From Candidatus Bathyarchaeia archaeon (lineage in GTDB: Archaea > Thermoproteota > Bathyarchaeia > Bathyarchaeales > Bathycorpusculaceae): a DNA stretch of 64,000 bases. The notes below the pieces were generated by a model. That model was given only the letters and a program-made list of their open reading frames with translations, had not been told where the DNA came from and did no database searches. The stretch is from assembly GCA_038883775.1 (NCBI GenBank), contig JAVZLM010000003.1, forward strand, positions 96,001 to 160,000. The letters run 5' to 3'. The translations under genes and the position numbers were made by a program. Positions 1 to 64,000 of the stretch are shown here, piece by piece (the stretch's first letter is position 1; each line of letters opens with the position of its first letter).

Positions 1-450
1 TTTAAACGGGCAGAAATTCCAAAAGCCCCAGCTGAAGCGGAGGCTTTACCGCCAAAAGAAGTTCCAACTGAAAAGGCTCTTCCAATGGAATATGAGAGTG
101 TTACGCCCTTAAAGGCTGCGGATGGCGAACTCCTCGCAAACCTTTACACAAGCGGAGACATAGTGCGTGTTGTGCCCGCAGAAGGCAAAAACTTTAACGT
201 GAACACGCCGCCTTTTACGCCTTTTCTTGTGGAACGGGTTTTTGCAAAAATGCAGGAAAAAGACAACGAACTGTCCAGAACTGGGCAACTGGCACCCGAA
301 AAAGTTTTTTCTTATAATATTGTTAGAGAAGGCGACACCATTCGTGAAATAATAATTGAGCATGTGGACCAAGACCGTTTAAGGGAGCTCAAATCAAGCA
401 TTCGCTGGACATTTGAGAAAATGTATGAAAAAATGAGGAGTCAAGGTTAA
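1..450 (+). CDS. Hypothetical protein, 5'-truncated by the window edge
   Basis: Frame 1 is open from base 1 through the ORF-track ATG at 85 to TAA at 450. Confidence 0.7.
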   Translation, partial: FKRAEIPKAPAEAEALPPKEVPTEKALPMEYESVTPLKAADGELLANLYTSGDIVRVVPAEGKNFNVNTPPFTPFLVERVFAKMQEKDNELSRTGQLAPEKVFSYNIVREGDTIREIIIEHVDQDRLRELKSSIRWTFEKMYEKMRSQG

Positions 451-456
451 AGGCGA

Positions 457-1017
457 TTATTTGCGGTCGAAGTAGATGCTTTTTCCTTTAGCTGATATAG
501 GAATTCCCATTATAATTGTTGCTTCCGGCAGAAGCCCAAGCTTCATGGCAGCCGTGCCAACACGATACATTATGCGGTTGTCAACATTCAAAATGCTTGC
601 AATTTTCACGGCTGAACCTAAAGCTATTCCAAGGTCTAAGGCTTTAAAAATGCATGTGGGACCAGTAAAATCTATTCCAAGCCTTCTCTTCGCCTTTTCA
701 AACTCTTTACAACTCTCGTAACCGCAGGCACCACAGTTTAATCCAAAATTTTTGTTTCCCCTAACGCCAATTAGGATTACGGCTTCTGAATCCTTAACAT
801 TTTTGGCATCACGTTTAAAACCATCAATCTTTCTTTCTTCGCCTATTTGCTCCATTCTCTCGGCGATGGCATTTTTTTCGTCGCCATAAACGATTAATGT
901 TAAAGTGTCGTCTATGCCACCAGTTTTTGGAGCGGTCCTTGAGGCTACCAGCATTAGTTTTGCTGCTTCTAAAAGCGCATCTTTTTCTGCATTTTTACTT
1001 TCAAATGTTGGGCTCAT
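457..1017 (-). CDS. DUF2148-type ferredoxin-like Fe-S protein
   Basis: Motifs RTAPK.GG.D, CGACG...C, GPTC...DLGIALGSA and DNRIMY. Confidence 0.8.
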   Translation of the reverse strand: MSPTFESKNAEKDALLEAAKLMLVASRTAPKTGGIDDTLTLIVYGDEKNAIAERMEQIGEERKIDGFKRDAKNVKDSEAVILIGVRGNKNFGLNCGACGYESCKEFEKAKRRLGIDFTGPTCIFKALDLGIALGSAVKIASILNVDNRIMYRVGTAAMKLGLLPEATIIMGIPISAKGKSIYFDRK

Positions 1018-1083
1018 TTTGCACCCTTCTATTTTTATGGATTTGTTTATTTATGTGGAAGTTAGTTAAGAATCTTACAGTTT

Positions 1084-1218
1084 TCACAGTCCAGTAAATG
1101 CTTTTTTCAGCATCTCTAACAGAGTGTTTAGTTGTCCAGTGTAAATGCCGACAGCTAAGAAGGAAACTCCTAAAAGAAGGAGAAGCGCTCCTATAACCCT
1201 TCGCTCTGGAATCTCCAT
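1084..1218 (-). CDS. Small single-TM membrane protein (44 aa; not in the ORF track)
   Basis: Manual translation MEIPERRVIGALLLLLGVSFLAVGIYTGQLNTLLEMLKKAFTGL, starting 7 nt after the thioredoxin stop. Confidence 0.55.
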   Translation of the reverse strand: MEIPERRVIGALLLLLGVSFLAVGIYTGQLNTLLEMLKKAFTGL

Positions 1219-1225
1219 AGGATTC

Positions 1226-1651
1226 CTACCTCAAATGTTTCTTTAAAATGGCTTCTATATGTTTTTTGGGAACAAGCCCAACGATTCTTTCTGCTTCCCT
1301 TCCGTCTTTCATTATTATTAGGGTTGGTATGCTGAAAATTTGGAATTTCTCCGCAGTTATTGGATTTTCGTCCACATTAATTTTTCCAACAAAAATTTTC
1401 CCGCAATATTCCTTTGCCAACTCTTCAATTGTTGGAGCTAAAGCCAAGCATGGACCACACCATGGCGCCCAAAAATCAATCAAAGCCAAATGGTGCTGGT
1501 TTACTATTTTGTTAAAATTTGAATCAGTTACGTGAGCTGGTTCCGCTGACATTTCCTGTCTTTTCTCCCTTAATTCTCTAATTTTCTTTTCTCTAATACG
1601 CTTCAGTTCTTCATCTTCCCCAGATATAAACTGTTCGTGCCTTTCGCTCAT
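1226..1651 (-). CDS. trxA: Thioredoxin
   Basis: DFWAPWCGPC active site, SIPT cis-Pro loop, charged N-terminal helix. Confidence 0.92.
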   Translation of the reverse strand: MSERHEQFISGEDEELKRIREKKIRELREKRQEMSAEPAHVTDSNFNKIVNQHHLALIDFWAPWCGPCLALAPTIEELAKEYCGKIFVGKINVDENPITAEKFQIFSIPTLIIMKDGREAERIVGLVPKKHIEAILKKHLR

Positions 1652-1658
1652 GACCTTT

Positions 1659-2111
1659 TCATCCCTTACGTTTCAAGGAATCCTGTAAAGCTTTAAGCCT
1701 TACATAAGCCTCGTTTGGGTTTGAAATTTTTGTTGCCAATTTTTCGAAAGGGCATATTCCAGCCTTTTTAAAGTCAAGAATGTTTTCAACCAACTCATCC
1801 CATTCATGGTAAACTCCATGTTTTTCAAAAAACGCTTTAGCCTCGCTGCTCATGGTTATGGCATAAACCATTTTGACGCTTTTGTAAACGCATAACAATG
1901 CAATGGCTTTCCCAACAACTCTATCAGCTACAGAAGCCCCTTTAAGCGTGTCTCCAAGCTTTTCCACAGCATCTAAAAAGCCTAAAATTCCATGGGATGA
2001 AGTTTCAAAAATTATTTCTCCATTTTTCGCTATAGTAAGCGTTAAACCCTTTTCCTCTGATAAGCGCTTTTTTGCTATGGTTAAATCTTGCCTTTCCATG
2101 GCAATCGACAA
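1659..2111 (-). CDS. DUF1893 (TM1506-like) protein
   Basis: Motifs VADRVVGKA.A and GICPFE. Confidence 0.8.
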   Translation of the reverse strand: MSIAMERQDLTIAKKRLSEEKGLTLTIAKNGEIIFETSSHGILGFLDAVEKLGDTLKGASVADRVVGKAIALLCVYKSVKMVYAITMSSEAKAFFEKHGVYHEWDELVENILDFKKAGICPFEKLATKISNPNEAYVRLKALQDSLKRKG

Positions 2112-2132
2112 TTATGAATAATCAAGCCATTA

Positions 2133-2552
2133 TTATTCTTTCATAATAAAAAGTTGGTTTTCCGGCATTCGGGCAATTTTCCATGCAAGCTCCTCATTTG
2201 ATGCGCCTTCAGAAAGCTTTCTCATTAGGGCTTCTGTTATTTTTGGGTTAATAGCGATTGTTAATTTTTTGCCAATTTTTACGCACTGGAAATCTGCAGA
2301 GATTTCTTTTGATGAATTTTTGATTTTTAACTTTTGATTTCCAATCGTGCTTTGGGTTGCCACTTGGATTCCATCTAGCACACACGAGAAAGGCGTCAAA
2401 AATGGAACTTTGACGGTTACTTGTAAACTGGTTGTTTTCAAAATCTTTTTGGCGGTTTCTCCCATCTTAACGCCTAAAACAAGAAATGGACCTAAATGGC
2501 CGTGAAGTTTTTCAGCTTCTTTTATTGCCAATTTGAGTTTTTCTTCAAGCAC
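2133..2552 (-). CDS. FmdE-family protein
   Basis: HGHLGPFLVLG and SC..DGIQ.....TIGN motifs. Confidence 0.85.
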   Translation of the reverse strand: MLEEKLKLAIKEAEKLHGHLGPFLVLGVKMGETAKKILKTTSLQVTVKVPFLTPFSCVLDGIQVATQSTIGNQKLKIKNSSKEISADFQCVKIGKKLTIAINPKITEALMRKLSEGASNEELAWKIARMPENQLFIMKE

Positions 2553-3087
2553 TTTTAATCCCTTTCACATTTGCCTTTTCCAAAACGCCAATAATTGGAA
2601 ATGTAACTACTATTCCGATTATTCCGCCTATCAAGTGCCACCCGCCCCAAAAAGTTAAAGCCCACTCTACTGACCTACTCATAAAGACTGTTCCAATGAT
2701 TACTCCAGCAAAATACGCAGAAACGATTGTTACCAGGGCTGCTGTAATTAGATTGTAGGCTTTTAATTGAATTTTGTGTTTATTCACGGACATTAATATG
2801 TCAAAGAGTAGGGCGGATAAAGCAAAACCTATGTTATGCCATGAAGCCGTTATTAGCAAAGCTACTGTGGCGCCTATGATGCCAACAATAGATGCGGTTC
2901 CAAACTTGCCTGTAGCCCATGTGACAAGTAGAAGCGTTAAGAAGACGGAAACATCACAAAATATTGGAAGCCCAAACCATGTGAAACCTAGACGCCCCAA
3001 TGTTAGGTTGAGGATAACCCATAAGGCGCTGAAAACGGCTACTAAAGCGATGTCAACCGGTGTAAGATATGTTTTGTTTTCCATCAT
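2545..3087 (-). CDS. ECF-transporter S-component-like membrane protein
   Basis: About 6 TM helices, N-terminal DIALVAVFSAL pattern, located in the Ni/Co operon. Confidence 0.55.
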   Translation of the reverse strand: MMENKTYLTPVDIALVAVFSALWVILNLTLGRLGFTWFGLPIFCDVSVFLTLLLVTWATGKFGTASIVGIIGATVALLITASWHNIGFALSALLFDILMSVNKHKIQLKAYNLITAALVTIVSAYFAGVIIGTVFMSRSVEWALTFWGGWHLIGGIIGIVVTFPIIGVLEKANVKGIKSA

Positions 3088-3365
3088 TTCTCCCTTTTCG
3101 ATTTGCTTATTGTTATTCCAAGGATAAATGTGGTGCAGAAGACTAGGATGACTCCGAAAATACCAGCGGCAATGGTTGAAATGTAGGGCGTTTCAATTAT
3201 TGGCAATTGGTAGTCTGGCATTAAACCCTTCCATAAAGGCTCGTTTTCCTCTATTCCGAGGGTTTCAGCCACCTTTTCTAACCCGTCTGGAAATTCTGAA
3301 GCAAAAGGAATTAGAATTGCAAGACAAATCAATGTTAGAATTAATGTTTTAAAGTATCCCTTCAC
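3084..3365 (-). CDS. PDGLE-domain Ni/Co transport accessory protein (NikN/CbiN-like)
   Basis: ASEFPDGLEKVAE and MPDY motifs with 2 TMs; GTG at 3365 follows a GGAGG RBS (ORF track starts at 3380). Confidence 0.85.
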   Translation of the reverse strand: MKGYFKTLILTLICLAILIPFASEFPDGLEKVAETLGIEENEPLWKGLMPDYQLPIIETPYISTIAAGIFGVILVFCTTFILGITISKSKREK

Positions 3366-4023
3366 CTTGTCTTCCTCCAAGAATTGTTAATCCGTTAAGC
3401 ACATGAGGTTGCAGTCTTTGAAGTTGAGATATAAGCGTGGTTGTTATGGCTGCTTCGCCTAAACCAATGAGCGCATGCCAAAAAAGCATGGCAGGAACCG
3501 TTACTGCTATTCCTCCAGCTTCAGAGAAAATTGGAGAAAAACCTATCTGTAAACCGCAAGCCAGAGCGCCTAAAACAACGGAAAGCCAAGAGACTACAAA
3601 AACGCTTAGGAAAAGCCTCTTTCCTCTTTCAAGGTCTTTTGTAAGGAATTTTATGAGGAAGAAGCTTAATCCGCCTATAACTGCCATATTGAAGACATTA
3701 GCACCGAAAGTGAATAAGCCCCCGTCTGCAAAGAATATGGCTTGCATTAATAAGACGATGCTCATGCTTAGGATTGCCGCATAAGGTCCTAACAATATTG
3801 AGAGGAACGTGACGCCCACTAAATGCCCGCTTGTTCCATAGGCTATTGGAAAGTTTATCATTTGCGCTGCGAAAACGAAGGCGCTTGAAACCGCCAACAG
3901 AGGGGTTAGGGCGCTTGAATAGGTGGCTTTTGCCTTTCGCCAAGACCAAATTAAAAAGCCTATGGATATGGCGTACATTAGAGCGCATATTGTTGGGCTT
4001 AGGAATCCGTCCGGGATATGCAA
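3349..4023 (-). CDS. cbiM: Ni/Co ECF transporter substrate-binding subunit (CbiM/NikM)
   Basis: N-terminal MHIPDGFL metal-binding motif; GTSGHLVG; ADGG...GAN. Confidence 0.92.
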   Translation of the reverse strand: MHIPDGFLSPTICALMYAISIGFLIWSWRKAKATYSSALTPLLAVSSAFVFAAQMINFPIAYGTSGHLVGVTFLSILLGPYAAILSMSIVLLMQAIFFADGGLFTFGANVFNMAVIGGLSFFLIKFLTKDLERGKRLFLSVFVVSWLSVVLGALACGLQIGFSPIFSEAGGIAVTVPAMLFWHALIGLGEAAITTTLISQLQRLQPHVLNGLTILGGRQGEGIL

Positions 4024-4034
4024 AGCTAAACCTC

Positions 4035-4064
4035 GGTAACACTTTTTAGTATTTTAGTGTTACC
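4035..4064. promoter_or_regulatory. NikR operator
   Basis: Perfect inverted repeat GGTAACACT-N12-AGTGTTACC (GTAACA-N16-TGTTAC) between divergent cbiM and nikR. Confidence 0.8.
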
Positions 4065-4116
4065 ATATCGCATAAAAGCTTTATGGTTAACACTCCTACC
4101 TTAAAATGGGAAGTTT

Positions 4117-4524
4117 ATGACAAAAATAATCCGTGTGGGAGTAACGTTTCCGCCAGACTTGCTTAAGGATTTTGACGAAATAATTAGTAAAATGGGTTAT
4201 GAAAATCGTTCAAAAGCTGTTCAGGATGCTGTTAGGCTTTTTGTTTCTGAGCGAAAGTGGCTTCAGGAAGAGCGGGGCGTTCAAGCTGGAGTGCTTATGA
4301 TGCTTTACGACCATGAAGTTAAGGGTTTAGAAAATACGCTAACAGATATTCAGCATGACTATGCACACATAATTTCCTCAACAATGCATGTTCACCTCAG
4401 CGAAAGAGACTGTTTAGAGGCTATTGCAGTGAAAGGCGAAGCCGCAGAAATTAGAAAGTTAAGCGATGAATTGGCAGCAAAAAGAGGCGTGAAAATCCTC
4501 AAAACAATGCTTGTTTCTCTTTAA
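4117..4524 (+). CDS. nikR: Nickel-responsive regulator NikR
   Basis: N-terminal RHH (RVGVT...NRSKAVQDAVR) plus Ni site QH...HVHL....CLE. Confidence 0.95.
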   Translation: MTKIIRVGVTFPPDLLKDFDEIISKMGYENRSKAVQDAVRLFVSERKWLQEERGVQAGVLMMLYDHEVKGLENTLTDIQHDYAHIISSTMHVHLSERDCLEAIAVKGEAAEIRKLSDELAAKRGVKILKTMLVSL

Positions 4525-4532
4525 GGCTTATC

Positions 4533-5444
4533 TTAATTTGTTAACTCAAACATTTTCTCCAGAGCCTTTCTAGCCTTTTTTGCTATGGCTTCTGGAACCG
4601 TGACCACATGTTTCTCTTCTTTTAAGGCTATGTAAAGCCTCTCCAAAGTGTTCAGTTTCATGTTTGGACAAACCGCTTCCTCATAAGCTAAAATAAACTG
4701 TTTCTCTGGGTTGTCCTTCCTTAAGCGGTGCAAGAGTCCCTCTTCAGTAGCTACAATAAAGGTTTTTGCGTTGTTTTCTTTTGCGTAGCGGCACATCTGT
4801 GATGTGCTTCCAATGTAGTCGGCTATGTTTCGCATTTCAAGGGTGCATTCTGGATGAACCATAACAACAGCCTCTGGATACTTCATCCTAAGCAACTGCA
4901 CATCTTCGGGTTGGAAAAGCAAATGAGTTGGGCAGAAACCCCACTCTGGAATTGGAATTATCGTCTTTCCAGTCTTTCTTTGAACGTAATCTGCCAAGTT
5001 GCGGTCTGGTCCAAAAAGCACCGTTTCAGCATTGACAGCCTCTATAACCTTTACGGCGTTTGCTGAAGTGCAACAAACATCGCAGTAGGCTTTTGCTGAA
5101 GCTAAAGTATTCACATAAAGAACAACGGGCACAAGTGGATAAAGCGCCTTCCACCGTTTAATCTCCTCCACAGTAAGCATTTGCGCCATGGGACAACGGG
5201 CTCCCAAAGAAGGCAACAAAACCTTCTTTTCAGGATTCAAAATGGCAGCGGATTCCGCCATAAAATCAACGGCTGAAAAAACTATTATTTCTGCATCCTT
5301 TTCCTCCATGGCTTTTCTGCTCAACTCTATACTGTCGCCTACGTAATCTGCAATGTCTTGGATTTCTGATCTTTGGTAATTGTGGGCTAAGATTACAGCT
5401 TTCTTTTCCTTTTTCAACTTTAGTATTTTTTCAGCCAATTCCAC
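4533..5444 (-). CDS. nadA: Quinolinate synthase
   Basis: LAHNYQ, FMAE, CPMA, YVNT, CTSAN, HPEC and CPNMK motifs. Confidence 0.95.
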   Translation of the reverse strand: MELAEKILKLKKEKKAVILAHNYQRSEIQDIADYVGDSIELSRKAMEEKDAEIIVFSAVDFMAESAAILNPEKKVLLPSLGARCPMAQMLTVEEIKRWKALYPLVPVVLYVNTLASAKAYCDVCCTSANAVKVIEAVNAETVLFGPDRNLADYVQRKTGKTIIPIPEWGFCPTHLLFQPEDVQLLRMKYPEAVVMVHPECTLEMRNIADYIGSTSQMCRYAKENNAKTFIVATEEGLLHRLRKDNPEKQFILAYEEAVCPNMKLNTLERLYIALKEEKHVVTVPEAIAKKARKALEKMFELTN

Positions 5445-5456
5445 GCCTTTCGCCTT

Positions 5457-5981
5457 TTAAACTATTTGTAAGGATTTTCTAACAGCGTCGATGAATATAT
5501 CCTTTGCTTGTAACTTCCTTTCGTATAGGTCGGCTCCACAGTGGTAACATTTCCTTTTTATGGCACCAGTGGATAATGGTTTTCCACATATTGGGCATTT
5601 GTATTTTTCTTCACTTTTAACAAGCCACTCTTCAATTTCACCCTTTCTAATCCTTTCAAGATTAGCTCTCATATCGACGCCATCCTCTTCCAAGTAAGGC
5701 TTGGCTAGTTTCTCAAATTTTTCGCATGTTTCACTTTCGTATTCGCTGCATTAGTAACAAAATTCTAAGCCTATATCCCTTAAACATTGGACGATTCTGC
5801 AGTTATATCCCCAACATTCTTGGCGTTAAAGCCATGCACCCTTCGCATCGCACTTTTCTGGTGGGCATTTGAAGTGTTGGGCAAGTTTGGCTAAGTATTC
5901 TCTATTATCTTTGTATGCTCTATAGATTGCGCAGGCGCCGCAGTATAATCCGCATCTGCCAACAAGATTAGCATTAACCAA
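5457..5981 (-). pseudogene. Disrupted Cys-rich DUF3795-like protein
   Basis: CGLYCGAC at the N-terminus, then two frameshifts (about 5855 and 5820) and an in-frame TAA (about 5752) before the ORF-track fragment. Confidence 0.7.
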
Positions 5982-6256
5982 AGTTTAAACTTCCTTTCTG
6001 TGAATGCCTAACAGACTTTGGAACTGTCTTAAAAGCTTGGTGCTTGATTTTGTTTAATATGGTCTTTTTTGAATGAGAAGCTGATATGCTATAGGGTCGT
6101 CAACGATTAATTCAAATTCTAAATTACCTTTGTTTTTTTCATTTTTGTGTCAAGATTTTTTCTCATCTGTCATTCACCAATTTTCAGCCTATTATATCGC
6201 AAGTCTTAATAAACATTTCCGTTTAAACGCACAACAAAAATACGCCTAAAACAAAA

Positions 6257-6767
6257 TTAAAGAATCCCCAAACGCACTAGCAGAGGCTCAACTCTCTTTT
6301 CATCATGATATTTGCTAACCATCTTTCTCAAATATTCTACGTCTACCTTCTCATTCTTTGTCATGCAGCGAATGTCTTCTATGTCATGTTTGTCCTGCTT
6401 TTCCGTTCTCTGAAGAATAGCCTTAAAAATTATATTGTCTTCAACTGGTATCAATGGAACCTCCACACCAAAAAGTTTTTCTCCATTTCTTTATCCATAA
6501 AAAACAAGCAACTCTCACTATTCACAACTATTTCCAAATCCGCTACGATACCTACATCCGCAATATTTCCTAAAACAGCCTTAGCCTTCTCAAAATCTAC
6601 ACTTTTAACTAAAATTTCAATGTCCGTAACCTTTCTCTTGCTCCCATAACAATAAGCAGCAGCTCCAGCAAAAACTGCCCAGCAAACACCAGCCTCGTTA
6701 AACCCATCCTTGACCTTACGAAGCCAAAACCAAGATTTGTATTATTCTGCAACACTATTCCTTCCAT
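6257..6767 (-). pseudogene. Frameshifted minimal nucleotidyltransferase-family gene
   Basis: WAVFAGAAAYCYGSKRKVTDIEIL and IPVEDNIIFK...HDIEDI lie in different frames. Confidence 0.65.
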
Positions 6768-6934
6768 TTTATTTCTAATATTATGGCATAAAAAGATGTG
6801 CAGGGAGGTTAGGCTATACTGTTATTAATATGTAAGTTTTCTGTTTGCTTAATGAATGCCATGCATAGCATGTAGAGACACGCAGTTTTTAATTAGGCGC
6901 TTAGGGTAAACTGTGGGTTAAGTTAGGTGACGCT

Positions 6935-8035
6935 ATGGGTTCAGTTAGCGATTTTTCCAAAGGCTTTCTAGTGATGATGGTTATTATTTGGATTTTGAAT
7001 ATAATCACATTTTTTGTTTTGGGAAAGACCTTAGCGGCTACGCTTTTTCTTTTGATTTTAGTAATTCCTGTTTTAATTGTAGCTTATGAAGGTTGGAGGT
7101 GGAGAATAAGAAAGGAAAACGTGAATCGCTTGGATAGACTGAAGCAAGTTCTAATTTCCATGTATGGTGTTTCATTTGCTTGTTGGACATTCGACGTTAT
7201 CAGCACTTACTACGCAATTGACATTTTAGGAGTTGCCGCTGAACAGAATCCTTTAGGCTGGCCTTTTGGAGCTTTAGGCGCTTTAATATTTTATATTCCA
7301 GCAATGGCTTTCACTTATTTGCTTTTGCTCAATGTCAAACAAAAATATGCAGTCTTAGCTGCTGCCATAATAACTGTTTTAGCCTTATACCTTGGGTTCT
7401 TAAATTTTGTTGCTGGCAGCCAAAATTTCGGTTTCTTTACTGATTCAATGCCTTCGGTTTCTGAAGCTTATAGCTATCTATTCTTGACCGTAATTGTCAT
7501 CGACATCATTTGTGTATTAGTCTTTGTGAAATTAACAAAACTAGCGATACCCATGTGGATGAAAACTAGACCAAACCTATCTGTAATTGCTGTTATTTTA
7601 AGCACAATAGCTCTTATCGTTAGTCTTACACAACCCATATACAACCTAATCATTAATAACAGTAAGCAACAAGGCAAGCCATCCTTCGAGTTGGCTGATT
7701 TCTACGTATCCTATACTTATACGCTTATTGAAATTCGAAATAATGGAACAGCAACAGCAAAAAACGTTATTGTAACATTCTATTTCATTAGACCGCCAAA
7801 CTCAAATTCCACCTATCGACCTTTCGAATGGGCAACAACCGAATTTATAGAAGAAATAAGAGAAGGCGAATCAGCCTTCATGAGTGTTCCTGTGGGAAGC
7901 TATCATCTTGAATCAACCTATCAGGACATAAACGCCACAGACTATTCCGCTAAAGTGATTGTCCATTGCGAACAAGCAGAAAATCTTAACACAGTCTTTT
8001 ATTTGGAACATTTCGAAGTATTACCTAATCCCTAA
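6935..8035 (+). CDS. Multi-pass membrane protein (DUF5658-like D..ST..EQNP motif) with an extracellular Ig-like tail
   Basis: Many TM segments; FDVISTYY...EQNPL; C-terminal IRNNGTATAKNV beta motif. Confidence 0.6.
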   Translation: MGSVSDFSKGFLVMMVIIWILNIITFFVLGKTLAATLFLLILVIPVLIVAYEGWRWRIRKENVNRLDRLKQVLISMYGVSFACWTFDVISTYYAIDILGVAAEQNPLGWPFGALGALIFYIPAMAFTYLLLLNVKQKYAVLAAAIITVLALYLGFLNFVAGSQNFGFFTDSMPSVSEAYSYLFLTVIVIDIICVLVFVKLTKLAIPMWMKTRPNLSVIAVILSTIALIVSLTQPIYNLIINNSKQQGKPSFELADFYVSYTYTLIEIRNNGTATAKNVIVTFYFIRPPNSNSTYRPFEWATTEFIEEIREGESAFMSVPVGSYHLESTYQDINATDYSAKVIVHCEQAENLNTVFYLEHFEVLPNP

Positions 8036-8045
8036 AAATAGTGTT

Positions 8046-8240
8046 TTAACCTTTTTTCTTGTACTGCCTATACTCATGTGCTATCATAGATAAAGGAATA
8101 AGCAAACCAATAAGAAATAGCAATGCCATTCCACTTTGCCCACTAAAAGTGAAATAAAGCAGTGCAACAATCCACCAAGCAACCCATGTAATAAGTATGG
8201 CCTTAGCCAAACCCCCTGTAAAACCCAACAATAACACCAT
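8046..8240 (-). CDS. Small membrane protein
   Basis: 64 aa, 2 TMs, basic C-terminus. Confidence 0.55.
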   Translation of the reverse strand: MVLLLGFTGGLAKAILITWVAWWIVALLYFTFSGQSGMALLFLIGLLIPLSMIAHEYRQYKKKG

Positions 8241-8358
8241 GTAGAATAAATTCCTATAGCATGTATTAAAGCTTACGATACAGTGATTCGCTTTAGAGAG
8301 TACATTGTAAAATTGAACAGCAAATCCTTTATGGAATGTTACGTGCGGAAGTCTTATA

Positions 8359-8380
8359 TTCTATAACTATAATTATAGAA
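8359..8380. promoter_or_regulatory. Putative vapBC autoregulatory operator
   Basis: Inverted repeat TTCTATAA-N6-TTATAGAA ending 12 nt upstream of the antitoxin ATG. Confidence 0.55.
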
Positions 8381-8392
8381 ATGATGATAAAC

Positions 8393-8593
8393 ATGCCCAC
8401 CACGGTTCAAGTGGATGAAAAAACGCTTCAGTTACTTAACAAGCTAAAAGAAGAAATGAAAGCAAGAAGCCACGACGAAGTCATTAAGACACTAATTTCC
8501 GAAAGAAAAAGAATTCCCCGCTCAATGTTTGGAACAAATCCCAAATTGAAGCCTTTTTCAAAGAAAGACGAGGCCGAACGTCATGAGCTATAA
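8393..8593 (+). CDS. vapB: VapB-type RHH antitoxin
   Basis: MPTTVQV...SHDEVI, SMFG; overlaps the PIN toxin gene. Confidence 0.8.
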   Translation: MPTTVQVDEKTLQLLNKLKEEMKARSHDEVIKTLISERKRIPRSMFGTNPKLKPFSKKDEAERHEL

Positions 8594-9020
8594 GTATGTT
8601 ATTGATGCTTATGCTTGGATAGAGTATTTTAGAGGTTCCAAATCTGGAGAAATCGTCAAAAGATATATAGAAAGTGAAGATTCAGCCACCCCTACAATAG
8701 TTGTTTCAGAAATTAGCAGAAAACTGCTGAAAGAAATTGAGCTTGGAAATGAAACTCATGAAGGGAGACTAAAACGCCTAGAATTTATAAGAGCAACAAC
8801 TCAAATAATTGCCTTAAATTTTGAAATTGCAGCTGAAGCAGGCACAATAGATCTTGAAATGAAAAAGAAAGTGAAGGGTTGGGGGCTGGCAGACTCCATA
8901 ATTCTGTTCACGGCAAGAGCAGCTAAAGGAAAAGTTGTCACAGGAGATCAGCATTTTAGAGGATTTAAAGAAACAATTTTCATAAAGAACAATAATGCAG
9001 CTTTCAAATTTGAACATTGA
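8583..9020 (+). CDS. vapC: PIN-domain toxin VapC
   Basis: VIDAYAWIE, E, LADS and VTGD.HF acidic PIN residues. Confidence 0.9.
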   Translation: MSYKYVIDAYAWIEYFRGSKSGEIVKRYIESEDSATPTIVVSEISRKLLKEIELGNETHEGRLKRLEFIRATTQIIALNFEIAAEAGTIDLEMKKKVKGWGLADSIILFTARAAKGKVVTGDQHFRGFKETIFIKNNNAAFKFEH

Positions 9021-9034
9021 ACCCATGTGGAATT

Positions 9035-9996
9035 TTAAGCTTTAAGTATGCGATCTTGGCTTTTCAGTTTTCGCCTTAAAAACAGAAGTCCAATTATGGA
9101 TGCTAAGCCAACAAGCGACATACCACGGATTCCGTTTATTTCATGCAAAAACGCCAAGAAAATCAGAAAAGAAAGGGCGCCAGCAACTATTGCCAATTGG
9201 CTAGTAGCGGATTTTGGGTTATCCCAATCAAAACTATTTAACAACCTTAGCATGCCAAAAACTAATACTATTCCCAGAAGCATTAGAAAAATTGGAAAGT
9301 TTATGAAGTTGGGACCAGCCCAAAACAGCAAGAAAAAAATGATGGTGCTTCCCAAACCAGCAATCCACAAAAGTTTAGTCTTGCCAGTCTTCTTTTCTTT
9401 TACCTTATAATTTTTTGATGGAATTTTATAAGCTACGTAAATGAATAGGAACATCGCGAGAATAACCAGCAAATAATGTGTTAATGGCGGAATGTAAGGC
9501 GTTAAAAGGAAATATCCTAAGGCTGTCACAAACGTTAATAAGGCTGTGAGACCAGCGAATGTGCGCTTACCTATCCAAATGTCATTTTTTTCTGGATAAG
9601 CAAGTTCAACAAGCACTATGGGAATTGTTATGCTGAAAACAGCATGATAAATAATTAACATCTCACTCCAAACCCAGTTGACCCCCATCCACCTACCATA
9701 AACCCCCAAAATCCCCAAATCCACCCACTCTGGATCAAAAAAGCTCTTCACCATCAATCCCTCCTCAAGTATCCCATAGGCAGCTCCGAGCAAAAGCAAC
9801 GCCCTAAAATCTTTTTTCCATCGAACTTTAAGTTCACGCATTATAACTGCGCCACTACCATACAACGCGACAAGCAGAAGAAAAACAATTGGATTAAAAA
9901 ACTCCAATGGCGGCGAAGAACCTGAAAGAAGTTCGCTATCGCTGGAGCCAAAACAAAAAGAACAAGCGAAGGCGAAAGCTTAGGCTTCTTAATCAT
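9035..9996 (-). pseudogene. Multi-pass membrane protein with a 5' frameshift (or sequencing error)
   Basis: RBS plus ATG at 9996 (MIKKPKLSPSLVLFVLAPAI) is out of frame with the continuation ELLSGSSPPLEFFNP; apparent 1-nt loss near 9935. Confidence 0.6.
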
Positions 9997-10058
9997 AAAA
10001 CTCCCTTAGGTGAGCCTTTATGGATTTAAAGCTTATGATATGTTGATTCGCACTAAGC

Positions 10059-10171
10059 TGGTGCGGCGGGCCGGATTTGAACCGGCGAACCCCTACGGGA
10101 GAGGATGGCTCATAGGGTTCTGTTTTCCGATCTTGAGTCCTCCGCCTTTGACCTGGCTTGGCTACCGCCGC
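10059..10171 (-). tRNA. tRNA-Leu(CAA) with a 25-nt canonical intron (10107-10131) and encoded CCA
   Basis: GCGGCGG acceptor strand, GAGGA-CTCAAG|intron|A-TCCTC anticodon arm, long variable arm, GGTTCAAATCC; BHB with CTCA/TGAG central helix and AGA/CCA bulges. Confidence 0.95.
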
Positions 10172-10485
10172 CCATTTTTCATTTTGGATAATGGGAATTT
10201 AAGCTTACCGACTCTGGAAAATCTAGAGGGTAGGGTCCGTATTGGAATAGAAATAGCCTAATAAATGATTAAATTTTTGGGCTAAAACGTTAGTGGTGCA
10301 AGAGAGAAGTTGAAGATGGCATGAAAAAGTTTATTAGTGAGGTGTGTGGTTTCTGTGTTTAGCTCTTATAAATTGGAGACAATTTTTCGGTTGGATGAAC
10401 CAACTGTTGGAGGAAATTAAAAGTTTGAAAAAACCCGCACCACATAATTCCATCCACGCATGTTTAAGGGTAAAACGGCGGGGGT

Positions 10486-13400
10486 TTGTTAAAATTGGCT
10501 GAAATTTCAAGAGAAGACGCAAACCTTTTGTTAAAAGCGTTTTTTAAAGAGAAGGGCTTAGTCCGCCAACATTTAGACTCCTTCAACGAGTTTATTGATC
10601 ATGGCTTGCAAGAAGTTATCGATGAGGTTGGCGAAATTCCAATTGAGGTTCCAGAAAGCCCATACAAAGTTAAGCTTGGACAAGTTTGGATAATAGACCC
10701 ACAAACTCGAATTACTGGTCCGTATACTACGGAAGTTGATGGAACAAAACATGAAATATACCCGATGGAAGCGAGACTGCGAAACTTAACCTATGCGGCT
10801 CCAATCGCCCTAGAAATGACACCAGTTATCGACGGCAGAGAGCAAGACACAGAACTTGTTTACATCGGGAACATTCCAGTGATGCTGAAATCAAAGCTTT
10901 GCTTCTTGTCACAGCTTTCAAGGGATGAGCTAATAGCATGTGGCGAAGATCCAGATGATCCAGGCGGTTATTTCATAGTTAATGGTTCTGAACGTGTTAT
11001 TGTGGCTATGGAGGATTTGGCTCCAAACCGTATAATAGTGGATATTGACGAGAAGGGCGCAACGCCCGTTTACATGGCGAAAATGTTCTCTACAACGGTG
11101 GGTTTCAGAGCAAGAATAGAACTAAAAATGAAGTCGGACGGCGCCATATACGTTTCAATGCCAGGTGTTCCCACAGAAGTTCCAGTTGTCGTGGTAATGC
11201 GTGCTTTAGGTTTAGAATCTGATAAGGAAATAGCTGAAGCTGTTTCGGTGGATAAGGAAATACAACGCGAATTGGAGCCATCCTTTGAAAAGTCTCTAGG
11301 CGTGGACGCGGTGAAAGACGCAATAATTTTCATTGGAAACCGTGTTGCTCACGGTCAGGTTGAGGAATACCGAATACAAAAGGCTGAGGCAATCCTTGAC
11401 AAAAACTTCTTGCCACATATTGGCAGAACCAGCCAAAGCAGAAGGGACAAGGCTTTATTTTTGGGCGAAATGGTTTGCAGAGTAATTGAACTAAAACTTG
11501 GAAGAAGAAACGTAGACGACAAAGACCACTTCAAAAACAAGCGCCTCAGACTTGCTGGTCCGCTTCTTGCAGACCTCTTCAGAGTAGCCTTCAGAAACCT
11601 TGTGAGAGACATAAAATATCAGCTTGAGCGCATAGGCGTTAAAGGACCAATAATAACGGTTTCTGCGGCTGTGCGTCCAGGAATAATTACGGAAAGGCTT
11701 CAGCATGCCCTTGCCACTGGAAACTGGGGAAGGGGAAGAGTTGGCGTAACCCAGCTTTTGGATAGGACAAACCACATTTCAACATTAAGCCATTTGCGCA
11801 GACTCCAATCGCCCCTAAGCCGAAGTCAGCCAAACTTTGAGGCAAGAGATTTGCATCCAACCCATTGGGGACGCTTATGCCCAAACGAAACCCCAGAAGG
11901 CTCCAATTGTGGGCTTGTAAAGAATTTAGCCCTTTCAGCATGCATTTCTGTCGGTGTCAACCCTGAAAAAATAAGGCAGGTCCTATTCAGCATGGGTGTA
12001 ATATCTGTTTATGAAGCAAACGAAGCCATCAAACTTTCTGGAGCCAAAGTTTTCGTTGATGGAAACCTCATTGGATATTGTAACTCTCCAGATGATTTAA
12101 CACGAGAATTTAGGGAAAGACGAAGAAGGGGTGAAATTTCAACAGAAGTTAACATTGCCCATTTCTCCAAAGTTCATGGGGAAAGAGATGAGGTATACAT
12201 AAATTGTGATGAGGGAAGGGTTAGGAGACCCCTCATAATAGTTGAGGATAGCGTTCCAAAACTTCAGCGGGAACATGTGGAGAAAATTGCTTCTGGAGAA
12301 TGGTCTTGGGAAGACTTAGTTAAAAACGGCATAATCGAATATTTGGATGCTGAAGAAGAAGAAAACGCCTATGTAGCCATAAGCCTCGACAAAATCACTC
12401 CAGAACACACACATGTGGAAATTGCAACCTACACAATTCTTGGCATTTGCGCGTCCACAATCCCCTATGCAGAACATAACCAGTCACCCCGCAACTCTTA
12501 CCAAGCGGCAATGGCGAAACAAGCCTTAGGAGTTTATGCTACAAACTTTAACCAACGCGTAGACTCCCGCTCTCACATTCTTCATTATCCGCAAACACCA
12601 CTGGTTGAAACGGCTTTGATGGATATTATGGGGTATAAGCTTCGTCCTTCGGGACAAAATTGCATAGTAGCTGTATTATCCTATGAAGGCTATAATATGG
12701 AAGACGCCCTAATCTTCAACAAAGCCTCAATTGAAAGGGGTTTGGGGCGCTCAACTTTTTATAGAATTTATGAGGCAGAATGTCGCCAATACTTGGGAGG
12801 ATTAAAGGACAAATTTGTTTTGCCAGAACCTGGAACCCGCGGTTTTAGAGGAGAACAGTATTATAGGCTTCTTGAGCCTGATGGCATAATAAGTTTGGAG
12901 GCAAGCGTTGCTGGTGGAGACGTTTTAATTGGCAGAATTAGTCCGCCACGGTTTATTGAGGAATATAAGGAGTTTGAGGTGAAAGGTCCCTCCATGCGGG
13001 ACACGTCTGTGGACATGCGTCCTTCGGAGACTGGAATTGTGGATGCTGTCTTCTTAACAGAATCGGGAGAAGGAAGCAAACTTGTGAAAGTTCGCGTTAG
13101 AGACCAACGCATTCCAGAATTGGGCGACAAGTTTGCCTCCCGCCATGGACAAAAGGGCGTTATAGGATTGATTGTTCCACAGGAGGATATGCCCTTCACA
13201 GAAGACGGAATAGTTCCAGACATGATAATTAATCCCCACGCTATTCCATCAAGAATGACTATTGGACACTTTATGGAGTCTTTGGCTGGAAAGGTTGCTG
13301 CCATGCGTGGCAAACCAGTAGACGGTACACCCTTCACTAACGAAAAGTCTGAGGAACTTAGAAAAGCGCTAATCCAGTTGGGCTTTAGCCACACTGGAAG

Positions 13401-13860
13401 CGAAGTTTTCTATAATGGGGTTACTGGCGAAAAATTTGTTGCAGACATTTTTGTTGGAATTGTTTATTATCAAAAGTTGCATCACATGGTTGCCGACAAA
13501 ATCCATGCTAGAGCCAGAGGACAAGTTCAGATGCTGACGAGACAGCCAACAGAGGGGCGGGCACGGGGTGGAGGCTTAAGGTTCGGCGAGATGGAGCGTG
13601 ACTGCCTAATCGGGCATGGAGCTGCAATGCTATTGCGAGATAGGCTTTTGGAGGAGTCGGATAAATATACGCTTTATGTTTGTGAAAACTGCGGTTACAT
13701 AGCCTACTACGACATGAAACAGAGAAAATACATATGCAGAGTGTGCGAAGACAAGGCGAAAATTTCCCCAGTGGTGGTTTCCTACGCCTTCAAACTTCTC
13801 CTTCAAGAGTTAATGAGTCTTTGCATAGCTCCAAAATTAAAGCTTAAGGAGAGGGCATAA
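10486..13860 (+). CDS. rpoB: RNA polymerase subunit B (unsplit Rpo2)
   Basis: GYFIVNGSER, CPNETPEG, GYNMED, GDKFASRHGQKG, GLRFGEMERD, C-terminal Zn finger. Confidence 0.98.
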   Translation: MLKLAEISREDANLLLKAFFKEKGLVRQHLDSFNEFIDHGLQEVIDEVGEIPIEVPESPYKVKLGQVWIIDPQTRITGPYTTEVDGTKHEIYPMEARLRNLTYAAPIALEMTPVIDGREQDTELVYIGNIPVMLKSKLCFLSQLSRDELIACGEDPDDPGGYFIVNGSERVIVAMEDLAPNRIIVDIDEKGATPVYMAKMFSTTVGFRARIELKMKSDGAIYVSMPGVPTEVPVVVVMRALGLESDKEIAEAVSVDKEIQRELEPSFEKSLGVDAVKDAIIFIGNRVAHGQVEEYRIQKAEAILDKNFLPHIGRTSQSRRDKALFLGEMVCRVIELKLGRRNVDDKDHFKNKRLRLAGPLLADLFRVAFRNLVRDIKYQLERIGVKGPIITVSAAVRPGIITERLQHALATGNWGRGRVGVTQLLDRTNHISTLSHLRRLQSPLSRSQPNFEARDLHPTHWGRLCPNETPEGSNCGLVKNLALSACISVGVNPEKIRQVLFSMGVISVYEANEAIKLSGAKVFVDGNLIGYCNSPDDLTREFRERRRRGEISTEVNIAHFSKVHGERDEVYINCDEGRVRRPLIIVEDSVPKLQREHVEKIASGEWSWEDLVKNGIIEYLDAEEEENAYVAISLDKITPEHTHVEIATYTILGICASTIPYAEHNQSPRNSYQAAMAKQALGVYATNFNQRVDSRSHILHYPQTPLVETALMDIMGYKLRPSGQNCIVAVLSYEGYNMEDALIFNKASIERGLGRSTFYRIYEAECRQYLGGLKDKFVLPEPGTRGFRGEQYYRLLEPDGIISLEASVAGGDVLIGRISPPRFIEEYKEFEVKGPSMRDTSVDMRPSETGIVDAVFLTESGEGSKLVKVRVRDQRIPELGDKFASRHGQKGVIGLIVPQEDMPFTEDGIVPDMIINPHAIPSRMTIGHFMESLAGKVAAMRGKPVDGTPFTNEKSEELRKALIQLGFSHTGSEVFYNGVTGEKFVADIFVGIVYYQKLHHMVADKIHARARGQVQMLTRQPTEGRARGGGLRFGEMERDCLIGHGAAMLLRDRLLEESDKYTLYVCENCGYIAYYDMKQRKYICRVCEDKAKISPVVVSYAFKLLLQELMSLCIAPKLKLKERA

Positions 13861-13861
13861 A

Positions 13862-16800
13862 ATGGCTGCTGAAGAAGTAGTTCACAAAGTTATAGACGGC
13901 ATCCATTTCAGCTTATTCTCTCCCCAAGATGTGCGCAAACTTTCAGTTGTGGAAATTCAAACGCCAGACACTTATGATGAAGATGGCGCCCCAATAACAG
14001 CGGGACTTATGGACGGCAGGCTTGGAACTCTTGAGCCGAGACAAAGATGCAAAACATGTGGAAACACGGCAATCCGCTGTCCGGGGCATTTCGGTCATAT
14101 CGAGCTTGCGGTTCCAATAATCCACATTGAATTCACAAAACTAATCTATGAACTTTTAAAATCCACATGCCGCAACTGTGGGCGCATATTGCTTCCAGAC
14201 GAAACCATAAAGCGGGCTCGAGCCAGAATCGAGAAGACCCGTCAACTTTTGGGCATGGTTCCAGACGAAGTTTACAAATCCATAACGCAAGAAATAAAGA
14301 CGAAACAGTGCCCCCATTGTGGAGCAGTTCAATATAAAATAGTTTTTGAAAAACCAACAAAATTCAGTGAGCAAATTCCCGAAAGCGGTTCAGAACCATT
14401 AACGCCAAGCATGATTAGGGAAAGAATGGAGCGCATACCAGACGAGGACCTTGAAATTTTAGGTTTCAATCCAAAAGCAGCCCGTCCAGAATGGATGATT
14501 CTTCAAGTTTTGCCCGTGCCACCAGTTTACGTTCGCCCATCCATAACGCTGGAATCTGGCATTCGTTCAGAGGATGATTTAACCCACAAACTTGTGGACA
14601 TAATCCGCATCAATCAGAGGCTTAAGGAGAACATGGATGCTGGCGCTCCAACCCTTATAATTCAAGACTTGTCAGAACTTCTGCAATATCACGTTACAAC
14701 ATACTTCAACAATGAAGCTTCAGGCATACCGCCGGCAAGGCATCGCTCTGGAAGGGCATTGAAAACGTTATCTCAAAGGCTTAAGGGAAAAGAAGGCAGA
14801 TTCAGAAGCAACCTCTCTGGAAAAAGGGTTGACTTTTCAGCCAGAACAGTTGTTTCTCCAGACCCAAACCTTGACATAAGCGAAGTTGGCGTCCCCATAG
14901 AAGTTGCCATGCGCCTATCCGTGCCAGAAAAAGTAACAGAATGGAACCTTGAAGACATGCGCCAACTTGTTAAAAATGGACCAGAAAAATATCCAGGCGC
15001 CCTCTACATTATAAGACCAGACGGCAAGCGCATAAGACTTGAATTTGTAACTGACAGGGAAAAGATTGCAGAAGCTTTAATGCCAGGATTCATTGTTGAA
15101 AGACACCTCAAGAATGGTGACATAGCCATATTTAACCGTCAACCTTCCCTCCACCGCATGTCAATAATGGCTCACCGCGTCCGTGTCTTGCCATACAAAA
15201 CGTTTCGCTTGCACTTGTGTGTTTGTCCACCCTACAATGCGGATTTTGATGGAGACGAAATGAACCTTCACATTCCGCAGAGCGAAGAAGCCAGAACAGA
15301 AGCGCTTCTGCTGATGCAGGTTCAAGACCAAATTCTTTCGCCAAGATTTGGAGGTCCAATAATAGGAGCCATCCGAGACTTCATAACAGCCGCATATCTC
15401 TTCACAAGGAAAACAAACTACCTAACAAAAGAGGAAGTAAGCAGGCTTCTCATGGCAGCCGGCTATGATGGACCCCTACCAGAGCCCAAAATTAAAGAGC
15501 CCCAGCCGCTTTGGACTGGCAAACAAATTTTCAGTCTCTTCTTGCCAAAGGATATGAATTACGTTTTGAAGGCAAACATTTGCCAGGGATGCGCAAAATG
15601 TGAAGAAGAAAACTGTAAGTATGATGCTTATGTTGTTGTTAAAAATGGCGAACTCATAAGCGGCGTCATAGATAGGCGTTCCATAGGCGCTGAACAATCA
15701 GAAAGCCTCTTGCACAGGATAATTAAAGATTATGGAACCCAAGCGGGACGCGAATTCCTAAACAAAATAACAAGACTGTTAAAGCTTTTCATCACCATGC
15801 GAGGCTTCACATACTCCTACGATGAGCTTGTCTTATCCTCCAAAGCTGAAAGCAAAATAAACAAAACCATGGAAAAAGTTCAAAAGAAAGTAGAAGAGCT
15901 TATAGAAAGCTACCGTAAAGGCACATTACCAAGGCTTCCTGGACAAACCCTAGAAGACTCCTTTGAAATTTATGTCATGAACGAGCTTGCAAAAGCCAGG
16001 GATGATGCTGGAAAAATTGCTGACGAAGACTTCACATTGGAAAATGCTGGCATAGTCATGACAAGAACAGGCGCAAGAGGTTCAAGCCTAAACATTGGAC
16101 AAATGAGCGCCTGCATTGGGCAACAGTCAGTTCGTGGAAAAAGAATACTTCGCGGATATGTGGGTAGAGCCTTACCCCACTTTAAGTTTGGCGACCCAAG
16201 CCCAAAGGCGAGGGGTTTCGTTTACTCTTCATACCAGAAGGGATTAGATGCCATTGAATTCTTCTTCCATGCCATGGGTGGACGAGAAGGCTTGGTGGAC
16301 ACAGCTGTTAGAACACAACAAAGCGGTTACATGCAAAGGCGACTCATTAACGCTTTGGAGCACATACGCCTAGAATATGACGGAACAGTTAGAAACTCGG
16401 CAGGCGACATAATCCAATTTAGATATGGCGAAGATGGGGTTGACCCAGCCAAAAGCGACCATGGAAAAGCCGTTAACGTAAGCCGCCTAGTAGAACAGTT
16501 CAAAATTGCAGAAGAAAAGGGCAAACCAGCCCCAGCAGAATATATTAAAGAAAAGCTGGAAGAGGTCAAAGACCAGCTTACACCATTGCTCATAGAAGAA
16601 CTCCAACAAAGCCTAGCCAAGGCAAAACTGAGCAAGGCAGGCGTTGACAAAGCCATCCAACTAACCGTTGAACATTATAAGCGTGCCCTAATGGAGCCAG
16701 GCGAAGCCGTTGGCATAGTAGCAGCCCAATCTATCGGAGAACCAGGCACACAAATGACCTTAAGAACCTTCCATTATGCTGGTGTTAGAGAACAAAACGT

Positions 16801-17683
16801 AACCTTAGGTTTGCCGAGGCTTATAGAAATTGTTGATGCGAGGAGAATTCCTTCCACACCCATAATGACAATTTACCTAACAGGCGAACATAAGAAAAGC
16901 AGAGAAGCGGCAGTGAAAATTGCGCGAAACATCCTTTACACAACTCTGGAGGATTTGGCTGAAACCGTTTATGAAGACCCCATGCATGAGGAAATAGTTG
17001 TGGAGCTTAACAAGGCAATGATGGAAGACCGAGGCGTTTCAATTCAAGAGTTGAAAGAGAAACTGCAGATACAAAACTGCACCATAAAAATAAGGGGTAA
17101 CAGAATCCACATAAAGCCAAAAAAGGCCGAAGCCCTCAAGAAACTTTTAGACAAAGTTTCCTCATTCTATATTAAGGGAATTCCAGGCATAAAGCGGGTT
17201 TTAATCACAGAAGAACATGGAGAATGGGTTATACGCACCGACGGTTCCAATCTGCCAAAAGTCTTAGAAATCGGCGGAGTAGACACATCCAGAACAACAA
17301 CAAACAATGTTCATGAAATAGCCAAAACCTTAGGAATAGAAGCCGCCAGAAACGCCCTAATCCACGAGTCAAAAGGAGTATTGGAAGACCAAGGTTTGGA
17401 TGTTGACATCCGCCACGTCATGCTTGTTGCTGACATGATGACATCCACTGGCGAGGTGCAACAGATAGGGCGCCACGGAATAAGCGGCAAAAAATCAAGT
17501 GTTCTGGCTAGGGCTGCCTTTGAGATAACTGTTCCAAACATTGTTGATGCAGCTATAAAAGGCGAAAGTGACCCCTTAGAAGGCGTTACCGAAAACGTTA
17601 TTGTTGGGCAATCCATACCTATCGGCACGGGACTTGTTGAATTATTCATGTCCACGGTGGACTTGGGAAGTGAGAACAAATGA
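13862..17683 (+). CDS. rpoA1: RNA polymerase largest subunit, fused A'+A'' (Rpo1)
   Basis: CPGHFGH, NADFDGD catalytic motif, and the A'' region (SIGEPGTQMTL, RAAFE) in one 1273-aa ORF. Confidence 0.98.
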   Translation: MAAEEVVHKVIDGIHFSLFSPQDVRKLSVVEIQTPDTYDEDGAPITAGLMDGRLGTLEPRQRCKTCGNTAIRCPGHFGHIELAVPIIHIEFTKLIYELLKSTCRNCGRILLPDETIKRARARIEKTRQLLGMVPDEVYKSITQEIKTKQCPHCGAVQYKIVFEKPTKFSEQIPESGSEPLTPSMIRERMERIPDEDLEILGFNPKAARPEWMILQVLPVPPVYVRPSITLESGIRSEDDLTHKLVDIIRINQRLKENMDAGAPTLIIQDLSELLQYHVTTYFNNEASGIPPARHRSGRALKTLSQRLKGKEGRFRSNLSGKRVDFSARTVVSPDPNLDISEVGVPIEVAMRLSVPEKVTEWNLEDMRQLVKNGPEKYPGALYIIRPDGKRIRLEFVTDREKIAEALMPGFIVERHLKNGDIAIFNRQPSLHRMSIMAHRVRVLPYKTFRLHLCVCPPYNADFDGDEMNLHIPQSEEARTEALLLMQVQDQILSPRFGGPIIGAIRDFITAAYLFTRKTNYLTKEEVSRLLMAAGYDGPLPEPKIKEPQPLWTGKQIFSLFLPKDMNYVLKANICQGCAKCEEENCKYDAYVVVKNGELISGVIDRRSIGAEQSESLLHRIIKDYGTQAGREFLNKITRLLKLFITMRGFTYSYDELVLSSKAESKINKTMEKVQKKVEELIESYRKGTLPRLPGQTLEDSFEIYVMNELAKARDDAGKIADEDFTLENAGIVMTRTGARGSSLNIGQMSACIGQQSVRGKRILRGYVGRALPHFKFGDPSPKARGFVYSSYQKGLDAIEFFFHAMGGREGLVDTAVRTQQSGYMQRRLINALEHIRLEYDGTVRNSAGDIIQFRYGEDGVDPAKSDHGKAVNVSRLVEQFKIAEEKGKPAPAEYIKEKLEEVKDQLTPLLIEELQQSLAKAKLSKAGVDKAIQLTVEHYKRALMEPGEAVGIVAAQSIGEPGTQMTLRTFHYAGVREQNVTLGLPRLIEIVDARRIPSTPIMTIYLTGEHKKSREAAVKIARNILYTTLEDLAETVYEDPMHEEIVVELNKAMMEDRGVSIQELKEKLQIQNCTIKIRGNRIHIKPKKAEALKKLLDKVSSFYIKGIPGIKRVLITEEHGEWVIRTDGSNLPKVLEIGGVDTSRTTTNNVHEIAKTLGIEAARNALIHESKGVLEDQGLDVDIRHVMLVADMMTSTGEVQQIGRHGISGKKSSVLARAAFEITVPNIVDAAIKGESDPLEGVTENVIVGQSIPIGTGLVELFMSTVDLGSENK

Positions 17684-18015
17684 TAGACTTGGATAAGGCT
17701 ATTGCAACAGCCGTAAAAACTGGCAAAGTAACCTTCGGAGCGAATGCCGCCATCCAAAACGCAAAAACTGGCAAAGCAAAAATGATAATTTTAGCTGCCA
17801 ACTGCCCCAAAACAATACGAGAGGACATTGAATATTATTGTAAGCTTTCAAATGTTCCCCTAATAACATATAAGGGTTCATCCTTAGATTTGGCTTCAAT
17901 TTGTGGAAAACCCTTCACAGTTTCAGCGTTAAGTATAAGAGAACCCGGCGACTCAGAAATTCTCGAACTAACACAAAGCGCTGAATCAGAAGAAACTCAC
18001 GGAGGAAACGAATGA
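17680..18015 (+). CDS. rpl30e: 50S ribosomal protein L30e
   Basis: KTGKVTFG, LAANCP, CGKPF, PGDSEI; conserved position in the operon. Confidence 0.95.
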   Translation: MIDLDKAIATAVKTGKVTFGANAAIQNAKTGKAKMIILAANCPKTIREDIEYYCKLSNVPLITYKGSSLDLASICGKPFTVSALSIREPGDSEILELTQSAESEETHGGNE

Positions 18016-18449
18016 CAAGCGGAATAAAATTCACAAGCACAGAAATGCGCTACATAGCATTGTTTGAAAGCATAACAGGCGCAAGCGTCAAAGACTGCGT
18101 AGTAGACGAAGAACAGGGACGCGTAATTTTCATAGTTAATGAAGGGCAAGTTGGCGTAGCCATAGGAAAGGGTGGAAGAAACATCCGCACATTAGAGAGA
18201 ATGACTGGGAAAAAGCATGAAATAATAGAGTATTCAGAAGACCCAATCCAATTTATTAAAAACGCCCTAAAACCAGCAACCGTCAAAGAGGTTCGCCTAA
18301 CAGAAAGGCCAGACGGAAAAACCATAGCCGTAGTCTCCGTAAATCCAAGAGACAAAGGAGTAGCCATAGGCAAAAATGGAAGAAACGCCGAGCGCTTGCG
18401 CTTTTTAGCCAAAAGATACTTCCAAATCCAAAACGTTAGCATAACCTAA
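18012..18449 (+). CDS. nusA: Archaeal NusA
   Basis: Two KH GxxG loops (AIGKGG, AIGKNG); follows L30e. Confidence 0.95.
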   Translation: MTSGIKFTSTEMRYIALFESITGASVKDCVVDEEQGRVIFIVNEGQVGVAIGKGGRNIRTLERMTGKKHEIIEYSEDPIQFIKNALKPATVKEVRLTERPDGKTIAVVSVNPRDKGVAIGKNGRNAERLRFLAKRYFQIQNVSIT

Positions 18450-18459
18450 GTGGTTGAAC

Positions 18460-18561
18460 ATGGAGTTTATAGACCAATTTATCGGCAGCCCCCTCCTAAT
18501 TCTCACAGCATTCATAGTTATCGATTTGATAGCCTTCATCTACCATAAAATAAGAAAATAG
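18460..18561 (+). CDS. Small single-TM peptide (33 aa; not in the ORF track)
   Basis: Manual translation MEFIDQFIGSPLLILTAFIVIDLIAFIYHKIRK, starting 10 nt after nusA. Confidence 0.45.
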   Translation: MEFIDQFIGSPLLILTAFIVIDLIAFIYHKIRK

Positions 18562-18565
18562 CACA

Positions 18566-19147
18566 TCATGTTTCTGTTCTCAAAAGCAACTCTATAAGCG
18601 CCTTCTGGTCAACTTCTGCCCGTGTTCTCCAATCCAAATATAGCTGCTCATTCTCATCCTGCGTTAAATATCCATAACGGATATAACGGTCAATGTTTAA
18701 GCCCACTTTCCATCCCGGAAGTTTATCCCGCAATAGTTCTTCAACCTCTTTTCTTGGCACTTTGCCCTTTTTTGATATTATGTAGGCGATTGTTATGGCT
18801 AACCCTGCCAAATCGTCTATGCGCCATCCTATCATTTTAGCCTCTTTAGGCGTCAAATCCCCCCTTAAAGTGATGTAGAATCTCGCCTTATCCAAATCCT
18901 CCAAAGTTGGCTTTTCCACAGCCTTTTCCTCTTCAAAAACAGTCTTAACCTGCAAATCCAAAACCTTCAAATAATCATCCAAAATCTTCAAAACTTTTGG
19001 ATAATCTGCGCCTAAGGCTTTGCGGAGCTCCCAGCCTTTCACTCCAGGCTTTTTATGTCTTCTATAAAAGAGCATGTGGACTGCCCGTTTTATTTTGCTT
19101 GCGTAATAGCCCTTTCTTTTACTCACTTTAGCTCTCCCCTCTTCCAC
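18566..19147 (-). CDS. KITE-like tandem winged-helix SMC subunit (ScpB/Nse1/Nse3-like)
   Basis: Two WH-like halves; C-terminal YLDWRTRAEV recalls the MAGE/Nse W.PRA..E motif; operon context. Confidence 0.6.
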   Translation of the reverse strand: MEEGRAKVSKRKGYYASKIKRAVHMLFYRRHKKPGVKGWELRKALGADYPKVLKILDDYLKVLDLQVKTVFEEEKAVEKPTLEDLDKARFYITLRGDLTPKEAKMIGWRIDDLAGLAITIAYIISKKGKVPRKEVEELLRDKLPGWKVGLNIDRYIRYGYLTQDENEQLYLDWRTRAEVDQKALIELLLRTET

Positions 19148-19947
19148 TTCGCCCAGTCTTCTGGCGAGACAGTTATGGGAATCGAAACCAACTGTTTCTT
19201 TCTAATTTTTGTTACGGGTTTTTCGTTTGGTTTTATGAAAATTTCCTCTTCCAGTGGGTGAATCTCCAATGTGGCGTATCCATATGTGACTAGGAAACTT
19301 GTCAAAAAGGCTCTATGTACTGTTTCCTCGTAGGTTTCAGCTCCAACAAAATCCCAATAATGAATTTTTCCCTTTTCTCCAACCTTAACTTTCAGTTCCT
19401 GCCAGAAATTTTCAAGCTCCTCTGAAAAGGCTTTGTCCCGCAAAATTCTCTGCCTAATCAGTTCTTCTCTTGTTGCAAGGCTTTTTTCAACTTCTGCTGG
19501 CGGAAAACCCTTCCACCTTTCTTTTAGCGGTAATAAGCTTTGCCAATATCTTGTGGCTTCTGCTATGCTGTGAAGCGAAATTTGCTCCATCTCCACTATT
19601 GGATGCCAAGCCAAGAGGAAAGCGTCAACAATCTCTTCCTTATCTATGCGTGTAAGCTTCTCTTCCAATAGGAATGGGTCCGTATAAAGGGATGTGGAGC
19701 GATGCTTAACCCATTCACTTTGAAGTTTTATAACAGAAGCTAAACGATGTATTGTTTCAGCGTCTAAGCATAGATCTTCTGGATTTTCCCACTCTGGAAA
19801 ATACTCCTTAACTATACCTATTATTTCTTCAACATTTATTAGAAACGGGTCCAGAGAGCGTTCTTCCACAGACTTGCACATTTCTATTATGCGGTGAAGT
19901 TTTTCTCTTCCAATTTTGCTTCGCTCTCTTTTTGATTGTTTCTGCAT
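19123..19947 (-). CDS. Kleisin-like SMC subunit (ScpA/Nse4-like)
   Basis: N-terminal LDPFLINV...LASVIKLQS resembles the ScpA N-helix; C-terminal WH FLTSFLVTYGYATLE...EIFI; coupled to the SMC gene. Confidence 0.65.
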   Translation of the reverse strand: MQKQSKRERSKIGREKLHRIIEMCKSVEERSLDPFLINVEEIIGIVKEYFPEWENPEDLCLDAETIHRLASVIKLQSEWVKHRSTSLYTDPFLLEEKLTRIDKEEIVDAFLLAWHPIVEMEQISLHSIAEATRYWQSLLPLKERWKGFPPAEVEKSLATREELIRQRILRDKAFSEELENFWQELKVKVGEKGKIHYWDFVGAETYEETVHRAFLTSFLVTYGYATLEIHPLEEEIFIKPNEKPVTKIRKKQLVSIPITVSPEDWAKWKRGELK

Positions 19948-21899
19948 TAGGCGGCGACCTCTCTGATTATGGATTTCCCTTCAATGTTCTGAACGGTAAT
20001 TATGTTGGCCTCTTCCTTCGCGAATGTCACTTGGCTCGGTGTTATAACAATGTATTGGACGTTTGCATCCTTAACCGTTGAAATCAAAATTTTTGCAATT
20101 ATTTCGCGGTTCTTGGGGTCCATGTGAATATCGTATTCGTCCACAGCTCTGAAAGGCGAGCGAACATGCTGCTGTAAAGCTAACAAAAAGCTCATGGTTG
20201 CCGTTGTCCTTTCTCCACCACTCTGCGTGTAAGCATCCAGTGGCACTGGTTTGCCGCCTTTAAAGCCAACATCAATTTCTAACCCCGCAGCTTCTATGTC
20301 ATGTCCGTTCACAAGTCTAACTTCGCCGACTGCTTGGGCTTGAGCCAAAATCTTCTGGTACTCCAAATTTACACGGTCAAGGAGGCTTTGGATAACTGTT
20401 CGCCAATTCTGCATTCGCACTTTAACCTCTTCTAAAGCCTTCTCGCGGTTTTCGGCAACCTGCTGTGCCTTCTCTTTCAACTCCAAATAAAGTTTTGAGT
20501 AGGATTCGTACATGCGTTCTATATCCTCTGAAACATCCGCAAGCGCAGCCAAATGTCCATCAGTAACACGAAGCTCATCCAAAATTTCCCCAACACTCTT
20601 TACAACCGCAATTCTTAGACCAGTCTGCTCAGCCCTCGCCAAAGCCTCATTCAAATTCATCCTTGCACTTTTAAGTTCACCTTCAAGCTTATCCAATTCG
20701 GCTTTTAGGTTTTCTCCGCGGTATTGCAACAAAGCCAACTGGATGTGGCTGTCCACAACTTTGTTGCTTATTTTGTCCATGTTTTCTTCCAAAATCTTAG
20801 TTTTGTTCTGGTTCTCGTCGATTTCTTTGTTTAACTTTGAAAATTGCTGGCCAGAGTTTTGCATAAGCTCCCTCAAGTTTTCACTTTTTAGAAGTTTAAA
20901 CTGCGCTTGGTTTTCTTTGATTGTTACGCTTGTTTGGATTGACGGGTTTCCTTTCTCAAGCAGCGCTGCCTCTTTTAGAAGTTGCTCACAAAATGAGACG
21001 ATTGCTTCGTTCCTTGCTTTTTCCCTTTCGAGGCTTAAGCGTTCCGTGAAGAGGGCTTTCCATTCACTTTTTAATTTTTCAAATTCGTCCTGTTGGGCTT
21101 GCAGTTGTTCTTTGGCTATTTTTGTTTCTTCTTCAATTTGATTTAAAGCATCCAACTCTCTTTTCCTTTCAGCCTCTAAACTTTTAACATTCTCTTCCCT
21201 TTTTGCAACCTCAGCCCAGGCGAGTTCCCTCTCCAAGAATCTCCTTTTCGTCTGCAGTTGCTTCTTTGTTTGATATCTTTCGTACTGTTCCCTCCAATAA
21301 TTAAGTGTCTGCTCAACTGACTCTAAAAGCTTGTTTATGGAGTCTTCTTGGCTTAATATTCGGGTTAACTTTTTCTGTGCATCCAAAACGTTTTGGCGGT
21401 AAGGCTCCAGCCCCACAGCTGCCTCAACCATTCGCAGCTTTTCCTGTTGAGAAAGCACTGTGAACTGTTCAACCATGTTTTGATGCATTATTATAAGCAT
21501 GTTTTCTGGGTCAACACCCAACTTTGACAATAGTCTTTCCACATCAGTTTTTGTGGCAGCCCTATTCTCTAATTCAAACCAGTATTTACCATCCTTGCGC
21601 AAAACTCGGGTTAGGAAAATTTGGTCCTTATTAAATTTCGGAACGGGGCGCCTTCCACCCCTCTTCCTATTATCCAATATAAGCGTAACACGGGCTTGGT
21701 CTTTGCCCCAACGAATCAAATCGCTCAACTTTCTAGAGCGTTCAGTATAGGATTGTCCAAGGGCTACGGAAATAGCCAACAAAAGCGAAGACTTTCCAGA
21801 ACCATTTGGTCCGCAAATTACGTTTACTCCAGACTTAAAGGGTACCCTAGCATACTCGTAACTCATGAAGTTTTCGAGGATTACTTCGCTTATCAGCAT
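19947..21899 (-). CDS. Short SMC-family ATPase, SMC5/6-like
   Basis: LENFMSY, Walker A GPNGSGKS, coiled coils, signature QSGGER, Walker B/D-loop PFRAVDEYDIHMDPKNR. Confidence 0.9.
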   Translation of the reverse strand: MLISEVILENFMSYEYARVPFKSGVNVICGPNGSGKSSLLLAISVALGQSYTERSRKLSDLIRWGKDQARVTLILDNRKRGGRRPVPKFNKDQIFLTRVLRKDGKYWFELENRAATKTDVERLLSKLGVDPENMLIIMHQNMVEQFTVLSQQEKLRMVEAAVGLEPYRQNVLDAQKKLTRILSQEDSINKLLESVEQTLNYWREQYERYQTKKQLQTKRRFLERELAWAEVAKREENVKSLEAERKRELDALNQIEEETKIAKEQLQAQQDEFEKLKSEWKALFTERLSLEREKARNEAIVSFCEQLLKEAALLEKGNPSIQTSVTIKENQAQFKLLKSENLRELMQNSGQQFSKLNKEIDENQNKTKILEENMDKISNKVVDSHIQLALLQYRGENLKAELDKLEGELKSARMNLNEALARAEQTGLRIAVVKSVGEILDELRVTDGHLAALADVSEDIERMYESYSKLYLELKEKAQQVAENREKALEEVKVRMQNWRTVIQSLLDRVNLEYQKILAQAQAVGEVRLVNGHDIEAAGLEIDVGFKGGKPVPLDAYTQSGGERTTATMSFLLALQQHVRSPFRAVDEYDIHMDPKNREIIAKILISTVKDANVQYIVITPSQVTFAKEEANIITVQNIEGKSIIREVAA

Positions 21900-22019
21900 T
21901 TAAGCCCTTAGCCTCTCTTTGCGGTAAATAATAGAGGTGAAAACTCTCTTATTAAAGAATTAGCCAATTTATAATTAAAGCTCAAATCAAATTATGATAA
22001 GAATTTGACTAGTTGAAGG

Positions 22020-22259
22020 CTAAACTGAATGGGTTTTTCTTTGCGCTTTCATCTCCAGCAACCATTCCTTGGCTAGTTCTTTTGGAAAATCGTCAAACAT
22101 TCTCTTTAACACGGTTATTGGCAGTTTTCCGAGGGGTTTTTGGCAAACAGCACATTTAAGCCTCAAATGTGTTTCTTCAATGGTCAAAAGCGGAGAATTG
22201 CAATAAGGGCAAAACAAAATTCCCTCTTTATAAATGGGTGATTTTAACTTATTTTCCAC
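22020..22259 (-). CDS. Small zinc-ribbon protein
   Basis: CPYC...CAVC; overlaps the upstream nucleotidyltransferase. Confidence 0.6.
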   Translation of the reverse strand: MENKLKSPIYKEGILFCPYCNSPLLTIEETHLRLKCAVCQKPLGKLPITVLKRMFDDFPKELAKEWLLEMKAQRKTHSV

Positions 22260-22903
22260 TTTAAACCCTCTCTATAATATTCTATTAAGTGTGATAGTTT
22301 TTCCTCTTTAGCCCTTTTAGTTAAATATTCCCAGTCTATTTTATCATGCATGTTAAGCAAAACGGACATTACGTCTGAAAAATCGAACGTGTCTGGTCTT
22401 CTGGCTTTTAGTTTAGTTATTATATAATCTTCTGGACATGGAACAGGTATCGTTAAATCGTCAACTTTCACTTTTCTAATGCGTTTTAAGGATTCTTGAT
22501 TTAACCCAACAGTTTTCAAAGATAGAAGAATATCTACCCCTGTTTTAGTCACATTGTCAATAAACTTTAGCACGTTTTTTCCATCATAATACAAAACGTA
22601 CCTATTAGCTAAAATTTGGTGTAATCTCTCTTTATCTTTGTGCGAGACAAGTACAACGTCTATGTCTGCGGATGTTCTGGGTCTACCGTAGAAATGTATT
22701 GGTATAGCTCCTATAACCATATATTTTACTCTATACTTTTTTAGTCTTTCAATTAAATCTTTTAGGCATAGTTTAACTTGTTCTGGTATGTGGCTCATGG
22801 CTGTCCAGAATTTTAGGCTGGAAGAATGATATAAGCGTTCTAAGCTTAAACTTATTATTGACCTAGAGTAAATGGTCAACTGCTGAGAAGAAAGGAAAGG
22901 CAA
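22244..22903 (-). CDS. Minimal nucleotidyltransferase-superfamily protein
   Basis: IGA.....YGRPRTSADID, PEDYIITKL...D..D; start may be the ATG at 22798. Confidence 0.75.
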   Translation of the reverse strand: MPFLSSQQLTIYSRSIISLSLERLYHSSSLKFWTAMSHIPEQVKLCLKDLIERLKKYRVKYMVIGAIPIHFYGRPRTSADIDVVLVSHKDKERLHQILANRYVLYYDGKNVLKFIDNVTKTGVDILLSLKTVGLNQESLKRIRKVKVDDLTIPVPCPEDYIITKLKARRPDTFDFSDVMSVLLNMHDKIDWEYLTKRAKEEKLSHLIEYYREGLKWKIS

Positions 22904-22953
22904 GTTAAATTAATCTTAAACTTCTTAAGCAGATACCATATATTCAAAAGTAG

Positions 22954-23655
22954 GTGAAAAGTGTGGTTGTTGCTGGTAAGGTTTTTAGGCTTTCTGAACC
23001 GCTTTCCATAGCTGAGATTGCTTCGGAGCTTGAGGGTTATCGTGTTGAAGAGGCTTATGAGGAGGGTGACTACAAGTTTACCCTTGTAAGCGAGGTTGTT
23101 GGGCTTCTGCCAAAGCCTAAAGAGAACATGCTTAGGGGCGTTTACTCGCATGATTATGTTATTCACGTTTTTCATAGGGGTAAGATGGCGCCTTTGCCAC
23201 GCACTATTGAGGCTGTTTTCAGTTTTGCCCAGCATGAAGATAACACTTTCTTAACAATTGTTGAGAAGAAGCGCCTAGCCAATTTCATAGCCAACAAGCT
23301 TAGCGAAATCATTTTCGAAAAGGTTGGCGGCATAGTTGAAGCCAGAATTCCGCCCGAAACCTTGAGGGAGTTTCACTTGAAAAATCCTGAGGATACTAAA
23401 ATCACTTTTTTTGACAATGTGGATATTCCAAATGTGAATAAGCTTTCGCTTTATGGTCCAGATTTGATTAACACTTCGCTTTTCGAAGACTATTGCAAGC
23501 ATGGCGACTTATGGTATGTGGTGGCTAGGGCTAGGGAATATGGCTATGTTGTTGGCATAACAAGAGACGCTTCTGTGACGATTTTTAATTTGACTGATAA
23601 GGAAAAGTATTTGGAGTATGTGGCGAAAGAAGTTTACAAACTAATAATGAAATGA
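22954..23655 (+). CDS. Hypothetical archaeal protein
   Basis: 233-aa ORF with normal composition; no motif recognised. Confidence 0.6.
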   Translation: MKSVVVAGKVFRLSEPLSIAEIASELEGYRVEEAYEEGDYKFTLVSEVVGLLPKPKENMLRGVYSHDYVIHVFHRGKMAPLPRTIEAVFSFAQHEDNTFLTIVEKKRLANFIANKLSEIIFEKVGGIVEARIPPETLREFHLKNPEDTKITFFDNVDIPNVNKLSLYGPDLINTSLFEDYCKHGDLWYVVARAREYGYVVGITRDASVTIFNLTDKEKYLEYVAKEVYKLIMK

Positions 23656-23699
23656 AAGCAAAACATACCTCATTGCAAATTTGTGAGCACGGATAATCA

Positions 23700-24305
23700 A
23701 TGAACGACGCCGTTAGGGGTTTGTGGAATATTGTTTTAAGTGGCTATCCAAGATCTGGCAAAACAACGCTTGCCAAAAGGCTGGTTGCTGAAAACCAAAA
23801 TTTTGCAAGGATAGGCGTGGATGAGTTGAGGGAAATGCTTTTCAATGAGGCGCCTCCATGCCGTGACGAATTTCTCGTATATTCAATGATTGCTGACATG
23901 CGAGATACATTGTTGGAAAAAGGTTATAGTGTCGTTATTGATTCTACTGCGCCCGACAATACCACCCGTCAATTTTTATTAACAACAAGAAGGAAGGATG
24001 TGAACCGCTTACTTATTATGCTCACTGTGGATAGGGATGTTTTAATTGAAAGGAACATTGAAAAGTTCGGCGACGCAAAGGCTGTTATTGCTTGGGACAA
24101 GCGCTGGCAAAAACCAGCTGGCAACATTCCAGTATTCAAGTTCAAAAGCAGCAATCCATTACAGTTTGAAGTCTATTACGCTAGGCTGACAGAGCTTTTG
24201 GAAAGCGAAACGCATCCCTACAAGCCAGAATTTCATCATATTCCTCAGCCTTTAAAGGAGGTTCGGGAAGCCCTCAAAAATCTGTTGAAGAAGCGTACTC
24301 CATGA
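23700..24305 (+). CDS. P-loop kinase (AAA_33/PNK-like)
   Basis: GYPRSGKT, D.LR, VVIDST. Confidence 0.8.
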   Translation: MNDAVRGLWNIVLSGYPRSGKTTLAKRLVAENQNFARIGVDELREMLFNEAPPCRDEFLVYSMIADMRDTLLEKGYSVVIDSTAPDNTTRQFLLTTRRKDVNRLLIMLTVDRDVLIERNIEKFGDAKAVIAWDKRWQKPAGNIPVFKFKSSNPLQFEVYYARLTELLESETHPYKPEFHHIPQPLKEVREALKNLLKKRTP

Positions 24306-24311
24306 TTTTGG

Positions 24312-24842
24312 CTAAAATTCTATTCCCTTTCTTGCTTGGAAGCCCTTGTTGTATGGGTGTTTAATCTCCTTCATTTCTGTGACTAGATCTGCTGCTTCGA
24401 TTATTTCGTTTGGCGCATATCGTCCAGTCAACACGAGTTCGACATGTTTTGGTTTTTTCTTAACCAGTTCTACAACTTTTTCAGTTTTAATCAGTTTCAA
24501 GTTTAGGGCTACATTAATTTCGTCCAAGATTACCATATCATATTCGCCGCTTTTGACGGTTTCTTCAGCCAATGCTAAGGCTTCTTCTGCAAGCTTAACA
24601 TCCTCTTGGCTTGGCGGCTTTTCCGTTACAAATTTTCCTCTTCCGAAAGCCTTCAATTTTAGGTTTGGAAGCTTATCTACAATGTATAGTTCGCCATAGT
24701 CGAATCCGCCTTTTATGAACTGGATTATGTAAACCTTTAATCCTCTGCCTATGGCTCTTAGGGCAAGTCCAAAGGCGGCTGAGGTTTTGCCCTTCCCATT
24801 TCCAGTGTAAACCTGCACCATTCCTTTTTCAAGTTTTGGCAT
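24312..24842 (-). CDS. cobO: Cob(I)alamin adenosyltransferase (CobO/BtuR type)
   Basis: YTGNGKGKTSAAFG, QFIKG, ILDE, LTGR, KHPY..G..ARKGIEF. Confidence 0.93.
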   Translation of the reverse strand: MPKLEKGMVQVYTGNGKGKTSAAFGLALRAIGRGLKVYIIQFIKGGFDYGELYIVDKLPNLKLKAFGRGKFVTEKPPSQEDVKLAEEALALAEETVKSGEYDMVILDEINVALNLKLIKTEKVVELVKKKPKHVELVLTGRYAPNEIIEAADLVTEMKEIKHPYNKGFQARKGIEF

Positions 24843-25831
24843 TATTTTTCCTTCTTAAATTTTGAATGTAAAAGTTCTTCGGCGGCTGAGGCTGGGTCTA
24901 CTTCTTTCGCCATAATCTTTTTTAGGGTTTCTTGGAATTTTCCTTCTCTTTTCAACTCTTCAATTATGGAGTTTAATGCTTTTTCTTTTATGGCTTCGAC
25001 AAGTTCGGTTTCTGCCCTCAAAAGATTTCTTTCCTCTGCTTTTTCCTTTTTAAGAAAGGTTCTGTGCTCTTCCAATTTTTCGATAAGTTGAGGGACGCCT
25101 TCGCCTGTGAGGGCTACTGTTTTAAGAACTGGCGGTTTCCAAGCCTTTTCTTTGGTGTTTAATTGTAGCATTGCTTGTATGTCTGTTACGGCTTTTTCTG
25201 CGTTTTCGCGGTCAGCCTTGTTAACAACGAATATGTCTGCTATTTCCATTAAACCAGCTTTTATGGCTTGTATGTCGTCGCCCAAGCCAGGCGCGTGAAT
25301 TACGACTATTGTTTCTGCGACTTTGATGATTTCCACCTCTGATTGTCCAGCGCCAACAGTTTCAACAATCACTATGTCTTTGCCTGCTGCATCCAAAATT
25401 TTGACGGAGTCCCTTGTGGCTTTTGCTATTCCGCCTGGATAGTTTCGGGTCGCCATGCTTCTTATGAAGACGCCCTCATCCGTACTCAGTTCTTGCATTC
25501 TTATTCTATCGCCTAGGAAGGCTCCGCCGGTGAAGGGGCTTGTGGGGTCTACGGCTATGACGCCAACGCTTTTGCCCTTTCGCCTATATTCTCTAACAAT
25601 TTTTTCGATTAGGGTGCTTTTTCCAGAACCGCCTGGTCCAGTCAACCCAATAATGTGGGCTTTTCCCGTGTAGGGGTAGATTTTTGCGATCAGCGTTTTT
25701 GCTTCTGGAGCATCATTTTCTATGATTGTTATTGCCCTTGCTATGCTTCTTCGGTCTCCAGCTAAAACGCCTTGGGCTAAATCCTCAATTTTTGACAATT
25801 TCTGACACGTCTTAAGCTCTTTTTGGCGCAT
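24842..25831 (-). CDS. meaB: MeaB GTPase chaperone of B12 mutases
   Basis: [39 protein letters not shown]. Confidence 0.95.
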
Positions 25832-26219
25832 TTTGCAAAACGAACTCTATTATCTTTTCCGTTGGCGTTCCAGGTCCGAAGATTTCTTTTATGCCCAGTT
25901 TTTTCATTTCTGGGACGTCCTCGTCTGGAATTATGCCTCCGGCGAAAACCATGACGTCTGTTAATCCCTTTTCTTTGAGGAGTTCCATTATTTTTGGGAA
26001 GAGGGCTTTGTGGGCTCCTGAAAGGATGCTTAATCCTATGACGTCCACGTCCTCCTGAAGGGCTGTTTCAACTATTTGTTCTGGTGTCTGCCTTAAACCA
26101 GTGTAGATTACTTCCATTCCCGCATCCCTTAGGGCTCTGGCTACGACTTTGGCGCCTCTGTCGTGGCTGTCTAAGCCTGGTTTTGCGATTAATACTCTAA
26201 TTTTTCTTTTGCTTTGCAT
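25812..26219 (-). CDS. Acyl-CoA mutase small, cobalamin-binding subunit
   Basis: [10 protein letters not shown] (DxHxxG), SILSGAH, GGIIP, FGPGT. Confidence 0.93.
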
Positions 26220-26234
26220 TTTCTCTGCCTCATT

Positions 26235-27917
26235 TTAGATTACTATTAATTCTTTATATTCTCCGTAAACTTTTCGCAATACATCGGTTATTTCGCCAAG
26301 CGTTGCATAAGCTTTTACTGCTTCGATTATTGTTGGCATAAGGTTTTCTTCTTTTTCTGCTGCGTAATGGAGTTTTTCGAGGATTTCCTTCACCTTTCTG
26401 TTGTCGCGTTCTCTTTTTAATTTTTGAAGTCTTGCGACTTGTTCTTTTTCAACTTTTGGGTCTATCCTTAAAAGTTCTATTGGGCATTCCTCCTCTTCTA
26501 TGACGAATTCGTTTACACCAACTATTATGCGCTTTTTCTCTTCAACCTCTCGCTGGTATCTGTAGGCGCTGTCGGCAATTTCCTTCTGAAAGAATCCTTT
26601 TTCTATTGCGGCTACGGCTCCGCCCATGTCATCTATTTTTTGTATGTATTCCATGGCTTTTTCTTCCATCTCATTCGTTAAGGCTTCAACATAATATGAG
26701 CCTCCTAAGGGGTCAACAGTATTTGTTACTCCGCTTTCGTAGGCTATTATTTGCTGGGTTCTTAATGCAACGCGAACGGCTTCTTCTGTTGGCAAGCAGA
26801 GGGCTTCGTCGAAAGAGTTTGTATGTAAGGATTGGGTTCCGCCCAAAACAGCGGCTAAAGCTTGGATGGTTGTGCGTACAATATTATTTAATGGTTGTTG
26901 TGCGGTGAGGGTGCAGCCAGATGTCTGAACGTGCATGCGCATCCACATAGACCTTGGATTTTTTGCGTGGAATCGCTCCTTCATTATCCTAGCCCATAAG
27001 CGTCTTGCCGCTCTGAACTTAGCTATTTCTTCAAAGAAGTCGTTATGCGATGCGAAAAAGAAGCTTAGGCGATGGGCAAAATCGTCCACCTTTAATCCTC
27101 TTTCAAGGGTTGATTCCACATAGGCTATTCCATCATAAAGTGTAAAGGCTAATTCTTGAAGGGCTGTTGCTCCTGCCTCGCGGATGTGGTAGCCGCTTAT
27201 GCTTACTGGGTTCCATTTTGGCAAGTGTCTCGCACAATATTCTATGACATCTGTTGTTAGTTTTACGGAAGGTTTTGGTGGGAAAATGCACAATTTTTGG
27301 GCGAAAAACTCTTTCAAATTGTCGTTTTGGGTTGTTCCGCCAAGCTTTTCCTTTGGCACGCCTTGCTTGTCGCCCACAGCAATATACATGGCAAGCAATA
27401 TTGAGGCGGGGCCATTTATTGTCATGGAAGTTGTAACCTTGTCTAATGGTATACCGTTAAAGAGAACTTCCATGTCTTGTAGCGAAGATATGGCCACTCC
27501 GCAGACGCCCACTTCACCCCTTGCCATTGGATGGTCAGAATCATAGCCCATAATTGTTGGATAGTCAAAGGCTGTGCTTAATCCAGTTTCGCCCTCGCTT
27601 AACAAATACTTAAAGCGCTTATTCGTGTCTTCAGCCGTGCCATATCCAGCGAACATCCGCATAGTCCATAAACGCCCACGATACATTGTTGCATGCAAAC
27701 CCCTCGTGAAGGGATATTCGCCTGGAAACCCCAAATCCCGCATATAATTCAATTCTTTGATGTCTTCTGGAGTGTAAACCCGCTTTATGAGCATGCCAGA
27801 GTGATTCCTAAATTCGGTTTTGCATTCTGGACATTGCCTTATCCAGTTTGGCAATGTGGTCTTTTCCCAGCGTTCTCTTTCTTTGACTATTTCCCCCATT
27901 TTCTGCTTATCAAACAT
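26235..27917 (-). CDS. Acyl-CoA mutase large subunit (isobutyryl-CoA mutase-like F/Q signature)
   Basis: [44 protein letters not shown]. Confidence 0.9.
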
Positions 27918-28017
27918 GTTCAGCTAACCTCCAAGTATAAGCTGGTTTTGAACTAAATATTGGCGTCAAGCCTAAAAAGTTATTTCTCAAACAAACCATA
28001 AAATAATCATCTAAAAG

Positions 28018-29202
28018 GTGATGCAGATGGCTTCAAGGGATGTTGGCTTTTCAACGAAAGCTGTTCACGGCGGAGAAAAACCCGATAAGGGAAGCGTTGA
28101 AACACCAATTTATGAAACTTCCGTCTTCGCCTTCACCAGCACAAAGGAGCTTATTGAAGTCATAAGCGAAAGGGCGGAAGGCTACCTTTACACAAGATAC
28201 GACAACCCCACAGTAAGGGCTGTGGAAAGGAAAATGGCTATTCTAGAAGGGGCTGAGGAGTCCGCCGCCTTTTCTTCTGGCATGGCAGCGATAACAACAA
28301 CTTTGCTAACTTTGGTTTCGAAGGGAGACCATATTGTAGCTTCAAGAGACCTTTATGGTGGAACCCTAATCTTTTTCCAAGAAATGCTGCCACGTTTCGG
28401 TGTAGAAGTCAGCCTCGTAGATGCCACAAACCTAAGCGAAGTAAAAAAAGCCATGCAAAAGAGCACGAGGGTTGTTTTTGCTGAAACTCCGACAAATCCA
28501 ACATTGAAAATTGTGGATATGCGCCGCTTAGCGGCAATAGCCAAAAAGTGTGATGCAACAGTGGTTGTTGATAGTACGCTTGCCACGCCATATAATTTGA
28601 CGCCTATAAAGTTTGGCATAGATGTGGTTGTCCACAGTGCTACGAAATACTTGGGCGGACATAATGATGTGACAGCTGGAATAGTGTGCGGTTCACGGGA
28701 GTTCATCCAAAAACTGAAGAGGACAAGAAAAGTTCTCGGCGGAACTCTCGACCCTGTGGCTGCTTGGCTTCTACTGCGTGGTTTGAAAACCTTAGCACTA
28801 AGAATGGAAAGGCACAACAGAAATGGGATGCAAATAGCCAAATTTCTAGAAAAGCATCCAAAAATCGCCAAAGTCTATTATCCCGGACTGCCCAGCCATC
28901 CACAGCATAGGCTTGCCAAAAAACAGATGCGCGGTTTTGGTGGAGTTGTAAGCTTCGAAGTTAAAGGCGACTTTGGAAAGACTACGCAGTTTGTTGAAAA
29001 CCTTAGGCTATGCCTTTTAGCCGCAAGCCTAGGTGGAACAGAAACTCTCGCCACACAACCAGCAACATCATCCCACTACTTCATAAGCCCAGAACAACGC
29101 CAAAAACTCGGCGTGAGAGATCAGCTTGTACGCCTAGCCCTTGGAATAGAAGACCCAGAAGACATAATAGCAGACATAAAACAAGCACTAAACAAAATCT
29201 AA
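28018..29202 (+). CDS. Cys/Met-metabolism PLP enzyme (cystathionine gamma-synthase/lyase family)
   Basis: YTRYDNPT, SSGMAA, YGGT, ETPTNP, HSATKYLGGH, SLGG. Confidence 0.9.
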   Translation: MMQMASRDVGFSTKAVHGGEKPDKGSVETPIYETSVFAFTSTKELIEVISERAEGYLYTRYDNPTVRAVERKMAILEGAEESAAFSSGMAAITTTLLTLVSKGDHIVASRDLYGGTLIFFQEMLPRFGVEVSLVDATNLSEVKKAMQKSTRVVFAETPTNPTLKIVDMRRLAAIAKKCDATVVVDSTLATPYNLTPIKFGIDVVVHSATKYLGGHNDVTAGIVCGSREFIQKLKRTRKVLGGTLDPVAAWLLLRGLKTLALRMERHNRNGMQIAKFLEKHPKIAKVYYPGLPSHPQHRLAKKQMRGFGGVVSFEVKGDFGKTTQFVENLRLCLLAASLGGTETLATQPATSSHYFISPEQRQKLGVRDQLVRLALGIEDPEDIIADIKQALNKI

Positions 29203-29258
29203 CAATCTCCGTTTTCCTTCCTATTCGGATGTGGATTTAGAAAGTTTAATTAAGGTAT

Positions 29259-30395
29259 ATGTCCATTAGCTTGCAAGGGAAGTTAATGAATAAAAATAGA
29301 ATAGTTTATGGAATTATGCTGGCAGTGCTTTTACTGTTTGGTTTCTCCTTAACCGTCAACATTAAACCCGTCAAGGCTTGGAGTGGCACCATCACCATTA
29401 ACGAGGATGGAACCATATCCCCGGAAGGTGCACCAATTATAACCAGCGACTACATCACGTATACTTTGACTGGCAACATCACAAGCTCCGGTGACGGCAT
29501 TGATGTGGAGCGAAACAATATTATTATTGATGGAGCTGGCTACACCATAGAAGGCGTGGGCGACGGAGCAGCTGGAATAGCGCTTATCGAAATGGAGAAC
29601 ATAACAGTTAAAAATGTAATCATCACACGCTTTGAATATGGAATTTGGCTTGAAGACGCCGATAACTGCACCATAATTGGCAATACCCTAATAAACAACA
29701 CCGAAAACGGCATGGAAATTTGGTGGGGATCCGACCACAACCGCATAATTGGAAACAACATAATAAACAACAACTGGACCGGCATTCATATTGGAGACTC
29801 CGATGATAACATTTTCTATCACAATAATTTCATAGGCAACAAAGAGCACGTGAAAAGCTACGATTCAACAAACTTTTGGAGCGGTGACTATCCATTGGAA
29901 GGCAACTATTGGGATGACTATGATGGCGAAGACTCCGATGAGGATGGCATAGGCGACACTCCGTACTCTCTCCCAGAAGGAAACGTTGACGATTATCCCC
30001 TAATGGGCCCCTTTAGAAGCTTCAGCACCCCGCTTGACTCCAAAGTGGAAGTGATCTCTAACTCTACAATAAACAGTTTTCAATACTTCCAGTCTAACAA
30101 TTCAATAGTCATGTATGCTTCCGAATCAATGATTGGTCAAACCCATGGATTTTGCAGAATAAAAATACCCAAAAACCTAATCCAGCCAACCTTCACTATA
30201 AAAGTGAACGATGTTCCAGTTGAATACAAAACAATATTTGAAAACCAAACATTAAGCATAATCTACTTCGCTTACCATCACTCGACGGTGGAAATAACAA
30301 TAGTTCCAGAAATTCAAACCATCATGGTTCCTATGCTGTTAGCGCTTCTGACAGCCCCTATCATAAGATTTGTGAAAAAGAGAAAGAAGCCATAA
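29259..30395 (+). CDS. Secreted NosD-like parallel beta-helix surface protein with PEF-CTERM-like tail
   Basis: Signal peptide, Asn-rich PbH repeats, GNYWDDY...DGIGDTPY, VPE + TM + basic tail. Confidence 0.8.
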   Translation: MSISLQGKLMNKNRIVYGIMLAVLLLFGFSLTVNIKPVKAWSGTITINEDGTISPEGAPIITSDYITYTLTGNITSSGDGIDVERNNIIIDGAGYTIEGVGDGAAGIALIEMENITVKNVIITRFEYGIWLEDADNCTIIGNTLINNTENGMEIWWGSDHNRIIGNNIINNNWTGIHIGDSDDNIFYHNNFIGNKEHVKSYDSTNFWSGDYPLEGNYWDDYDGEDSDEDGIGDTPYSLPEGNVDDYPLMGPFRSFSTPLDSKVEVISNSTINSFQYFQSNNSIVMYASESMIGQTHGFCRIKIPKNLIQPTFTIKVNDVPVEYKTIFENQTLSIIYFAYHHSTVEITIVPEIQTIMVPMLLALLTAPIIRFVKKRKKP

Positions 30396-30460
30396 ACTCA
30401 AAATTTGGAGGCAATTCTTATTTACATTCTTTATTATTTTTCATTTTAAGCTGAAAGTTT

Positions 30461-30976
30461 ATGTCAAAGAAGAAACTCCACATCCGATACATTAGGCTGC
30501 CCAACCAAGTGTTAGATATCTATGATGATTTAATTTATAGGTCGGGAAAAATTATTGTAAGCAAGGGTCAAATTACATCCGCACACAGCATCATATTTGA
30601 TGACGAAATTGTTTTAGCACATGGTTTTCAAATAGTTTATTTTGATTTAATTGGCAAATGGTTTGGCGTTGGCAAAATAAGAAACTTGCAAGGAAAGCAT
30701 ACTGGATATTATTGCGACATTGTTAAGCCTCCGCGGGTTTTGGCGGATGGCGGAATTGAGCTTACTGATTTGTTTCTTGACCTTTGGGTTTCGCCTGACT
30801 TAAGGTTTAAAGTGTTGGATGAGGAAGAGTTGGAAAACGCTTTACGTAAGGGTTGGGTTACAAAAGGGCTTTATGATAAAGCAAAGAAGGAACTAAACAA
30901 ACTTATCAATATGGTCGAACAGGGAAAGTTTCCGCCCTACGCCATTAAATTCTTGGAAACGAAAATGGAAATTTAG
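30461..30976 (+). CDS. DUF402-domain protein
   Basis: GYYCDI..P, DLFLDLWV, VLDEEEL. Confidence 0.8.
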   Translation: MSKKKLHIRYIRLPNQVLDIYDDLIYRSGKIIVSKGQITSAHSIIFDDEIVLAHGFQIVYFDLIGKWFGVGKIRNLQGKHTGYYCDIVKPPRVLADGGIELTDLFLDLWVSPDLRFKVLDEEELENALRKGWVTKGLYDKAKKELNKLINMVEQGKFPPYAIKFLETKMEI

Positions 30977-30982
30977 CTATCT

Positions 30983-32074
30983 TTAAGAGCCATGTTTTAG
31001 TAAGCTTGCTGAAGCTGAAAATCCCCATCCATATCCAATCATTAAAATGATGTCGCCTTCTGAAAGTTTGTTCTTTGAAATTATCCTTTCAAGTATGAAT
31101 GGTAGGCTTGCCCCTGCTAGGTTGCCATATTCCCTAAGCACTTCATGCGATTCCTTTATTTTTTCATGTTCGATTTTATGGTATTCTGCCAGGGCCTTTA
31201 GGATTTTTTCGCTGCCAGTGTGAATTGCAAATTTCTTTGCGGCTTTAATGGTTTCTTTCACATTTTTTCCAAGCAATTTCTTAAGGGCTAAACCAGTGTA
31301 TTTAACCCCAAGTTGCGGAATTTCCTTATCTAAATATGAGTAAAAGCCAAATTTGAAAGGTTCGTTCAGCGCTAAAATTTTAGCGTAGCCCGCCAAATAA
31401 TCCCTCTCACTCAAGTTTGTAACTTCCACACTTTTCTTAAAAGCTAAGCCTTCATCACCATTCGCTACAACTGCTGCAGCTACGCCGTCTCCGAAGAGAA
31501 AATACTCCATAACTGCAATCCATTTTTGCAGTTCCATTTGTTGTTTCGCTTTATCTTCTATTTGGCGTATTTGGCTAATTTCCATAACATCCTTTAAGCC
31601 TCTCACTTGATTTTGAAACCAGTAAGAGCTTACCCCAGAAACACATATTAACACATAATCTTTAGGATGGGCAGCAAGATAGTTTTCCGCAATTTCCAAT
31701 GTTTTTGGAAAGGCTGTGCTGGCTATACCCTGAACGTTAACATGCCTAATGTAAGGGTTAAAACCAATATTGCGAATCAAAAGTTGGCTGAGACCTGGGC
31801 TTAAGAATGGATTTGCATCATAAGCTGCAATAAAAAATCCAAATTTTCTAATTTGTATGCCAACCTTTTGGATGACTTTCTGACAAGCCTCTATGCAAAG
31901 GTCAACCAATTCAGAAACTGAATTGGCGTTTTTGATGAGATAGCGCTTTAGAACTCCCAAGTTAAGCACATTTTGTCTAACACCTTCAGGAAGTTGGCAT
32001 GGAAACGCTTCTAAGAGTTTTTCTGTGGAATACTCGTTTTTTGGTAAAGCAGTGGCTAAATTTAGCATTTGCAT
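30983..32074 (-). CDS. Type III polyketide synthase/KAS III-like protein with Ser at the catalytic Cys position
   Basis: LFGDGVAA, IHTGSEKIL (His), YGNLAGAS (Asn), GYGWG; nucleophile loop reads GIAST. Confidence 0.75.
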   Translation of the reverse strand: MQMLNLATALPKNEYSTEKLLEAFPCQLPEGVRQNVLNLGVLKRYLIKNANSVSELVDLCIEACQKVIQKVGIQIRKFGFFIAAYDANPFLSPGLSQLLIRNIGFNPYIRHVNVQGIASTAFPKTLEIAENYLAAHPKDYVLICVSGVSSYWFQNQVRGLKDVMEISQIRQIEDKAKQQMELQKWIAVMEYFLFGDGVAAAVVANGDEGLAFKKSVEVTNLSERDYLAGYAKILALNEPFKFGFYSYLDKEIPQLGVKYTGLALKKLLGKNVKETIKAAKKFAIHTGSEKILKALAEYHKIEHEKIKESHEVLREYGNLAGASLPFILERIISKNKLSEGDIILMIGYGWGFSASASLLKHGS

Positions 32075-32203
32075 AGATTGAAATTGGTTGAAGACGTTAT
32101 AAAAAGATTCTTAAACTGCTACATGCTTTTGGGTTCATTTTTCCACAAAAATCTTATAGTCACTCAACTCAATAGCTACCCTTCATAAATGAGGTGAAGA
32201 AGC

Positions 32204-33499
32204 TTGCCGAAAAAAGTTGGAATAGTCGCAGGAGGCATATCAAGGTTTGACAATCCACGGCATACGTTGCAGGAAGAGATGTGCGCGGAAGCAGTTAAAA
32301 TGGTATTGGATGATGTGCCAGACCTTGAAATTGGAGACTTCATAAAGAAGGGGTATGCATGCTGCTACTCCTATTTTAGCGATATACTGGAACAGCAACA
32401 ATGCATGCACTGGATAATCCACGACTACTTAGGATTCAGCGGCGTACCAGCCTTCCGTGTTGAATCTGGCGGAGCAACACCCATCGACGCCATAATAAAT
32501 GCAACCCTATGGATTCGCTCTGGCATGTTTCCAGTAGTTCTTGTCGTAGGATGGGAAAAAATGAACGAACTGCCAATCCAAAAAGTCAACGAGGCAATAG
32601 CCATCGCTGGCGACACGGATTGGGACTTTGTCTCAGGTTTTACATACAATGCCTTTTATGCTACGCTTGAAACCCGGCGCATGCACGTATATGGAGAAAC
32701 AGAAGAAGACTTGGCTGAAGTTGCCGTTCTCTGCCACAACAACTCCCTTGACAATCCATACGCCCAATGGCCAGCTCAGCATGGCTTCAGCAAAATCACG
32801 GTGGAAGATGTCTACAAGTCACGACTAATCTCTTGGCCTTACAGGCTGCTTGAATGCGCCATGACAAGCGAAGGGGCTTCAGCTTTGCTTTTGGCAAATG
32901 AGGAGATGACGAAGAAATTAACAGACAATCCCGTCTGGATAACTGGCGTCGGCTTCGGAACAGATACCATGCGTCCCGGAGACCGCCCGGACAATCCAGC
33001 ATGGAAAGGATTGTATCCAGAAGACGAGAAAATATGGCCTAAAGAAATTCCACGTCCCATGTCGCCATACCCAGATTTAACAAACTTCGGCTCCCTTCGC
33101 GTAGCTGCAAGAATGGCTTACAAAGATGCTGGAATAAAGAATCCGAGAAAAGAAATAAGTCTCGTCGAAATCTTCGACCCATACGCTGGGGTAGTTTTAG
33201 CAGGACTTGAAGACTTTGACTTCTGCAAAAGAGGAGAAGGGAAGAAATTGCTTCGTGAAGGAGTAATCGCTCCAGACGGAGAACTTCCATGCCAGCTTAG
33301 CGGCGCCTTAACAGCGCAGGGACATGCGGTTGGTTCAACATCAATCGCTCAAGTTGTTGATGTCTATTGGCAATTAAGCAACCAAATAGGTAAGAAATGG
33401 GGTGCGCCGGGAAGACAATTAAGCAAACCAAAAAAAGGCTTTGTGCATGGACACGGTGGCACTGGTTGCCAAGCCGGCGCCGTGGTCTTGGAGGTGTAA
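32204..33499 (+). CDS. Thiolase-like (SCP2-type) protein lacking the nucleophilic Cys
   Basis: VESGGAT in place of ACASG; GWEKM, NPYAQ, EIFDPY, GHAVG. Confidence 0.8.
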   Translation: MPKKVGIVAGGISRFDNPRHTLQEEMCAEAVKMVLDDVPDLEIGDFIKKGYACCYSYFSDILEQQQCMHWIIHDYLGFSGVPAFRVESGGATPIDAIINATLWIRSGMFPVVLVVGWEKMNELPIQKVNEAIAIAGDTDWDFVSGFTYNAFYATLETRRMHVYGETEEDLAEVAVLCHNNSLDNPYAQWPAQHGFSKITVEDVYKSRLISWPYRLLECAMTSEGASALLLANEEMTKKLTDNPVWITGVGFGTDTMRPGDRPDNPAWKGLYPEDEKIWPKEIPRPMSPYPDLTNFGSLRVAARMAYKDAGIKNPRKEISLVEIFDPYAGVVLAGLEDFDFCKRGEGKKLLREGVIAPDGELPCQLSGALTAQGHAVGSTSIAQVVDVYWQLSNQIGKKWGAPGRQLSKPKKGFVHGHGGTGCQAGAVVLEV

Positions 33500-33501
33500 A
33501 A

Positions 33502-34188
33502 ATGAAACAGCCTGGACCAGAAAAAGTTTTGAAGGAACAAAAGATTGACGAAAAATACTGGGAAAAGTGGGAACGCGAAGGAGGATGGCGACCAGTAGGC
33601 TGGAAAATTGTGGAAATGAACGATGGTCCTACGCTTAACGATTTAAAATCTGAACAGTTTATGATTGTGCATAGACCTCATGCAAACTTTTACCATCATA
33701 GCTACGGCAAAGTTTCAAAGTTTTTCATGGGACTTTTGGAAGGCAAACTCTATGGAACAAAATGTCCAAAATGCGGATTAGTTTATTGTCCACCACGAGC
33801 GCACTGCTACAACCCAAAATGTAGGCTTCAAGAAACCAATTGGGTTGAACTTCCAAAGAAGGGCGAAGTTTACTCATACACTGTTATGGCTATTGCTTGG
33901 CCTTCAATGGCGCATCTGCAACCGCTTGTCGGCGCCATGGTGCGTATAGATGGAACAAACACGTGCTTGCCCATGACGATGCGAAACATCGACCCGGAAA
34001 AAGTGAACATAGGCTTAAAAGTAAACATACACATTGAGAAACAGCCAAAAGGCGACCTCCTAGACGTTTACGCAACACCAGCAGAAGAACCTAAACCGCC
34101 AAAAAGAACCTCAGAAGAGCTTAAGCGTTTCAGAGAAGATATGGAAAAAACATTGGCTTGGGTCAGAAAAACCTTCGGACCAAAATAG
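33502..34188 (+). CDS. DUF35 (Zn-ribbon + OB-fold) thiolase partner
   Basis: KCPKCG..YCPPRAHC...C, then OB fold; ATG 33502 after GGAGGTG. Confidence 0.85.
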   Translation: MKQPGPEKVLKEQKIDEKYWEKWEREGGWRPVGWKIVEMNDGPTLNDLKSEQFMIVHRPHANFYHHSYGKVSKFFMGLLEGKLYGTKCPKCGLVYCPPRAHCYNPKCRLQETNWVELPKKGEVYSYTVMAIAWPSMAHLQPLVGAMVRIDGTNTCLPMTMRNIDPEKVNIGLKVNIHIEKQPKGDLLDVYATPAEEPKPPKRTSEELKRFREDMEKTLAWVRKTFGPK

Positions 34189-34326
34189 TCAAAGCCTTAA
34201 ACCCTATATCCTATTTTTAATTTTTCTTCGTGAAAACAGCCGAAAAATGGTTAACATATTTAAATACTCGTCTTAACATTATTTGGTTTTCCATATTAAC
34301 ACGCTAACGAAAAGGAGACACCCCAG

Positions 34327-35499
34327 TTGAAGGGTAAACCCCTCGTTTCCATAGTTTCTGCTGGCTTATCAAAGTTTGGAAAAAGAGACGGATTATATGC
34401 TAGAGAACTTTTTGCAGAAGCCGCCAAAGAAGCCTTTGACCGCTGCCCAAAACTAAACCCTAAAAAAGATATAGAAGCCCTTTTTGTGGGGCATATGGGC
34501 GAATCTTATGAGCATCAAGGGCATAGTGGTGCCACTATGGCGGATTGGGCTGGATTACTGCACATACCAGCCACAAGAGTTGAAGCCGCCTGTTCCTCCT
34601 CTGGCGCTGCTTTGCGGGCTGGAATTTACGCTGTGCTTTCTGGCTTGTGTGATGTTGTTATGGTTGGCGGCGTTGAAAAAATGACCCATAGAAGCACGCC
34701 TGAAGTTACCGAGTATTTGGCTATGGCTTCTGATTATCCGTTTGAGCAGTGGCATGGCATAACTTTTCCAGGCCTGTTTGCTTTGATGGCTACGGCGCAC
34801 ATGCACAAGTACGGCACAACAGAACAGCAGATGGCTATGGTAGCCGTAAAAAACCATTATCATGGAAGCCTAAACCCCAAGGCACACATGCAGAAGGAAG
34901 TAACCCTCGAAACCGCTCTATCATCGCGGGTTATTGCTTGGCCCCTTAAACTTTATGATTGTTCGCTAATAACTGATGGCGCCAGCTGCCTAATCCTAAC
35001 AAAGCCAGAACTAGCCAAAAAATACACGGACACACCCGTGCACATTATTGGAAGTGGACAGGCAAGCGACACTATTGGCATGTATGAAAGAGAAGAATTC
35101 ACATCGCTTATTGCTGCGAAGCTGGCTGCTAAAAAGGCTTATGAAATGGCTAATGTAAGACCAGAGGAAGTTGATGTTGCAGAAGTTCACGACTGCTTCA
35201 CGATAGCTGAAATAATAGCCTACGAAGATTTGGGCTTCTGCAAACCAAGCGAAGGCGGAAAAATAGTCGAAAAAGGCGAAACAAAGCTTGGCGGAAGAAT
35301 TCCAGTAAACACAAGCGGTGGATTAAAAGCAAAGGGGCACCCTGTAGGCGCCACGGGCACAGCCCAAGCCTACGAAATCTATTTGCAATTGACTGGACAG
35401 GCGGAAAAAAGGCAGGTGAAAGATGCGGAAATTGGCTTGACGCATAATGTTGGGGGTTCAGGGGCCACAGCCACCGTTCACATTTACAGGAGGGAATAA
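34327..35499 (+). CDS. Archaeal SCP2-type thiolase (acetyl-CoA C-acyltransferase)
   Basis: EAACSSSG, GVEKM, EVHDCF, GHPVGATG, HNVGG. Confidence 0.9.
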   Translation: MKGKPLVSIVSAGLSKFGKRDGLYARELFAEAAKEAFDRCPKLNPKKDIEALFVGHMGESYEHQGHSGATMADWAGLLHIPATRVEAACSSSGAALRAGIYAVLSGLCDVVMVGGVEKMTHRSTPEVTEYLAMASDYPFEQWHGITFPGLFALMATAHMHKYGTTEQQMAMVAVKNHYHGSLNPKAHMQKEVTLETALSSRVIAWPLKLYDCSLITDGASCLILTKPELAKKYTDTPVHIIGSGQASDTIGMYEREEFTSLIAAKLAAKKAYEMANVRPEEVDVAEVHDCFTIAEIIAYEDLGFCKPSEGGKIVEKGETKLGGRIPVNTSGGLKAKGHPVGATGTAQAYEIYLQLTGQAEKRQVKDAEIGLTHNVGGSGATATVHIYRRE

Positions 35500-35500
35500 A

Positions 35501-35902
35501 ATGAGCGAGCAAGCGTCCTTCACAATAGAAGAGTTCTATAAGCATATGCTTCAGGGAAAGTTTATTGGTGGAAAATGCAAGAAATGCGGCAAAATCCACT
35601 TGCCACCAAGACCATTATGCGACAAATGCTTCTCAAACGAATTTGAATGGGTTGAACTTCCAAAAAATGGAAAACTCCTCACCTACACAATTATTCATGT
35701 TGCACCACCGCAATTCCAAGGAATGGCACCCTACGCTGTTGGCATAGTCCAACTTGAAAACGGAGTAAAAATTCCAGGAATGATTAGAGGCATAGCCTTA
35801 GAAAAAATAAAGATTGGCATGCCTTTAACATTAGACTTTGGAACATGCGCCGCCGCACAACAATGGCCCCAATGGCCCAGATACTATTTCAAGCCAGCCT
35901 AA
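35501..35902 (+). CDS. DUF35 (Zn-ribbon + OB-fold) thiolase partner
   Basis: CKKCG...PPRPLCDKC, GKLLTYT, PYAVG. Confidence 0.88.
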   Translation: MSEQASFTIEEFYKHMLQGKFIGGKCKKCGKIHLPPRPLCDKCFSNEFEWVELPKNGKLLTYTIIHVAPPQFQGMAPYAVGIVQLENGVKIPGMIRGIALEKIKIGMPLTLDFGTCAAAQQWPQWPRYYFKPA

Positions 35903-35911
35903 AAGAAAATT

Positions 35912-36601
35912 TCATGTTTCCAAAGTTTTGTTTAGGTATTCAATTAGCGTGGGCAAGTCTGTTATTGAGGTTATGAGGTAGTTTGCGCCTGAGGCGATTA
36001 GCTCTTTTGGGTTTGAAACGCCCGTTGGCAAAGCTACAGCGACAGCCTTCATTTCCCTTGCGCATCTCATGTCGCTGGAGCCGTCTCCAACAACCATCGC
36101 CTCTTCTGGTTTAACATTTAAAGCCTTCAATGTAGCCTCGAGGTGTTCTGTGTTTGGTTTAACATATTTCACATGGTCCCGTGGCGTGATTGCATCGAAA
36201 AATTCTGTTATTCCAAACTTTTTTAGGATGTGGTTTGTGGATTTTTCGCTATTTATTGTGCATAAGCCAAGCTTCAAACCCATTTTTTTCAAGGCTTTTA
36301 ATGTTTCCAAAACTCCAGGCAGAAGCCCTGTGGTTTTTGCTGCTTCCAACTCGTATTTTTCGGCTATTTCTAGGGCTTTGCTGCGGATTTCCATGAAAGC
36401 CTTTTCAGATTGCCCATTATTTTTCATGAAGATTTCTGTTTTCTTTAACATCTCGAATATGCTTTCGTTTATGGACAATACGGAAGCGGGCATTCCCGCT
36501 TTTATGAGGAAGCTTCGCACTTCAGCCCTAACGCTTCTATAATCTATGTTAAAGCTTGTAAGGGTTCCGTCCAAGTCGAAGATTACCGCTTTAACCGTCA
36601 T
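35912..36601 (-). CDS. HAD-superfamily phosphatase
   Basis: FDLDGTL, T, KP and VGD...D motifs. Confidence 0.9.
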   Translation of the reverse strand: MTVKAVIFDLDGTLTSFNIDYRSVRAEVRSFLIKAGMPASVLSINESIFEMLKKTEIFMKNNGQSEKAFMEIRSKALEIAEKYELEAAKTTGLLPGVLETLKALKKMGLKLGLCTINSEKSTNHILKKFGITEFFDAITPRDHVKYVKPNTEHLEATLKALNVKPEEAMVVGDGSSDMRCAREMKAVAVALPTGVSNPKELIASGANYLITSITDLPTLIEYLNKTLET

Positions 36602-36721
36602 TTTTTCACTCTTGCTCTTTTCTGATTTTGAAGCGTTTAATCACGCTGTGAAAGAAATATACTTTGCGGTAAAACTATTTATGATGACTTTTCAAGAATA
36701 TTTAATGATGGGTGAAAATTT

Positions 36722-37269
36722 GTGGTGGTTATCGAAACAGAGCGTCTTAGGCTGCGAGATTTCGAGGAAGCCGACTGGGAAGCTGTGCATGAATATGCCT
36801 CTGACCCTGAGGTTGTTCGCTACATAGATTGGGGACCCAACACTTTAGCGGATACCCAAAATTTTATTAAAAGAGCCCTTGCCCGCCAAAAAGAACAGCC
36901 CCGCAGAGGCTATGATTTAGCAGTTGTGCTGAAAGCGCAGAATAGGATAATTGGAGGCTGCGGAATCCACATTTCAAACCCAGAAAACCGTGAGGGCTGG
37001 ATAGGCTACGTCTTAAACCGTAAATTTTGGGGAAAGGGCTACGCAACCGAAACAGCAAAGGCTCTTCTCAAATTCAGCTTTGAAAAACTAAATTTGCATA
37101 GAATATTCGCCACCTGCGACCAGCCAACACGGCATCTATACACGTTTTAGAAAAGGTTGGCATGCAACGGGAAAGATGCCTTCGTGAATACAAATGGGTA
37201 AAGGGAAAATGGCGAGACTCGCTTCTATACGCAATTCTAGACCATGAATGGGACAAATTGAATATTTAA
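36722..37269 (+). pseudogene. RimJ/RimL-type GNAT acetyltransferase with a frameshift near 37120
   Basis: ETERLRLR, FWGKGYATE; the C-terminus PANTASIHVLEKVGMQRE...GKWRD continues in the -1 frame to TAA 37269. Confidence 0.75.
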
Positions 37270-37299
37270 CTTCTGACACAATTAATATTTTGATGCGCC

Positions 37300-37521
37300 A
37301 TGAGTTTTGAAGAATACTTAAAAGAGAAATTGTGGCCCATCCTCATCGAAACAGTTCACGCATTAATCATGTATCCAAACCATAAAGCTTATACTCGCGA
37401 AGTTGTTCTCCACGAAAAACCAGACATAACGCCTACAGAATTAGCCGCAAGGCTTGGCATACCCTTAGGCGAAGCCCTCGTAATCTTGTATGAACTAAAG
37501 AATGAAAGGTTAGGCTCTTAA
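37300..37521 (+). CDS. Small HTH-containing protein
   Basis: ITPTELAARLGIP. Confidence 0.6.
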   Translation: MSFEEYLKEKLWPILIETVHALIMYPNHKAYTREVVLHEKPDITPTELAARLGIPLGEALVILYELKNERLGS

Positions 37522-37527
37522 ACGAGT

Positions 37528-38298
37528 TTACGGTTTTGTAACCATTCTCACTGTTGCCAAAATTAGGATTGTTCCAAGCAACACTTTAAGGATTTCTTTA
37601 TCGATAACTGCTGCGTATGTGCCTCCAACCAAGGCGCCAAGAATCGAACAGACTCCCATTATTATTGCTATGATTGTGGCGCCTTGGTTTGTGTGTCCCA
37701 TTCTATGATGTTTTATAAAGCCCATAGCAACAGTTGGTATAGAAACAAGGAGACTTGCCGTTCCGGCTACAATGATGTCGAAATTAAAAATGTATATTAA
37801 AATTGGGATTCTAAATTCGCCGCCTGCAACCCCGAGGGTTCCAGATATTATGCCTATGACAGCGCCAACAAAAATTGCTAAAACAATTTCCTCTAAAGCG
37901 CCTAATGTGATCTGGAATGGTAATGGCGGAGTTTGAATGAACGGCTCAAGCCCGATTTTTAATCCCACAACAACTAAAAATACTGCTAAAATCTTTTTCA
38001 GAGGTTTTTCTGGAATTTTGTTGGTTAATAGTGCGCCCAAATATGCACCCACAATGGAGCCTAAAGACATGGCAATAGCGATGTTAACAGCCTTCTCATT
38101 TAATAAGCCCAACTGAAACCTTTTAAGGAAAGAGGCTAAAACCGTCAAAAAACCCACGAGGAGATTAACAGCAACAGCCGTAACAACAGAAAGCCCAAGA
38201 ATATAAAGCAGTACTGGTATTCTAAACTCTCCCCCACCAACGCCAATCAATCCAGCAGCTATCCCCATAAAGAAGCCGAAAAATAAGGCTGCAAACAC
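37528..38298 (-). CDS. TauE/SafE (TSUP) family permease
   Basis: Duplicated G..GVGGGEFRIP motif; about 8 TMs. Confidence 0.85.
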   Translation of the reverse strand: MFAALFFGFFMGIAAGLIGVGGGEFRIPVLLYILGLSVVTAVAVNLLVGFLTVLASFLKRFQLGLLNEKAVNIAIAMSLGSIVGAYLGALLTNKIPEKPLKKILAVFLVVVGLKIGLEPFIQTPPLPFQITLGALEEIVLAIFVGAVIGIISGTLGVAGGEFRIPILIYIFNFDIIVAGTASLLVSIPTVAMGFIKHHRMGHTNQGATIIAIIMGVCSILGALVGGTYAAVIDKEILKVLLGTILILATVRMVTKP

Positions 38299-38359
38299 TT
38301 TAGCTGCTGATACTGCAAGTTTTTGAGTTATTTTTAAGCACCCTCCCTATTTTGTAAAA

Positions 38360-38383
38360 CGATGTGTTTTCCTAATCATATCG
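38360..38383. promoter_or_regulatory. Putative ModE-type operator
   Basis: CGATGTG-N10-CATATCG, a 24-bp imperfect palindrome between the divergent permease and ModE-like genes. Confidence 0.5.
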
Positions 38384-38421
38384 ATTTAAACTTATAAACC
38401 TAATGCCACAAACAAGAATAC

Positions 38422-38778
38422 ATGGAAAGAAACAAAAGTAAATTCTCATACAAAATATGGTTAGAATATAAAGGAAAACCAGTTTTAGGCAAAGGAGGAG
38501 CCCAAATATTAGAGCAGATAGAAAAGGAAAAATCAATTTCAAAAACTGCACAAAAACTTGGCATGTCCTACCGTTATGTTTGGAGTTACCTAAAAAGAAT
38601 TGAGAAAGTGTTGGGCGAACGAGTCATAGAAACTTATAGAGGTGGCAAATCTGGCGGAGGAGGCGCAAAACTAACGAAGCAGGGCAAAAAACTGCTTGAG
38701 GATTATAAGCGTGTTGAGGATTATTTTGCTAAAGTTCTCGCCAGTAAAAGCGAACATTATTCTACTACATATCTGTAG
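38422..38778 (+). CDS. ModE-family winged-helix regulator (no molybdate-binding domain)
   Basis: [29 protein letters not shown]. Confidence 0.88.
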
Positions 38779-39308
38779 GCTATATGTTCTCCGGCTGTGG
38801 GACTTTTCCTTATTATGCGTAGTATGTCGCCTGGTTTTGCGCCTATGGCTTTAACTGCTGGGTCTGAAGCCTTGATTTGGGGTAGTTGGTAGGGCTGAAC
38901 TTTGTATTGGGCTAATACTTTTTCTCTTTCTTCTTTTGTTAGGATTTCGTGTTTTGGGACTAGTTGGTGCTCGAAGATGTCAAAGGCTGGGAAAGTTCTG
39001 GGTAGAAGTTCGATTTTTCTTTTTTTGGCGCTTTGTTTTACTGCATGTGTGTATCTACCGCTTGTTATCATTATTCCAGAGTCCACGTTGGCTTCTTTCA
39101 TGGCTTTTTGCATGAGGCTTATGGATGTTATGCCCACTGTGGTTTCTTCTGGGGCGCACCATATGAGGATTTTTTGTTTTTCTTTCGGGGCTTCTACAAT
39201 GTAGCCGACATTGTCTTTATGCTTTTCCTTTTTAACAAGTTTGTATCCTCTGAGTTTTATCAAAACTTTTGCTTTGCGCTCTTCCAAACTTTCTTCTTCT
39301 ATACTCAA
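38757..39308 (-). CDS. rpoH: RNA polymerase subunit H/Rpo5 with an extra RPB5-like N-terminal domain
   Basis: C-terminal [32 protein letters not shown]...YRYV; about 105-aa N-terminal extension. Confidence 0.92.
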
Positions 39309-39425
39309 ACTTTAAACCTCATGTTATAGCGTTGAAACCTAAATGATGGGTTAAACCCTTAAACTTTACGCTATGCCAAAAGTTAAAAATGAAACTATAG
39401 TATTTAATTCCTTCCGGAACTGGAA

Positions 39426-40883
39426 GTGTTTATTATGAGTGTGGATTATGGAAAAATAGCGTTGGAAGAAGCTAAGAAAAAAGGCGCTTCTTATGCGGAC
39501 ATTAGAATAAGCGAAATTCTCAATGAAAGCTTAACCGTGAAAAACGGCGAGCCAGAAACTGTCAGCTTTTCACAAAGTAAAGGATTTGGCGTTCGTGTCA
39601 TAGTGGGTGGCGCATGGGGTTTTGCTGGTTCCGTTGATGTAAACAAAGAGGAGATTTCCAAAACTGTTGATAGGGCAGTTAGCATTGCAAAGGCTAGCGC
39701 ATTGCTGAAGAAGAAGGAGGCAGTTTTAATAAAAGAAAAAGCCCAAAAAGGCAAATACTCCACAAGTTTCAAAAAAGACCCATTCAAAATTCCATTAGAA
39801 GAAAAGCTAAACGTTCTTGTTCAAGCTGGACAAATTCTCAAAAACTATTCACCATTAATAAAGGCTTCCTATGCATTCTACCATGGATTTAGGGAAAACA
39901 AACTTTTCATGAGTAGCGAAGGCTCTCAAATAAACCAGCAGATAACATGGTGCGGAGGAGGCATATCCGCCATAGGCGTAAAAAACGGAGAAATGCAAAG
40001 TAGGTCTTACCCATCACCTTTTAGGGGAGATTTTGCAACAAGCGGCTACGAGTTTTTCGAATCCCTAGCCCTCGTCGACCATGCGGAGGAAGTTGGAAAA
40101 GAACTTTTGATGCTTTTTGAAGCTGAAAAGTGTCCTTCAGGGGAATTGGATTTGATTTTGCAAGGCGACCAGCTTGCGCTACAAATACATGAAAGTTGTG
40201 GTCACCCGACAGAGCTTGACAGGGTTCTTGGAACAGAGGCTGACTATGCAGGAACAAGCTTTTTGACGCCTGAAAAGCTTGGAAAATTTAGGTATGGCTC
40301 AGAAAAAGTGAACATTGTGGCTGATGCCACTGTTCCGAAAGGTCTTGGAACTTTCGGTTTTGATGACGAAGGTGTTCCAGCAAAGAAGGTCTACTTAATT
40401 AAGGAGGGAATTTTTGTTGGCTATCAAAGTTCTCGGGAAACTGCGGCTGAATTGAACCTTAAAGAGAGCAGCGGCGGAATGAGGGCTGATTCGCCTTTGG
40501 CTTTGCCAATAATACGAATGACAAACATTAATTTGCTCCCTGGAGAATGGAAGGCTGAAGAAATTGTCGAGGACACGAAGGATGGTATTCTCATAACCAC
40601 GAACCGCTCCTGGAGCATAGACGACAAAAGAGTAAACTTCCAATTTGGCACGGAAATCGGCTGGAAAATAAAAAATGGAAGCAGGGAAAAAATGATTAAG
40701 AATCCAACATATATGGGAGTTACACCACAATTTTGGGGTTCCTGCGACGCCGTAAGCATGGATGACTGGAAAATGTGGGGCACGCCTAATTGCGGAAAGG
40801 GAGTGCCTGGACAAGTGATGTATGTTGGACATGGATGTGGAACAGCCCGCTTCCGCAAAGTGCGGGTTGGACTAATAAAGTAG
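39426..40883 (+). CDS. tldD: TldD metalloprotease
   Basis: HESCGHPTELD, FDDEG, RMTN, CGKG.PGQ. Confidence 0.92.
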   Translation: MFIMSVDYGKIALEEAKKKGASYADIRISEILNESLTVKNGEPETVSFSQSKGFGVRVIVGGAWGFAGSVDVNKEEISKTVDRAVSIAKASALLKKKEAVLIKEKAQKGKYSTSFKKDPFKIPLEEKLNVLVQAGQILKNYSPLIKASYAFYHGFRENKLFMSSEGSQINQQITWCGGGISAIGVKNGEMQSRSYPSPFRGDFATSGYEFFESLALVDHAEEVGKELLMLFEAEKCPSGELDLILQGDQLALQIHESCGHPTELDRVLGTEADYAGTSFLTPEKLGKFRYGSEKVNIVADATVPKGLGTFGFDDEGVPAKKVYLIKEGIFVGYQSSRETAAELNLKESSGGMRADSPLALPIIRMTNINLLPGEWKAEEIVEDTKDGILITTNRSWSIDDKRVNFQFGTEIGWKIKNGSREKMIKNPTYMGVTPQFWGSCDAVSMDDWKMWGTPNCGKGVPGQVMYVGHGCGTARFRKVRVGLIK

Positions 40884-40898
40884 AGGGGTGAAAAGGTT

Positions 40899-42272
40899 AT
40901 GGTTACAGAAAGATTGAGGGAAATAGCTGAAAAAACCGTTAAGTATGCTGTTAAACAGAAGGCGGACCAAGCGCAAGCGTCAGCCTTTATGATGGATAAT
41001 TCTTTGACAAGATTTGCCAACTCTCAAGTGCATCAGAATGTGGCGAGAAAATCAGGCGGAGTCAATATCAAGGTTGTTTTAGACAAGAGAATCAGTACAA
41101 TTCAAGTTAACACTTTGGAAGAAAAGGAAATTGAGAAGGCTGTTGAGCAAGCGGTTAAAATTGCCAAGGCTTCACCTCCAAATAAGGAGTTCAAAAGCCT
41201 TCCAGAACCAGAAAAGTGGACGCCAATAAAAGGAGCCTTTGACGAGGAAACTGCAAACTGCGAACCCAAATATAGGGCTGAAAAGGTTAAAGAAGCCATC
41301 CAAACAGCCCACTCAAAATCCCACCTTGTGAGGGCTGTGGCTGGATACTTTAACACGGGCTCCCTAGCCTATGCAGTGGCTAACTCGCTTGGGGTTTCGG
41401 CTTGGGCTGAAATGTCCATAACCTACATGAAAACCACTGTTATTTCGCAGTCTGGAACCTCTGAAGGCTTTGGAACGGCTGAAAAATACTCTAGGCGTGT
41501 GAAGGATATTGAGCCATCATTTTTGGCTGAGAATGCTGCAGAAAAATCTGTTAAAAGCCTAAACCCAATCAAGCTTGAGCCCGGCGAATACGAAGTTGTT
41601 TTGTCGCCATTAGCCGTTTCCACCCTTATGACGTATATGGGCTACATTGGCTTTTCAGCCATACCATACCAGGATGGGCAATCCTTTGTCAAATACTGCT
41701 TAAACCAGCAAGTCTTCGATGGCAAACTCACTGTTAGAGATGATGCGAGACACCCGAAAACGCTTTATGCCTTGCCAATTGACGGTGAAGGAGTTCCCAA
41801 AAAAGCTTTGAATTTAATAAATAAAGGCGTTGTTTCAGAAAACAGCATTTGCTACAACTCTTTCACTGCTGGAAAAGAAAACAAAAAGAGCACTGGACAT
41901 GCTTTGCCTCCAATTGGCGCATATTATAGTGAAAGACCAATGCCCTTCAACATGATAGTGGAGGCTGGAGACTCAACCCTGGAAGAAGCCATTTCAGAAA
42001 CAAAACATGGCATATTCGTAACTACATTCCATTACGTAAATCCGGTGGAGCCCACAAAAGTCATTTTGACTGGACTTACTAGAGACGGCACTTTCCTAAT
42101 AGAGAAGGGCGAAATCTCCAAGCCAATGGTTAACATGCGGTTCACTGACAGCATGCTCTCAGCTTTTAAGGAAATACCCTTGATTGGCAAGGATTTGGAA
42201 ATGGTTGATGAAACAACTGTTCCAATGATGAAGTTGAGTAAGTTGCGCTTTGTCGGAATATCCGCCTACTAA
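40899..42272 (+). CDS. tldE: TldE/PmbA partner
   Basis: RFANS..HQN, PGEYEVVL.P, DGEG, TGLTRDG; no HExxxH. Confidence 0.88.
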   Translation: MVTERLREIAEKTVKYAVKQKADQAQASAFMMDNSLTRFANSQVHQNVARKSGGVNIKVVLDKRISTIQVNTLEEKEIEKAVEQAVKIAKASPPNKEFKSLPEPEKWTPIKGAFDEETANCEPKYRAEKVKEAIQTAHSKSHLVRAVAGYFNTGSLAYAVANSLGVSAWAEMSITYMKTTVISQSGTSEGFGTAEKYSRRVKDIEPSFLAENAAEKSVKSLNPIKLEPGEYEVVLSPLAVSTLMTYMGYIGFSAIPYQDGQSFVKYCLNQQVFDGKLTVRDDARHPKTLYALPIDGEGVPKKALNLINKGVVSENSICYNSFTAGKENKKSTGHALPPIGAYYSERPMPFNMIVEAGDSTLEEAISETKHGIFVTTFHYVNPVEPTKVILTGLTRDGTFLIEKGEISKPMVNMRFTDSMLSAFKEIPLIGKDLEMVDETTVPMMKLSKLRFVGISAY

Positions 42273-42286
42273 AATTTCTCTCTTTT

Positions 42287-42964
42287 TTATATTCTAAGTA
42301 TTATTCCATCCACATACTTTTTCATAACTTCGACAAAACCAGCAATTTTTTCCGGCGAGTAGGGTTTAAGCGTACTAAACGTCTTGTCCAACGTGTCTCC
42401 TGGAATAAATTGTTGGAAGGCGAAAGTTTTTGCACCTTTAACAAGTTCGCCTATTCTTGGAATGTCTTCAGCGTCCACAAACCCTGGAACAACAGTTGTT
42501 CTAAACTCATATTCGATTTTGCTGCTTTTCAAAATTTCAACTGAGCGCAGAAAATCCTTTGTGTCTTTTGCTCCAAGCTTTGCATATTTTTCCAATGAGC
42601 TTTTCACGTCTAAGGCAACATAATCCACGTATGGTAGGCTTTCTTCGAGGACGCTTGAATTAAGTCCATTAGTGTCAAGTTTGACTGCGAAGCCCCTTTC
42701 CTTAAGTTTTTTTAAAAATTTTGGGAGCTCCTTATAGGTTGTTGGTTCTCCGCCAGTTATGACTATAGCGTTCACGTATTTTTTTCGAGATTCAAGAATG
42801 TTAAGGGCTGTTTCTTCGTTTAGGAATGGGGGTTTTGGGTTTAAAACTATCCGCCAATTGTAGCAGTATGGGCAGCGCAAATTGCAGCCTGGCGTGAATA
42901 GGATTGAAGCTATTTTTTTGGGATAGTCTATTAGGCTTGTTTTTTGGATACCGCTAAACTTCAT
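42287..42964 (-). CDS. nrdG: Anaerobic RNR activating radical-SAM enzyme
   Basis: SLIDYP, CNLRCPYC, TGGEPT, LDTNG, EFRTT; start at ATG 42964. Confidence 0.92.
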   Translation of the reverse strand: MKFSGIQKTSLIDYPKKIASILFTPGCNLRCPYCYNWRIVLNPKPPFLNEETALNILESRKKYVNAIVITGGEPTTYKELPKFLKKLKERGFAVKLDTNGLNSSVLEESLPYVDYVALDVKSSLEKYAKLGAKDTKDFLRSVEILKSSKIEYEFRTTVVPGFVDAEDIPRIGELVKGAKTFAFQQFIPGDTLDKTFSTLKPYSPEKIAGFVEVMKKYVDGIILRI

Positions 42965-42971
42965 AAGGCTT

Positions 42972-45098
42972 TCACTTGGCTGGAACAACAGCTGTTGGCA
43001 CAACAACCGATTTGTCAAAGGTTCTACGTATGGCAAATTCAGCCTGTTTTCCATCATTCCACTGGTCTACCGGTCTCAAATAACCCACAACCCGCGAGTA
43101 GACTTCGCAGTTTGCGTTGCAGATTGGGCATTGTTTGTGTTCTCCGTTTATATAGCCGTGGGTTGGGCATACGCTGAAGGTTGGCGTTAGAGTGAAGTAT
43201 GGTAGGGTTGTGTTCCAAGCCACCTTGCGGATGAGTTCCGCCGCCGTTTCCCATGAATGCAATCTTTCGCCTAAATAGATGTGGAAAACTGTTCCGCCAG
43301 TGTAAAGCGGCTGAAGCCGTTCTTGATGTTCTAGAGCTTCGAATAAGTCTCCTTCATAATCCACTGGCAACTGCGAAGAATTCGTGTAGAAGGGTTCTGC
43401 TCCCTTGGCTAAGTATTTCTCATTAGCCACAATTATGTCTGGATATTTCTTCTTGTCTATGCGTGCCAACCTGTAAGAGGTGCCCTCGGCTGGTGTTGCT
43501 TCTAGGTTGTATATGTTTCCAGTTTCTTCTTGGAAGTCTGCAAGTTTTTCCCGCATGAAATTAAGCACTTTCCTCGCGAATTCTAAGCCTTCTGGAGCTG
43601 CTATATTATAGCCGAAAAGGTTCATTATTGCCTCATTCATCCCAATCAAGCCTATAGTTGAGAAGTGGTTTTTCCAGTATTTTCCAAAGCCTTCCTTAAC
43701 ATTGCGTAAATAGCGTTTGGAATAGGGGTATAGCCCGTTTTCTGTTAGGTTTTCAAGGGCTTTACGCTTTATTTCTAGGCTGTTTTTGGCTATTTCCATA
43801 AGCGCTTCTAAGCGTTCAAAAAATTCGTCTTCATCTTTGGCTAAATATCCAATCCTTGGAAGATTCAATGTTACAACTCCAATGGAGCCCGTGAGCGGAT
43901 TAGCTCCAAACAAGCCTCCTCCCCGTTTTCGCAGCTCTCTATTGTCTATCCTTAGGCGGCAGCACATGCTTCTGACGTCTTCTGGTTTCATGTCACTGTT
44001 TATAAAGTTGGAAAAGTAGGGCACGCCATATTTTGCCGTAACTTCGAAGATTTTCTGAGTTATTGGCGAATCCCAGTCAAAATCCTTTGTGATGTTGTAT
44101 GTGGGTATTGGAAAAGTGAAAACCCTTCCCTTAGCATCTCCTTGACCCATAATGTCCGCATAAGCCTGATTAAACATCTCCATCTCTTTCTCCATGCCAC
44201 CATAATTTTCATCCATCACTTCCCCGCCAATAATCACTGGTTCATCTCGCATAAACTCTGGAACAGCTAAATCCAAGGTAACATTTGTGAACGGAGTTTG
44301 AAATCCGACGCGGGTTGGCACGTTCATGTTAAAGAGGAATTCTTGAAGTGCCTGTTCCACTTCCTTCTGGTTTAATCCGTCATAGTGTATGAATGGCGCT
44401 AGGTAGACGTCGAAGTTGCTGAAGGCTTGGGCTCCTGCGGCTTCGCCTTGCAGCGTATAGAAGAAGTTGACTACTTGTCCGAGGGCGGTTCTGAAGTGTT
44501 TTGCTGGTTTGCTCTCAATTTTTCCTGGGACTCCGCCAAAACCTGAAAGCAACAAATCCTTAATGTCCCAGCCCACGCAGTATGGTCCCAGTACGCCTAA
44601 GTTGTGAATGTGGATGTCGCCAGAAAAATGGGCGTCTGCGATTTCTGGCGGGTAAATTCTTGTTATCCAGTATTTTGCTATGACTGTTGAGGATAGGTAA
44701 TTGTTTAAGCCTTGCAGTGAATAGCTCATGTTTGAGTTTTCGCGAACCCGCCAATCTTCAATGTCTAAGTACTGGTCTACCAAGTCTGCTGAGCTTAGGA
44801 GGGAGGCTAATTCGCGTAAATCTTGGTGTTGCTTTCTGTAGAGAATATACGCTTTAGCTGTTCTTGCATGTCCATTCTCTATCAGCGTTTTTTCCACTAG
44901 GTCTTGAATTTCCTCAACTGTTGGAACTCCGTCCTCTCCGAAACGCTTCTTGAGCTCAGCCACAACTTGGTCGCTTAATCTTTTTGCTAGTTCGCGGTCT
45001 TTTCCACCCACAGCCTTTGCGGCTTTCCATATGGCGTTTGTTATGCGTTCTTGGTCGAAAGCCTCTAATCTTCCATCACGTTTTCTGACAAACTTCAT
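42972..45098 (-). CDS. nrdD: Class III ribonucleoside-triphosphate reductase with ATP cone
   Basis: VRKRDG ATP cone, SMCCRL, EATPAE, CPTHG...CPIC, glycyl-radical YSRVVGYLRP. Confidence 0.96.
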   Translation of the reverse strand: MKFVRKRDGRLEAFDQERITNAIWKAAKAVGGKDRELAKRLSDQVVAELKKRFGEDGVPTVEEIQDLVEKTLIENGHARTAKAYILYRKQHQDLRELASLLSSADLVDQYLDIEDWRVRENSNMSYSLQGLNNYLSSTVIAKYWITRIYPPEIADAHFSGDIHIHNLGVLGPYCVGWDIKDLLLSGFGGVPGKIESKPAKHFRTALGQVVNFFYTLQGEAAGAQAFSNFDVYLAPFIHYDGLNQKEVEQALQEFLFNMNVPTRVGFQTPFTNVTLDLAVPEFMRDEPVIIGGEVMDENYGGMEKEMEMFNQAYADIMGQGDAKGRVFTFPIPTYNITKDFDWDSPITQKIFEVTAKYGVPYFSNFINSDMKPEDVRSMCCRLRIDNRELRKRGGGLFGANPLTGSIGVVTLNLPRIGYLAKDEDEFFERLEALMEIAKNSLEIKRKALENLTENGLYPYSKRYLRNVKEGFGKYWKNHFSTIGLIGMNEAIMNLFGYNIAAPEGLEFARKVLNFMREKLADFQEETGNIYNLEATPAEGTSYRLARIDKKKYPDIIVANEKYLAKGAEPFYTNSSQLPVDYEGDLFEALEHQERLQPLYTGGTVFHIYLGERLHSWETAAELIRKVAWNTTLPYFTLTPTFSVCPTHGYINGEHKQCPICNANCEVYSRVVGYLRPVDQWNDGKQAEFAIRRTFDKSVVVPTAVVPAK

Positions 45099-45541
45099 TT
45101 TTTCACCTCTAAAAGCACTTTGCGGAAATCTTCAGGCTCTTCAAATTGCCTATAAACGGAAGCAAAGCGAATGTATGCGATACGGTCAAGATTTTTAAGG
45201 TGTTTCATAACTAAATCTCCAATTTCTCTTGAGGAAACTTCGCTTTTGCCCATCATTGTTAACTCTTGTCTAACATGTTCTGCCAAACTTTGAATTTGCT
45301 CCATTGTCACGGGTCTCTTTTCGCAAGCTTTCTGCAAACCCCTAACAATTTTGTTTAGGTCAAAACGTTCAAGTCCGCCGTCTTTCTTTCTAACCATTAA
45401 TTCAACGACTTCCACATACTCATAAGTCGTAAACCGTTTTCCACATTCCTCGCATTCCTTCCTTCTCCTAACTGTGTTGTCTAGCGAATCCCTTGTTTCG
45501 AGGGTTTTGATGTTTTCAGACCCGCAGTATGGACATTTCAT
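45095..45541 (-). CDS. nrdR: Transcriptional repressor NrdR
   Basis: MKCPYC...RRRKECEECGKRFTTYE, ATP cone, AYIRFASVY. Confidence 0.95.
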   Translation of the reverse strand: MKCPYCGSENIKTLETRDSLDNTVRRRKECEECGKRFTTYEYVEVVELMVRKKDGGLERFDLNKIVRGLQKACEKRPVTMEQIQSLAEHVRQELTMMGKSEVSSREIGDLVMKHLKNLDRIAYIRFASVYRQFEEPEDFRKVLLEVKK

Positions 45542-45591
45542 GGCATCACATTCGCTTGCTTCACAATTTAGTGTTTTTATAACTAAAGTAG

Positions 45592-45607
45592 ACACTAAAT
45601 GTAGAGT
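45592..45607. promoter_or_regulatory. NrdR box
   Basis: ACACTAAATGTAGAGT fits the bacterial consensus acaCwAtATaTwGtgt and lies 50 nt upstream of nrdR. Confidence 0.65.
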
Positions 45608-45782
45608 TTGTTTATTTAAACGCTTTCCACAACAATGTTGCAATACTGAATTAAGCCTTTAGAGGAAAGCATGCTTTTATTAAACATAATTGCAGAAAAC
45701 GGAAAATGGTAAAATAGGGTTTTTTGGGGGAAAAAGTTTCATTTTTTGGCTTTAGCTTGCATGTTTAAAATTTTCTATAAAA

Positions 45783-46985
45783 CTAAAGCTCTTTTCTCAT
45801 GCCAATTCTTGACAAAACAAAAACTGCGCACGAAAATAGTAGCACAAGAGTGAAGGATGGAAAGACGCCGCTATATTGCAGATTTGTTGCGAATATTAAT
45901 CCACTAATTATCGGTCCAATTGTCTGCCCAACATCCATTATCATGTCAAGGAAACCCATGGCTGTTCCAACAAACTCCTTAGGTGTAAGCTCGCTGATTA
46001 ATGCTGGCGTTGCAGCCGTTACTGCTGCGAACCCAACTCCATAAACAACTGAAAATAGAAGAAGAATGGGAAATTTGTGGGAAAATGGAATGGCTAAAAG
46101 TGGAAATCCGCTGATTATACAGCCTACCACTATTGGAATTCGCCTTCCAATTTTATCTGAAACTCTGCCCATGTAAGGTTTGGCAAAAATTGGAACAGCT
46201 ATGAGGCTTGCGGTGATAATGCCGGTTAAAAGCCAATCAAAACCTATAAACTCTTTCAAATAGCCTGAAAGGTAAAATTCGAAAGCGCCATAAACATAGT
46301 ACTGGCATGCTTGAACTAGGCAGACCGTTAGAACTGCACGGTTTCTAATGGTTGTTCTCCAGCCTTGAAACATCTGTGAGATGATGTTTCTTCTTTTTCG
46401 AATTTGAGGAGTGTTTTCTTTGCTTTGAATAAGAAATGGCATGGCGGTGATTAGAGCAGTTAAACCAGCCACGCCTACAGCCAAGTAAAGCATGTGAAAA
46501 TTGCTGTTTGTTATGGTTAGTATCGCTGCGCCTAAAATAGGTGCTATCCCCCTCCCGATATATGTTGAAGAGGAGAAAAGCGAAATTCTCTCCCCAACTT
46601 TTGTTGGAAAAGCCTCAGCTATTGAAGCTTCTGCAACCGGGACAAAAATTGCTGTGGCAAATCCGTGGTAGAAGCGAACCATGATAAGCTGCCACCATTC
46701 AACTATCAAAATGTAGAGGAAAGGCGCCGAAGCAAAAACAAAACCCGCAAAAAACAGGAACTTTTTCCTTCCAAGAATATCTGATAGTGAAGCTGCAGGC
46801 AAACTAATTAGTATTCCAGGAATTGTAGATGCAGCGCCCACGATACCGCTCCACTCTGCTGGGGTTCCTAGGCTTGATGCGAAGGGTTTTAAAACTGGGT
46901 TCTTTGACATTGTGGAGCTTAGGATTGCAAACATGCCCATTATACAAATTGTCCAGAAAAAGGTTTTTCTCGTATGAAAAGCCAT
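45783..46985 (-). CDS. MFS transporter
   Basis: LSDILGRK and VSDKIGRR motif A; about 12 TMs. Confidence 0.9.
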   Translation of the reverse strand: MAFHTRKTFFWTICIMGMFAILSSTMSKNPVLKPFASSLGTPAEWSGIVGAASTIPGILISLPAASLSDILGRKKFLFFAGFVFASAPFLYILIVEWWQLIMVRFYHGFATAIFVPVAEASIAEAFPTKVGERISLFSSSTYIGRGIAPILGAAILTITNSNFHMLYLAVGVAGLTALITAMPFLIQSKENTPQIRKRRNIISQMFQGWRTTIRNRAVLTVCLVQACQYYVYGAFEFYLSGYLKEFIGFDWLLTGIITASLIAVPIFAKPYMGRVSDKIGRRIPIVVGCIISGFPLLAIPFSHKFPILLLFSVVYGVGFAAVTAATPALISELTPKEFVGTAMGFLDMIMDVGQTIGPIISGLIFATNLQYSGVFPSFTLVLLFSCAVFVLSRIGMRKEL

Positions 46986-47008
46986 TAGGCGGTCACTTTT
47001 CGGAATAG

Positions 47009-47524
47009 CTAGATTATTGTTTCCTCGTGCAATTTTCTTTTTAGAAATTCATTTTGTTGTCTTGGGCTCATTTTCGTTAATTCATCTTTATACTTTTCGC
47101 GGAGCAACTTAAGCTTGCAGTAGCTGTAAAGTGCATCATAAACGTATCTAGCTTTCTCAACAGCCTCAAAATCATCTTCTACATTAAACCTTGCTCCAGT
47201 CATTATGGCGCTTAACCCGAAGCCTTCAATAGCTCCTTTTGTGTCATGTGTGTCTGCTGAATGGACAATTTTTGCAAGTTCATGAAGAACAGGGTCCTTA
47301 ATCTTGTATTCCTCAATTATGGTTTCGAAACTGCACTTTCCATTTCTGTGCCCAAGCTTAACCCCAGGAGCATCGAAGGGTATTGCGCCTTCTCTTTCTA
47401 CAACTTCCACAATTTTCTCAGTTGGCACAAAAATGAATTCTGCTTCTGGGTCAATGAACTTTTTAATTAACCATGGGCATGCTGTTCTGTCAACGTGAAC
47501 AAATTCACGAGTCACCCACTTCAT
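47009..47524 (-). CDS. ChrB-like (chromate-resistance C-terminal domain) protein
   Basis: MKWVTRE..HVDRTACPWLI.KFIDPEAEF, PFD, CSFE. Confidence 0.85.
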   Translation of the reverse strand: MKWVTREFVHVDRTACPWLIKKFIDPEAEFIFVPTEKIVEVVEREGAIPFDAPGVKLGHRNGKCSFETIIEEYKIKDPVLHELAKIVHSADTHDTKGAIEGFGLSAIMTGARFNVEDDFEAVEKARYVYDALYSYCKLKLLREKYKDELTKMSPRQQNEFLKRKLHEETII

Positions 47525-47625
47525 AACACTACACCCTTATCTGAAGTAAGCATATCTAATGTTAAAGTTTATCTTAATCAAGGTTCACCATAAACATTTA
47601 TTATAACTCAATTGCTCCATTAAAT

Positions 47626-48543
47626 ATGAAGAGTAATATGGCAATCCGGATTCGCAGCTTTGAGAACAAAGACTTGCCAATCCTTGTTAAACTGCTTAAT
47701 GAAAAGTATGTAGGTTCATACGAGTTTGTCCCTTACACTGTGGATATGTTCCTTTCCCGCATTAAGGAGGATAACCTTACTGTTTTGGTGGCTGAAGAGA
47801 ACGGCGAATTTTTGGGTTCTGCTGCATGTGCTGAACGACATTGGGGAGAAGAAATAGAATGGCTTGCCGTTTTCAAAATTTCAAACCAAAAACTCGTAAA
47901 AGACGCTTTAATCAGCGAGGTTGAGAAACAATCCAAGAGTGAGGCAATTTTCACAAGCGTAGACTCTGAAAGCCAAGAAATTAAAGAGTGGATTGAAAGG
48001 GGATATAGCCCTAAGGGCGGCATGTATCACATGGTGGCTAGGCTAGATGGGTTAAAGTCTCTTCCAAAAGTTCCGGAAGGTACAGTTCTCCGAAGCCTAA
48101 AGCCAAATGAGGAGGAAAAGTTTGTGGAAGCAGTCAACGCTGGATTCGGACATGAAAGAGTTACAATTGGCAGCATTGCAAGATGGAAAAGTGAATCTCC
48201 ACCGTTCGATGAAGAGTGGGTTCATGTGGCGGAAATTAACAATAAAATTGTTTCGGTTGTTGTTTCCAGACCAGACACAGAATACAACAAATTTTTCAAT
48301 GGCAAAAGAGGCTATTTGGGTCCAGCAGCCACCCTTCCAGAATATAGAGGAAAAAATCTTGCATCAGCCCTAACATGCCGAGCCATGAACTTCCTCTATG
48401 CTAAAGGAATGGATTCCGTGGCGCTTTACACTTCGGAGGAAAACATTCCATCCATAACCCTCCTACAAAAATTAGGCTTTAAAGTGGGACATCACTGGAA
48501 GTTTATGCGCAAAAATTGGCTAGACAGTAAAGGGCAATATTAA
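47626..48543 (+). CDS. Tandem GNAT acetyltransferase
   Basis: Two GNAT halves; PEYRGKNLA, N..S..L.QKLGF. Confidence 0.85.
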   Translation: MKSNMAIRIRSFENKDLPILVKLLNEKYVGSYEFVPYTVDMFLSRIKEDNLTVLVAEENGEFLGSAACAERHWGEEIEWLAVFKISNQKLVKDALISEVEKQSKSEAIFTSVDSESQEIKEWIERGYSPKGGMYHMVARLDGLKSLPKVPEGTVLRSLKPNEEEKFVEAVNAGFGHERVTIGSIARWKSESPPFDEEWVHVAEINNKIVSVVVSRPDTEYNKFFNGKRGYLGPAATLPEYRGKNLASALTCRAMNFLYAKGMDSVALYTSEENIPSITLLQKLGFKVGHHWKFMRKNWLDSKGQY

Positions 48544-48591
48544 AAATTATTAAAAGAGTAAAGACGGAAATCGTGAAAATTTGTTGAAAAA

Positions 48592-49065
48592 TTAGTGGCT
48601 CTTCCCTGGAGCCGCTTTCTTTTCCACCTCTAATTCCCTCACTCTGGTTTCTATGAATTCGGCGACTTTCTCTTGACTATACCTCTTCTCTTCCTCTTGC
48701 TTCCTTAGTTGTTCTCTTATTGTTTCTAAAACTTTGTCCATGTCGAAGGGCTTCACAATGTAAGCGTCTGCTCCCCTGTTCACAGCTTCTATGGCATTCT
48801 GCAGTGTTGGATAACCAGTGATAATGACTTTTCGCATTTTTGGCGTTGTCTCCTTCATTCGTGTTAGGAGTTCTATGCCTTCCATGTCTGGAAGTCTAAT
48901 GTCTATTAGGGCTAAGTTGTAGAATTTTTTCTTTGTCTTTTCTATGGCAGCTTTTGCCGTTTCCGCCGAGTCAACCCAGTATCCTTCTTCTTCGAGGATT
49001 GCTGTTAAAACTTTTCTTATGTTTTCGTCGTCGTCAACAATGAGGATTCTAGCGGTTTCATCCAT
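48592..49065 (-). CDS. Response regulator (receiver domain with short C-terminal tail)
   Basis: ILIVDDD, DIRLPDMEG, ITG, YIVKP. Confidence 0.93.
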   Translation of the reverse strand: MDETARILIVDDDENIRKVLTAILEEEGYWVDSAETAKAAIEKTKKKFYNLALIDIRLPDMEGIELLTRMKETTPKMRKVIITGYPTLQNAIEAVNRGADAYIVKPFDMDKVLETIREQLRKQEEEKRYSQEKVAEFIETRVRELEVEKKAAPGKSH

Positions 49066-52000
49066 ATTTTTTCACCTCCTTCTTTCATTTTTGGCTGGAT
49101 CGGAACGGTTACCGTGAAGGTTGTGCCCTTTCCAAGATCACTTTTTACAGAAATTGAGCCGCCATGGGCTTCTACGAAACGTTTGCATATGGCTAAGCCA
49201 AAGCCCATTCCCTTGGCTTTTGTTGTGAAGAGGGGTGTCCACAGTTTCTCTAAAGTTTGCTTTGGCATGCCGACACCAGTGTCAGTGAAAACCATCTCCA
49301 AATTTTCGCCTACTGCTCTGCTTTTTATGGTTATTTTACCGCCTTTTGGCATAGCTTCAATAGCATTCCTAATCAAGTTTACAAAAACCCTCCTTATCTT
49401 TTCAGTGTCAACCCTAATTTTAGGTTTGTTTTTTGTCAAATCCAATACTTGGACATTTTTCGGAATTTTCACAAGCCCTAAAGCCTCTTTCACCAACGTC
49501 TTTGGAGTGCTTTCAGAAATTTCAAGCTCTATCTCCCTTGAATAATCCAAAAGGTCATTTATTATCTTGTTTGAGTAGGCTATGTTCCTTTCTATTAGGT
49601 CAAGCATGTCCCTAATCTTGTCATTAGCCTCTAGGCTTAAACGCTTCTTCAAATAATATTGCGCCCCAGCAATGCTTGTTAATGGATTGCGAAGGTCATG
49701 CCCCACCATGCCAGCCAATTCGCCAATAACAGCCAACCTTTGGGCTTTAAGCAGTTGTTCTTGAGACTTCTTCAGCTCACGAGTGCGTTCCTCAACTTTT
49801 TGTTCAAGCTGTGAAGCATACATCTCAAGCTGTTTTCTAGCTTCTCTTAGGCTTTCAATGAGTTGGGCGTTTTCAATGATTATTGCAGCTTGGTGCAGGA
49901 AAAGCTCTAAGGGAACGAGAGATTCTCTTGTCGGTTTTCGACCATCCACTGGGTCGTCCATGCTTAGAATGCCAACAATCCTACCCTCTGGAGTGCGAAG
50001 TGGCGCATAAAGCATGTCCTGTGGGTGCCAGTCAACCATGTTATCCTCAGAAAGACGGCTTGGGACAGCATCTATGTGCTTTATTGCTTCTTCTGTTGGC
50101 ATATCTGGTGGAACATGGAAGAAGTGCTCCCTAGCCCACGGATCCCTCCACGGTATGTAGTAGAATTCGCCAATCTTGTATTTCTCAAACTTTGGTCCCA
50201 GGCTTTCCTTCCAAACCTGTCCTGAAACTTTTCTCTCCTTAAGGAGTTTAATTTCTTCCCTTGTTAGGCCTACTGTAATAAGTTCTTTTCTTTCAAGGTT
50301 TTCGTCTACGCGGCCTATTACTACTCTTCTCCATCCAAAATTTTGTATGGTCTTCGCTATTATTTTCAGTTTTTGATGCATATTTTTGGCATGCATGATT
50401 TCAGTTGAGCTTTTCATTAAATTGGTTATTTTTTTGGAGAGAATCATTAGTCTGTCACGTCTTTTTAGATTGCTTATGGCTGTGGCCGCATGCGAAGCCA
50501 ACGTTTCTAATAGTTTCTCGTCTTCCTTATCAAATGCTGCAATTTTTTTACTCTCAACGTTTAAAACTCCTATAACATTCTTTCCCACTTTTATTGGAAC
50601 CGCAAGTTCCGAACGTACTTTCTCTCCACCTCTAACGTAGGTTTTTTCCTTTCTGACATCTGGGACGATGACGGACCGCTTCGTTCTTGCTGCTCTGACG
50701 GTTATGCCTCTTTCTCCATCTAGGGGTAATTTAAGTGATGGAACTTTTGAGTATCCTCTGTAAGCTACCATGCAAAGCATTTTTCCCTTTACAATGAGAA
50801 TGGAAGCGTACTCGAATCCTAACGTTTTTTCCATAGCATCTAAAGTTAGCTTGTAAATTTCATCCATACTTTTTGCCATATTTAGGTTTCTGCCATATTC
50901 ATTTAATGCGGACAATATTTCTCGCCTTTTTAGGTTGCTTAGGGCTATAGCAGCATGAGAAGCCAATATTTCTAATAATTTCCTATCTTCTTTGTCAAAG
51001 GCTGAAAGCTTTCTGCTTTCAACATTCAAAACTCCTAAAACATTCTTTCCAACCTTTATTGGCACTGCAAGTTCTGATAGTACACCTTCTGAACCTTCGC
51101 CGATGAAAGCCTTTTCTTTTCTTACGTCTGGAACTAAAATGGACTTTTTGGTTCTTGCCGCCTTTACGGTTACACCTCTTTCTCCATCCAATGGCAGTTT
51201 TAATGACAGAACTTTTGAGTATCCCCTATGGGCTTTTAGGCAGAGCATTTTTCCTTCTATTATGAAGATGTCAGCGAATTCGAATCCCAATGTTTTTTCC
51301 ATGGCATCCATTGTTAACTTATAAATTTCTTCCATGCTTTTTGCCATGTTCAAGCTTTGGCCGTACTTGTTAAGTGCGGAGAGTCTTTCTTCGAAACGTT
51401 TTCTTTCATTTTCTATTTTTTTCTTTTCTGTTATGTCAAGCAACTGTGCTATGCTGCGTAGTTTGCCACTTTTATCCCGTATTACTGCAGCTTTAATCTC
51501 AACGTTTCTTTTCTCGCCGTCTTTTCGAACTATCTTAAACTCATATCTTGGAGGGATGCACTCCCCCCTCCTTCTTCGAAGATATCTTTCTTCGACAAGT
51601 TTTCTGCTTTCTTCGTCGAGGAAATTCCTAAAGTCTTGTCCAACAATTTCCTCTTTTGGATAACCACTTAAGGCGACAGCCTCATTGTTGGCGTAGATTA
51701 TCTTAAACTTTTCATCTATTAGGAGTATAGTATTGTGGGAGTTTTCAACAATGGAGCGGAAGAGTTCCTCGCTGTTTTTTAGGGCTTCCTCCATCTTCTT
51801 TTGTTCAGTGATGTCTATGGCTATTCCATACTTAACATACTTGTTTTCCAGCCACCTTATGGCTTTGCATGTTACCTTATACCACTTTTTGTTCTTTTGA
51901 TCTTGGTAGTTACGAGTGTAGACTTTTCCAAGGTTTTCTCCGAGGACGTGCTTATTATTGCATGAAGGGCATGGCTGGTTTAGGTTTTCAAAAACCCTAT

Positions 52001-52184
52001 AACATTTTTCGCCTACAATCTCCTGACCGAAAAGCTCTCTGGTTTTGCTATTGGCAAAAAGTACCTCAAACGTTTCTGGATCTATAACATAAACTGCTTC
52101 TTCCATTCCATCGCTAAGGGCGCTCAAACTTTCAAGAACATGTCTAAGCTTTTCTTTAGCGTCCTTTTTCATATCGTAACGCAT
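49017..52184 (-). CDS. Cytoplasmic PAS-PAS-GAF-GAF histidine kinase
   Basis: H-box HDLRNPL, N-box NLIRNA, DTGVG, FTTK..GMGFGL; no TM segment. Confidence 0.93.
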   Translation of the reverse strand: MRYDMKKDAKEKLRHVLESLSALSDGMEEAVYVIDPETFEVLFANSKTRELFGQEIVGEKCYRVFENLNQPCPSCNNKHVLGENLGKVYTRNYQDQKNKKWYKVTCKAIRWLENKYVKYGIAIDITEQKKMEEALKNSEELFRSIVENSHNTILLIDEKFKIIYANNEAVALSGYPKEEIVGQDFRNFLDEESRKLVEERYLRRRRGECIPPRYEFKIVRKDGEKRNVEIKAAVIRDKSGKLRSIAQLLDITEKKKIENERKRFEERLSALNKYGQSLNMAKSMEEIYKLTMDAMEKTLGFEFADIFIIEGKMLCLKAHRGYSKVLSLKLPLDGERGVTVKAARTKKSILVPDVRKEKAFIGEGSEGVLSELAVPIKVGKNVLGVLNVESRKLSAFDKEDRKLLEILASHAAIALSNLKRREILSALNEYGRNLNMAKSMDEIYKLTLDAMEKTLGFEYASILIVKGKMLCMVAYRGYSKVPSLKLPLDGERGITVRAARTKRSVIVPDVRKEKTYVRGGEKVRSELAVPIKVGKNVIGVLNVESKKIAAFDKEDEKLLETLASHAATAISNLKRRDRLMILSKKITNLMKSSTEIMHAKNMHQKLKIIAKTIQNFGWRRVVIGRVDENLERKELITVGLTREEIKLLKERKVSGQVWKESLGPKFEKYKIGEFYYIPWRDPWAREHFFHVPPDMPTEEAIKHIDAVPSRLSEDNMVDWHPQDMLYAPLRTPEGRIVGILSMDDPVDGRKPTRESLVPLELFLHQAAIIIENAQLIESLREARKQLEMYASQLEQKVEERTRELKKSQEQLLKAQRLAVIGELAGMVGHDLRNPLTSIAGAQYYLKKRLSLEANDKIRDMLDLIERNIAYSNKIINDLLDYSREIELEISESTPKTLVKEALGLVKIPKNVQVLDLTKNKPKIRVDTEKIRRVFVNLIRNAIEAMPKGGKITIKSRAVGENLEMVFTDTGVGMPKQTLEKLWTPLFTTKAKGMGFGLAICKRFVEAHGGSISVKSDLGKGTTFTVTVPIQPKMKEGGEKIWMKPLESSLLTTTKT
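50457..51383 (-). repeat. Tandem intragenic duplication of a GAF domain (about 460 bp x2)
   Basis: Two highly similar units LSALN.YG..LNMAKSM.EIYKLT.DAMEKTLGFE...LASHAA.A.SNLKRR. Confidence 0.85.
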
Positions 52185-52501
52185 TCTCCTTTAACCACTA
52201 TTCGCTTCTTCAAATTGTCAACACATTGCAAAAAATCCAAGCCTTCCATTTCTTCAAATTTTAAGCCAAGCTTTTCGTAAAGTCGCTTCACAATAAGCAT
52301 TTCAAGGTATGAGGCGCCAGGTCCAAAGATTCCTTCCAAGGCTTTTGTAAACTCTGTTAGGTTTGTTGGAATCTTTTCCCTTTTTAGGTTGAAGGAAGCC
52401 TCTAAATGGAAGAAAATAGCCTGTTTGGGAGAATCTCCCAAGAGGGATAGGCTCTCTTCAAGGGCTGATAAAAAGATTTTGCTAAAGTTATTTTGAGTCA
52501 A
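52169..52501 (-). CDS. NitrOD5/DUF3227-like small signalling protein
   Basis: ALEESLSLLG...AIFFHLE...F...LEGIFGPGA..LE..IV..LYEKLG. Confidence 0.65.
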   Translation of the reverse strand: MTQNNFSKIFLSALEESLSLLGDSPKQAIFFHLEASFNLKREKIPTNLTEFTKALEGIFGPGASYLEMLIVKRLYEKLGLKFEEMEGLDFLQCVDNLKKRIVVKGECVTI

Positions 52502-52607
52502 AGGGTTTTCCCTCGAGGGATGAATAGGTTTAAAAAGAGATTCATGATGCTTTGATAAAATATTTGTGAACTCTGAATCTGAATTTGAAACCCGACAGCT
52601 TTTGTCA

Positions 52608-52940
52608 TTAAACTTTCTTTTTCTGGAAGCTCTCTTTTGCTGCAGTTACATAATCAAGAAACACGAGTTCTTTGCTTTCGTTCCATTTTAGTGGTTGCCC
52701 AATCTTCTCATACAACTTTTTCATTATTAGAATTTCTATAAAATGGGCACCTAAACCAAAAATTTTTTCGAGTCCATCCGTAAACTCTTCGAGACGATTT
52801 GGAATTTCCTTTTTCGTTATTTTAAATTTGTCTTCAAGGTGATAATAAATTGCTTGTCTAACTGATTCTCCAAGGGAGGCTAAGGCTTCGTCTACGGCTT
52901 CTAGCAAAAGGGTTTCGAAGGCTTCTCTTTTCCTCTTCAA
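52608..52940 (-). CDS. NitrOD5/DUF3227-like small signalling protein (paralogue)
   Basis: AVDEALASLG...AIYYHLE...F..GLEKIFGLGA..IE..IM..LYEKIG. Confidence 0.65.
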   Translation of the reverse strand: MKRKREAFETLLLEAVDEALASLGESVRQAIYYHLEDKFKITKKEIPNRLEEFTDGLEKIFGLGAHFIEILIMKKLYEKIGQPLKWNESKELVFLDYVTAAKESFQKKKV

Positions 52941-53079
52941 TGAGGGGGCTCCTTTTTGGAGAATATTTGTTAACGAGACTTATATGATAATAAAAGGATT
53001 TTTGATTTTTAAATTTAATTATTGATTTCGCTGATTTCGGGTTTAAATCTGATTCAAAATTGGAATTAGACAAAAATTT

Positions 53080-53262
53080 TTAAATTAATTGTTTGCCCAG
53101 CCTATGCATTCTTTCCGTTATGAGGCTTAGTTCTTTTGCATAGTCCATTAAAGCCATCCGTAAGGTTTCGCTTTCGCTTGTTCCAAGACGCCTTGCAAGT
53201 TCGGTTAGGATTTCTTTTTGTTCTTTGCTTAAGACAACTTTCACTATGCATTTTCTGGGCAT
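53080..53262 (-). CDS. CopG-like ribbon-helix-helix regulator
   Basis: VKVVLS...L.ELARRLGTSESETLRMAL; divergent from the virion operon. Confidence 0.8.
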   Translation of the reverse strand: MPRKCIVKVVLSKEQKEILTELARRLGTSESETLRMALMDYAKELSLITERMHRLGKQLI

Positions 53263-53377
53263 CCAACCACTCCCTCAGCCCCTCCTGTTGGTGCTTTTGT
53301 GGGCGTTTTGGTTGTACAATTTGCCTTTTCATTTTCTTCGTATATTAGTTTGGTGTTAGTTGTGTGAGGTTTGCGAA

Positions 53378-54541
53378 ATGCCTTGGGAAATAACCGACCA
53401 GTATATTCGCAGCGGACACCGCAACCCAGAAGAGTTTGAACAAAACAGTTTACGCACAATCACGCTTAGTGAGGATGATGGGATTAAGGCTGTTGTCGGC
53501 AAGCCGAAGGGCAACGAAGGGATGGCTGTTCAAAGCTACCTGTTTGAAATTGCCAAGGGCTGGACCCTTGAAAAAGCTAAGGCATGGTTTGAAAGACATC
53601 AGAAAGGCGAGGACTCTTTCGCCATCAAGGTTTTGGAAAAAATCGTTGACAAACCATTAAAGATTCGCGGCATTGCGCTTAGGGCTGGCATGAGCCGAAA
53701 CCTTAACATTTACACCCCTGAAGAGTTACAGGCCTTTGCTAAGAAGCTTGTTTCTGCGCCCGTTTATGTTGAGCATGTGACTGTTCCAAACGCTGTTGGA
53801 AAAATTGTTAAGGCTGAATGGGATGGCACCAACCTTTGGTATGAAGCCGAAATCTATGATGATGAGATAGCTGAGAAAATTCGCAAAGGCTTAATTGGGC
53901 ATGTAAGCGTAGGCGCAGACTATGAAACCATAGACTTCGTGGATGGAAAAATTCCCCATGGTTTACACAATGCAGAACTAAGCCTTGTAGCTGTGCCAGG
54001 CGTTCCAGAAACAAACATCCAAATCATGGAAAAGCTAAAGCTTAAAGAACAAGAGTTCGAACCCATAATTTCCGGCGAGTATATCCTTGGCTTTTATCAA
54101 GACGTTTCCGCTTTCTTGCCCGAACATTTTAGCACCGTGTGGCTTGACAAAGAAAATGGCATCCTAGCCCTAATCGGAAGATTACGGGCTGAGCCTGAAA
54201 CTCGGAGGGTTCAGAGCATATTCTTCGCTAAAGAGAAGATGTGGAATATAAACAAGATTCGAGATTGGCTTCTTCTGCATCCACATTATATGGCTTCGGC
54301 GGGTACTTCAGCACCTCTACAGACTCCGCTGAAAGAGCCTAAAAATGAGGTTAAAGTTGCCGAAAGTCTCGTAAAAAATTCTAGGGCTATGATACCAGTA
54401 GAAGAAGCCATACGCATGATTCAGAACGTTTTGCCAAGCCCGATGGTGGAGCGAAGCTGGGGTTTGGGTCCGCAGAGGCTTTGCCAAGAACTCCGCGGTG
54501 TCATATTAAACCTTCGTAGGAGGGTGAAATCTGATGGTTAA
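53378..54541 (+). CDS. HK97-type prohead maturation protease flanked by two copies of an unknown domain
   Basis: VYVEH...VGK, GHVSVG, ELSLVAVP; ATG 53378 after GAGGT. Confidence 0.85.
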   Translation: MPWEITDQYIRSGHRNPEEFEQNSLRTITLSEDDGIKAVVGKPKGNEGMAVQSYLFEIAKGWTLEKAKAWFERHQKGEDSFAIKVLEKIVDKPLKIRGIALRAGMSRNLNIYTPEELQAFAKKLVSAPVYVEHVTVPNAVGKIVKAEWDGTNLWYEAEIYDDEIAEKIRKGLIGHVSVGADYETIDFVDGKIPHGLHNAELSLVAVPGVPETNIQIMEKLKLKEQEFEPIISGEYILGFYQDVSAFLPEHFSTVWLDKENGILALIGRLRAEPETRRVQSIFFAKEKMWNINKIRDWLLLHPHYMASAGTSAPLQTPLKEPKNEVKVAESLVKNSRAMIPVEEAIRMIQNVLPSPMVERSWGLGPQRLCQELRGVILNLRRRVKSDG

Positions 54542-54615
54542 AAGTGGAAGTATAGTTTTTGGAGTAAGCCAGGATGAACTGGCTGAAACAAATATGGATT
54601 TGAGGAGTGATTTTT

Positions 54616-55047
54616 ATGGCAGATAACACTGGAAAAACTTGGATGAGCATTGGCGAAACAGACGACCCAAACGCCATAATCGAAACTTTCGTGGCTAACG
54701 CAGCCATAACCAAAGGCGACCCAGTTTACTTAAGCGCTGACGACAAGGTTAGCCCAGCCACAGCAGCCCAAGACTGCATTGGAATAGCCCTAAAAAGTGC
54801 TGCTCAAGGCGACCCTTGTCCAGTCTTGATTCGTGGAAGGGTTAAGGTGAAGGTTGGTGGAGCAGTAACTCGTGGAAAGGCAGTTTATGGCGCTGACTCT
54901 TCAAAAAGAATTCTTCAACTAACAGACCAGTCCGTAAATGAGGGTGGAACAGCCCAATACACCATTTACTATGCCAGAAAATTGGGAGTAGCCCTTGAAT
55001 CCGCTTCGGCTGCAGACGACCTAATCTTCATTTATGTGGAAAGGTGA
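54616..55047 (+). CDS. Capsid decoration/cement protein (DUF2190-like)
   Basis: AAITKGDPV...IGIAL.SAA.GD...V...G and GAVTRG..V...LGVALE duplicated beta motif; sits between protease and capsid. Confidence 0.75.
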   Translation: MADNTGKTWMSIGETDDPNAIIETFVANAAITKGDPVYLSADDKVSPATAAQDCIGIALKSAAQGDPCPVLIRGRVKVKVGGAVTRGKAVYGADSSKRILQLTDQSVNEGGTAQYTIYYARKLGVALESASAADDLIFIYVER

Positions 55048-55052
55048 TTGCT

Positions 55053-56006
55053 ATGCGACCAAAACTTTTTGAAAGCCTCATACACTCCGACCCAGAATTT
55101 AGGCAGCTTATGGAAGAATTAAAGCATAAGGCGGTTACGCATCCCTTTCTCAAGCGTTACTGTGAAGTCGGCATTAAAGAACAGTTGTTCAGCGACATGA
55201 CCGGCGCCTTGGGACGCATGCACGACACCCTTGTTGAAGCGGCAAACCCTGAAATGATAGGTAGAGAAATCATAACAGTTAAACCAACAACAGAAGCCAT
55301 GGAGCGCTTTCCGCTTGATGAGAAGACTATTGCGTATCGTTATGCCGAAGGCGCCTATACCAGGCTTAGCGGCAAGAAAATCAGCACGGTTGACGTTTAC
55401 ACAAATATTATTGCTGAAGCCTCTGAAGAGTGGACGAGGGAGTTTTTGGAAGATGCCACATGGAACGTTATGGAAAGCATGACCGAAAAGGTTGGAAGAG
55501 CCCTGGGCGAGGCGGAAACAAACAAAATACTAGAATTGTACGGCTCTATTGCAAATGCGGATTTGGCTGGCGGAGCTCCCATAGACAATGGTGGAAACGC
55601 CATAAACTGGTCCGGCGTGCTAAAACTTCATAACGCTGTTAGAGGCGAAAATTGGCGCCCAACAGTTTTAGCCGTTAACGAAATCCAATTGCACCAGCTT
55701 TTAAGCGACGACAAATTCATCCATGCCCAATACTTACCCTCAGAACAAGTGGACTTAGAGCGTGGCGTTATCGGCAGCGTCCTCGGAATGAAGGTTTTAG
55801 CCAGCACTTTGGTGCCTAACGGAACAGCCTACGCCATAGACACCCGTGTGGCTGCGGTTATGCTCTTGCGAAGAGACATAACCGTCGAAGACTGGGAAGA
55901 CCCAAAAAGTGGCAAGTTCGGCGTTAGAGCAACAACACGATTCGGCTTAGGCGTCCTAAGAAGCAAGGCAGTTGCAAAAATGGTCAACATAAGCACTTCG
56001 CTGTAA
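55053..56006 (+). CDS. HK97-fold major capsid protein
   Basis: AEG E-loop, TREFLEDA.W, spine helix, GVIGSVLGMKVLAS..VP.GTAY.ID, RFGLGV...AV. Confidence 0.88.
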   Translation: MRPKLFESLIHSDPEFRQLMEELKHKAVTHPFLKRYCEVGIKEQLFSDMTGALGRMHDTLVEAANPEMIGREIITVKPTTEAMERFPLDEKTIAYRYAEGAYTRLSGKKISTVDVYTNIIAEASEEWTREFLEDATWNVMESMTEKVGRALGEAETNKILELYGSIANADLAGGAPIDNGGNAINWSGVLKLHNAVRGENWRPTVLAVNEIQLHQLLSDDKFIHAQYLPSEQVDLERGVIGSVLGMKVLASTLVPNGTAYAIDTRVAAVMLLRRDITVEDWEDPKSGKFGVRATTRFGLGVLRSKAVAKMVNISTSL

Positions 56007-56034
56007 CCATAAAAGCGAATAAGGCTAGGTTAAA

Positions 56035-56289
56035 ATGTTAAAGTTTGAAGGCAAATGCCCTTCCTGCGGAAAAACGCATTATTCAAACCGCAAGGATGAC
56101 ATTGTTGTCTGCGACTGCTATAGGCTTTGTCCATTATGCGGAGCTGAAATGGAGCCTTACCCTTCAGACTTAGCACCCAACACTTATGCGGCGGATGGCA
56201 AAAGAGACTTAGCCATTCTAATGGTTTGTTCCCACCATTCTCCCCCATTTTTTAGCACCAGAAAACCTGTGGAGGTTGTTTGCACATGA
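56035..56289 (+). CDS. Small Cys-rich zinc-finger protein
   Basis: CPSC...CDC...CPLC...CSHH. Confidence 0.7.
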   Translation: MLKFEGKCPSCGKTHYSNRKDDIVVCDCYRLCPLCGAEMEPYPSDLAPNTYAADGKRDLAILMVCSHHSPPFFSTRKPVEVVCT

Positions 56290-56528
56290 GAAATTTGCGG
56301 GATAGATTACATTTAGCCAAAACAGTATTAAAGGAGCTTAGTAGGCAGCCACTTTGCAGAACAGAGCTTGAGAAGAGAACTGTTAAAAAGTTTGGAACCC
56401 ACGCCACTTTTGAAGGCATATTCCACTATCTTGTTCAGAATGGTTATGTGCAGAAGAGCGAGCAGAAGCATCGGGCTCCTTACGTGATTACTGAGAAAGG
56501 TGTTAAACTTTTGGAGGGGTTGGAGTGA
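56286..56528 (+). CDS. Winged-helix DNA-binding protein
   Basis: YLVQNGYV...YVITEKG..LL; ATGA overlap with the upstream gene. Confidence 0.75.
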   Translation: MRNLRDRLHLAKTVLKELSRQPLCRTELEKRTVKKFGTHATFEGIFHYLVQNGYVQKSEQKHRAPYVITEKGVKLLEGLE

Positions 56529-57742
56529 ACAAAATTTTGAAGCGTCTAATTGAGGCTTTTTCACTTAAAGCCCGAAGCGGTTACACTTATCCGCAATCAT
56601 CAACTGTTTATGAAACTCCAAGCATACCGCTTAGCGACGTGATAAAGCTTTATGAGCGAGACCCCACATGTAAGGCAAGCGTTGACTTGTTGGCTGCATC
56701 CGCCGTTGGCATGGGCTTTTACACGACTGTTAATGAGGCGTATGAGCGGGCTGAAGAAGCGAAAAGGGTTGTGGACAAGTTTAACGAAAATGTTAATTTG
56801 GATGCGCTTCTCTGCGACATGGCGCGAATCTTAATTGCTTGTGGAAACGAGTTTTGGCTTAAGATTACTCCTGAACGCCTAACGGAACTGCATAGGCTTC
56901 CAGTGGACGCTGTGGAACGCATTGAACAAACCTACATTCAAGATGGCGCATTAAGGCTTCCCTACAAGGTTGAAGGCTATAAGCTTAGGCAAAGTTACGG
57001 CGGCGAAAGCCTAAAGCCCGAAGCCATAATCCACTGGAGAATAAACCATATTGGCTTTTCAAGTTTCGGAACAGGCGTCTTACAAGTGCTCTTGCACTCG
57101 CTTACGTTTCAGTCTGATAGGCGTCCAGCCTATGCTTGGATGAAAGCAAAAATTGAGCGGATAATGCCAAAAATTTTTGAAAAGTATGCGGGACCAGACG
57201 TTTTGGCTCTGCTGGAAAGGGCGGACGAAGCAACAATCCAAAAGTTTGAGAAAGCCATAAAAAGCCGAGGCGAAGAAGGCGCCTGGCTTTTCTACAGCGG
57301 AAAAGGAGACATAAAACCGTTAACGCTTGACCCGAGAGCCCGCTTCGAATACTACATTGAGCACATAATAAACCAGTTCTATCTTGGCTGCGAAACGCCA
57401 CTACCACGCCTTTTCAGTACGCCGGGCTTTACTGAAGCCTCTGCCAAAGCAGCCCTAGACCTCCAAAGCATGCTCATCAAGCCTATTCAGCGATACATTA
57501 AGCGGCAAGTTGAACGCGAAATCTTTAACCCAGTTTTGGCTCAAGCCGGCTTAAACCCTGCTGAGGCGCAGGTTCGCTTAAACTGGGGAAGTGAGAAGGT
57601 GCCTGAAATTGTTATGGCTGACATGCTTAAGGCTGCAGAGTTGGGACTTATTCGTCAAGAAGAGTTTCGCAAGAACGCTGTGAAATTTGGTTGGCAGCTT
57701 TGGGAAATGCCTGAAACCTCCATGGAAAGCGCCACAAAATGA
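56525..57742 (+). CDS. Phage portal protein
   Basis: YERDP..KASVD..A...VG.G, GNEFW, IIHWR......FG; about 400 aa; module context. Confidence 0.82.
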   Translation: MNKILKRLIEAFSLKARSGYTYPQSSTVYETPSIPLSDVIKLYERDPTCKASVDLLAASAVGMGFYTTVNEAYERAEEAKRVVDKFNENVNLDALLCDMARILIACGNEFWLKITPERLTELHRLPVDAVERIEQTYIQDGALRLPYKVEGYKLRQSYGGESLKPEAIIHWRINHIGFSSFGTGVLQVLLHSLTFQSDRRPAYAWMKAKIERIMPKIFEKYAGPDVLALLERADEATIQKFEKAIKSRGEEGAWLFYSGKGDIKPLTLDPRARFEYYIEHIINQFYLGCETPLPRLFSTPGFTEASAKAALDLQSMLIKPIQRYIKRQVEREIFNPVLAQAGLNPAEAQVRLNWGSEKVPEIVMADMLKAAELGLIRQEEFRKNAVKFGWQLWEMPETSMESATK

Positions 57743-57837
57743 AGCTCTTTTTCTCCTTTCTCCTCACGGATTCAAATATCGTATGCGCTTTCTGGAGGCG
57801 GGAAACAAATTAAAAGCCTAAAAAGGGAGGTGAAAGA

Positions 57838-58077
57838 ATGAATGTGTTAAACATAGGCTTGGGAGTTTGCGCCGCCCTAATCTACGCTTTCTTGGGGTAT
57901 GCAGCACAAGATAAACCATTCAATTGGAATAAGTTTCTGCGAACCGTTGCCATCGGCACATTTTCAGCCCTTGGGTTGGATATGACTGGATTGACCTTCG
58001 ACGTTTACACAGCCTTGGTTGGTCCAACAGCCATAACGGTTTGGTTGCAGAAACTTGTTGACACCGCAAAGCCCTAA
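57838..58077 (+). CDS. Small multi-TM protein, holin-like
   Basis: 79 aa, 2-3 TMs, PFNWNKFLRT amphipathic loop, strong RBS GGGAGGTG. Confidence 0.5.
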   Translation: MNVLNIGLGVCAALIYAFLGYAAQDKPFNWNKFLRTVAIGTFSALGLDMTGLTFDVYTALVGPTAITVWLQKLVDTAKP

Positions 58078-58080
58078 CGG

Positions 58081-58092
58081 CCTCTTTTTTTT
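58081..58092 (+). terminator. Oligo-T archaeal terminator candidate
   Basis: CCTCTTTTTTTT directly after the holin-like stop. Confidence 0.45.
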
Positions 58093-58133
58093 AAATTGGA
58101 TTTCCGCAAGTTATAAAAGCTGAATCAAAGAAA

Positions 58134-59810
58134 ATGGTGGCGATGCCTATGAAAACAAAATATTTTTTGGTTCTAATCCTAACTGCTTTGCTGTCTGCCA
58201 TGCTCCTCTATGGGTTTTATACCGTTGAAGTCAAAGCGCCAGATGGCGTAGACCAGCCACTTTCAAAAATTTATGAAATAAAAATGCTTTGGAACAATTC
58301 TATGAGCGTATATGACGTGGCAGTTTCAAAAGACGGCAATTATATAGCCGCTGTGAACGAGACTGGCTTGTACTATTTTGAATGGAACATTTCAACCCCA
58401 AAATGGTGGTATCCAGCAACAACAACGACGCTTATGTCTGTGGCCATATCCGCTGACGGCGAATATGTGGTTACGGGCAGCAATGATGGGTATCTCCGTT
58501 ACTTCAACAATTCCCGTGCAACAACTGGTGAGCGCTTAACTCCCACATGGACAAGCATGTGGCTTTTGGGACCCGTGGAAAGGGGCACATTAGACATGTC
58601 AGATGACGGAGAATATATTGTAGGAGGTGGCACGGGACCAAATGTGTGGTATTACGCTGGGTGCACCAGCAGATATGGCGAAGACGAACATTACACATGG
58701 GGTAATTGGCTACCTGTAAATGATATACGAGCCGTCGACATGTCTCCAGATGGCAAATATGTGGCTGTAGGAGGGGAAAACCGTAGCGATTTGCATAATG
58801 GTTTTGTAGCCTTTTACGAAGATGCAAATACCGCATCAGGATACTATGATCCCATTTGGATTGCTCATAGCGCATTAAATTATAGTGGCTGTTACGTAGT
58901 GGATATTGAAGTTTCTGATGACGGTTATGCTGTTGCGGCAGTAACCAACTATGCGACAACTCTCCACTATTGGGCAAACGCCACAAACTTGACAGGCGAC
59001 CCAGAACCTTCATGGAACCATTATGAATCATTTGTCTGCGTAGACATAAGCTCTGACAGCAACGAGGTTATAGCTGGCTCCGATGACCTATACCATGGAG
59101 GATTGTATTTCTGGTCTAATGCAAGGACTTTGTCGGGGTGGATAAGTGAGGACTGGCATAGCCTCAATAGTCAGATATTTGATGTTGCCATAAGTGATGA
59201 TGGCGAGTTAATATGTGCCGCCGCCCGTTTAGGAGTTGCTTCCGAGTATAAAGCGTACTTCCTTAAGGGTAATGGCGAAGTGATAGAAGAATTTGATTTA
59301 CTCCAATTAAGTCCATTGGTTTCTATGTCTGGAAATGGCATTATAACGGCAGTGGCGGGTCCTGGCTATGATAGCCTTTACGTTTTCCAAACTCTAGTGG
59401 ATATTACTCCGCCTTTGATAGAGAATGTGCATCAGCAACCAGCTAACGACAGTGTTTATCCAGAGGATGAGGTTATGGTTTATGCTAATGTTACCGATGA
59501 CCTAAGCGGAGTAAAACAGGTAACGCTAAACTACACTTACACTAATGCCACTGGAACATGGAATGGAACGGTCATCATGGATAATCTTGAAGGAAACCTC
59601 TACAACGGCACAATACCAGCCCTTCCCTACTGCACAAACGTAACCTACATAATCATAGCTGAAGACAACTTCAACAACACAATCACAACCCAAGATTTGG
59701 GACAAGAATACAAGTATCACGTAATTCCAGAATTCTCGTTGCAGCTAATATTTCCAATACTTGCAGCATCCACGATGTTTGCAATTCTGATTCGCAAAAG
59801 AAAACGTTAA
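58134..59810 (+). CDS. Secreted beta-propeller surface protein with Ig-like domain and PEF-CTERM
   Basis: Signal peptide, repeated V.(I/M)S.DG.Y blades, VIPEF + TM + RKRKR. Confidence 0.8.
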   Translation: MVAMPMKTKYFLVLILTALLSAMLLYGFYTVEVKAPDGVDQPLSKIYEIKMLWNNSMSVYDVAVSKDGNYIAAVNETGLYYFEWNISTPKWWYPATTTTLMSVAISADGEYVVTGSNDGYLRYFNNSRATTGERLTPTWTSMWLLGPVERGTLDMSDDGEYIVGGGTGPNVWYYAGCTSRYGEDEHYTWGNWLPVNDIRAVDMSPDGKYVAVGGENRSDLHNGFVAFYEDANTASGYYDPIWIAHSALNYSGCYVVDIEVSDDGYAVAAVTNYATTLHYWANATNLTGDPEPSWNHYESFVCVDISSDSNEVIAGSDDLYHGGLYFWSNARTLSGWISEDWHSLNSQIFDVAISDDGELICAAARLGVASEYKAYFLKGNGEVIEEFDLLQLSPLVSMSGNGIITAVAGPGYDSLYVFQTLVDITPPLIENVHQQPANDSVYPEDEVMVYANVTDDLSGVKQVTLNYTYTNATGTWNGTVIMDNLEGNLYNGTIPALPYCTNVTYIIIAEDNFNNTITTQDLGQEYKYHVIPEFSLQLIFPILAASTMFAILIRKRKR

Positions 59811-59841
59811 AGGCAATTAAAGATAGCAAAGCACCCAATTT

Positions 59842-60069
59842 TTATTGTTGTTTTGGCTCTTGCCACTTCTCGATGATTAACTTGTCGTCTCCAAGCTTAA
59901 AACTCACTTTAACAGCAATAGAATCCGTGCCTCTCTTTGTTTTTGTGAATTCTTTGAATGGAAACATGCTGTCTTGAGCCAAATCAAGCGGTAAATAAAT
60001 CAAGTATTTGCCGTCTTTTCTTCTGAACAAGCGTCCTTTCCCCTCATTAACCATACGTCTCACTCCCAA
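59842..60069 (-). CDS. Small AbrB/SpoVT-like DNA-binding protein
   Basis: GKYLIYLP.DL......PF...KLIIEK swapped-hairpin pattern. Confidence 0.55.
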   Translation of the reverse strand: MGVRRMVNEGKGRLFRRKDGKYLIYLPLDLAQDSMFPFKEFTKTKRGTDSIAVKVSFKLGDDKLIIEKWQEPKQQ

Positions 60070-60154
60070 TTAATTCATATCAGACGGAATTGATTAGCAC
60101 AGAAATTATTTAAATCTTGTTCTTTAATGAAAACATTACTGGTTAAGTTAACCC

Positions 60155-62308
60155 GTGGAGAAGAACATGTTGAAAAGGAGAGTTATATTCGTTTTAGTCG
60201 CGTCTTTGCTTCTTGACTCCCTAATATTACGGTTTCAAGTTTCTCCCGTTTCCAGTTGGGGTAATGGTGGTTATAGTGATAATCCTTCCAACCCAAAATA
60301 TGGGACTCACGATTGGATTGCAGAGCATGCTTTGGATTGGCTACCAAGGGCGGAGAAATGGTTTATTGTTAAGAATCTTGCGGCTTATCTTTATGGCACT
60401 GAATTGCCAGACAATGGCACGATTCTGTATGGTATAGGCGACACTGGTAAGCATCACGTTTACTATTTCAGTAATGGTTCGTTGCAAGATGATGCTTCTG
60501 CAAAGAGGGCAAGAGAGGAATACGATAAGGCTTTTGAACTTTTCAAGAGTGGAGATTTAGCTAATGCCTCCTTAAGGCTTGGCGTCATGACCCATTACAT
60601 TGCTGATTTGGCAGTTTTCGGTCACGTGATGGGTTCCGGCACGGATTGGGGAGCCGAAGTACATCATAGTGATTACGAAAATTATGTGCTTACAAGAACA
60701 GACGCTTATAATGACGAATTCAATGTTTTTCTTAGCTTTGATGGTGAGTTAAGCCAAATTTCCGCTTATGATGCCGCACTTGCGCTTGCTTATGATACAA
60801 CATTTGACTTGGACGGGGATTTAACGTGTGTCTGGATGGACCAAAACTACAATTGGAGCGATACAACTTTTAAGAACCGTTGCGGAGAATCCCTAAACTT
60901 AGCTGTAAACTTGATCGCTGATGTTTTGCACACGTTTTATTTGGAAATGCAAGATGTGGCGCATTTTATTGATGTTCCCTTCCACTACCAAGACGTTGAA
61001 TATTATTGTGGTCCTGCATGTCTTGAAATGGTTTTCGACTATTATGGAGAAGACATAAATCAATCGGAAATAGCGGATGTCGCAAGAACTTTTCCATACG
61101 AGACTTTTACTGATGAATTACGAAGGGCTGCCCACTTCAGCAGCATCAGCATATCCATGGGCGCTGAAATTCCAGACTACAACATTACTGGCTATACTTT
61201 ACGCAGTTTAGGCTACGCAGCCTTCGAAGCGCATAATATGAATTTAAACCAACTTAAACACTACATCGATCAAAACAAACCGCTAATTCTGCTCATGTGG
61301 TATAGCGAAGCCCATGTTTACGGTCATTATCGTGTTGTGACAGGTTACAATGAAACACACATTTTCATGCATGACCCTTGGGTATGGCTTGGGAAATATG
61401 GCGGTCCAAACATTGCGCTTAATTACACTTTATTTTTGGATCTTTGGTCTTACTCCGGCTACTGGGCGCTTTATACTTTGCCATGGATCATAAATGTCTC
61501 AGCACCAACTTATATCAGACCTGAAAAACCTTTCCAAGTAAACGTTACAATCACTTATCCAAAACCGCTTCCAAACGCCTTAAACGATTATGATGCAACT
61601 TCATGTAATGCAACCATAATATTGCCTCAAAATCTAAGCTTAGTTGCTGGAGAGACCCCAAAGAAAACGGTTAGTTCAGGTTTTTTGGAGGCTGGAGCCA
61701 GCACCTCAGTTAATTGGACTTTGGTAGCAGATGATTATGGAGTGTACGCGATTGGCGTTGAGGTTGAGGGTCTGGTTTCGGGCAGCGTTTGGCCTCATGG
61801 AGATTATCCCGCCTACAATTATAATGATAGAATTGGCGCAAAAGCCAACTTCACAATAGAATTTAGGGAAGACAGCCATGCCCCAATTTTAACAAACCTT
61901 ATCAGATTTCCAAGCGGAGATGTGCAACCAGACCAAGAAGTGAAAATTTCAGTCAACGTCACAGACCTTGAAAGTGGAGTAAAAAATGTCACCCTATTCT
62001 ACACAACAAATGATTGGGTTACATGGGAAAACAAAACAATGAACCTAAACCAAACAACAAAATTGTATGAAGCCACAATCCGTGGACAGCCTGCGGAAAC
62101 ATGGGTTAAATTCAAAATAGTTGCTTATGACTATTTAGAAAATAATGCAACCCTTGACGGAACAACGCCGCACTGCATGTACTACGTAATTCCAGAATTT
62201 CCATCCCTTACGGCTTTATTACTCTCCACAATGCTCACAATGCTTTTCAGTGTCTACTTAAGAAGAAAAGAACAAAAACTTCCAAATGCTTTTGTAGACT
62301 GTAATTAA
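60155..62308 (+). CDS. Secreted Zn-dependent phospholipase C/S1-P1-like + C39-like peptidase multidomain protein with PEF-CTERM
   Basis: W...THDWIA, PD, HYIAD...H, H..YE; Q....CGPA, GHYRVVTGY, HDPW; VIPEF + TM + RRK. Confidence 0.8.
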   Translation: MEKNMLKRRVIFVLVASLLLDSLILRFQVSPVSSWGNGGYSDNPSNPKYGTHDWIAEHALDWLPRAEKWFIVKNLAAYLYGTELPDNGTILYGIGDTGKHHVYYFSNGSLQDDASAKRAREEYDKAFELFKSGDLANASLRLGVMTHYIADLAVFGHVMGSGTDWGAEVHHSDYENYVLTRTDAYNDEFNVFLSFDGELSQISAYDAALALAYDTTFDLDGDLTCVWMDQNYNWSDTTFKNRCGESLNLAVNLIADVLHTFYLEMQDVAHFIDVPFHYQDVEYYCGPACLEMVFDYYGEDINQSEIADVARTFPYETFTDELRRAAHFSSISISMGAEIPDYNITGYTLRSLGYAAFEAHNMNLNQLKHYIDQNKPLILLMWYSEAHVYGHYRVVTGYNETHIFMHDPWVWLGKYGGPNIALNYTLFLDLWSYSGYWALYTLPWIINVSAPTYIRPEKPFQVNVTITYPKPLPNALNDYDATSCNATIILPQNLSLVAGETPKKTVSSGFLEAGASTSVNWTLVADDYGVYAIGVEVEGLVSGSVWPHGDYPAYNYNDRIGAKANFTIEFREDSHAPILTNLIRFPSGDVQPDQEVKISVNVTDLESGVKNVTLFYTTNDWVTWENKTMNLNQTTKLYEATIRGQPAETWVKFKIVAYDYLENNATLDGTTPHCMYYVIPEFPSLTALLLSTMLTMLFSVYLRRKEQKLPNAFVDCN

Positions 62309-62412
62309 TCTTTTCCTTTCTGCTTTTTTTCAAAATAATTTTAAATTTTCCTTTTTTATTGTGAAAATTGTTTAAATTTTCCTATTTTCCTTTTTTGTTT
62401 GAGGTTAAGGGT

Positions 62413-62766
62413 TTGGCAAGCGTTTCACCCGATGATGTCCGTGACGTGCTTAATCTCAGTTCGGCTGATGTTCCAGACGCTAAAATTGTTAAGATGATTA
62501 AGCGAGCTGAGGTTACATTGGAGCTTGAGCTCGGAAAAGAAATCGATTATGCCGATTGCACTGAAGCGGAGAAGGAGTTCATAACCGTTTTAGCGGCTAT
62601 TTATGCCATTTGCTATTTGACTGGTGGTTCAGCGGTTGGCTTAAGCTTCAGCCTTGGAGACCAAAACATAAGCGTACTAAGCAAGGCTCCGCCCTTGGAT
62701 GTTTTGCAAGCTGAGCTTGAAAGGATTTTGAATGGCTTAAAAGCGCCTCATGTGGGGTATGCCTAA
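62413..62766 (+). CDS. Head-tail adaptor/connector-like protein
   Basis: SPDDVRDVL...IKRAE helical pattern and SFSLGD..IS; TTG 62413 after GAGGT; module context. Confidence 0.6.
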   Translation: MASVSPDDVRDVLNLSSADVPDAKIVKMIKRAEVTLELELGKEIDYADCTEAEKEFITVLAAIYAICYLTGGSAVGLSFSLGDQNISVLSKAPPLDVLQAELERILNGLKAPHVGYA

Positions 62767-64000
62767 ATGTTCGATGAAGCCTTGAACGTTTATTTGCAGT
62801 TTATCTTGGACAATGCACCATACTTTTATTATGTGCCAGGCTCTGGCGTTTCTGGTGAGCGGGGCGTGGCGGCAGCCGCTTTCGCTATAGACTTTCTTTA
62901 TGAAGCCTATTCTGATAGCCGCTGCATAGCAAAGAAAAGCGAGGTTTATGACAAGATTGTTTCTTTGGCTGATTGGATTTTAACACAACAATGTACGGAC
63001 AATGCCAAAAACGCTTATGGCGGCTTTAAAAGTAGCGAGACAAGCGATTATTACTATGCCGTTGATACTTGCCGTGTTATCCCGTCCCTTTTGAGGGCTT
63101 ACGCGCTGACCAAGGATTTGGATTATTTAAGTGCTGCAAGGCTTGCTGGCTCGACGTTTTTGAAGGCTATGCAGGATAGACAGAGTTATGGCGGTTTTGC
63201 AAAAGCTGTTACCATTAATGGAGATTGGCTTCTGCAGTTGGATATTGAATGTCTTTACGGGCTTTTGGGTTTGAAAATGCTTGCTGAAACCTATGACACC
63301 GATAATGCCAACACTTATCAAGACATGATTGTTAAGCTTGTGGATTTTCTCCGAAGCGGTTTTGAAAACTTTTGGCTATACTATGACCCAGCAGACAATA
63401 AGTGGCATAGAGTTGGAGTGGAAGAAGACCAAGTCTATGATGACTCTTTCGCTTATGCCCTGTTAGGACTTTACAGTTATGAGGGTTGGAGCCCCACAGT
63501 TCAAAGGGTTTATGAAACTTTAAACGCCATTGGACCAAGCGCAGATTATGCTGGATACAACCCAAGTGTTTGTTGGGCTGGCTACATAGATGTTGTCAGG
63601 CGGAAGGCTGCATGCGATTACTATGATAGCGTCTCATGCGGCGTATTGCATGACATTCGTGCAGCAAGGGATAAGCCAAGCCTCGAGTTGAGCGTTCAGA
63701 TTTTGGATAGGCATTATTCTGATTTTATGTTTTGGGGAGTAAAATTCAAAGACTTGAGCCATGTGGAAAACAAGCAAAGTATCATTACGGTTTCTTGGCT
63801 TGGACTTTTGCTTTTGCGTTATTCGCCTAAGCATACGCCTTTTAAGGCAATTTTGGAAAAGTATGGCGAAAACCTAACCTTATACCCAATTTTAGAGGTT
63901 AGCGAAACAGTCTCTTATGGTGAAGGAATAACGCTTAAAGCCATGGTTAAGGTTGAAAACCCAACAGAAATCATTATTGAGCCAGGCTATGCAATAACAG
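62767..64000 (+). CDS. Alpha/alpha-toroid enzyme-like protein with a putative head-closure domain; 3'-truncated and missing from the ORF track
   Basis: ATG directly after the adaptor stop; manual translation is open to the window end (MFDEALNVYLQF...ADWILTQQCTD...YGGF...IEPGYAIT). Confidence 0.75.
   Translation, partial: MFDEALNVYLQFILDNAPYFYYVPGSGVSGERGVAAAAFAIDFLYEAYSDSRCIAKKSEVYDKIVSLADWILTQQCTDNAKNAYGGFKSSETSDYYYAVDTCRVIPSLLRAYALTKDLDYLSAARLAGSTFLKAMQDRQSYGGFAKAVTINGDWLLQLDIECLYGLLGLKMLAETYDTDNANTYQDMIVKLVDFLRSGFENFWLYYDPADNKWHRVGVEEDQVYDDSFAYALLGLYSYEGWSPTVQRVYETLNAIGPSADYAGYNPSVCWAGYIDVVRRKAACDYYDSVSCGVLHDIRAARDKPSLELSVQILDRHYSDFMFWGVKFKDLSHVENKQSIITVSWLGLLLLRYSPKHTPFKAILEKYGENLTLYPILEVSETVSYGEGITLKAMVKVENPTEIIIEPGYAIT

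Follow-up and report, generated by a model that had tools for sequence, protein, structure and literature searches.

A tailed-provirus element without an integrase at one chromosomal site of Bathyarchaeia: a candidate GTA-like particle system

Overview

The right end of the window (the whole 64,000-nucleotide stretch of Bathyarchaeia DNA analyzed) covers the leftmost 11 kb of an element ~29.5 kb long, which derives from a tailed provirus (Caudoviricetes) of Bathyarchaeia. On the source contig (C3 of genome G000), this element spans C3:149080-178589, between response regulator, histidine kinase and NitrOD5 genes on one side and MscL/tRNA genes on the other. Taken with its relatives, the gene content suggests, at about even odds in our estimate, an integrase-less provirus that is fixed in the chromosome, inherited with the host and selected, i.e., a GTA-like candidate particle system.

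Gene content

The features of the element and its left flank are presented in Table 1.

Table 1. Features of the locus in window coordinates; positions with the prefix C3 refer to the contig.
Feature	Position	Strand	Evidence and remarks
Response regulator	48592-49065	-	Pfam; host flank, outside element
PAS/GAF histidine kinase	49017-52184	-	Pfam; host flank, outside element
Two NitrOD5-like small proteins	52169-52501, 52608-52940	-	Weak matches (E 0.007, below cut-off); host flank
Whole host flank	48592..52940	-	
RHH (CopG-type) gene	53080-53262	-	PF01402 E 3e-6; leftmost element gene, divergent from head operon
Promoter-proximal region of head operon	53263-53377	+	Conserved in alignment of 21 resident copies
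p393, candidate prohead protease/scaffold	53360-54541, start probably 53378	+	ESM Atlas lead only
Head decoration/cement protein	54607-55047	+	PF09956 E 5e-15; phrog_673 E 1.5e-16
HK97-type major capsid protein	55044-56006	+	PF05065 E 1.7e-7; phrog_267 E 1.2e-14
Zn-ribbon-like Cys-rich protein	56035-56289	+	Weak matches only
wHTH protein	56280-56528	+	PF14947 E 8e-5, below cut-off
Portal	56525-57742	+	PF04860 E 5.9e-7, below cut-off; phrog_12 E 7e-7
79-aa holin-like protein	57838-58077	+	Two or three hydrophobic stretches; no family match
Variable cargo slot	58134..62308	+	
WD40/DUF7743 PEF-CTERM protein	58134-59810	+	Pfam and C-terminus
Small ORF	59842-60069	-	Inside variable cargo slot
PLC/C39-peptidase/DUF7743 PEF-CTERM protein	60155-62308	+	Pfam and C-terminus
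p132	62368-62766	+	Tail operon start
p462	62767 to C3:160155	+	PF06662 E 1e-5; ends 155 nt past window
Tail tube	C3:161117-161971		Beyond window
gp10-like neck protein	C3:162371-162862		Beyond window
tail531, YqbQ-like tail protein	C3:163404-164999		Beyond window
Fibre and DUF2341 genes	Downstream on C3		Beyond window
Hel308-like helicase	C3:170181-172313		phrog_6819 E 1.7e-65
TerL	C3:173340-174776		PF03237 E 3e-18, PF17289; phrog_2 E 2e-42
ABC-ATPase/GNAT	C3:174773-176206		Beyond window
m147	C3:178146-178589		Beyond window

Head, neck/tail, fibre and packaging genes are all present in G000, and the predicted HK97-type major capsid protein, portal and large terminase (TerL) are the hallmarks of HK97-type Caudoviricetes. 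The head ORFs lie where an earlier note on this DNA had placed them, and the Pfam and PHROG matches bear out its decoration, capsid and portal assignments. The tight coupling it described is also present, with 4-nt overlaps at the decoration/capsid and wHTH/portal junctions and a 10-nt overlap between the Zn-ribbon-like and wHTH genes. Its protease label for the first head gene was not confirmed: Pfam gave nothing for p393 down to a cut-off of E 0.01, its profile matches nothing among PDB sequences, and the one lead comes from a language model, in which the nearest named ESM Atlas clusters are Peptidase_S78 (scores 0.94 and 0.93; 186 and 183 shared features). An alignment of 19 p393 sequences presents invariant Ser and His columns. 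The Zn-ribbon-like and wHTH genes hold their position across the provirus family, the former being missing in 4 of 41 flank-linked loci.

The earlier note regarded this locus as a candidate gene transfer agent or domesticated particle on the grounds of a missing terminase, an odd gene order and a host insertion, none of which holds. Terminase and tail seemed to be lacking because the window stops too soon: tail genes and TerL follow downstream on the contig. Portal after capsid is no sign of domestication, because integrase-bearing relatives share this order, which is a trait of the provirus family. As for the supposed host insertion, the PEF-CTERM termini themselves were confirmed: both large slot proteins end in ...IPEF, a hydrophobic stretch and a basic tail, the PEF-CTERM pattern. 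The slot that holds them, however, varies family-wide, with a portal-p132 spacing of 3 to 7243 nt, and is occupied by a PLC-type N-domain gene in 27 of 74 family loci.

The 79-aa protein preceding the slot may be a holin. Beyond it, the tail operon order p132-p462-p320-tube-p157-gp10like-p180-tail531 is conserved across the provirus family, and a small ORF upstream of TerL in G000 could be a small terminase. The helicase is poorly kept (a 192-aa fragment in G001, no match in L199-L203), and the scanned element ORFs gave no match to polymerase, primase, MCM or Orc1.

Borders and integrase

No att site was found by comparing the element's ends with exact 13-mers and with blastn at 7-nt words, both of which gave chance-level matches only. 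The longest end-to-end match is 15 nt, inside the kinase gene, and no direct repeat longer than 15 nt joins the ends, in agreement with the earlier claim that an att repeat is absent. Rfam matches at the right end are two tRNAs only, and the G000 contig ends 1.8 kb past the element. Exact borders are not readable from element-free genomes, whose far side is non-syntenic with the MscL side of G000. The NitrOD5/RHH junction is spanned by one exact-match unitig of run X1; word depth in these unitigs is similar for the flank (7.6-12.6) and the element (10.5-13.8), and such depth cannot rank the parts. Contigs of the sequencing runs gave no usable joints at the element, and a k-mer scan found no CRISPR array in G000.

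Eleven resident copies (G000, G042, G043, G046, G050, G055, G061, G066, G075, G079 and G084), one of them in a closed genome, were searched with PF00589, and none of the 11 has an integrase associated with it; Pfam scans of element ORFs of at least 100 aa yielded no recombinase families. The earlier note's remark that no integrase lies at the left boundary is upheld: there is no tyrosine integrase near. An integrase near the G046 copy was rejected as the element's own, being 7.3 kb off, beside tRNA-Leu and behind genes 68-88% identical to G000 C8. A weak match at C3:141236-141544, considered as an SSV-type split integrase, is NrdR.

In Bathyarchaeia, the provirus family is represented by 117 genome hits and by 49 contigs of IMG/VR, many of which are chromosomal pieces, given that the same host flank is found on them. 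In resident-bearing genomes, five non-resident copies encode an integrase, which lies on the downstream side of their capsid gene at a distance of 25-30 kb, and integrase-bearing relatives coexist with a resident copy in G061, G066, G079 and G084. In the family tree, 41 of 42 flank-linked rows fall inside one 100%-supported clade of 46 rows, and the flank-linked label requires 4 changes versus 24 when shuffled. The resident copies thus form a single clade within a wider provirus family, the other members of which keep the integrase.

Inheritance

In comparison with RpoB, the element presents a Mantel r of 0.84 over 36 genomes, a value reached by 0 of 2000 permutations, and 17 of 33 splits common to both trees; 2000 shuffles gave 0.24 common splits on average and never more than 3. 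Against G001, dS is 0.38-2.6 for the element and 0.60-1.04 for the flanks. The earlier suggestion of a vertically kept system agrees with the same locus being found in many species, with this co-divergence, with flank-like dS and with the lack of an integrase in all 11 copies checked. These results support a mostly vertical inheritance, the element having been passed on along with the host chromosome in many species.

AU tests on the element data reject three of four RpoB clades (p = 1e-90, 1.5e-5 and 0.008), the clades having been picked post hoc, after the trees were seen, and RpoB being a single gene; therefore, exchange between the element and a gene pool, of viruses or of the population, is still going on. 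In 3 of 14 pairs, capsid dS is lower than RpoB dS by a factor of 2-5, and TerL is swapped for a 35-38% identical type in G012, G059, G061, G062 and G069. The earlier note had held that a patchy distribution incongruent with host phylogeny would indicate an ordinary provirus. This is partly the case, with the capsid gene found in 9 of 24 host-family genomes and at least four genomes of the host family having the RR/(HK)/NitrOD5 genes without the element. G007 and G019 hold RHH and p393 remnants only.

Selection, splitting and decay

In comparison with G001, dN/dS ranges from 0.021 to 0.272 over 25 element genes, with 0.042 for the capsid and 0.067 for the portal gene; for the capsid gene, all 14 pairs compared lie between 0.02 and 0.14. 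At flank-linked species loci, intact genes were found in 40/41 cases for capsid, 39/41 for decoration, 40/40 for wHTH and 34/38 for portal. A tailocin (tail genes without capsid, portal and terminase) was ruled out, given that capsid, portal and TerL are present and under selection.

In G084, G079 and G077, a common inversion has parted the packaging genes from the head-tail genes, ~21 kb of cellular genes now lying in between. Within this trio, dN/dS is nevertheless 0.02-0.33, at dS of 0.28-1.6, for the genes of head, tail and packaging. Structural and packaging genes are under purifying selection, also after the inversion split.

Decay was found as well: an in-frame stop and a frameshift in G012, a truncated TerL in G050, a deleted TerL with a frameshifted ABC/GNAT gene in G080, deleted tail and/or portal genes in L099, L107 and L093, and stops in the capsid and portal genes of L124. 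G045, G066 and L099 retain the stretch from RHH to portal, the tail and/or TerL genes being absent nearby. Such absence does not show loss, because the "missing" half in G048 sits at another locus; the compared genomes are, moreover, incomplete MAGs.

Promoter-proximal region and left flank

In loci from IMG/VR and from genomes alike, the RHH gene accompanies the head module; it was not found at four element-free loci. The gap of about 115 nt reported between it and the head operon is exactly 115 nt if the start is the ATG at 53378. A 23-nt motif lies in this region at 53314-53336; after it come a TATATTA stretch and, ahead of the start codon, GTGAGG, which are probably a TATA box and a ribosome-binding site, respectively. 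With up to 3 mismatches allowed, 40 of 49 flank-linked copies contain the motif, as do 5 more rows of the resident clade, compared to 0 of 26 non-resident copies; the motif has a single occurrence in the G000 genome. This non-coding motif is conserved although synonymous sites are near saturation. It is not common to the packaging and tail operons. The clade-specific motif before the head operon and the adjacency of the RR/HK/NitrOD5 genes are only suggestive of host control; these genes are also present without the element in G021, G018, G005 and G031.

Interpretation

Three traits of a GTA are found here: phage-derived head-tail-packaging genes without self-mobilization, long and largely vertical inheritance, and selection while immobile. 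In the proposed mechanism, the cell rather than an autonomous virus would benefit from or control expression driven by the conserved head-operon promoter. Capsids would be built by the p393 protease/scaffold, the decoration protein, the capsid protein and the portal, TerL would fill them, and tails would then be fitted. Release may be aided by the small membrane protein, perhaps with the PLC/C39 surface enzyme. By analogy, the working mode would be that of gene transfer agents and PBSX-type defective prophages. A more specific version, to which we lend only tentative credence, is an archaeal GTA proper: a BATPV1-like virus would have been captured by the ancestor of a family-level clade of Bathyarchaeia from hot springs and sediments, lost its integrase and acquired a new, conserved promoter beside a two-component system, and its particles would now move chromosomal DNA between cells on the host's behalf.

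An ordinary, still autonomous temperate virus that re-enters the same site by an unrecognized route, be it a relative's recombinase in trans, an Xer-type enzyme of the host or homologous recombination at the conserved flanks, would explain the low dN/dS as selection of its own. Such a virus would fit the complete gene set of G000 with TerL, a possible small terminase and a helicase, the integrase-bearing relatives in the same four genomes, the terminase module swaps, the AU rejections, and the classification of 49 related contigs as viral by IMG/VR. Nevertheless, the helicase is not conserved, no att repeat was found, no integrase accompanies any of the 11 copies, the closed genome included, and many of the IMG/VR contigs are chromosomal pieces, given their host flank. 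In addition, the 17 of 33 splits common with the host tree, the equality of element and flank dS, and the persistence of selection in three species where the split element cannot exit in one piece all make this explanation unlikely.

Residence in the chromosome could also be that of a grounded provirus which is decaying and functionless at present, the G000 copy being intact owing to slow decay. Although the many decayed or truncated copies and the patchy distribution agree with this, dN/dS of 0.02-0.27 over dS of ~0.4-1 or more, the capsid gene intact at 40 of 41 species loci, and a non-coding motif kept where synonymous sites are near saturation make it improbable. Slightly less probable still is selection on the head module alone, e.g., as a capsid-derived compartment or helper, with tail and packaging genes as dispensable passengers. 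The head genes are the best-kept part, the conserved motif precedes the head operon only, and three loci (G045, G066 and L099) retain RHH to portal without nearby tail and/or TerL genes; yet dN/dS is equally low in the tail and packaging genes where present, the relocated half in G048 and the incompleteness of the MAGs weakening the argument from absence. The immobile, host-inherited and selected GTA-like candidate is the reading we prefer.

Significance

What is known of archaeal GTAs comes mostly from observing their particles, and they are not known to have been linked to any gene set. In Thermoproteota, the precedent is, in the portion of PMC6563490 available to us, speculation about single loci. 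If the more specific reading as an archaeal GTA proper is true, Thermoproteota would have in it their first GTA-like system for which the gene set is known, and it would be a gene-exchange route in an uncultured, globally abundant archaeal class. Comparing the resident lineage with its still-mobile sister viruses would allow domestication steps to be dated, namely integrase loss, the gain of a new, conserved promoter, persistence after being split, and the loss of modules in certain hosts. The element also offers a concrete gene list to be sought in hot-spring samples, in their metatranscriptomes and metaproteomes as well as in virus-size fractions. Lastly, IMG/VR and provirus-mining pipelines tally these vertically inherited chromosomal loci as viruses, many of the 49 IMG/VR contigs carrying the host flank; this inflates estimates of active Bathyarchaeia viruses.

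Comparison with known systems

PBSX-type defective prophages of Bacillus are chromosomally fixed and form tailed particles carrying host DNA; PBSX is contractile-tailed and SOS-controlled. They are likened to the element, by description, as fixed phage-like elements. The element measures ~29.5 kb versus ~15 kb for RcGTA. RcGTA-type systems of Alphaproteobacteria share with it a phage-derived, host-inherited head-tail-terminase cluster without an integrase, purifying selection, loss in some lineages and genes at more than one locus; such systems are the subject of PMC5721377 and PMC10883770. Unlike them, the element retains a mosaic relationship with viruses in circulation, and its packaging of host DNA, host regulation and transfer are hypothetical.

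Fuxivirus (~32 kb, hot springs) and Kunpengvirus are likewise tailed viruses of Bathyarchaeia, compared here by description from the accessible part of PMC10848311. Fuxivirus differs in its gene order, TerL-portal-...-MCP-tube, and Kunpengvirus in having an integrase, PolB and MCM. The terms "two-component", "histidine kinase" and "PEF-CTERM" do not occur in PMC10848311, and the accessible part of it describes no fixed element at this locus. No GTA or fixed element of Bathyarchaeia was found in the literature searched, which included PMC13573593; the supplementary tables of PMC11705971 and PMC10848311 may list some of these loci.

A published relative is BATPV1 (Bathyarchaeia tailed provirus 1; JAAKEZ010000002_pro, 33,358 bp, as given in the part of PMC11705971 at hand), a member of the same virus family whose capsid protein (locus L137) is 73% identical to the element's. 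Both have the core p393-deco-MCP-portal-p132-p462-p320-tube-p157-gp10like-p180-tail531-p131-p76. BATPV1 differs in having a tyrosine integrase ~27 kb downstream of the capsid gene (G066:C37:272869) and, at the opposite end, the N-terminal piece of an integrase, and in lying at another chromosomal site, outside the resident clade and without the head-promoter motif.

The thaumarchaeal Nvie-Pro1, NCAV2-Pro1 and CalSub-Pro are, like the element, Caudoviricetes-like loci of Thermoproteota with full morphogenesis modules and no att sites; they are without replication genes, and GTA-like domestication has been raised as a possibility for them (PMC6563490, in the part available). As presented in that part of PMC6563490, they are single, mutually divergent loci without a reported comparative test, whereas the case for the element draws on at least 41 species copies, on co-phylogeny and dN/dS, on loci that were split and on sister lineages that bear an integrase.

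Gene content and extent of the element

All open reading frames named in the earlier note are present in the window, and the head genes other than p393 (proteins such as p393 are named by their length) were identified by profile searches. The apparent lack of terminase and tail genes is due to the window's end: contig C3 of the source genome (G000) is 180,396 nt long, the window covers C3:96001-160000, and tail, neck, fibre and large terminase (TerL) genes lie further along. On the same strand, p462 runs past the window's end. It is followed by p320 and by genes for the tail tube (PF18906, E 3e-18), for neck (gp10-like; phrog_5, E 3e-23), tail (YqbQ-like) and fibre-like proteins, and for a DUF2341 protein. 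Beyond the latter come a nucleotidyltransferase, a PIN/RHH pair, a Hel308-like helicase, three small ORFs, TerL (phrog_2, E 2e-42) and a coupled ABC-ATPase/GNAT gene. The cellular genes on the left encode NrdD, its activase, NrdR, an MFS transporter, ChrB, a GNAT protein, a response regulator, a PAS/GAF histidine kinase and two NitrOD5-like proteins, while MscL, tRNA-Ile and tRNA-Arg lie right of the last element gene, m147. Given the left RHH gene, the right m147 and the downstream gene set, the element therefore spans approximately C3:149080-178589, about 29.5 kb.

Coordinates of features in the source genome (first column of positions: window positions, or positions in L002, a stretch of contig C3 beyond the window)
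Feature	Position	Position on C3	Remarks
RHH gene	53080-53262		minus strand, facing head operon
23-nt motif	53314-53336		ahead of p393
p393	53360-54541		393 aa, first gene of head operon
Decoration/cement protein	54607-55047
HK97-type major capsid protein	55044-56006
Zn-ribbon-like and wHTH proteins			head operon, between capsid and portal genes
Portal	56525-57742
Two large genes	58134-62308		C-termini with IPEF-hydrophobic-basic tail
AbiEii-like nucleotidyltransferase and VapBC-like PIN/RHH pair	L002:7548-8654	167944-169050	between fibre and packaging genes
ABC-type ATPase-GNAT acetyltransferase fusion	L002:14377-15810	174773-176206	477 aa, translationally coupled to TerL
m147	L002:17750-18193	178146-178589	147 aa, weak RHH match; accompanies capsid gene in other genomes
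MscL-tRNA-Ile spacer	L002:18568-19132	~178964-179528

The nucleotidyltransferase and the PIN/RHH pair are cargo whose presence varies from copy to copy, and the ABC-ATPase/GNAT fusion (phrog_293, phrog_11143) is kept in the packaging module across the whole provirus family. In one subclade (L078-L085, L089, L139), m147 sits between RHH and p393 in the opposite orientation, and genome G004 has seven matches to it. The MscL-tRNA-Ile spacer presents 65-77% translated-match conservation in relatives, yet it is full of stop codons and is therefore non-coding; Rfam gave no match for it. The G+C content of the head operon (window 53001-59000) is 44-47%, against 38-42% in the flanks, and that of the RNA-polymerase region at 10-18 kb is similar.

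No Pfam match was obtained for p393, which is a candidate prohead protease because its features resemble those of Peptidase_S78 clusters in the ESM Atlas (similarity 0.94 and 0.93). Insertions or in-frame stops are frequent near residues 326-333: one in-frame stop occurs in 11 of 57 near-full-length homologues, and this hinge carries an insertion of about 460 nt in some genomes (G001, G002). An interrupted p393 could represent two genes, or yield a read-through or shifted product.

Integrases and attachment sites

No tyrosine integrase was found on the element's part of contig C3, no recombinase family in Pfam scans of the element's ORFs, and no att-like repeat linking its ends. Among eleven resident copies (i.e., those beside the response regulator, histidine kinase and NitrOD5 genes), none has an associated integrase; the only one near a resident copy, in G046, is 7.3 kb off, abutting tRNA-Leu, behind genes that share 68-88% identity with contig C8 of G000. 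Five non-resident copies (G066:C37, G061:C4, G079:C4, G079:C3, and G084:C1 at 824 kb) do have a tyrosine integrase downstream of the capsid gene, at a distance of 25-30 kb.

Five further tyrosine-integrase genes are located in G000 away from the element (C3:352-1608, C3:3654-4529, C11:1780-2928, C4:31525-32655 and C14:2286-2579). Three are 45-49% mutually identical and several lie close to contig ends, hence other integrated elements exist in this genome.

A family of Bathyarchaeia proviruses

The capsid protein matched 49 IMG/VR contigs with 67-88% identity, and 117 stretches in species-representative genomes. Eighty of these stretches were retained; the titles of 79 name Bathyarchaeia, Bathyarchaeota or Bathyarchaeales, and the remaining one reads "Thermoproteota archaeon". 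The conserved core order is RHH, p393, decoration, capsid, Zn-ribbon-like, wHTH, portal, a variable slot, p132, p462, p320, tube, p157, gp10-like, p180 and tail531, followed further on by p131, p76, p117, TerL and ABC/GNAT. Since this order is common to the whole family, the position of portal after capsid is a family trait rather than the sign of domestication it had been taken for. Likewise, the PEF-CTERM genes, previously read as a host insertion, occupy the family's variable slot, which holds a PLC-type gene in 27 of 74 loci.

The DNA immediately upstream of 129 loci contains the response regulator, histidine kinase and NitrOD5 genes in 49 cases; it is other DNA in 32, with too little sequence in 48. 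The capsid and portal tree (74 rows) contains a clade of 46 rows, supported at 100%, that takes in 41 of the 42 flank-linked rows. The published provirus BATPV1 (PMC11705971), which carries an integrase, is among the copies outside this resident clade.

The approximately 70 nt ahead of p393 are almost invariant in 21 resident copies, despite near saturation of synonymous sites. This region includes the 23-nt motif, which occurs once in the G000 genome and is present with at most three mismatches in 40 of 49 flank-linked copies, the remaining nine presenting a more diverged form at the same position. It is also present in five "other" rows placed inside the resident clade, and in none of 26 non-resident copies; it was not found at the packaging and tail operons. 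Downstream of the motif, TATATTA and GTGAGG probably represent a TATA box and a ribosome-binding site.

Descent with the host

The proposal that the element is vertically kept is largely supported by synteny, co-divergence with RpoB and flank-like dS, although descent was probably not strictly vertical. The capsid gene adjoins the orthologous kinase in G001, G004, G012 and G022, and G000 and G001 are collinear from the flank through m147 and MscL. Among 36 resident-clade genomes, distances for decoration, capsid and portal proteins correlate with those for RpoB (Mantel r = 0.84, reached by none of 2000 permutations), and the element and RpoB trees have 17 of 33 splits in common, where label shuffling yields 0.24 on average and 3 at most. 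Between G000 and G001, element genes have a dS of 0.38-2.6 and the five flank genes one of 0.60-1.04.

Three observations speak against a strictly vertical history. With the element data, AU tests rejected three of four RpoB clades (p = 1e-90, 1.5e-5 and 0.008; 0.27 for the fourth), these clades having been picked after the trees were seen and RpoB being a single gene on the same contig, at a distance of about 43 kb. TerL was swapped for a 35-38% identical type in G012, G059, G061, G062 and G069, and capsid dS is 2-5 times below RpoB dS in three of 14 pairs.

Selection and decay

Between G000 and G001, dN/dS ranges from 0.021 to 0.272 over 25 element genes (capsid 0.042, portal 0.067, tube 0.061, TerL 0.066), and the capsid gene gives 0.02-0.14 in all 14 near-sister pairs across the resident clade. 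Counts of intact genes at the 41 flank-linked species loci are 40/41 for capsid, 39/41 for decoration, 40/40 for wHTH and 34/38 with sequence for portal.

The capsid was detected in 17 of 41 relatives, and in 9 of 24 within the family; the missing ones are partly caused by assembly breaks, as in G002, where the contig breaks off inside the decoration gene. The flank genes occur without the element in G021, G018, G005 and G031, and only RHH and a p393 fragment remain in G007 and G019. Elsewhere, G012 carries a capsid gene with a stop, a frameshifted portal gene and a deleted tail-tube region; G050 has a truncated TerL, and in G080 this gene is deleted. Tail or portal genes are absent from L099, L107 and L093, and stops interrupt both the capsid and the portal gene of L124.

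Split loci

Three genomes, G084 (closed), G079 and G077, carry the head-tail genes on one strand and the packaging genes (p131, p76, p117, TerL, ABC/GNAT) 26 kb away on the other. Between the halves are RHH, NitrOD5 and the response regulator, plus about 21 kb including alcohol dehydrogenase, MscS channel, GH5 glycosidase, cytidylyltransferase and GHMP kinase genes. A single inversion with one breakpoint within the element would account for this arrangement. RpoB dS among the three genomes is 0.43-0.57, and dN/dS is 0.02-0.33 for all scored head, tail and packaging genes. Provided the inversion took place once, before the three species diverged, selection would have persisted on an element unable to leave as one piece. 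A second, independent rearrangement is present in G048, where the head module and the half containing tail, packaging, m147 and MscL are on different contigs; the genes that now adjoin the two parts are homologous to genes lying next to each other in G000, at about 26 kb of C4.

The cellular genes between the halves also include one for an 866-aa protein with a tubulin-like N-domain (PF13809, E 8e-13; L199:2121-4718, i.e., G084:C1:1474179-1476776).

Discussion

The element belongs to a family of tailed proviruses of Bathyarchaeia; it is complete, lacks an integrase and is fixed in the chromosome. Its inheritance largely follows that of the host, and selection has maintained it in many lineages. 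It may produce particles for the host, in the manner of a gene-transfer agent. The split but selected loci and the derived, conserved promoter favour such a reading, which is weakened by the frequency of decay and by the continuing exchange with viruses. Literature searches, supplements excluded, turned up no account of this Bathyarchaeia lineage and no gene-transfer-agent gene set from an archaeon of this class. PMC6563490 had earlier raised a comparable possibility for individual thaumarchaeal loci.
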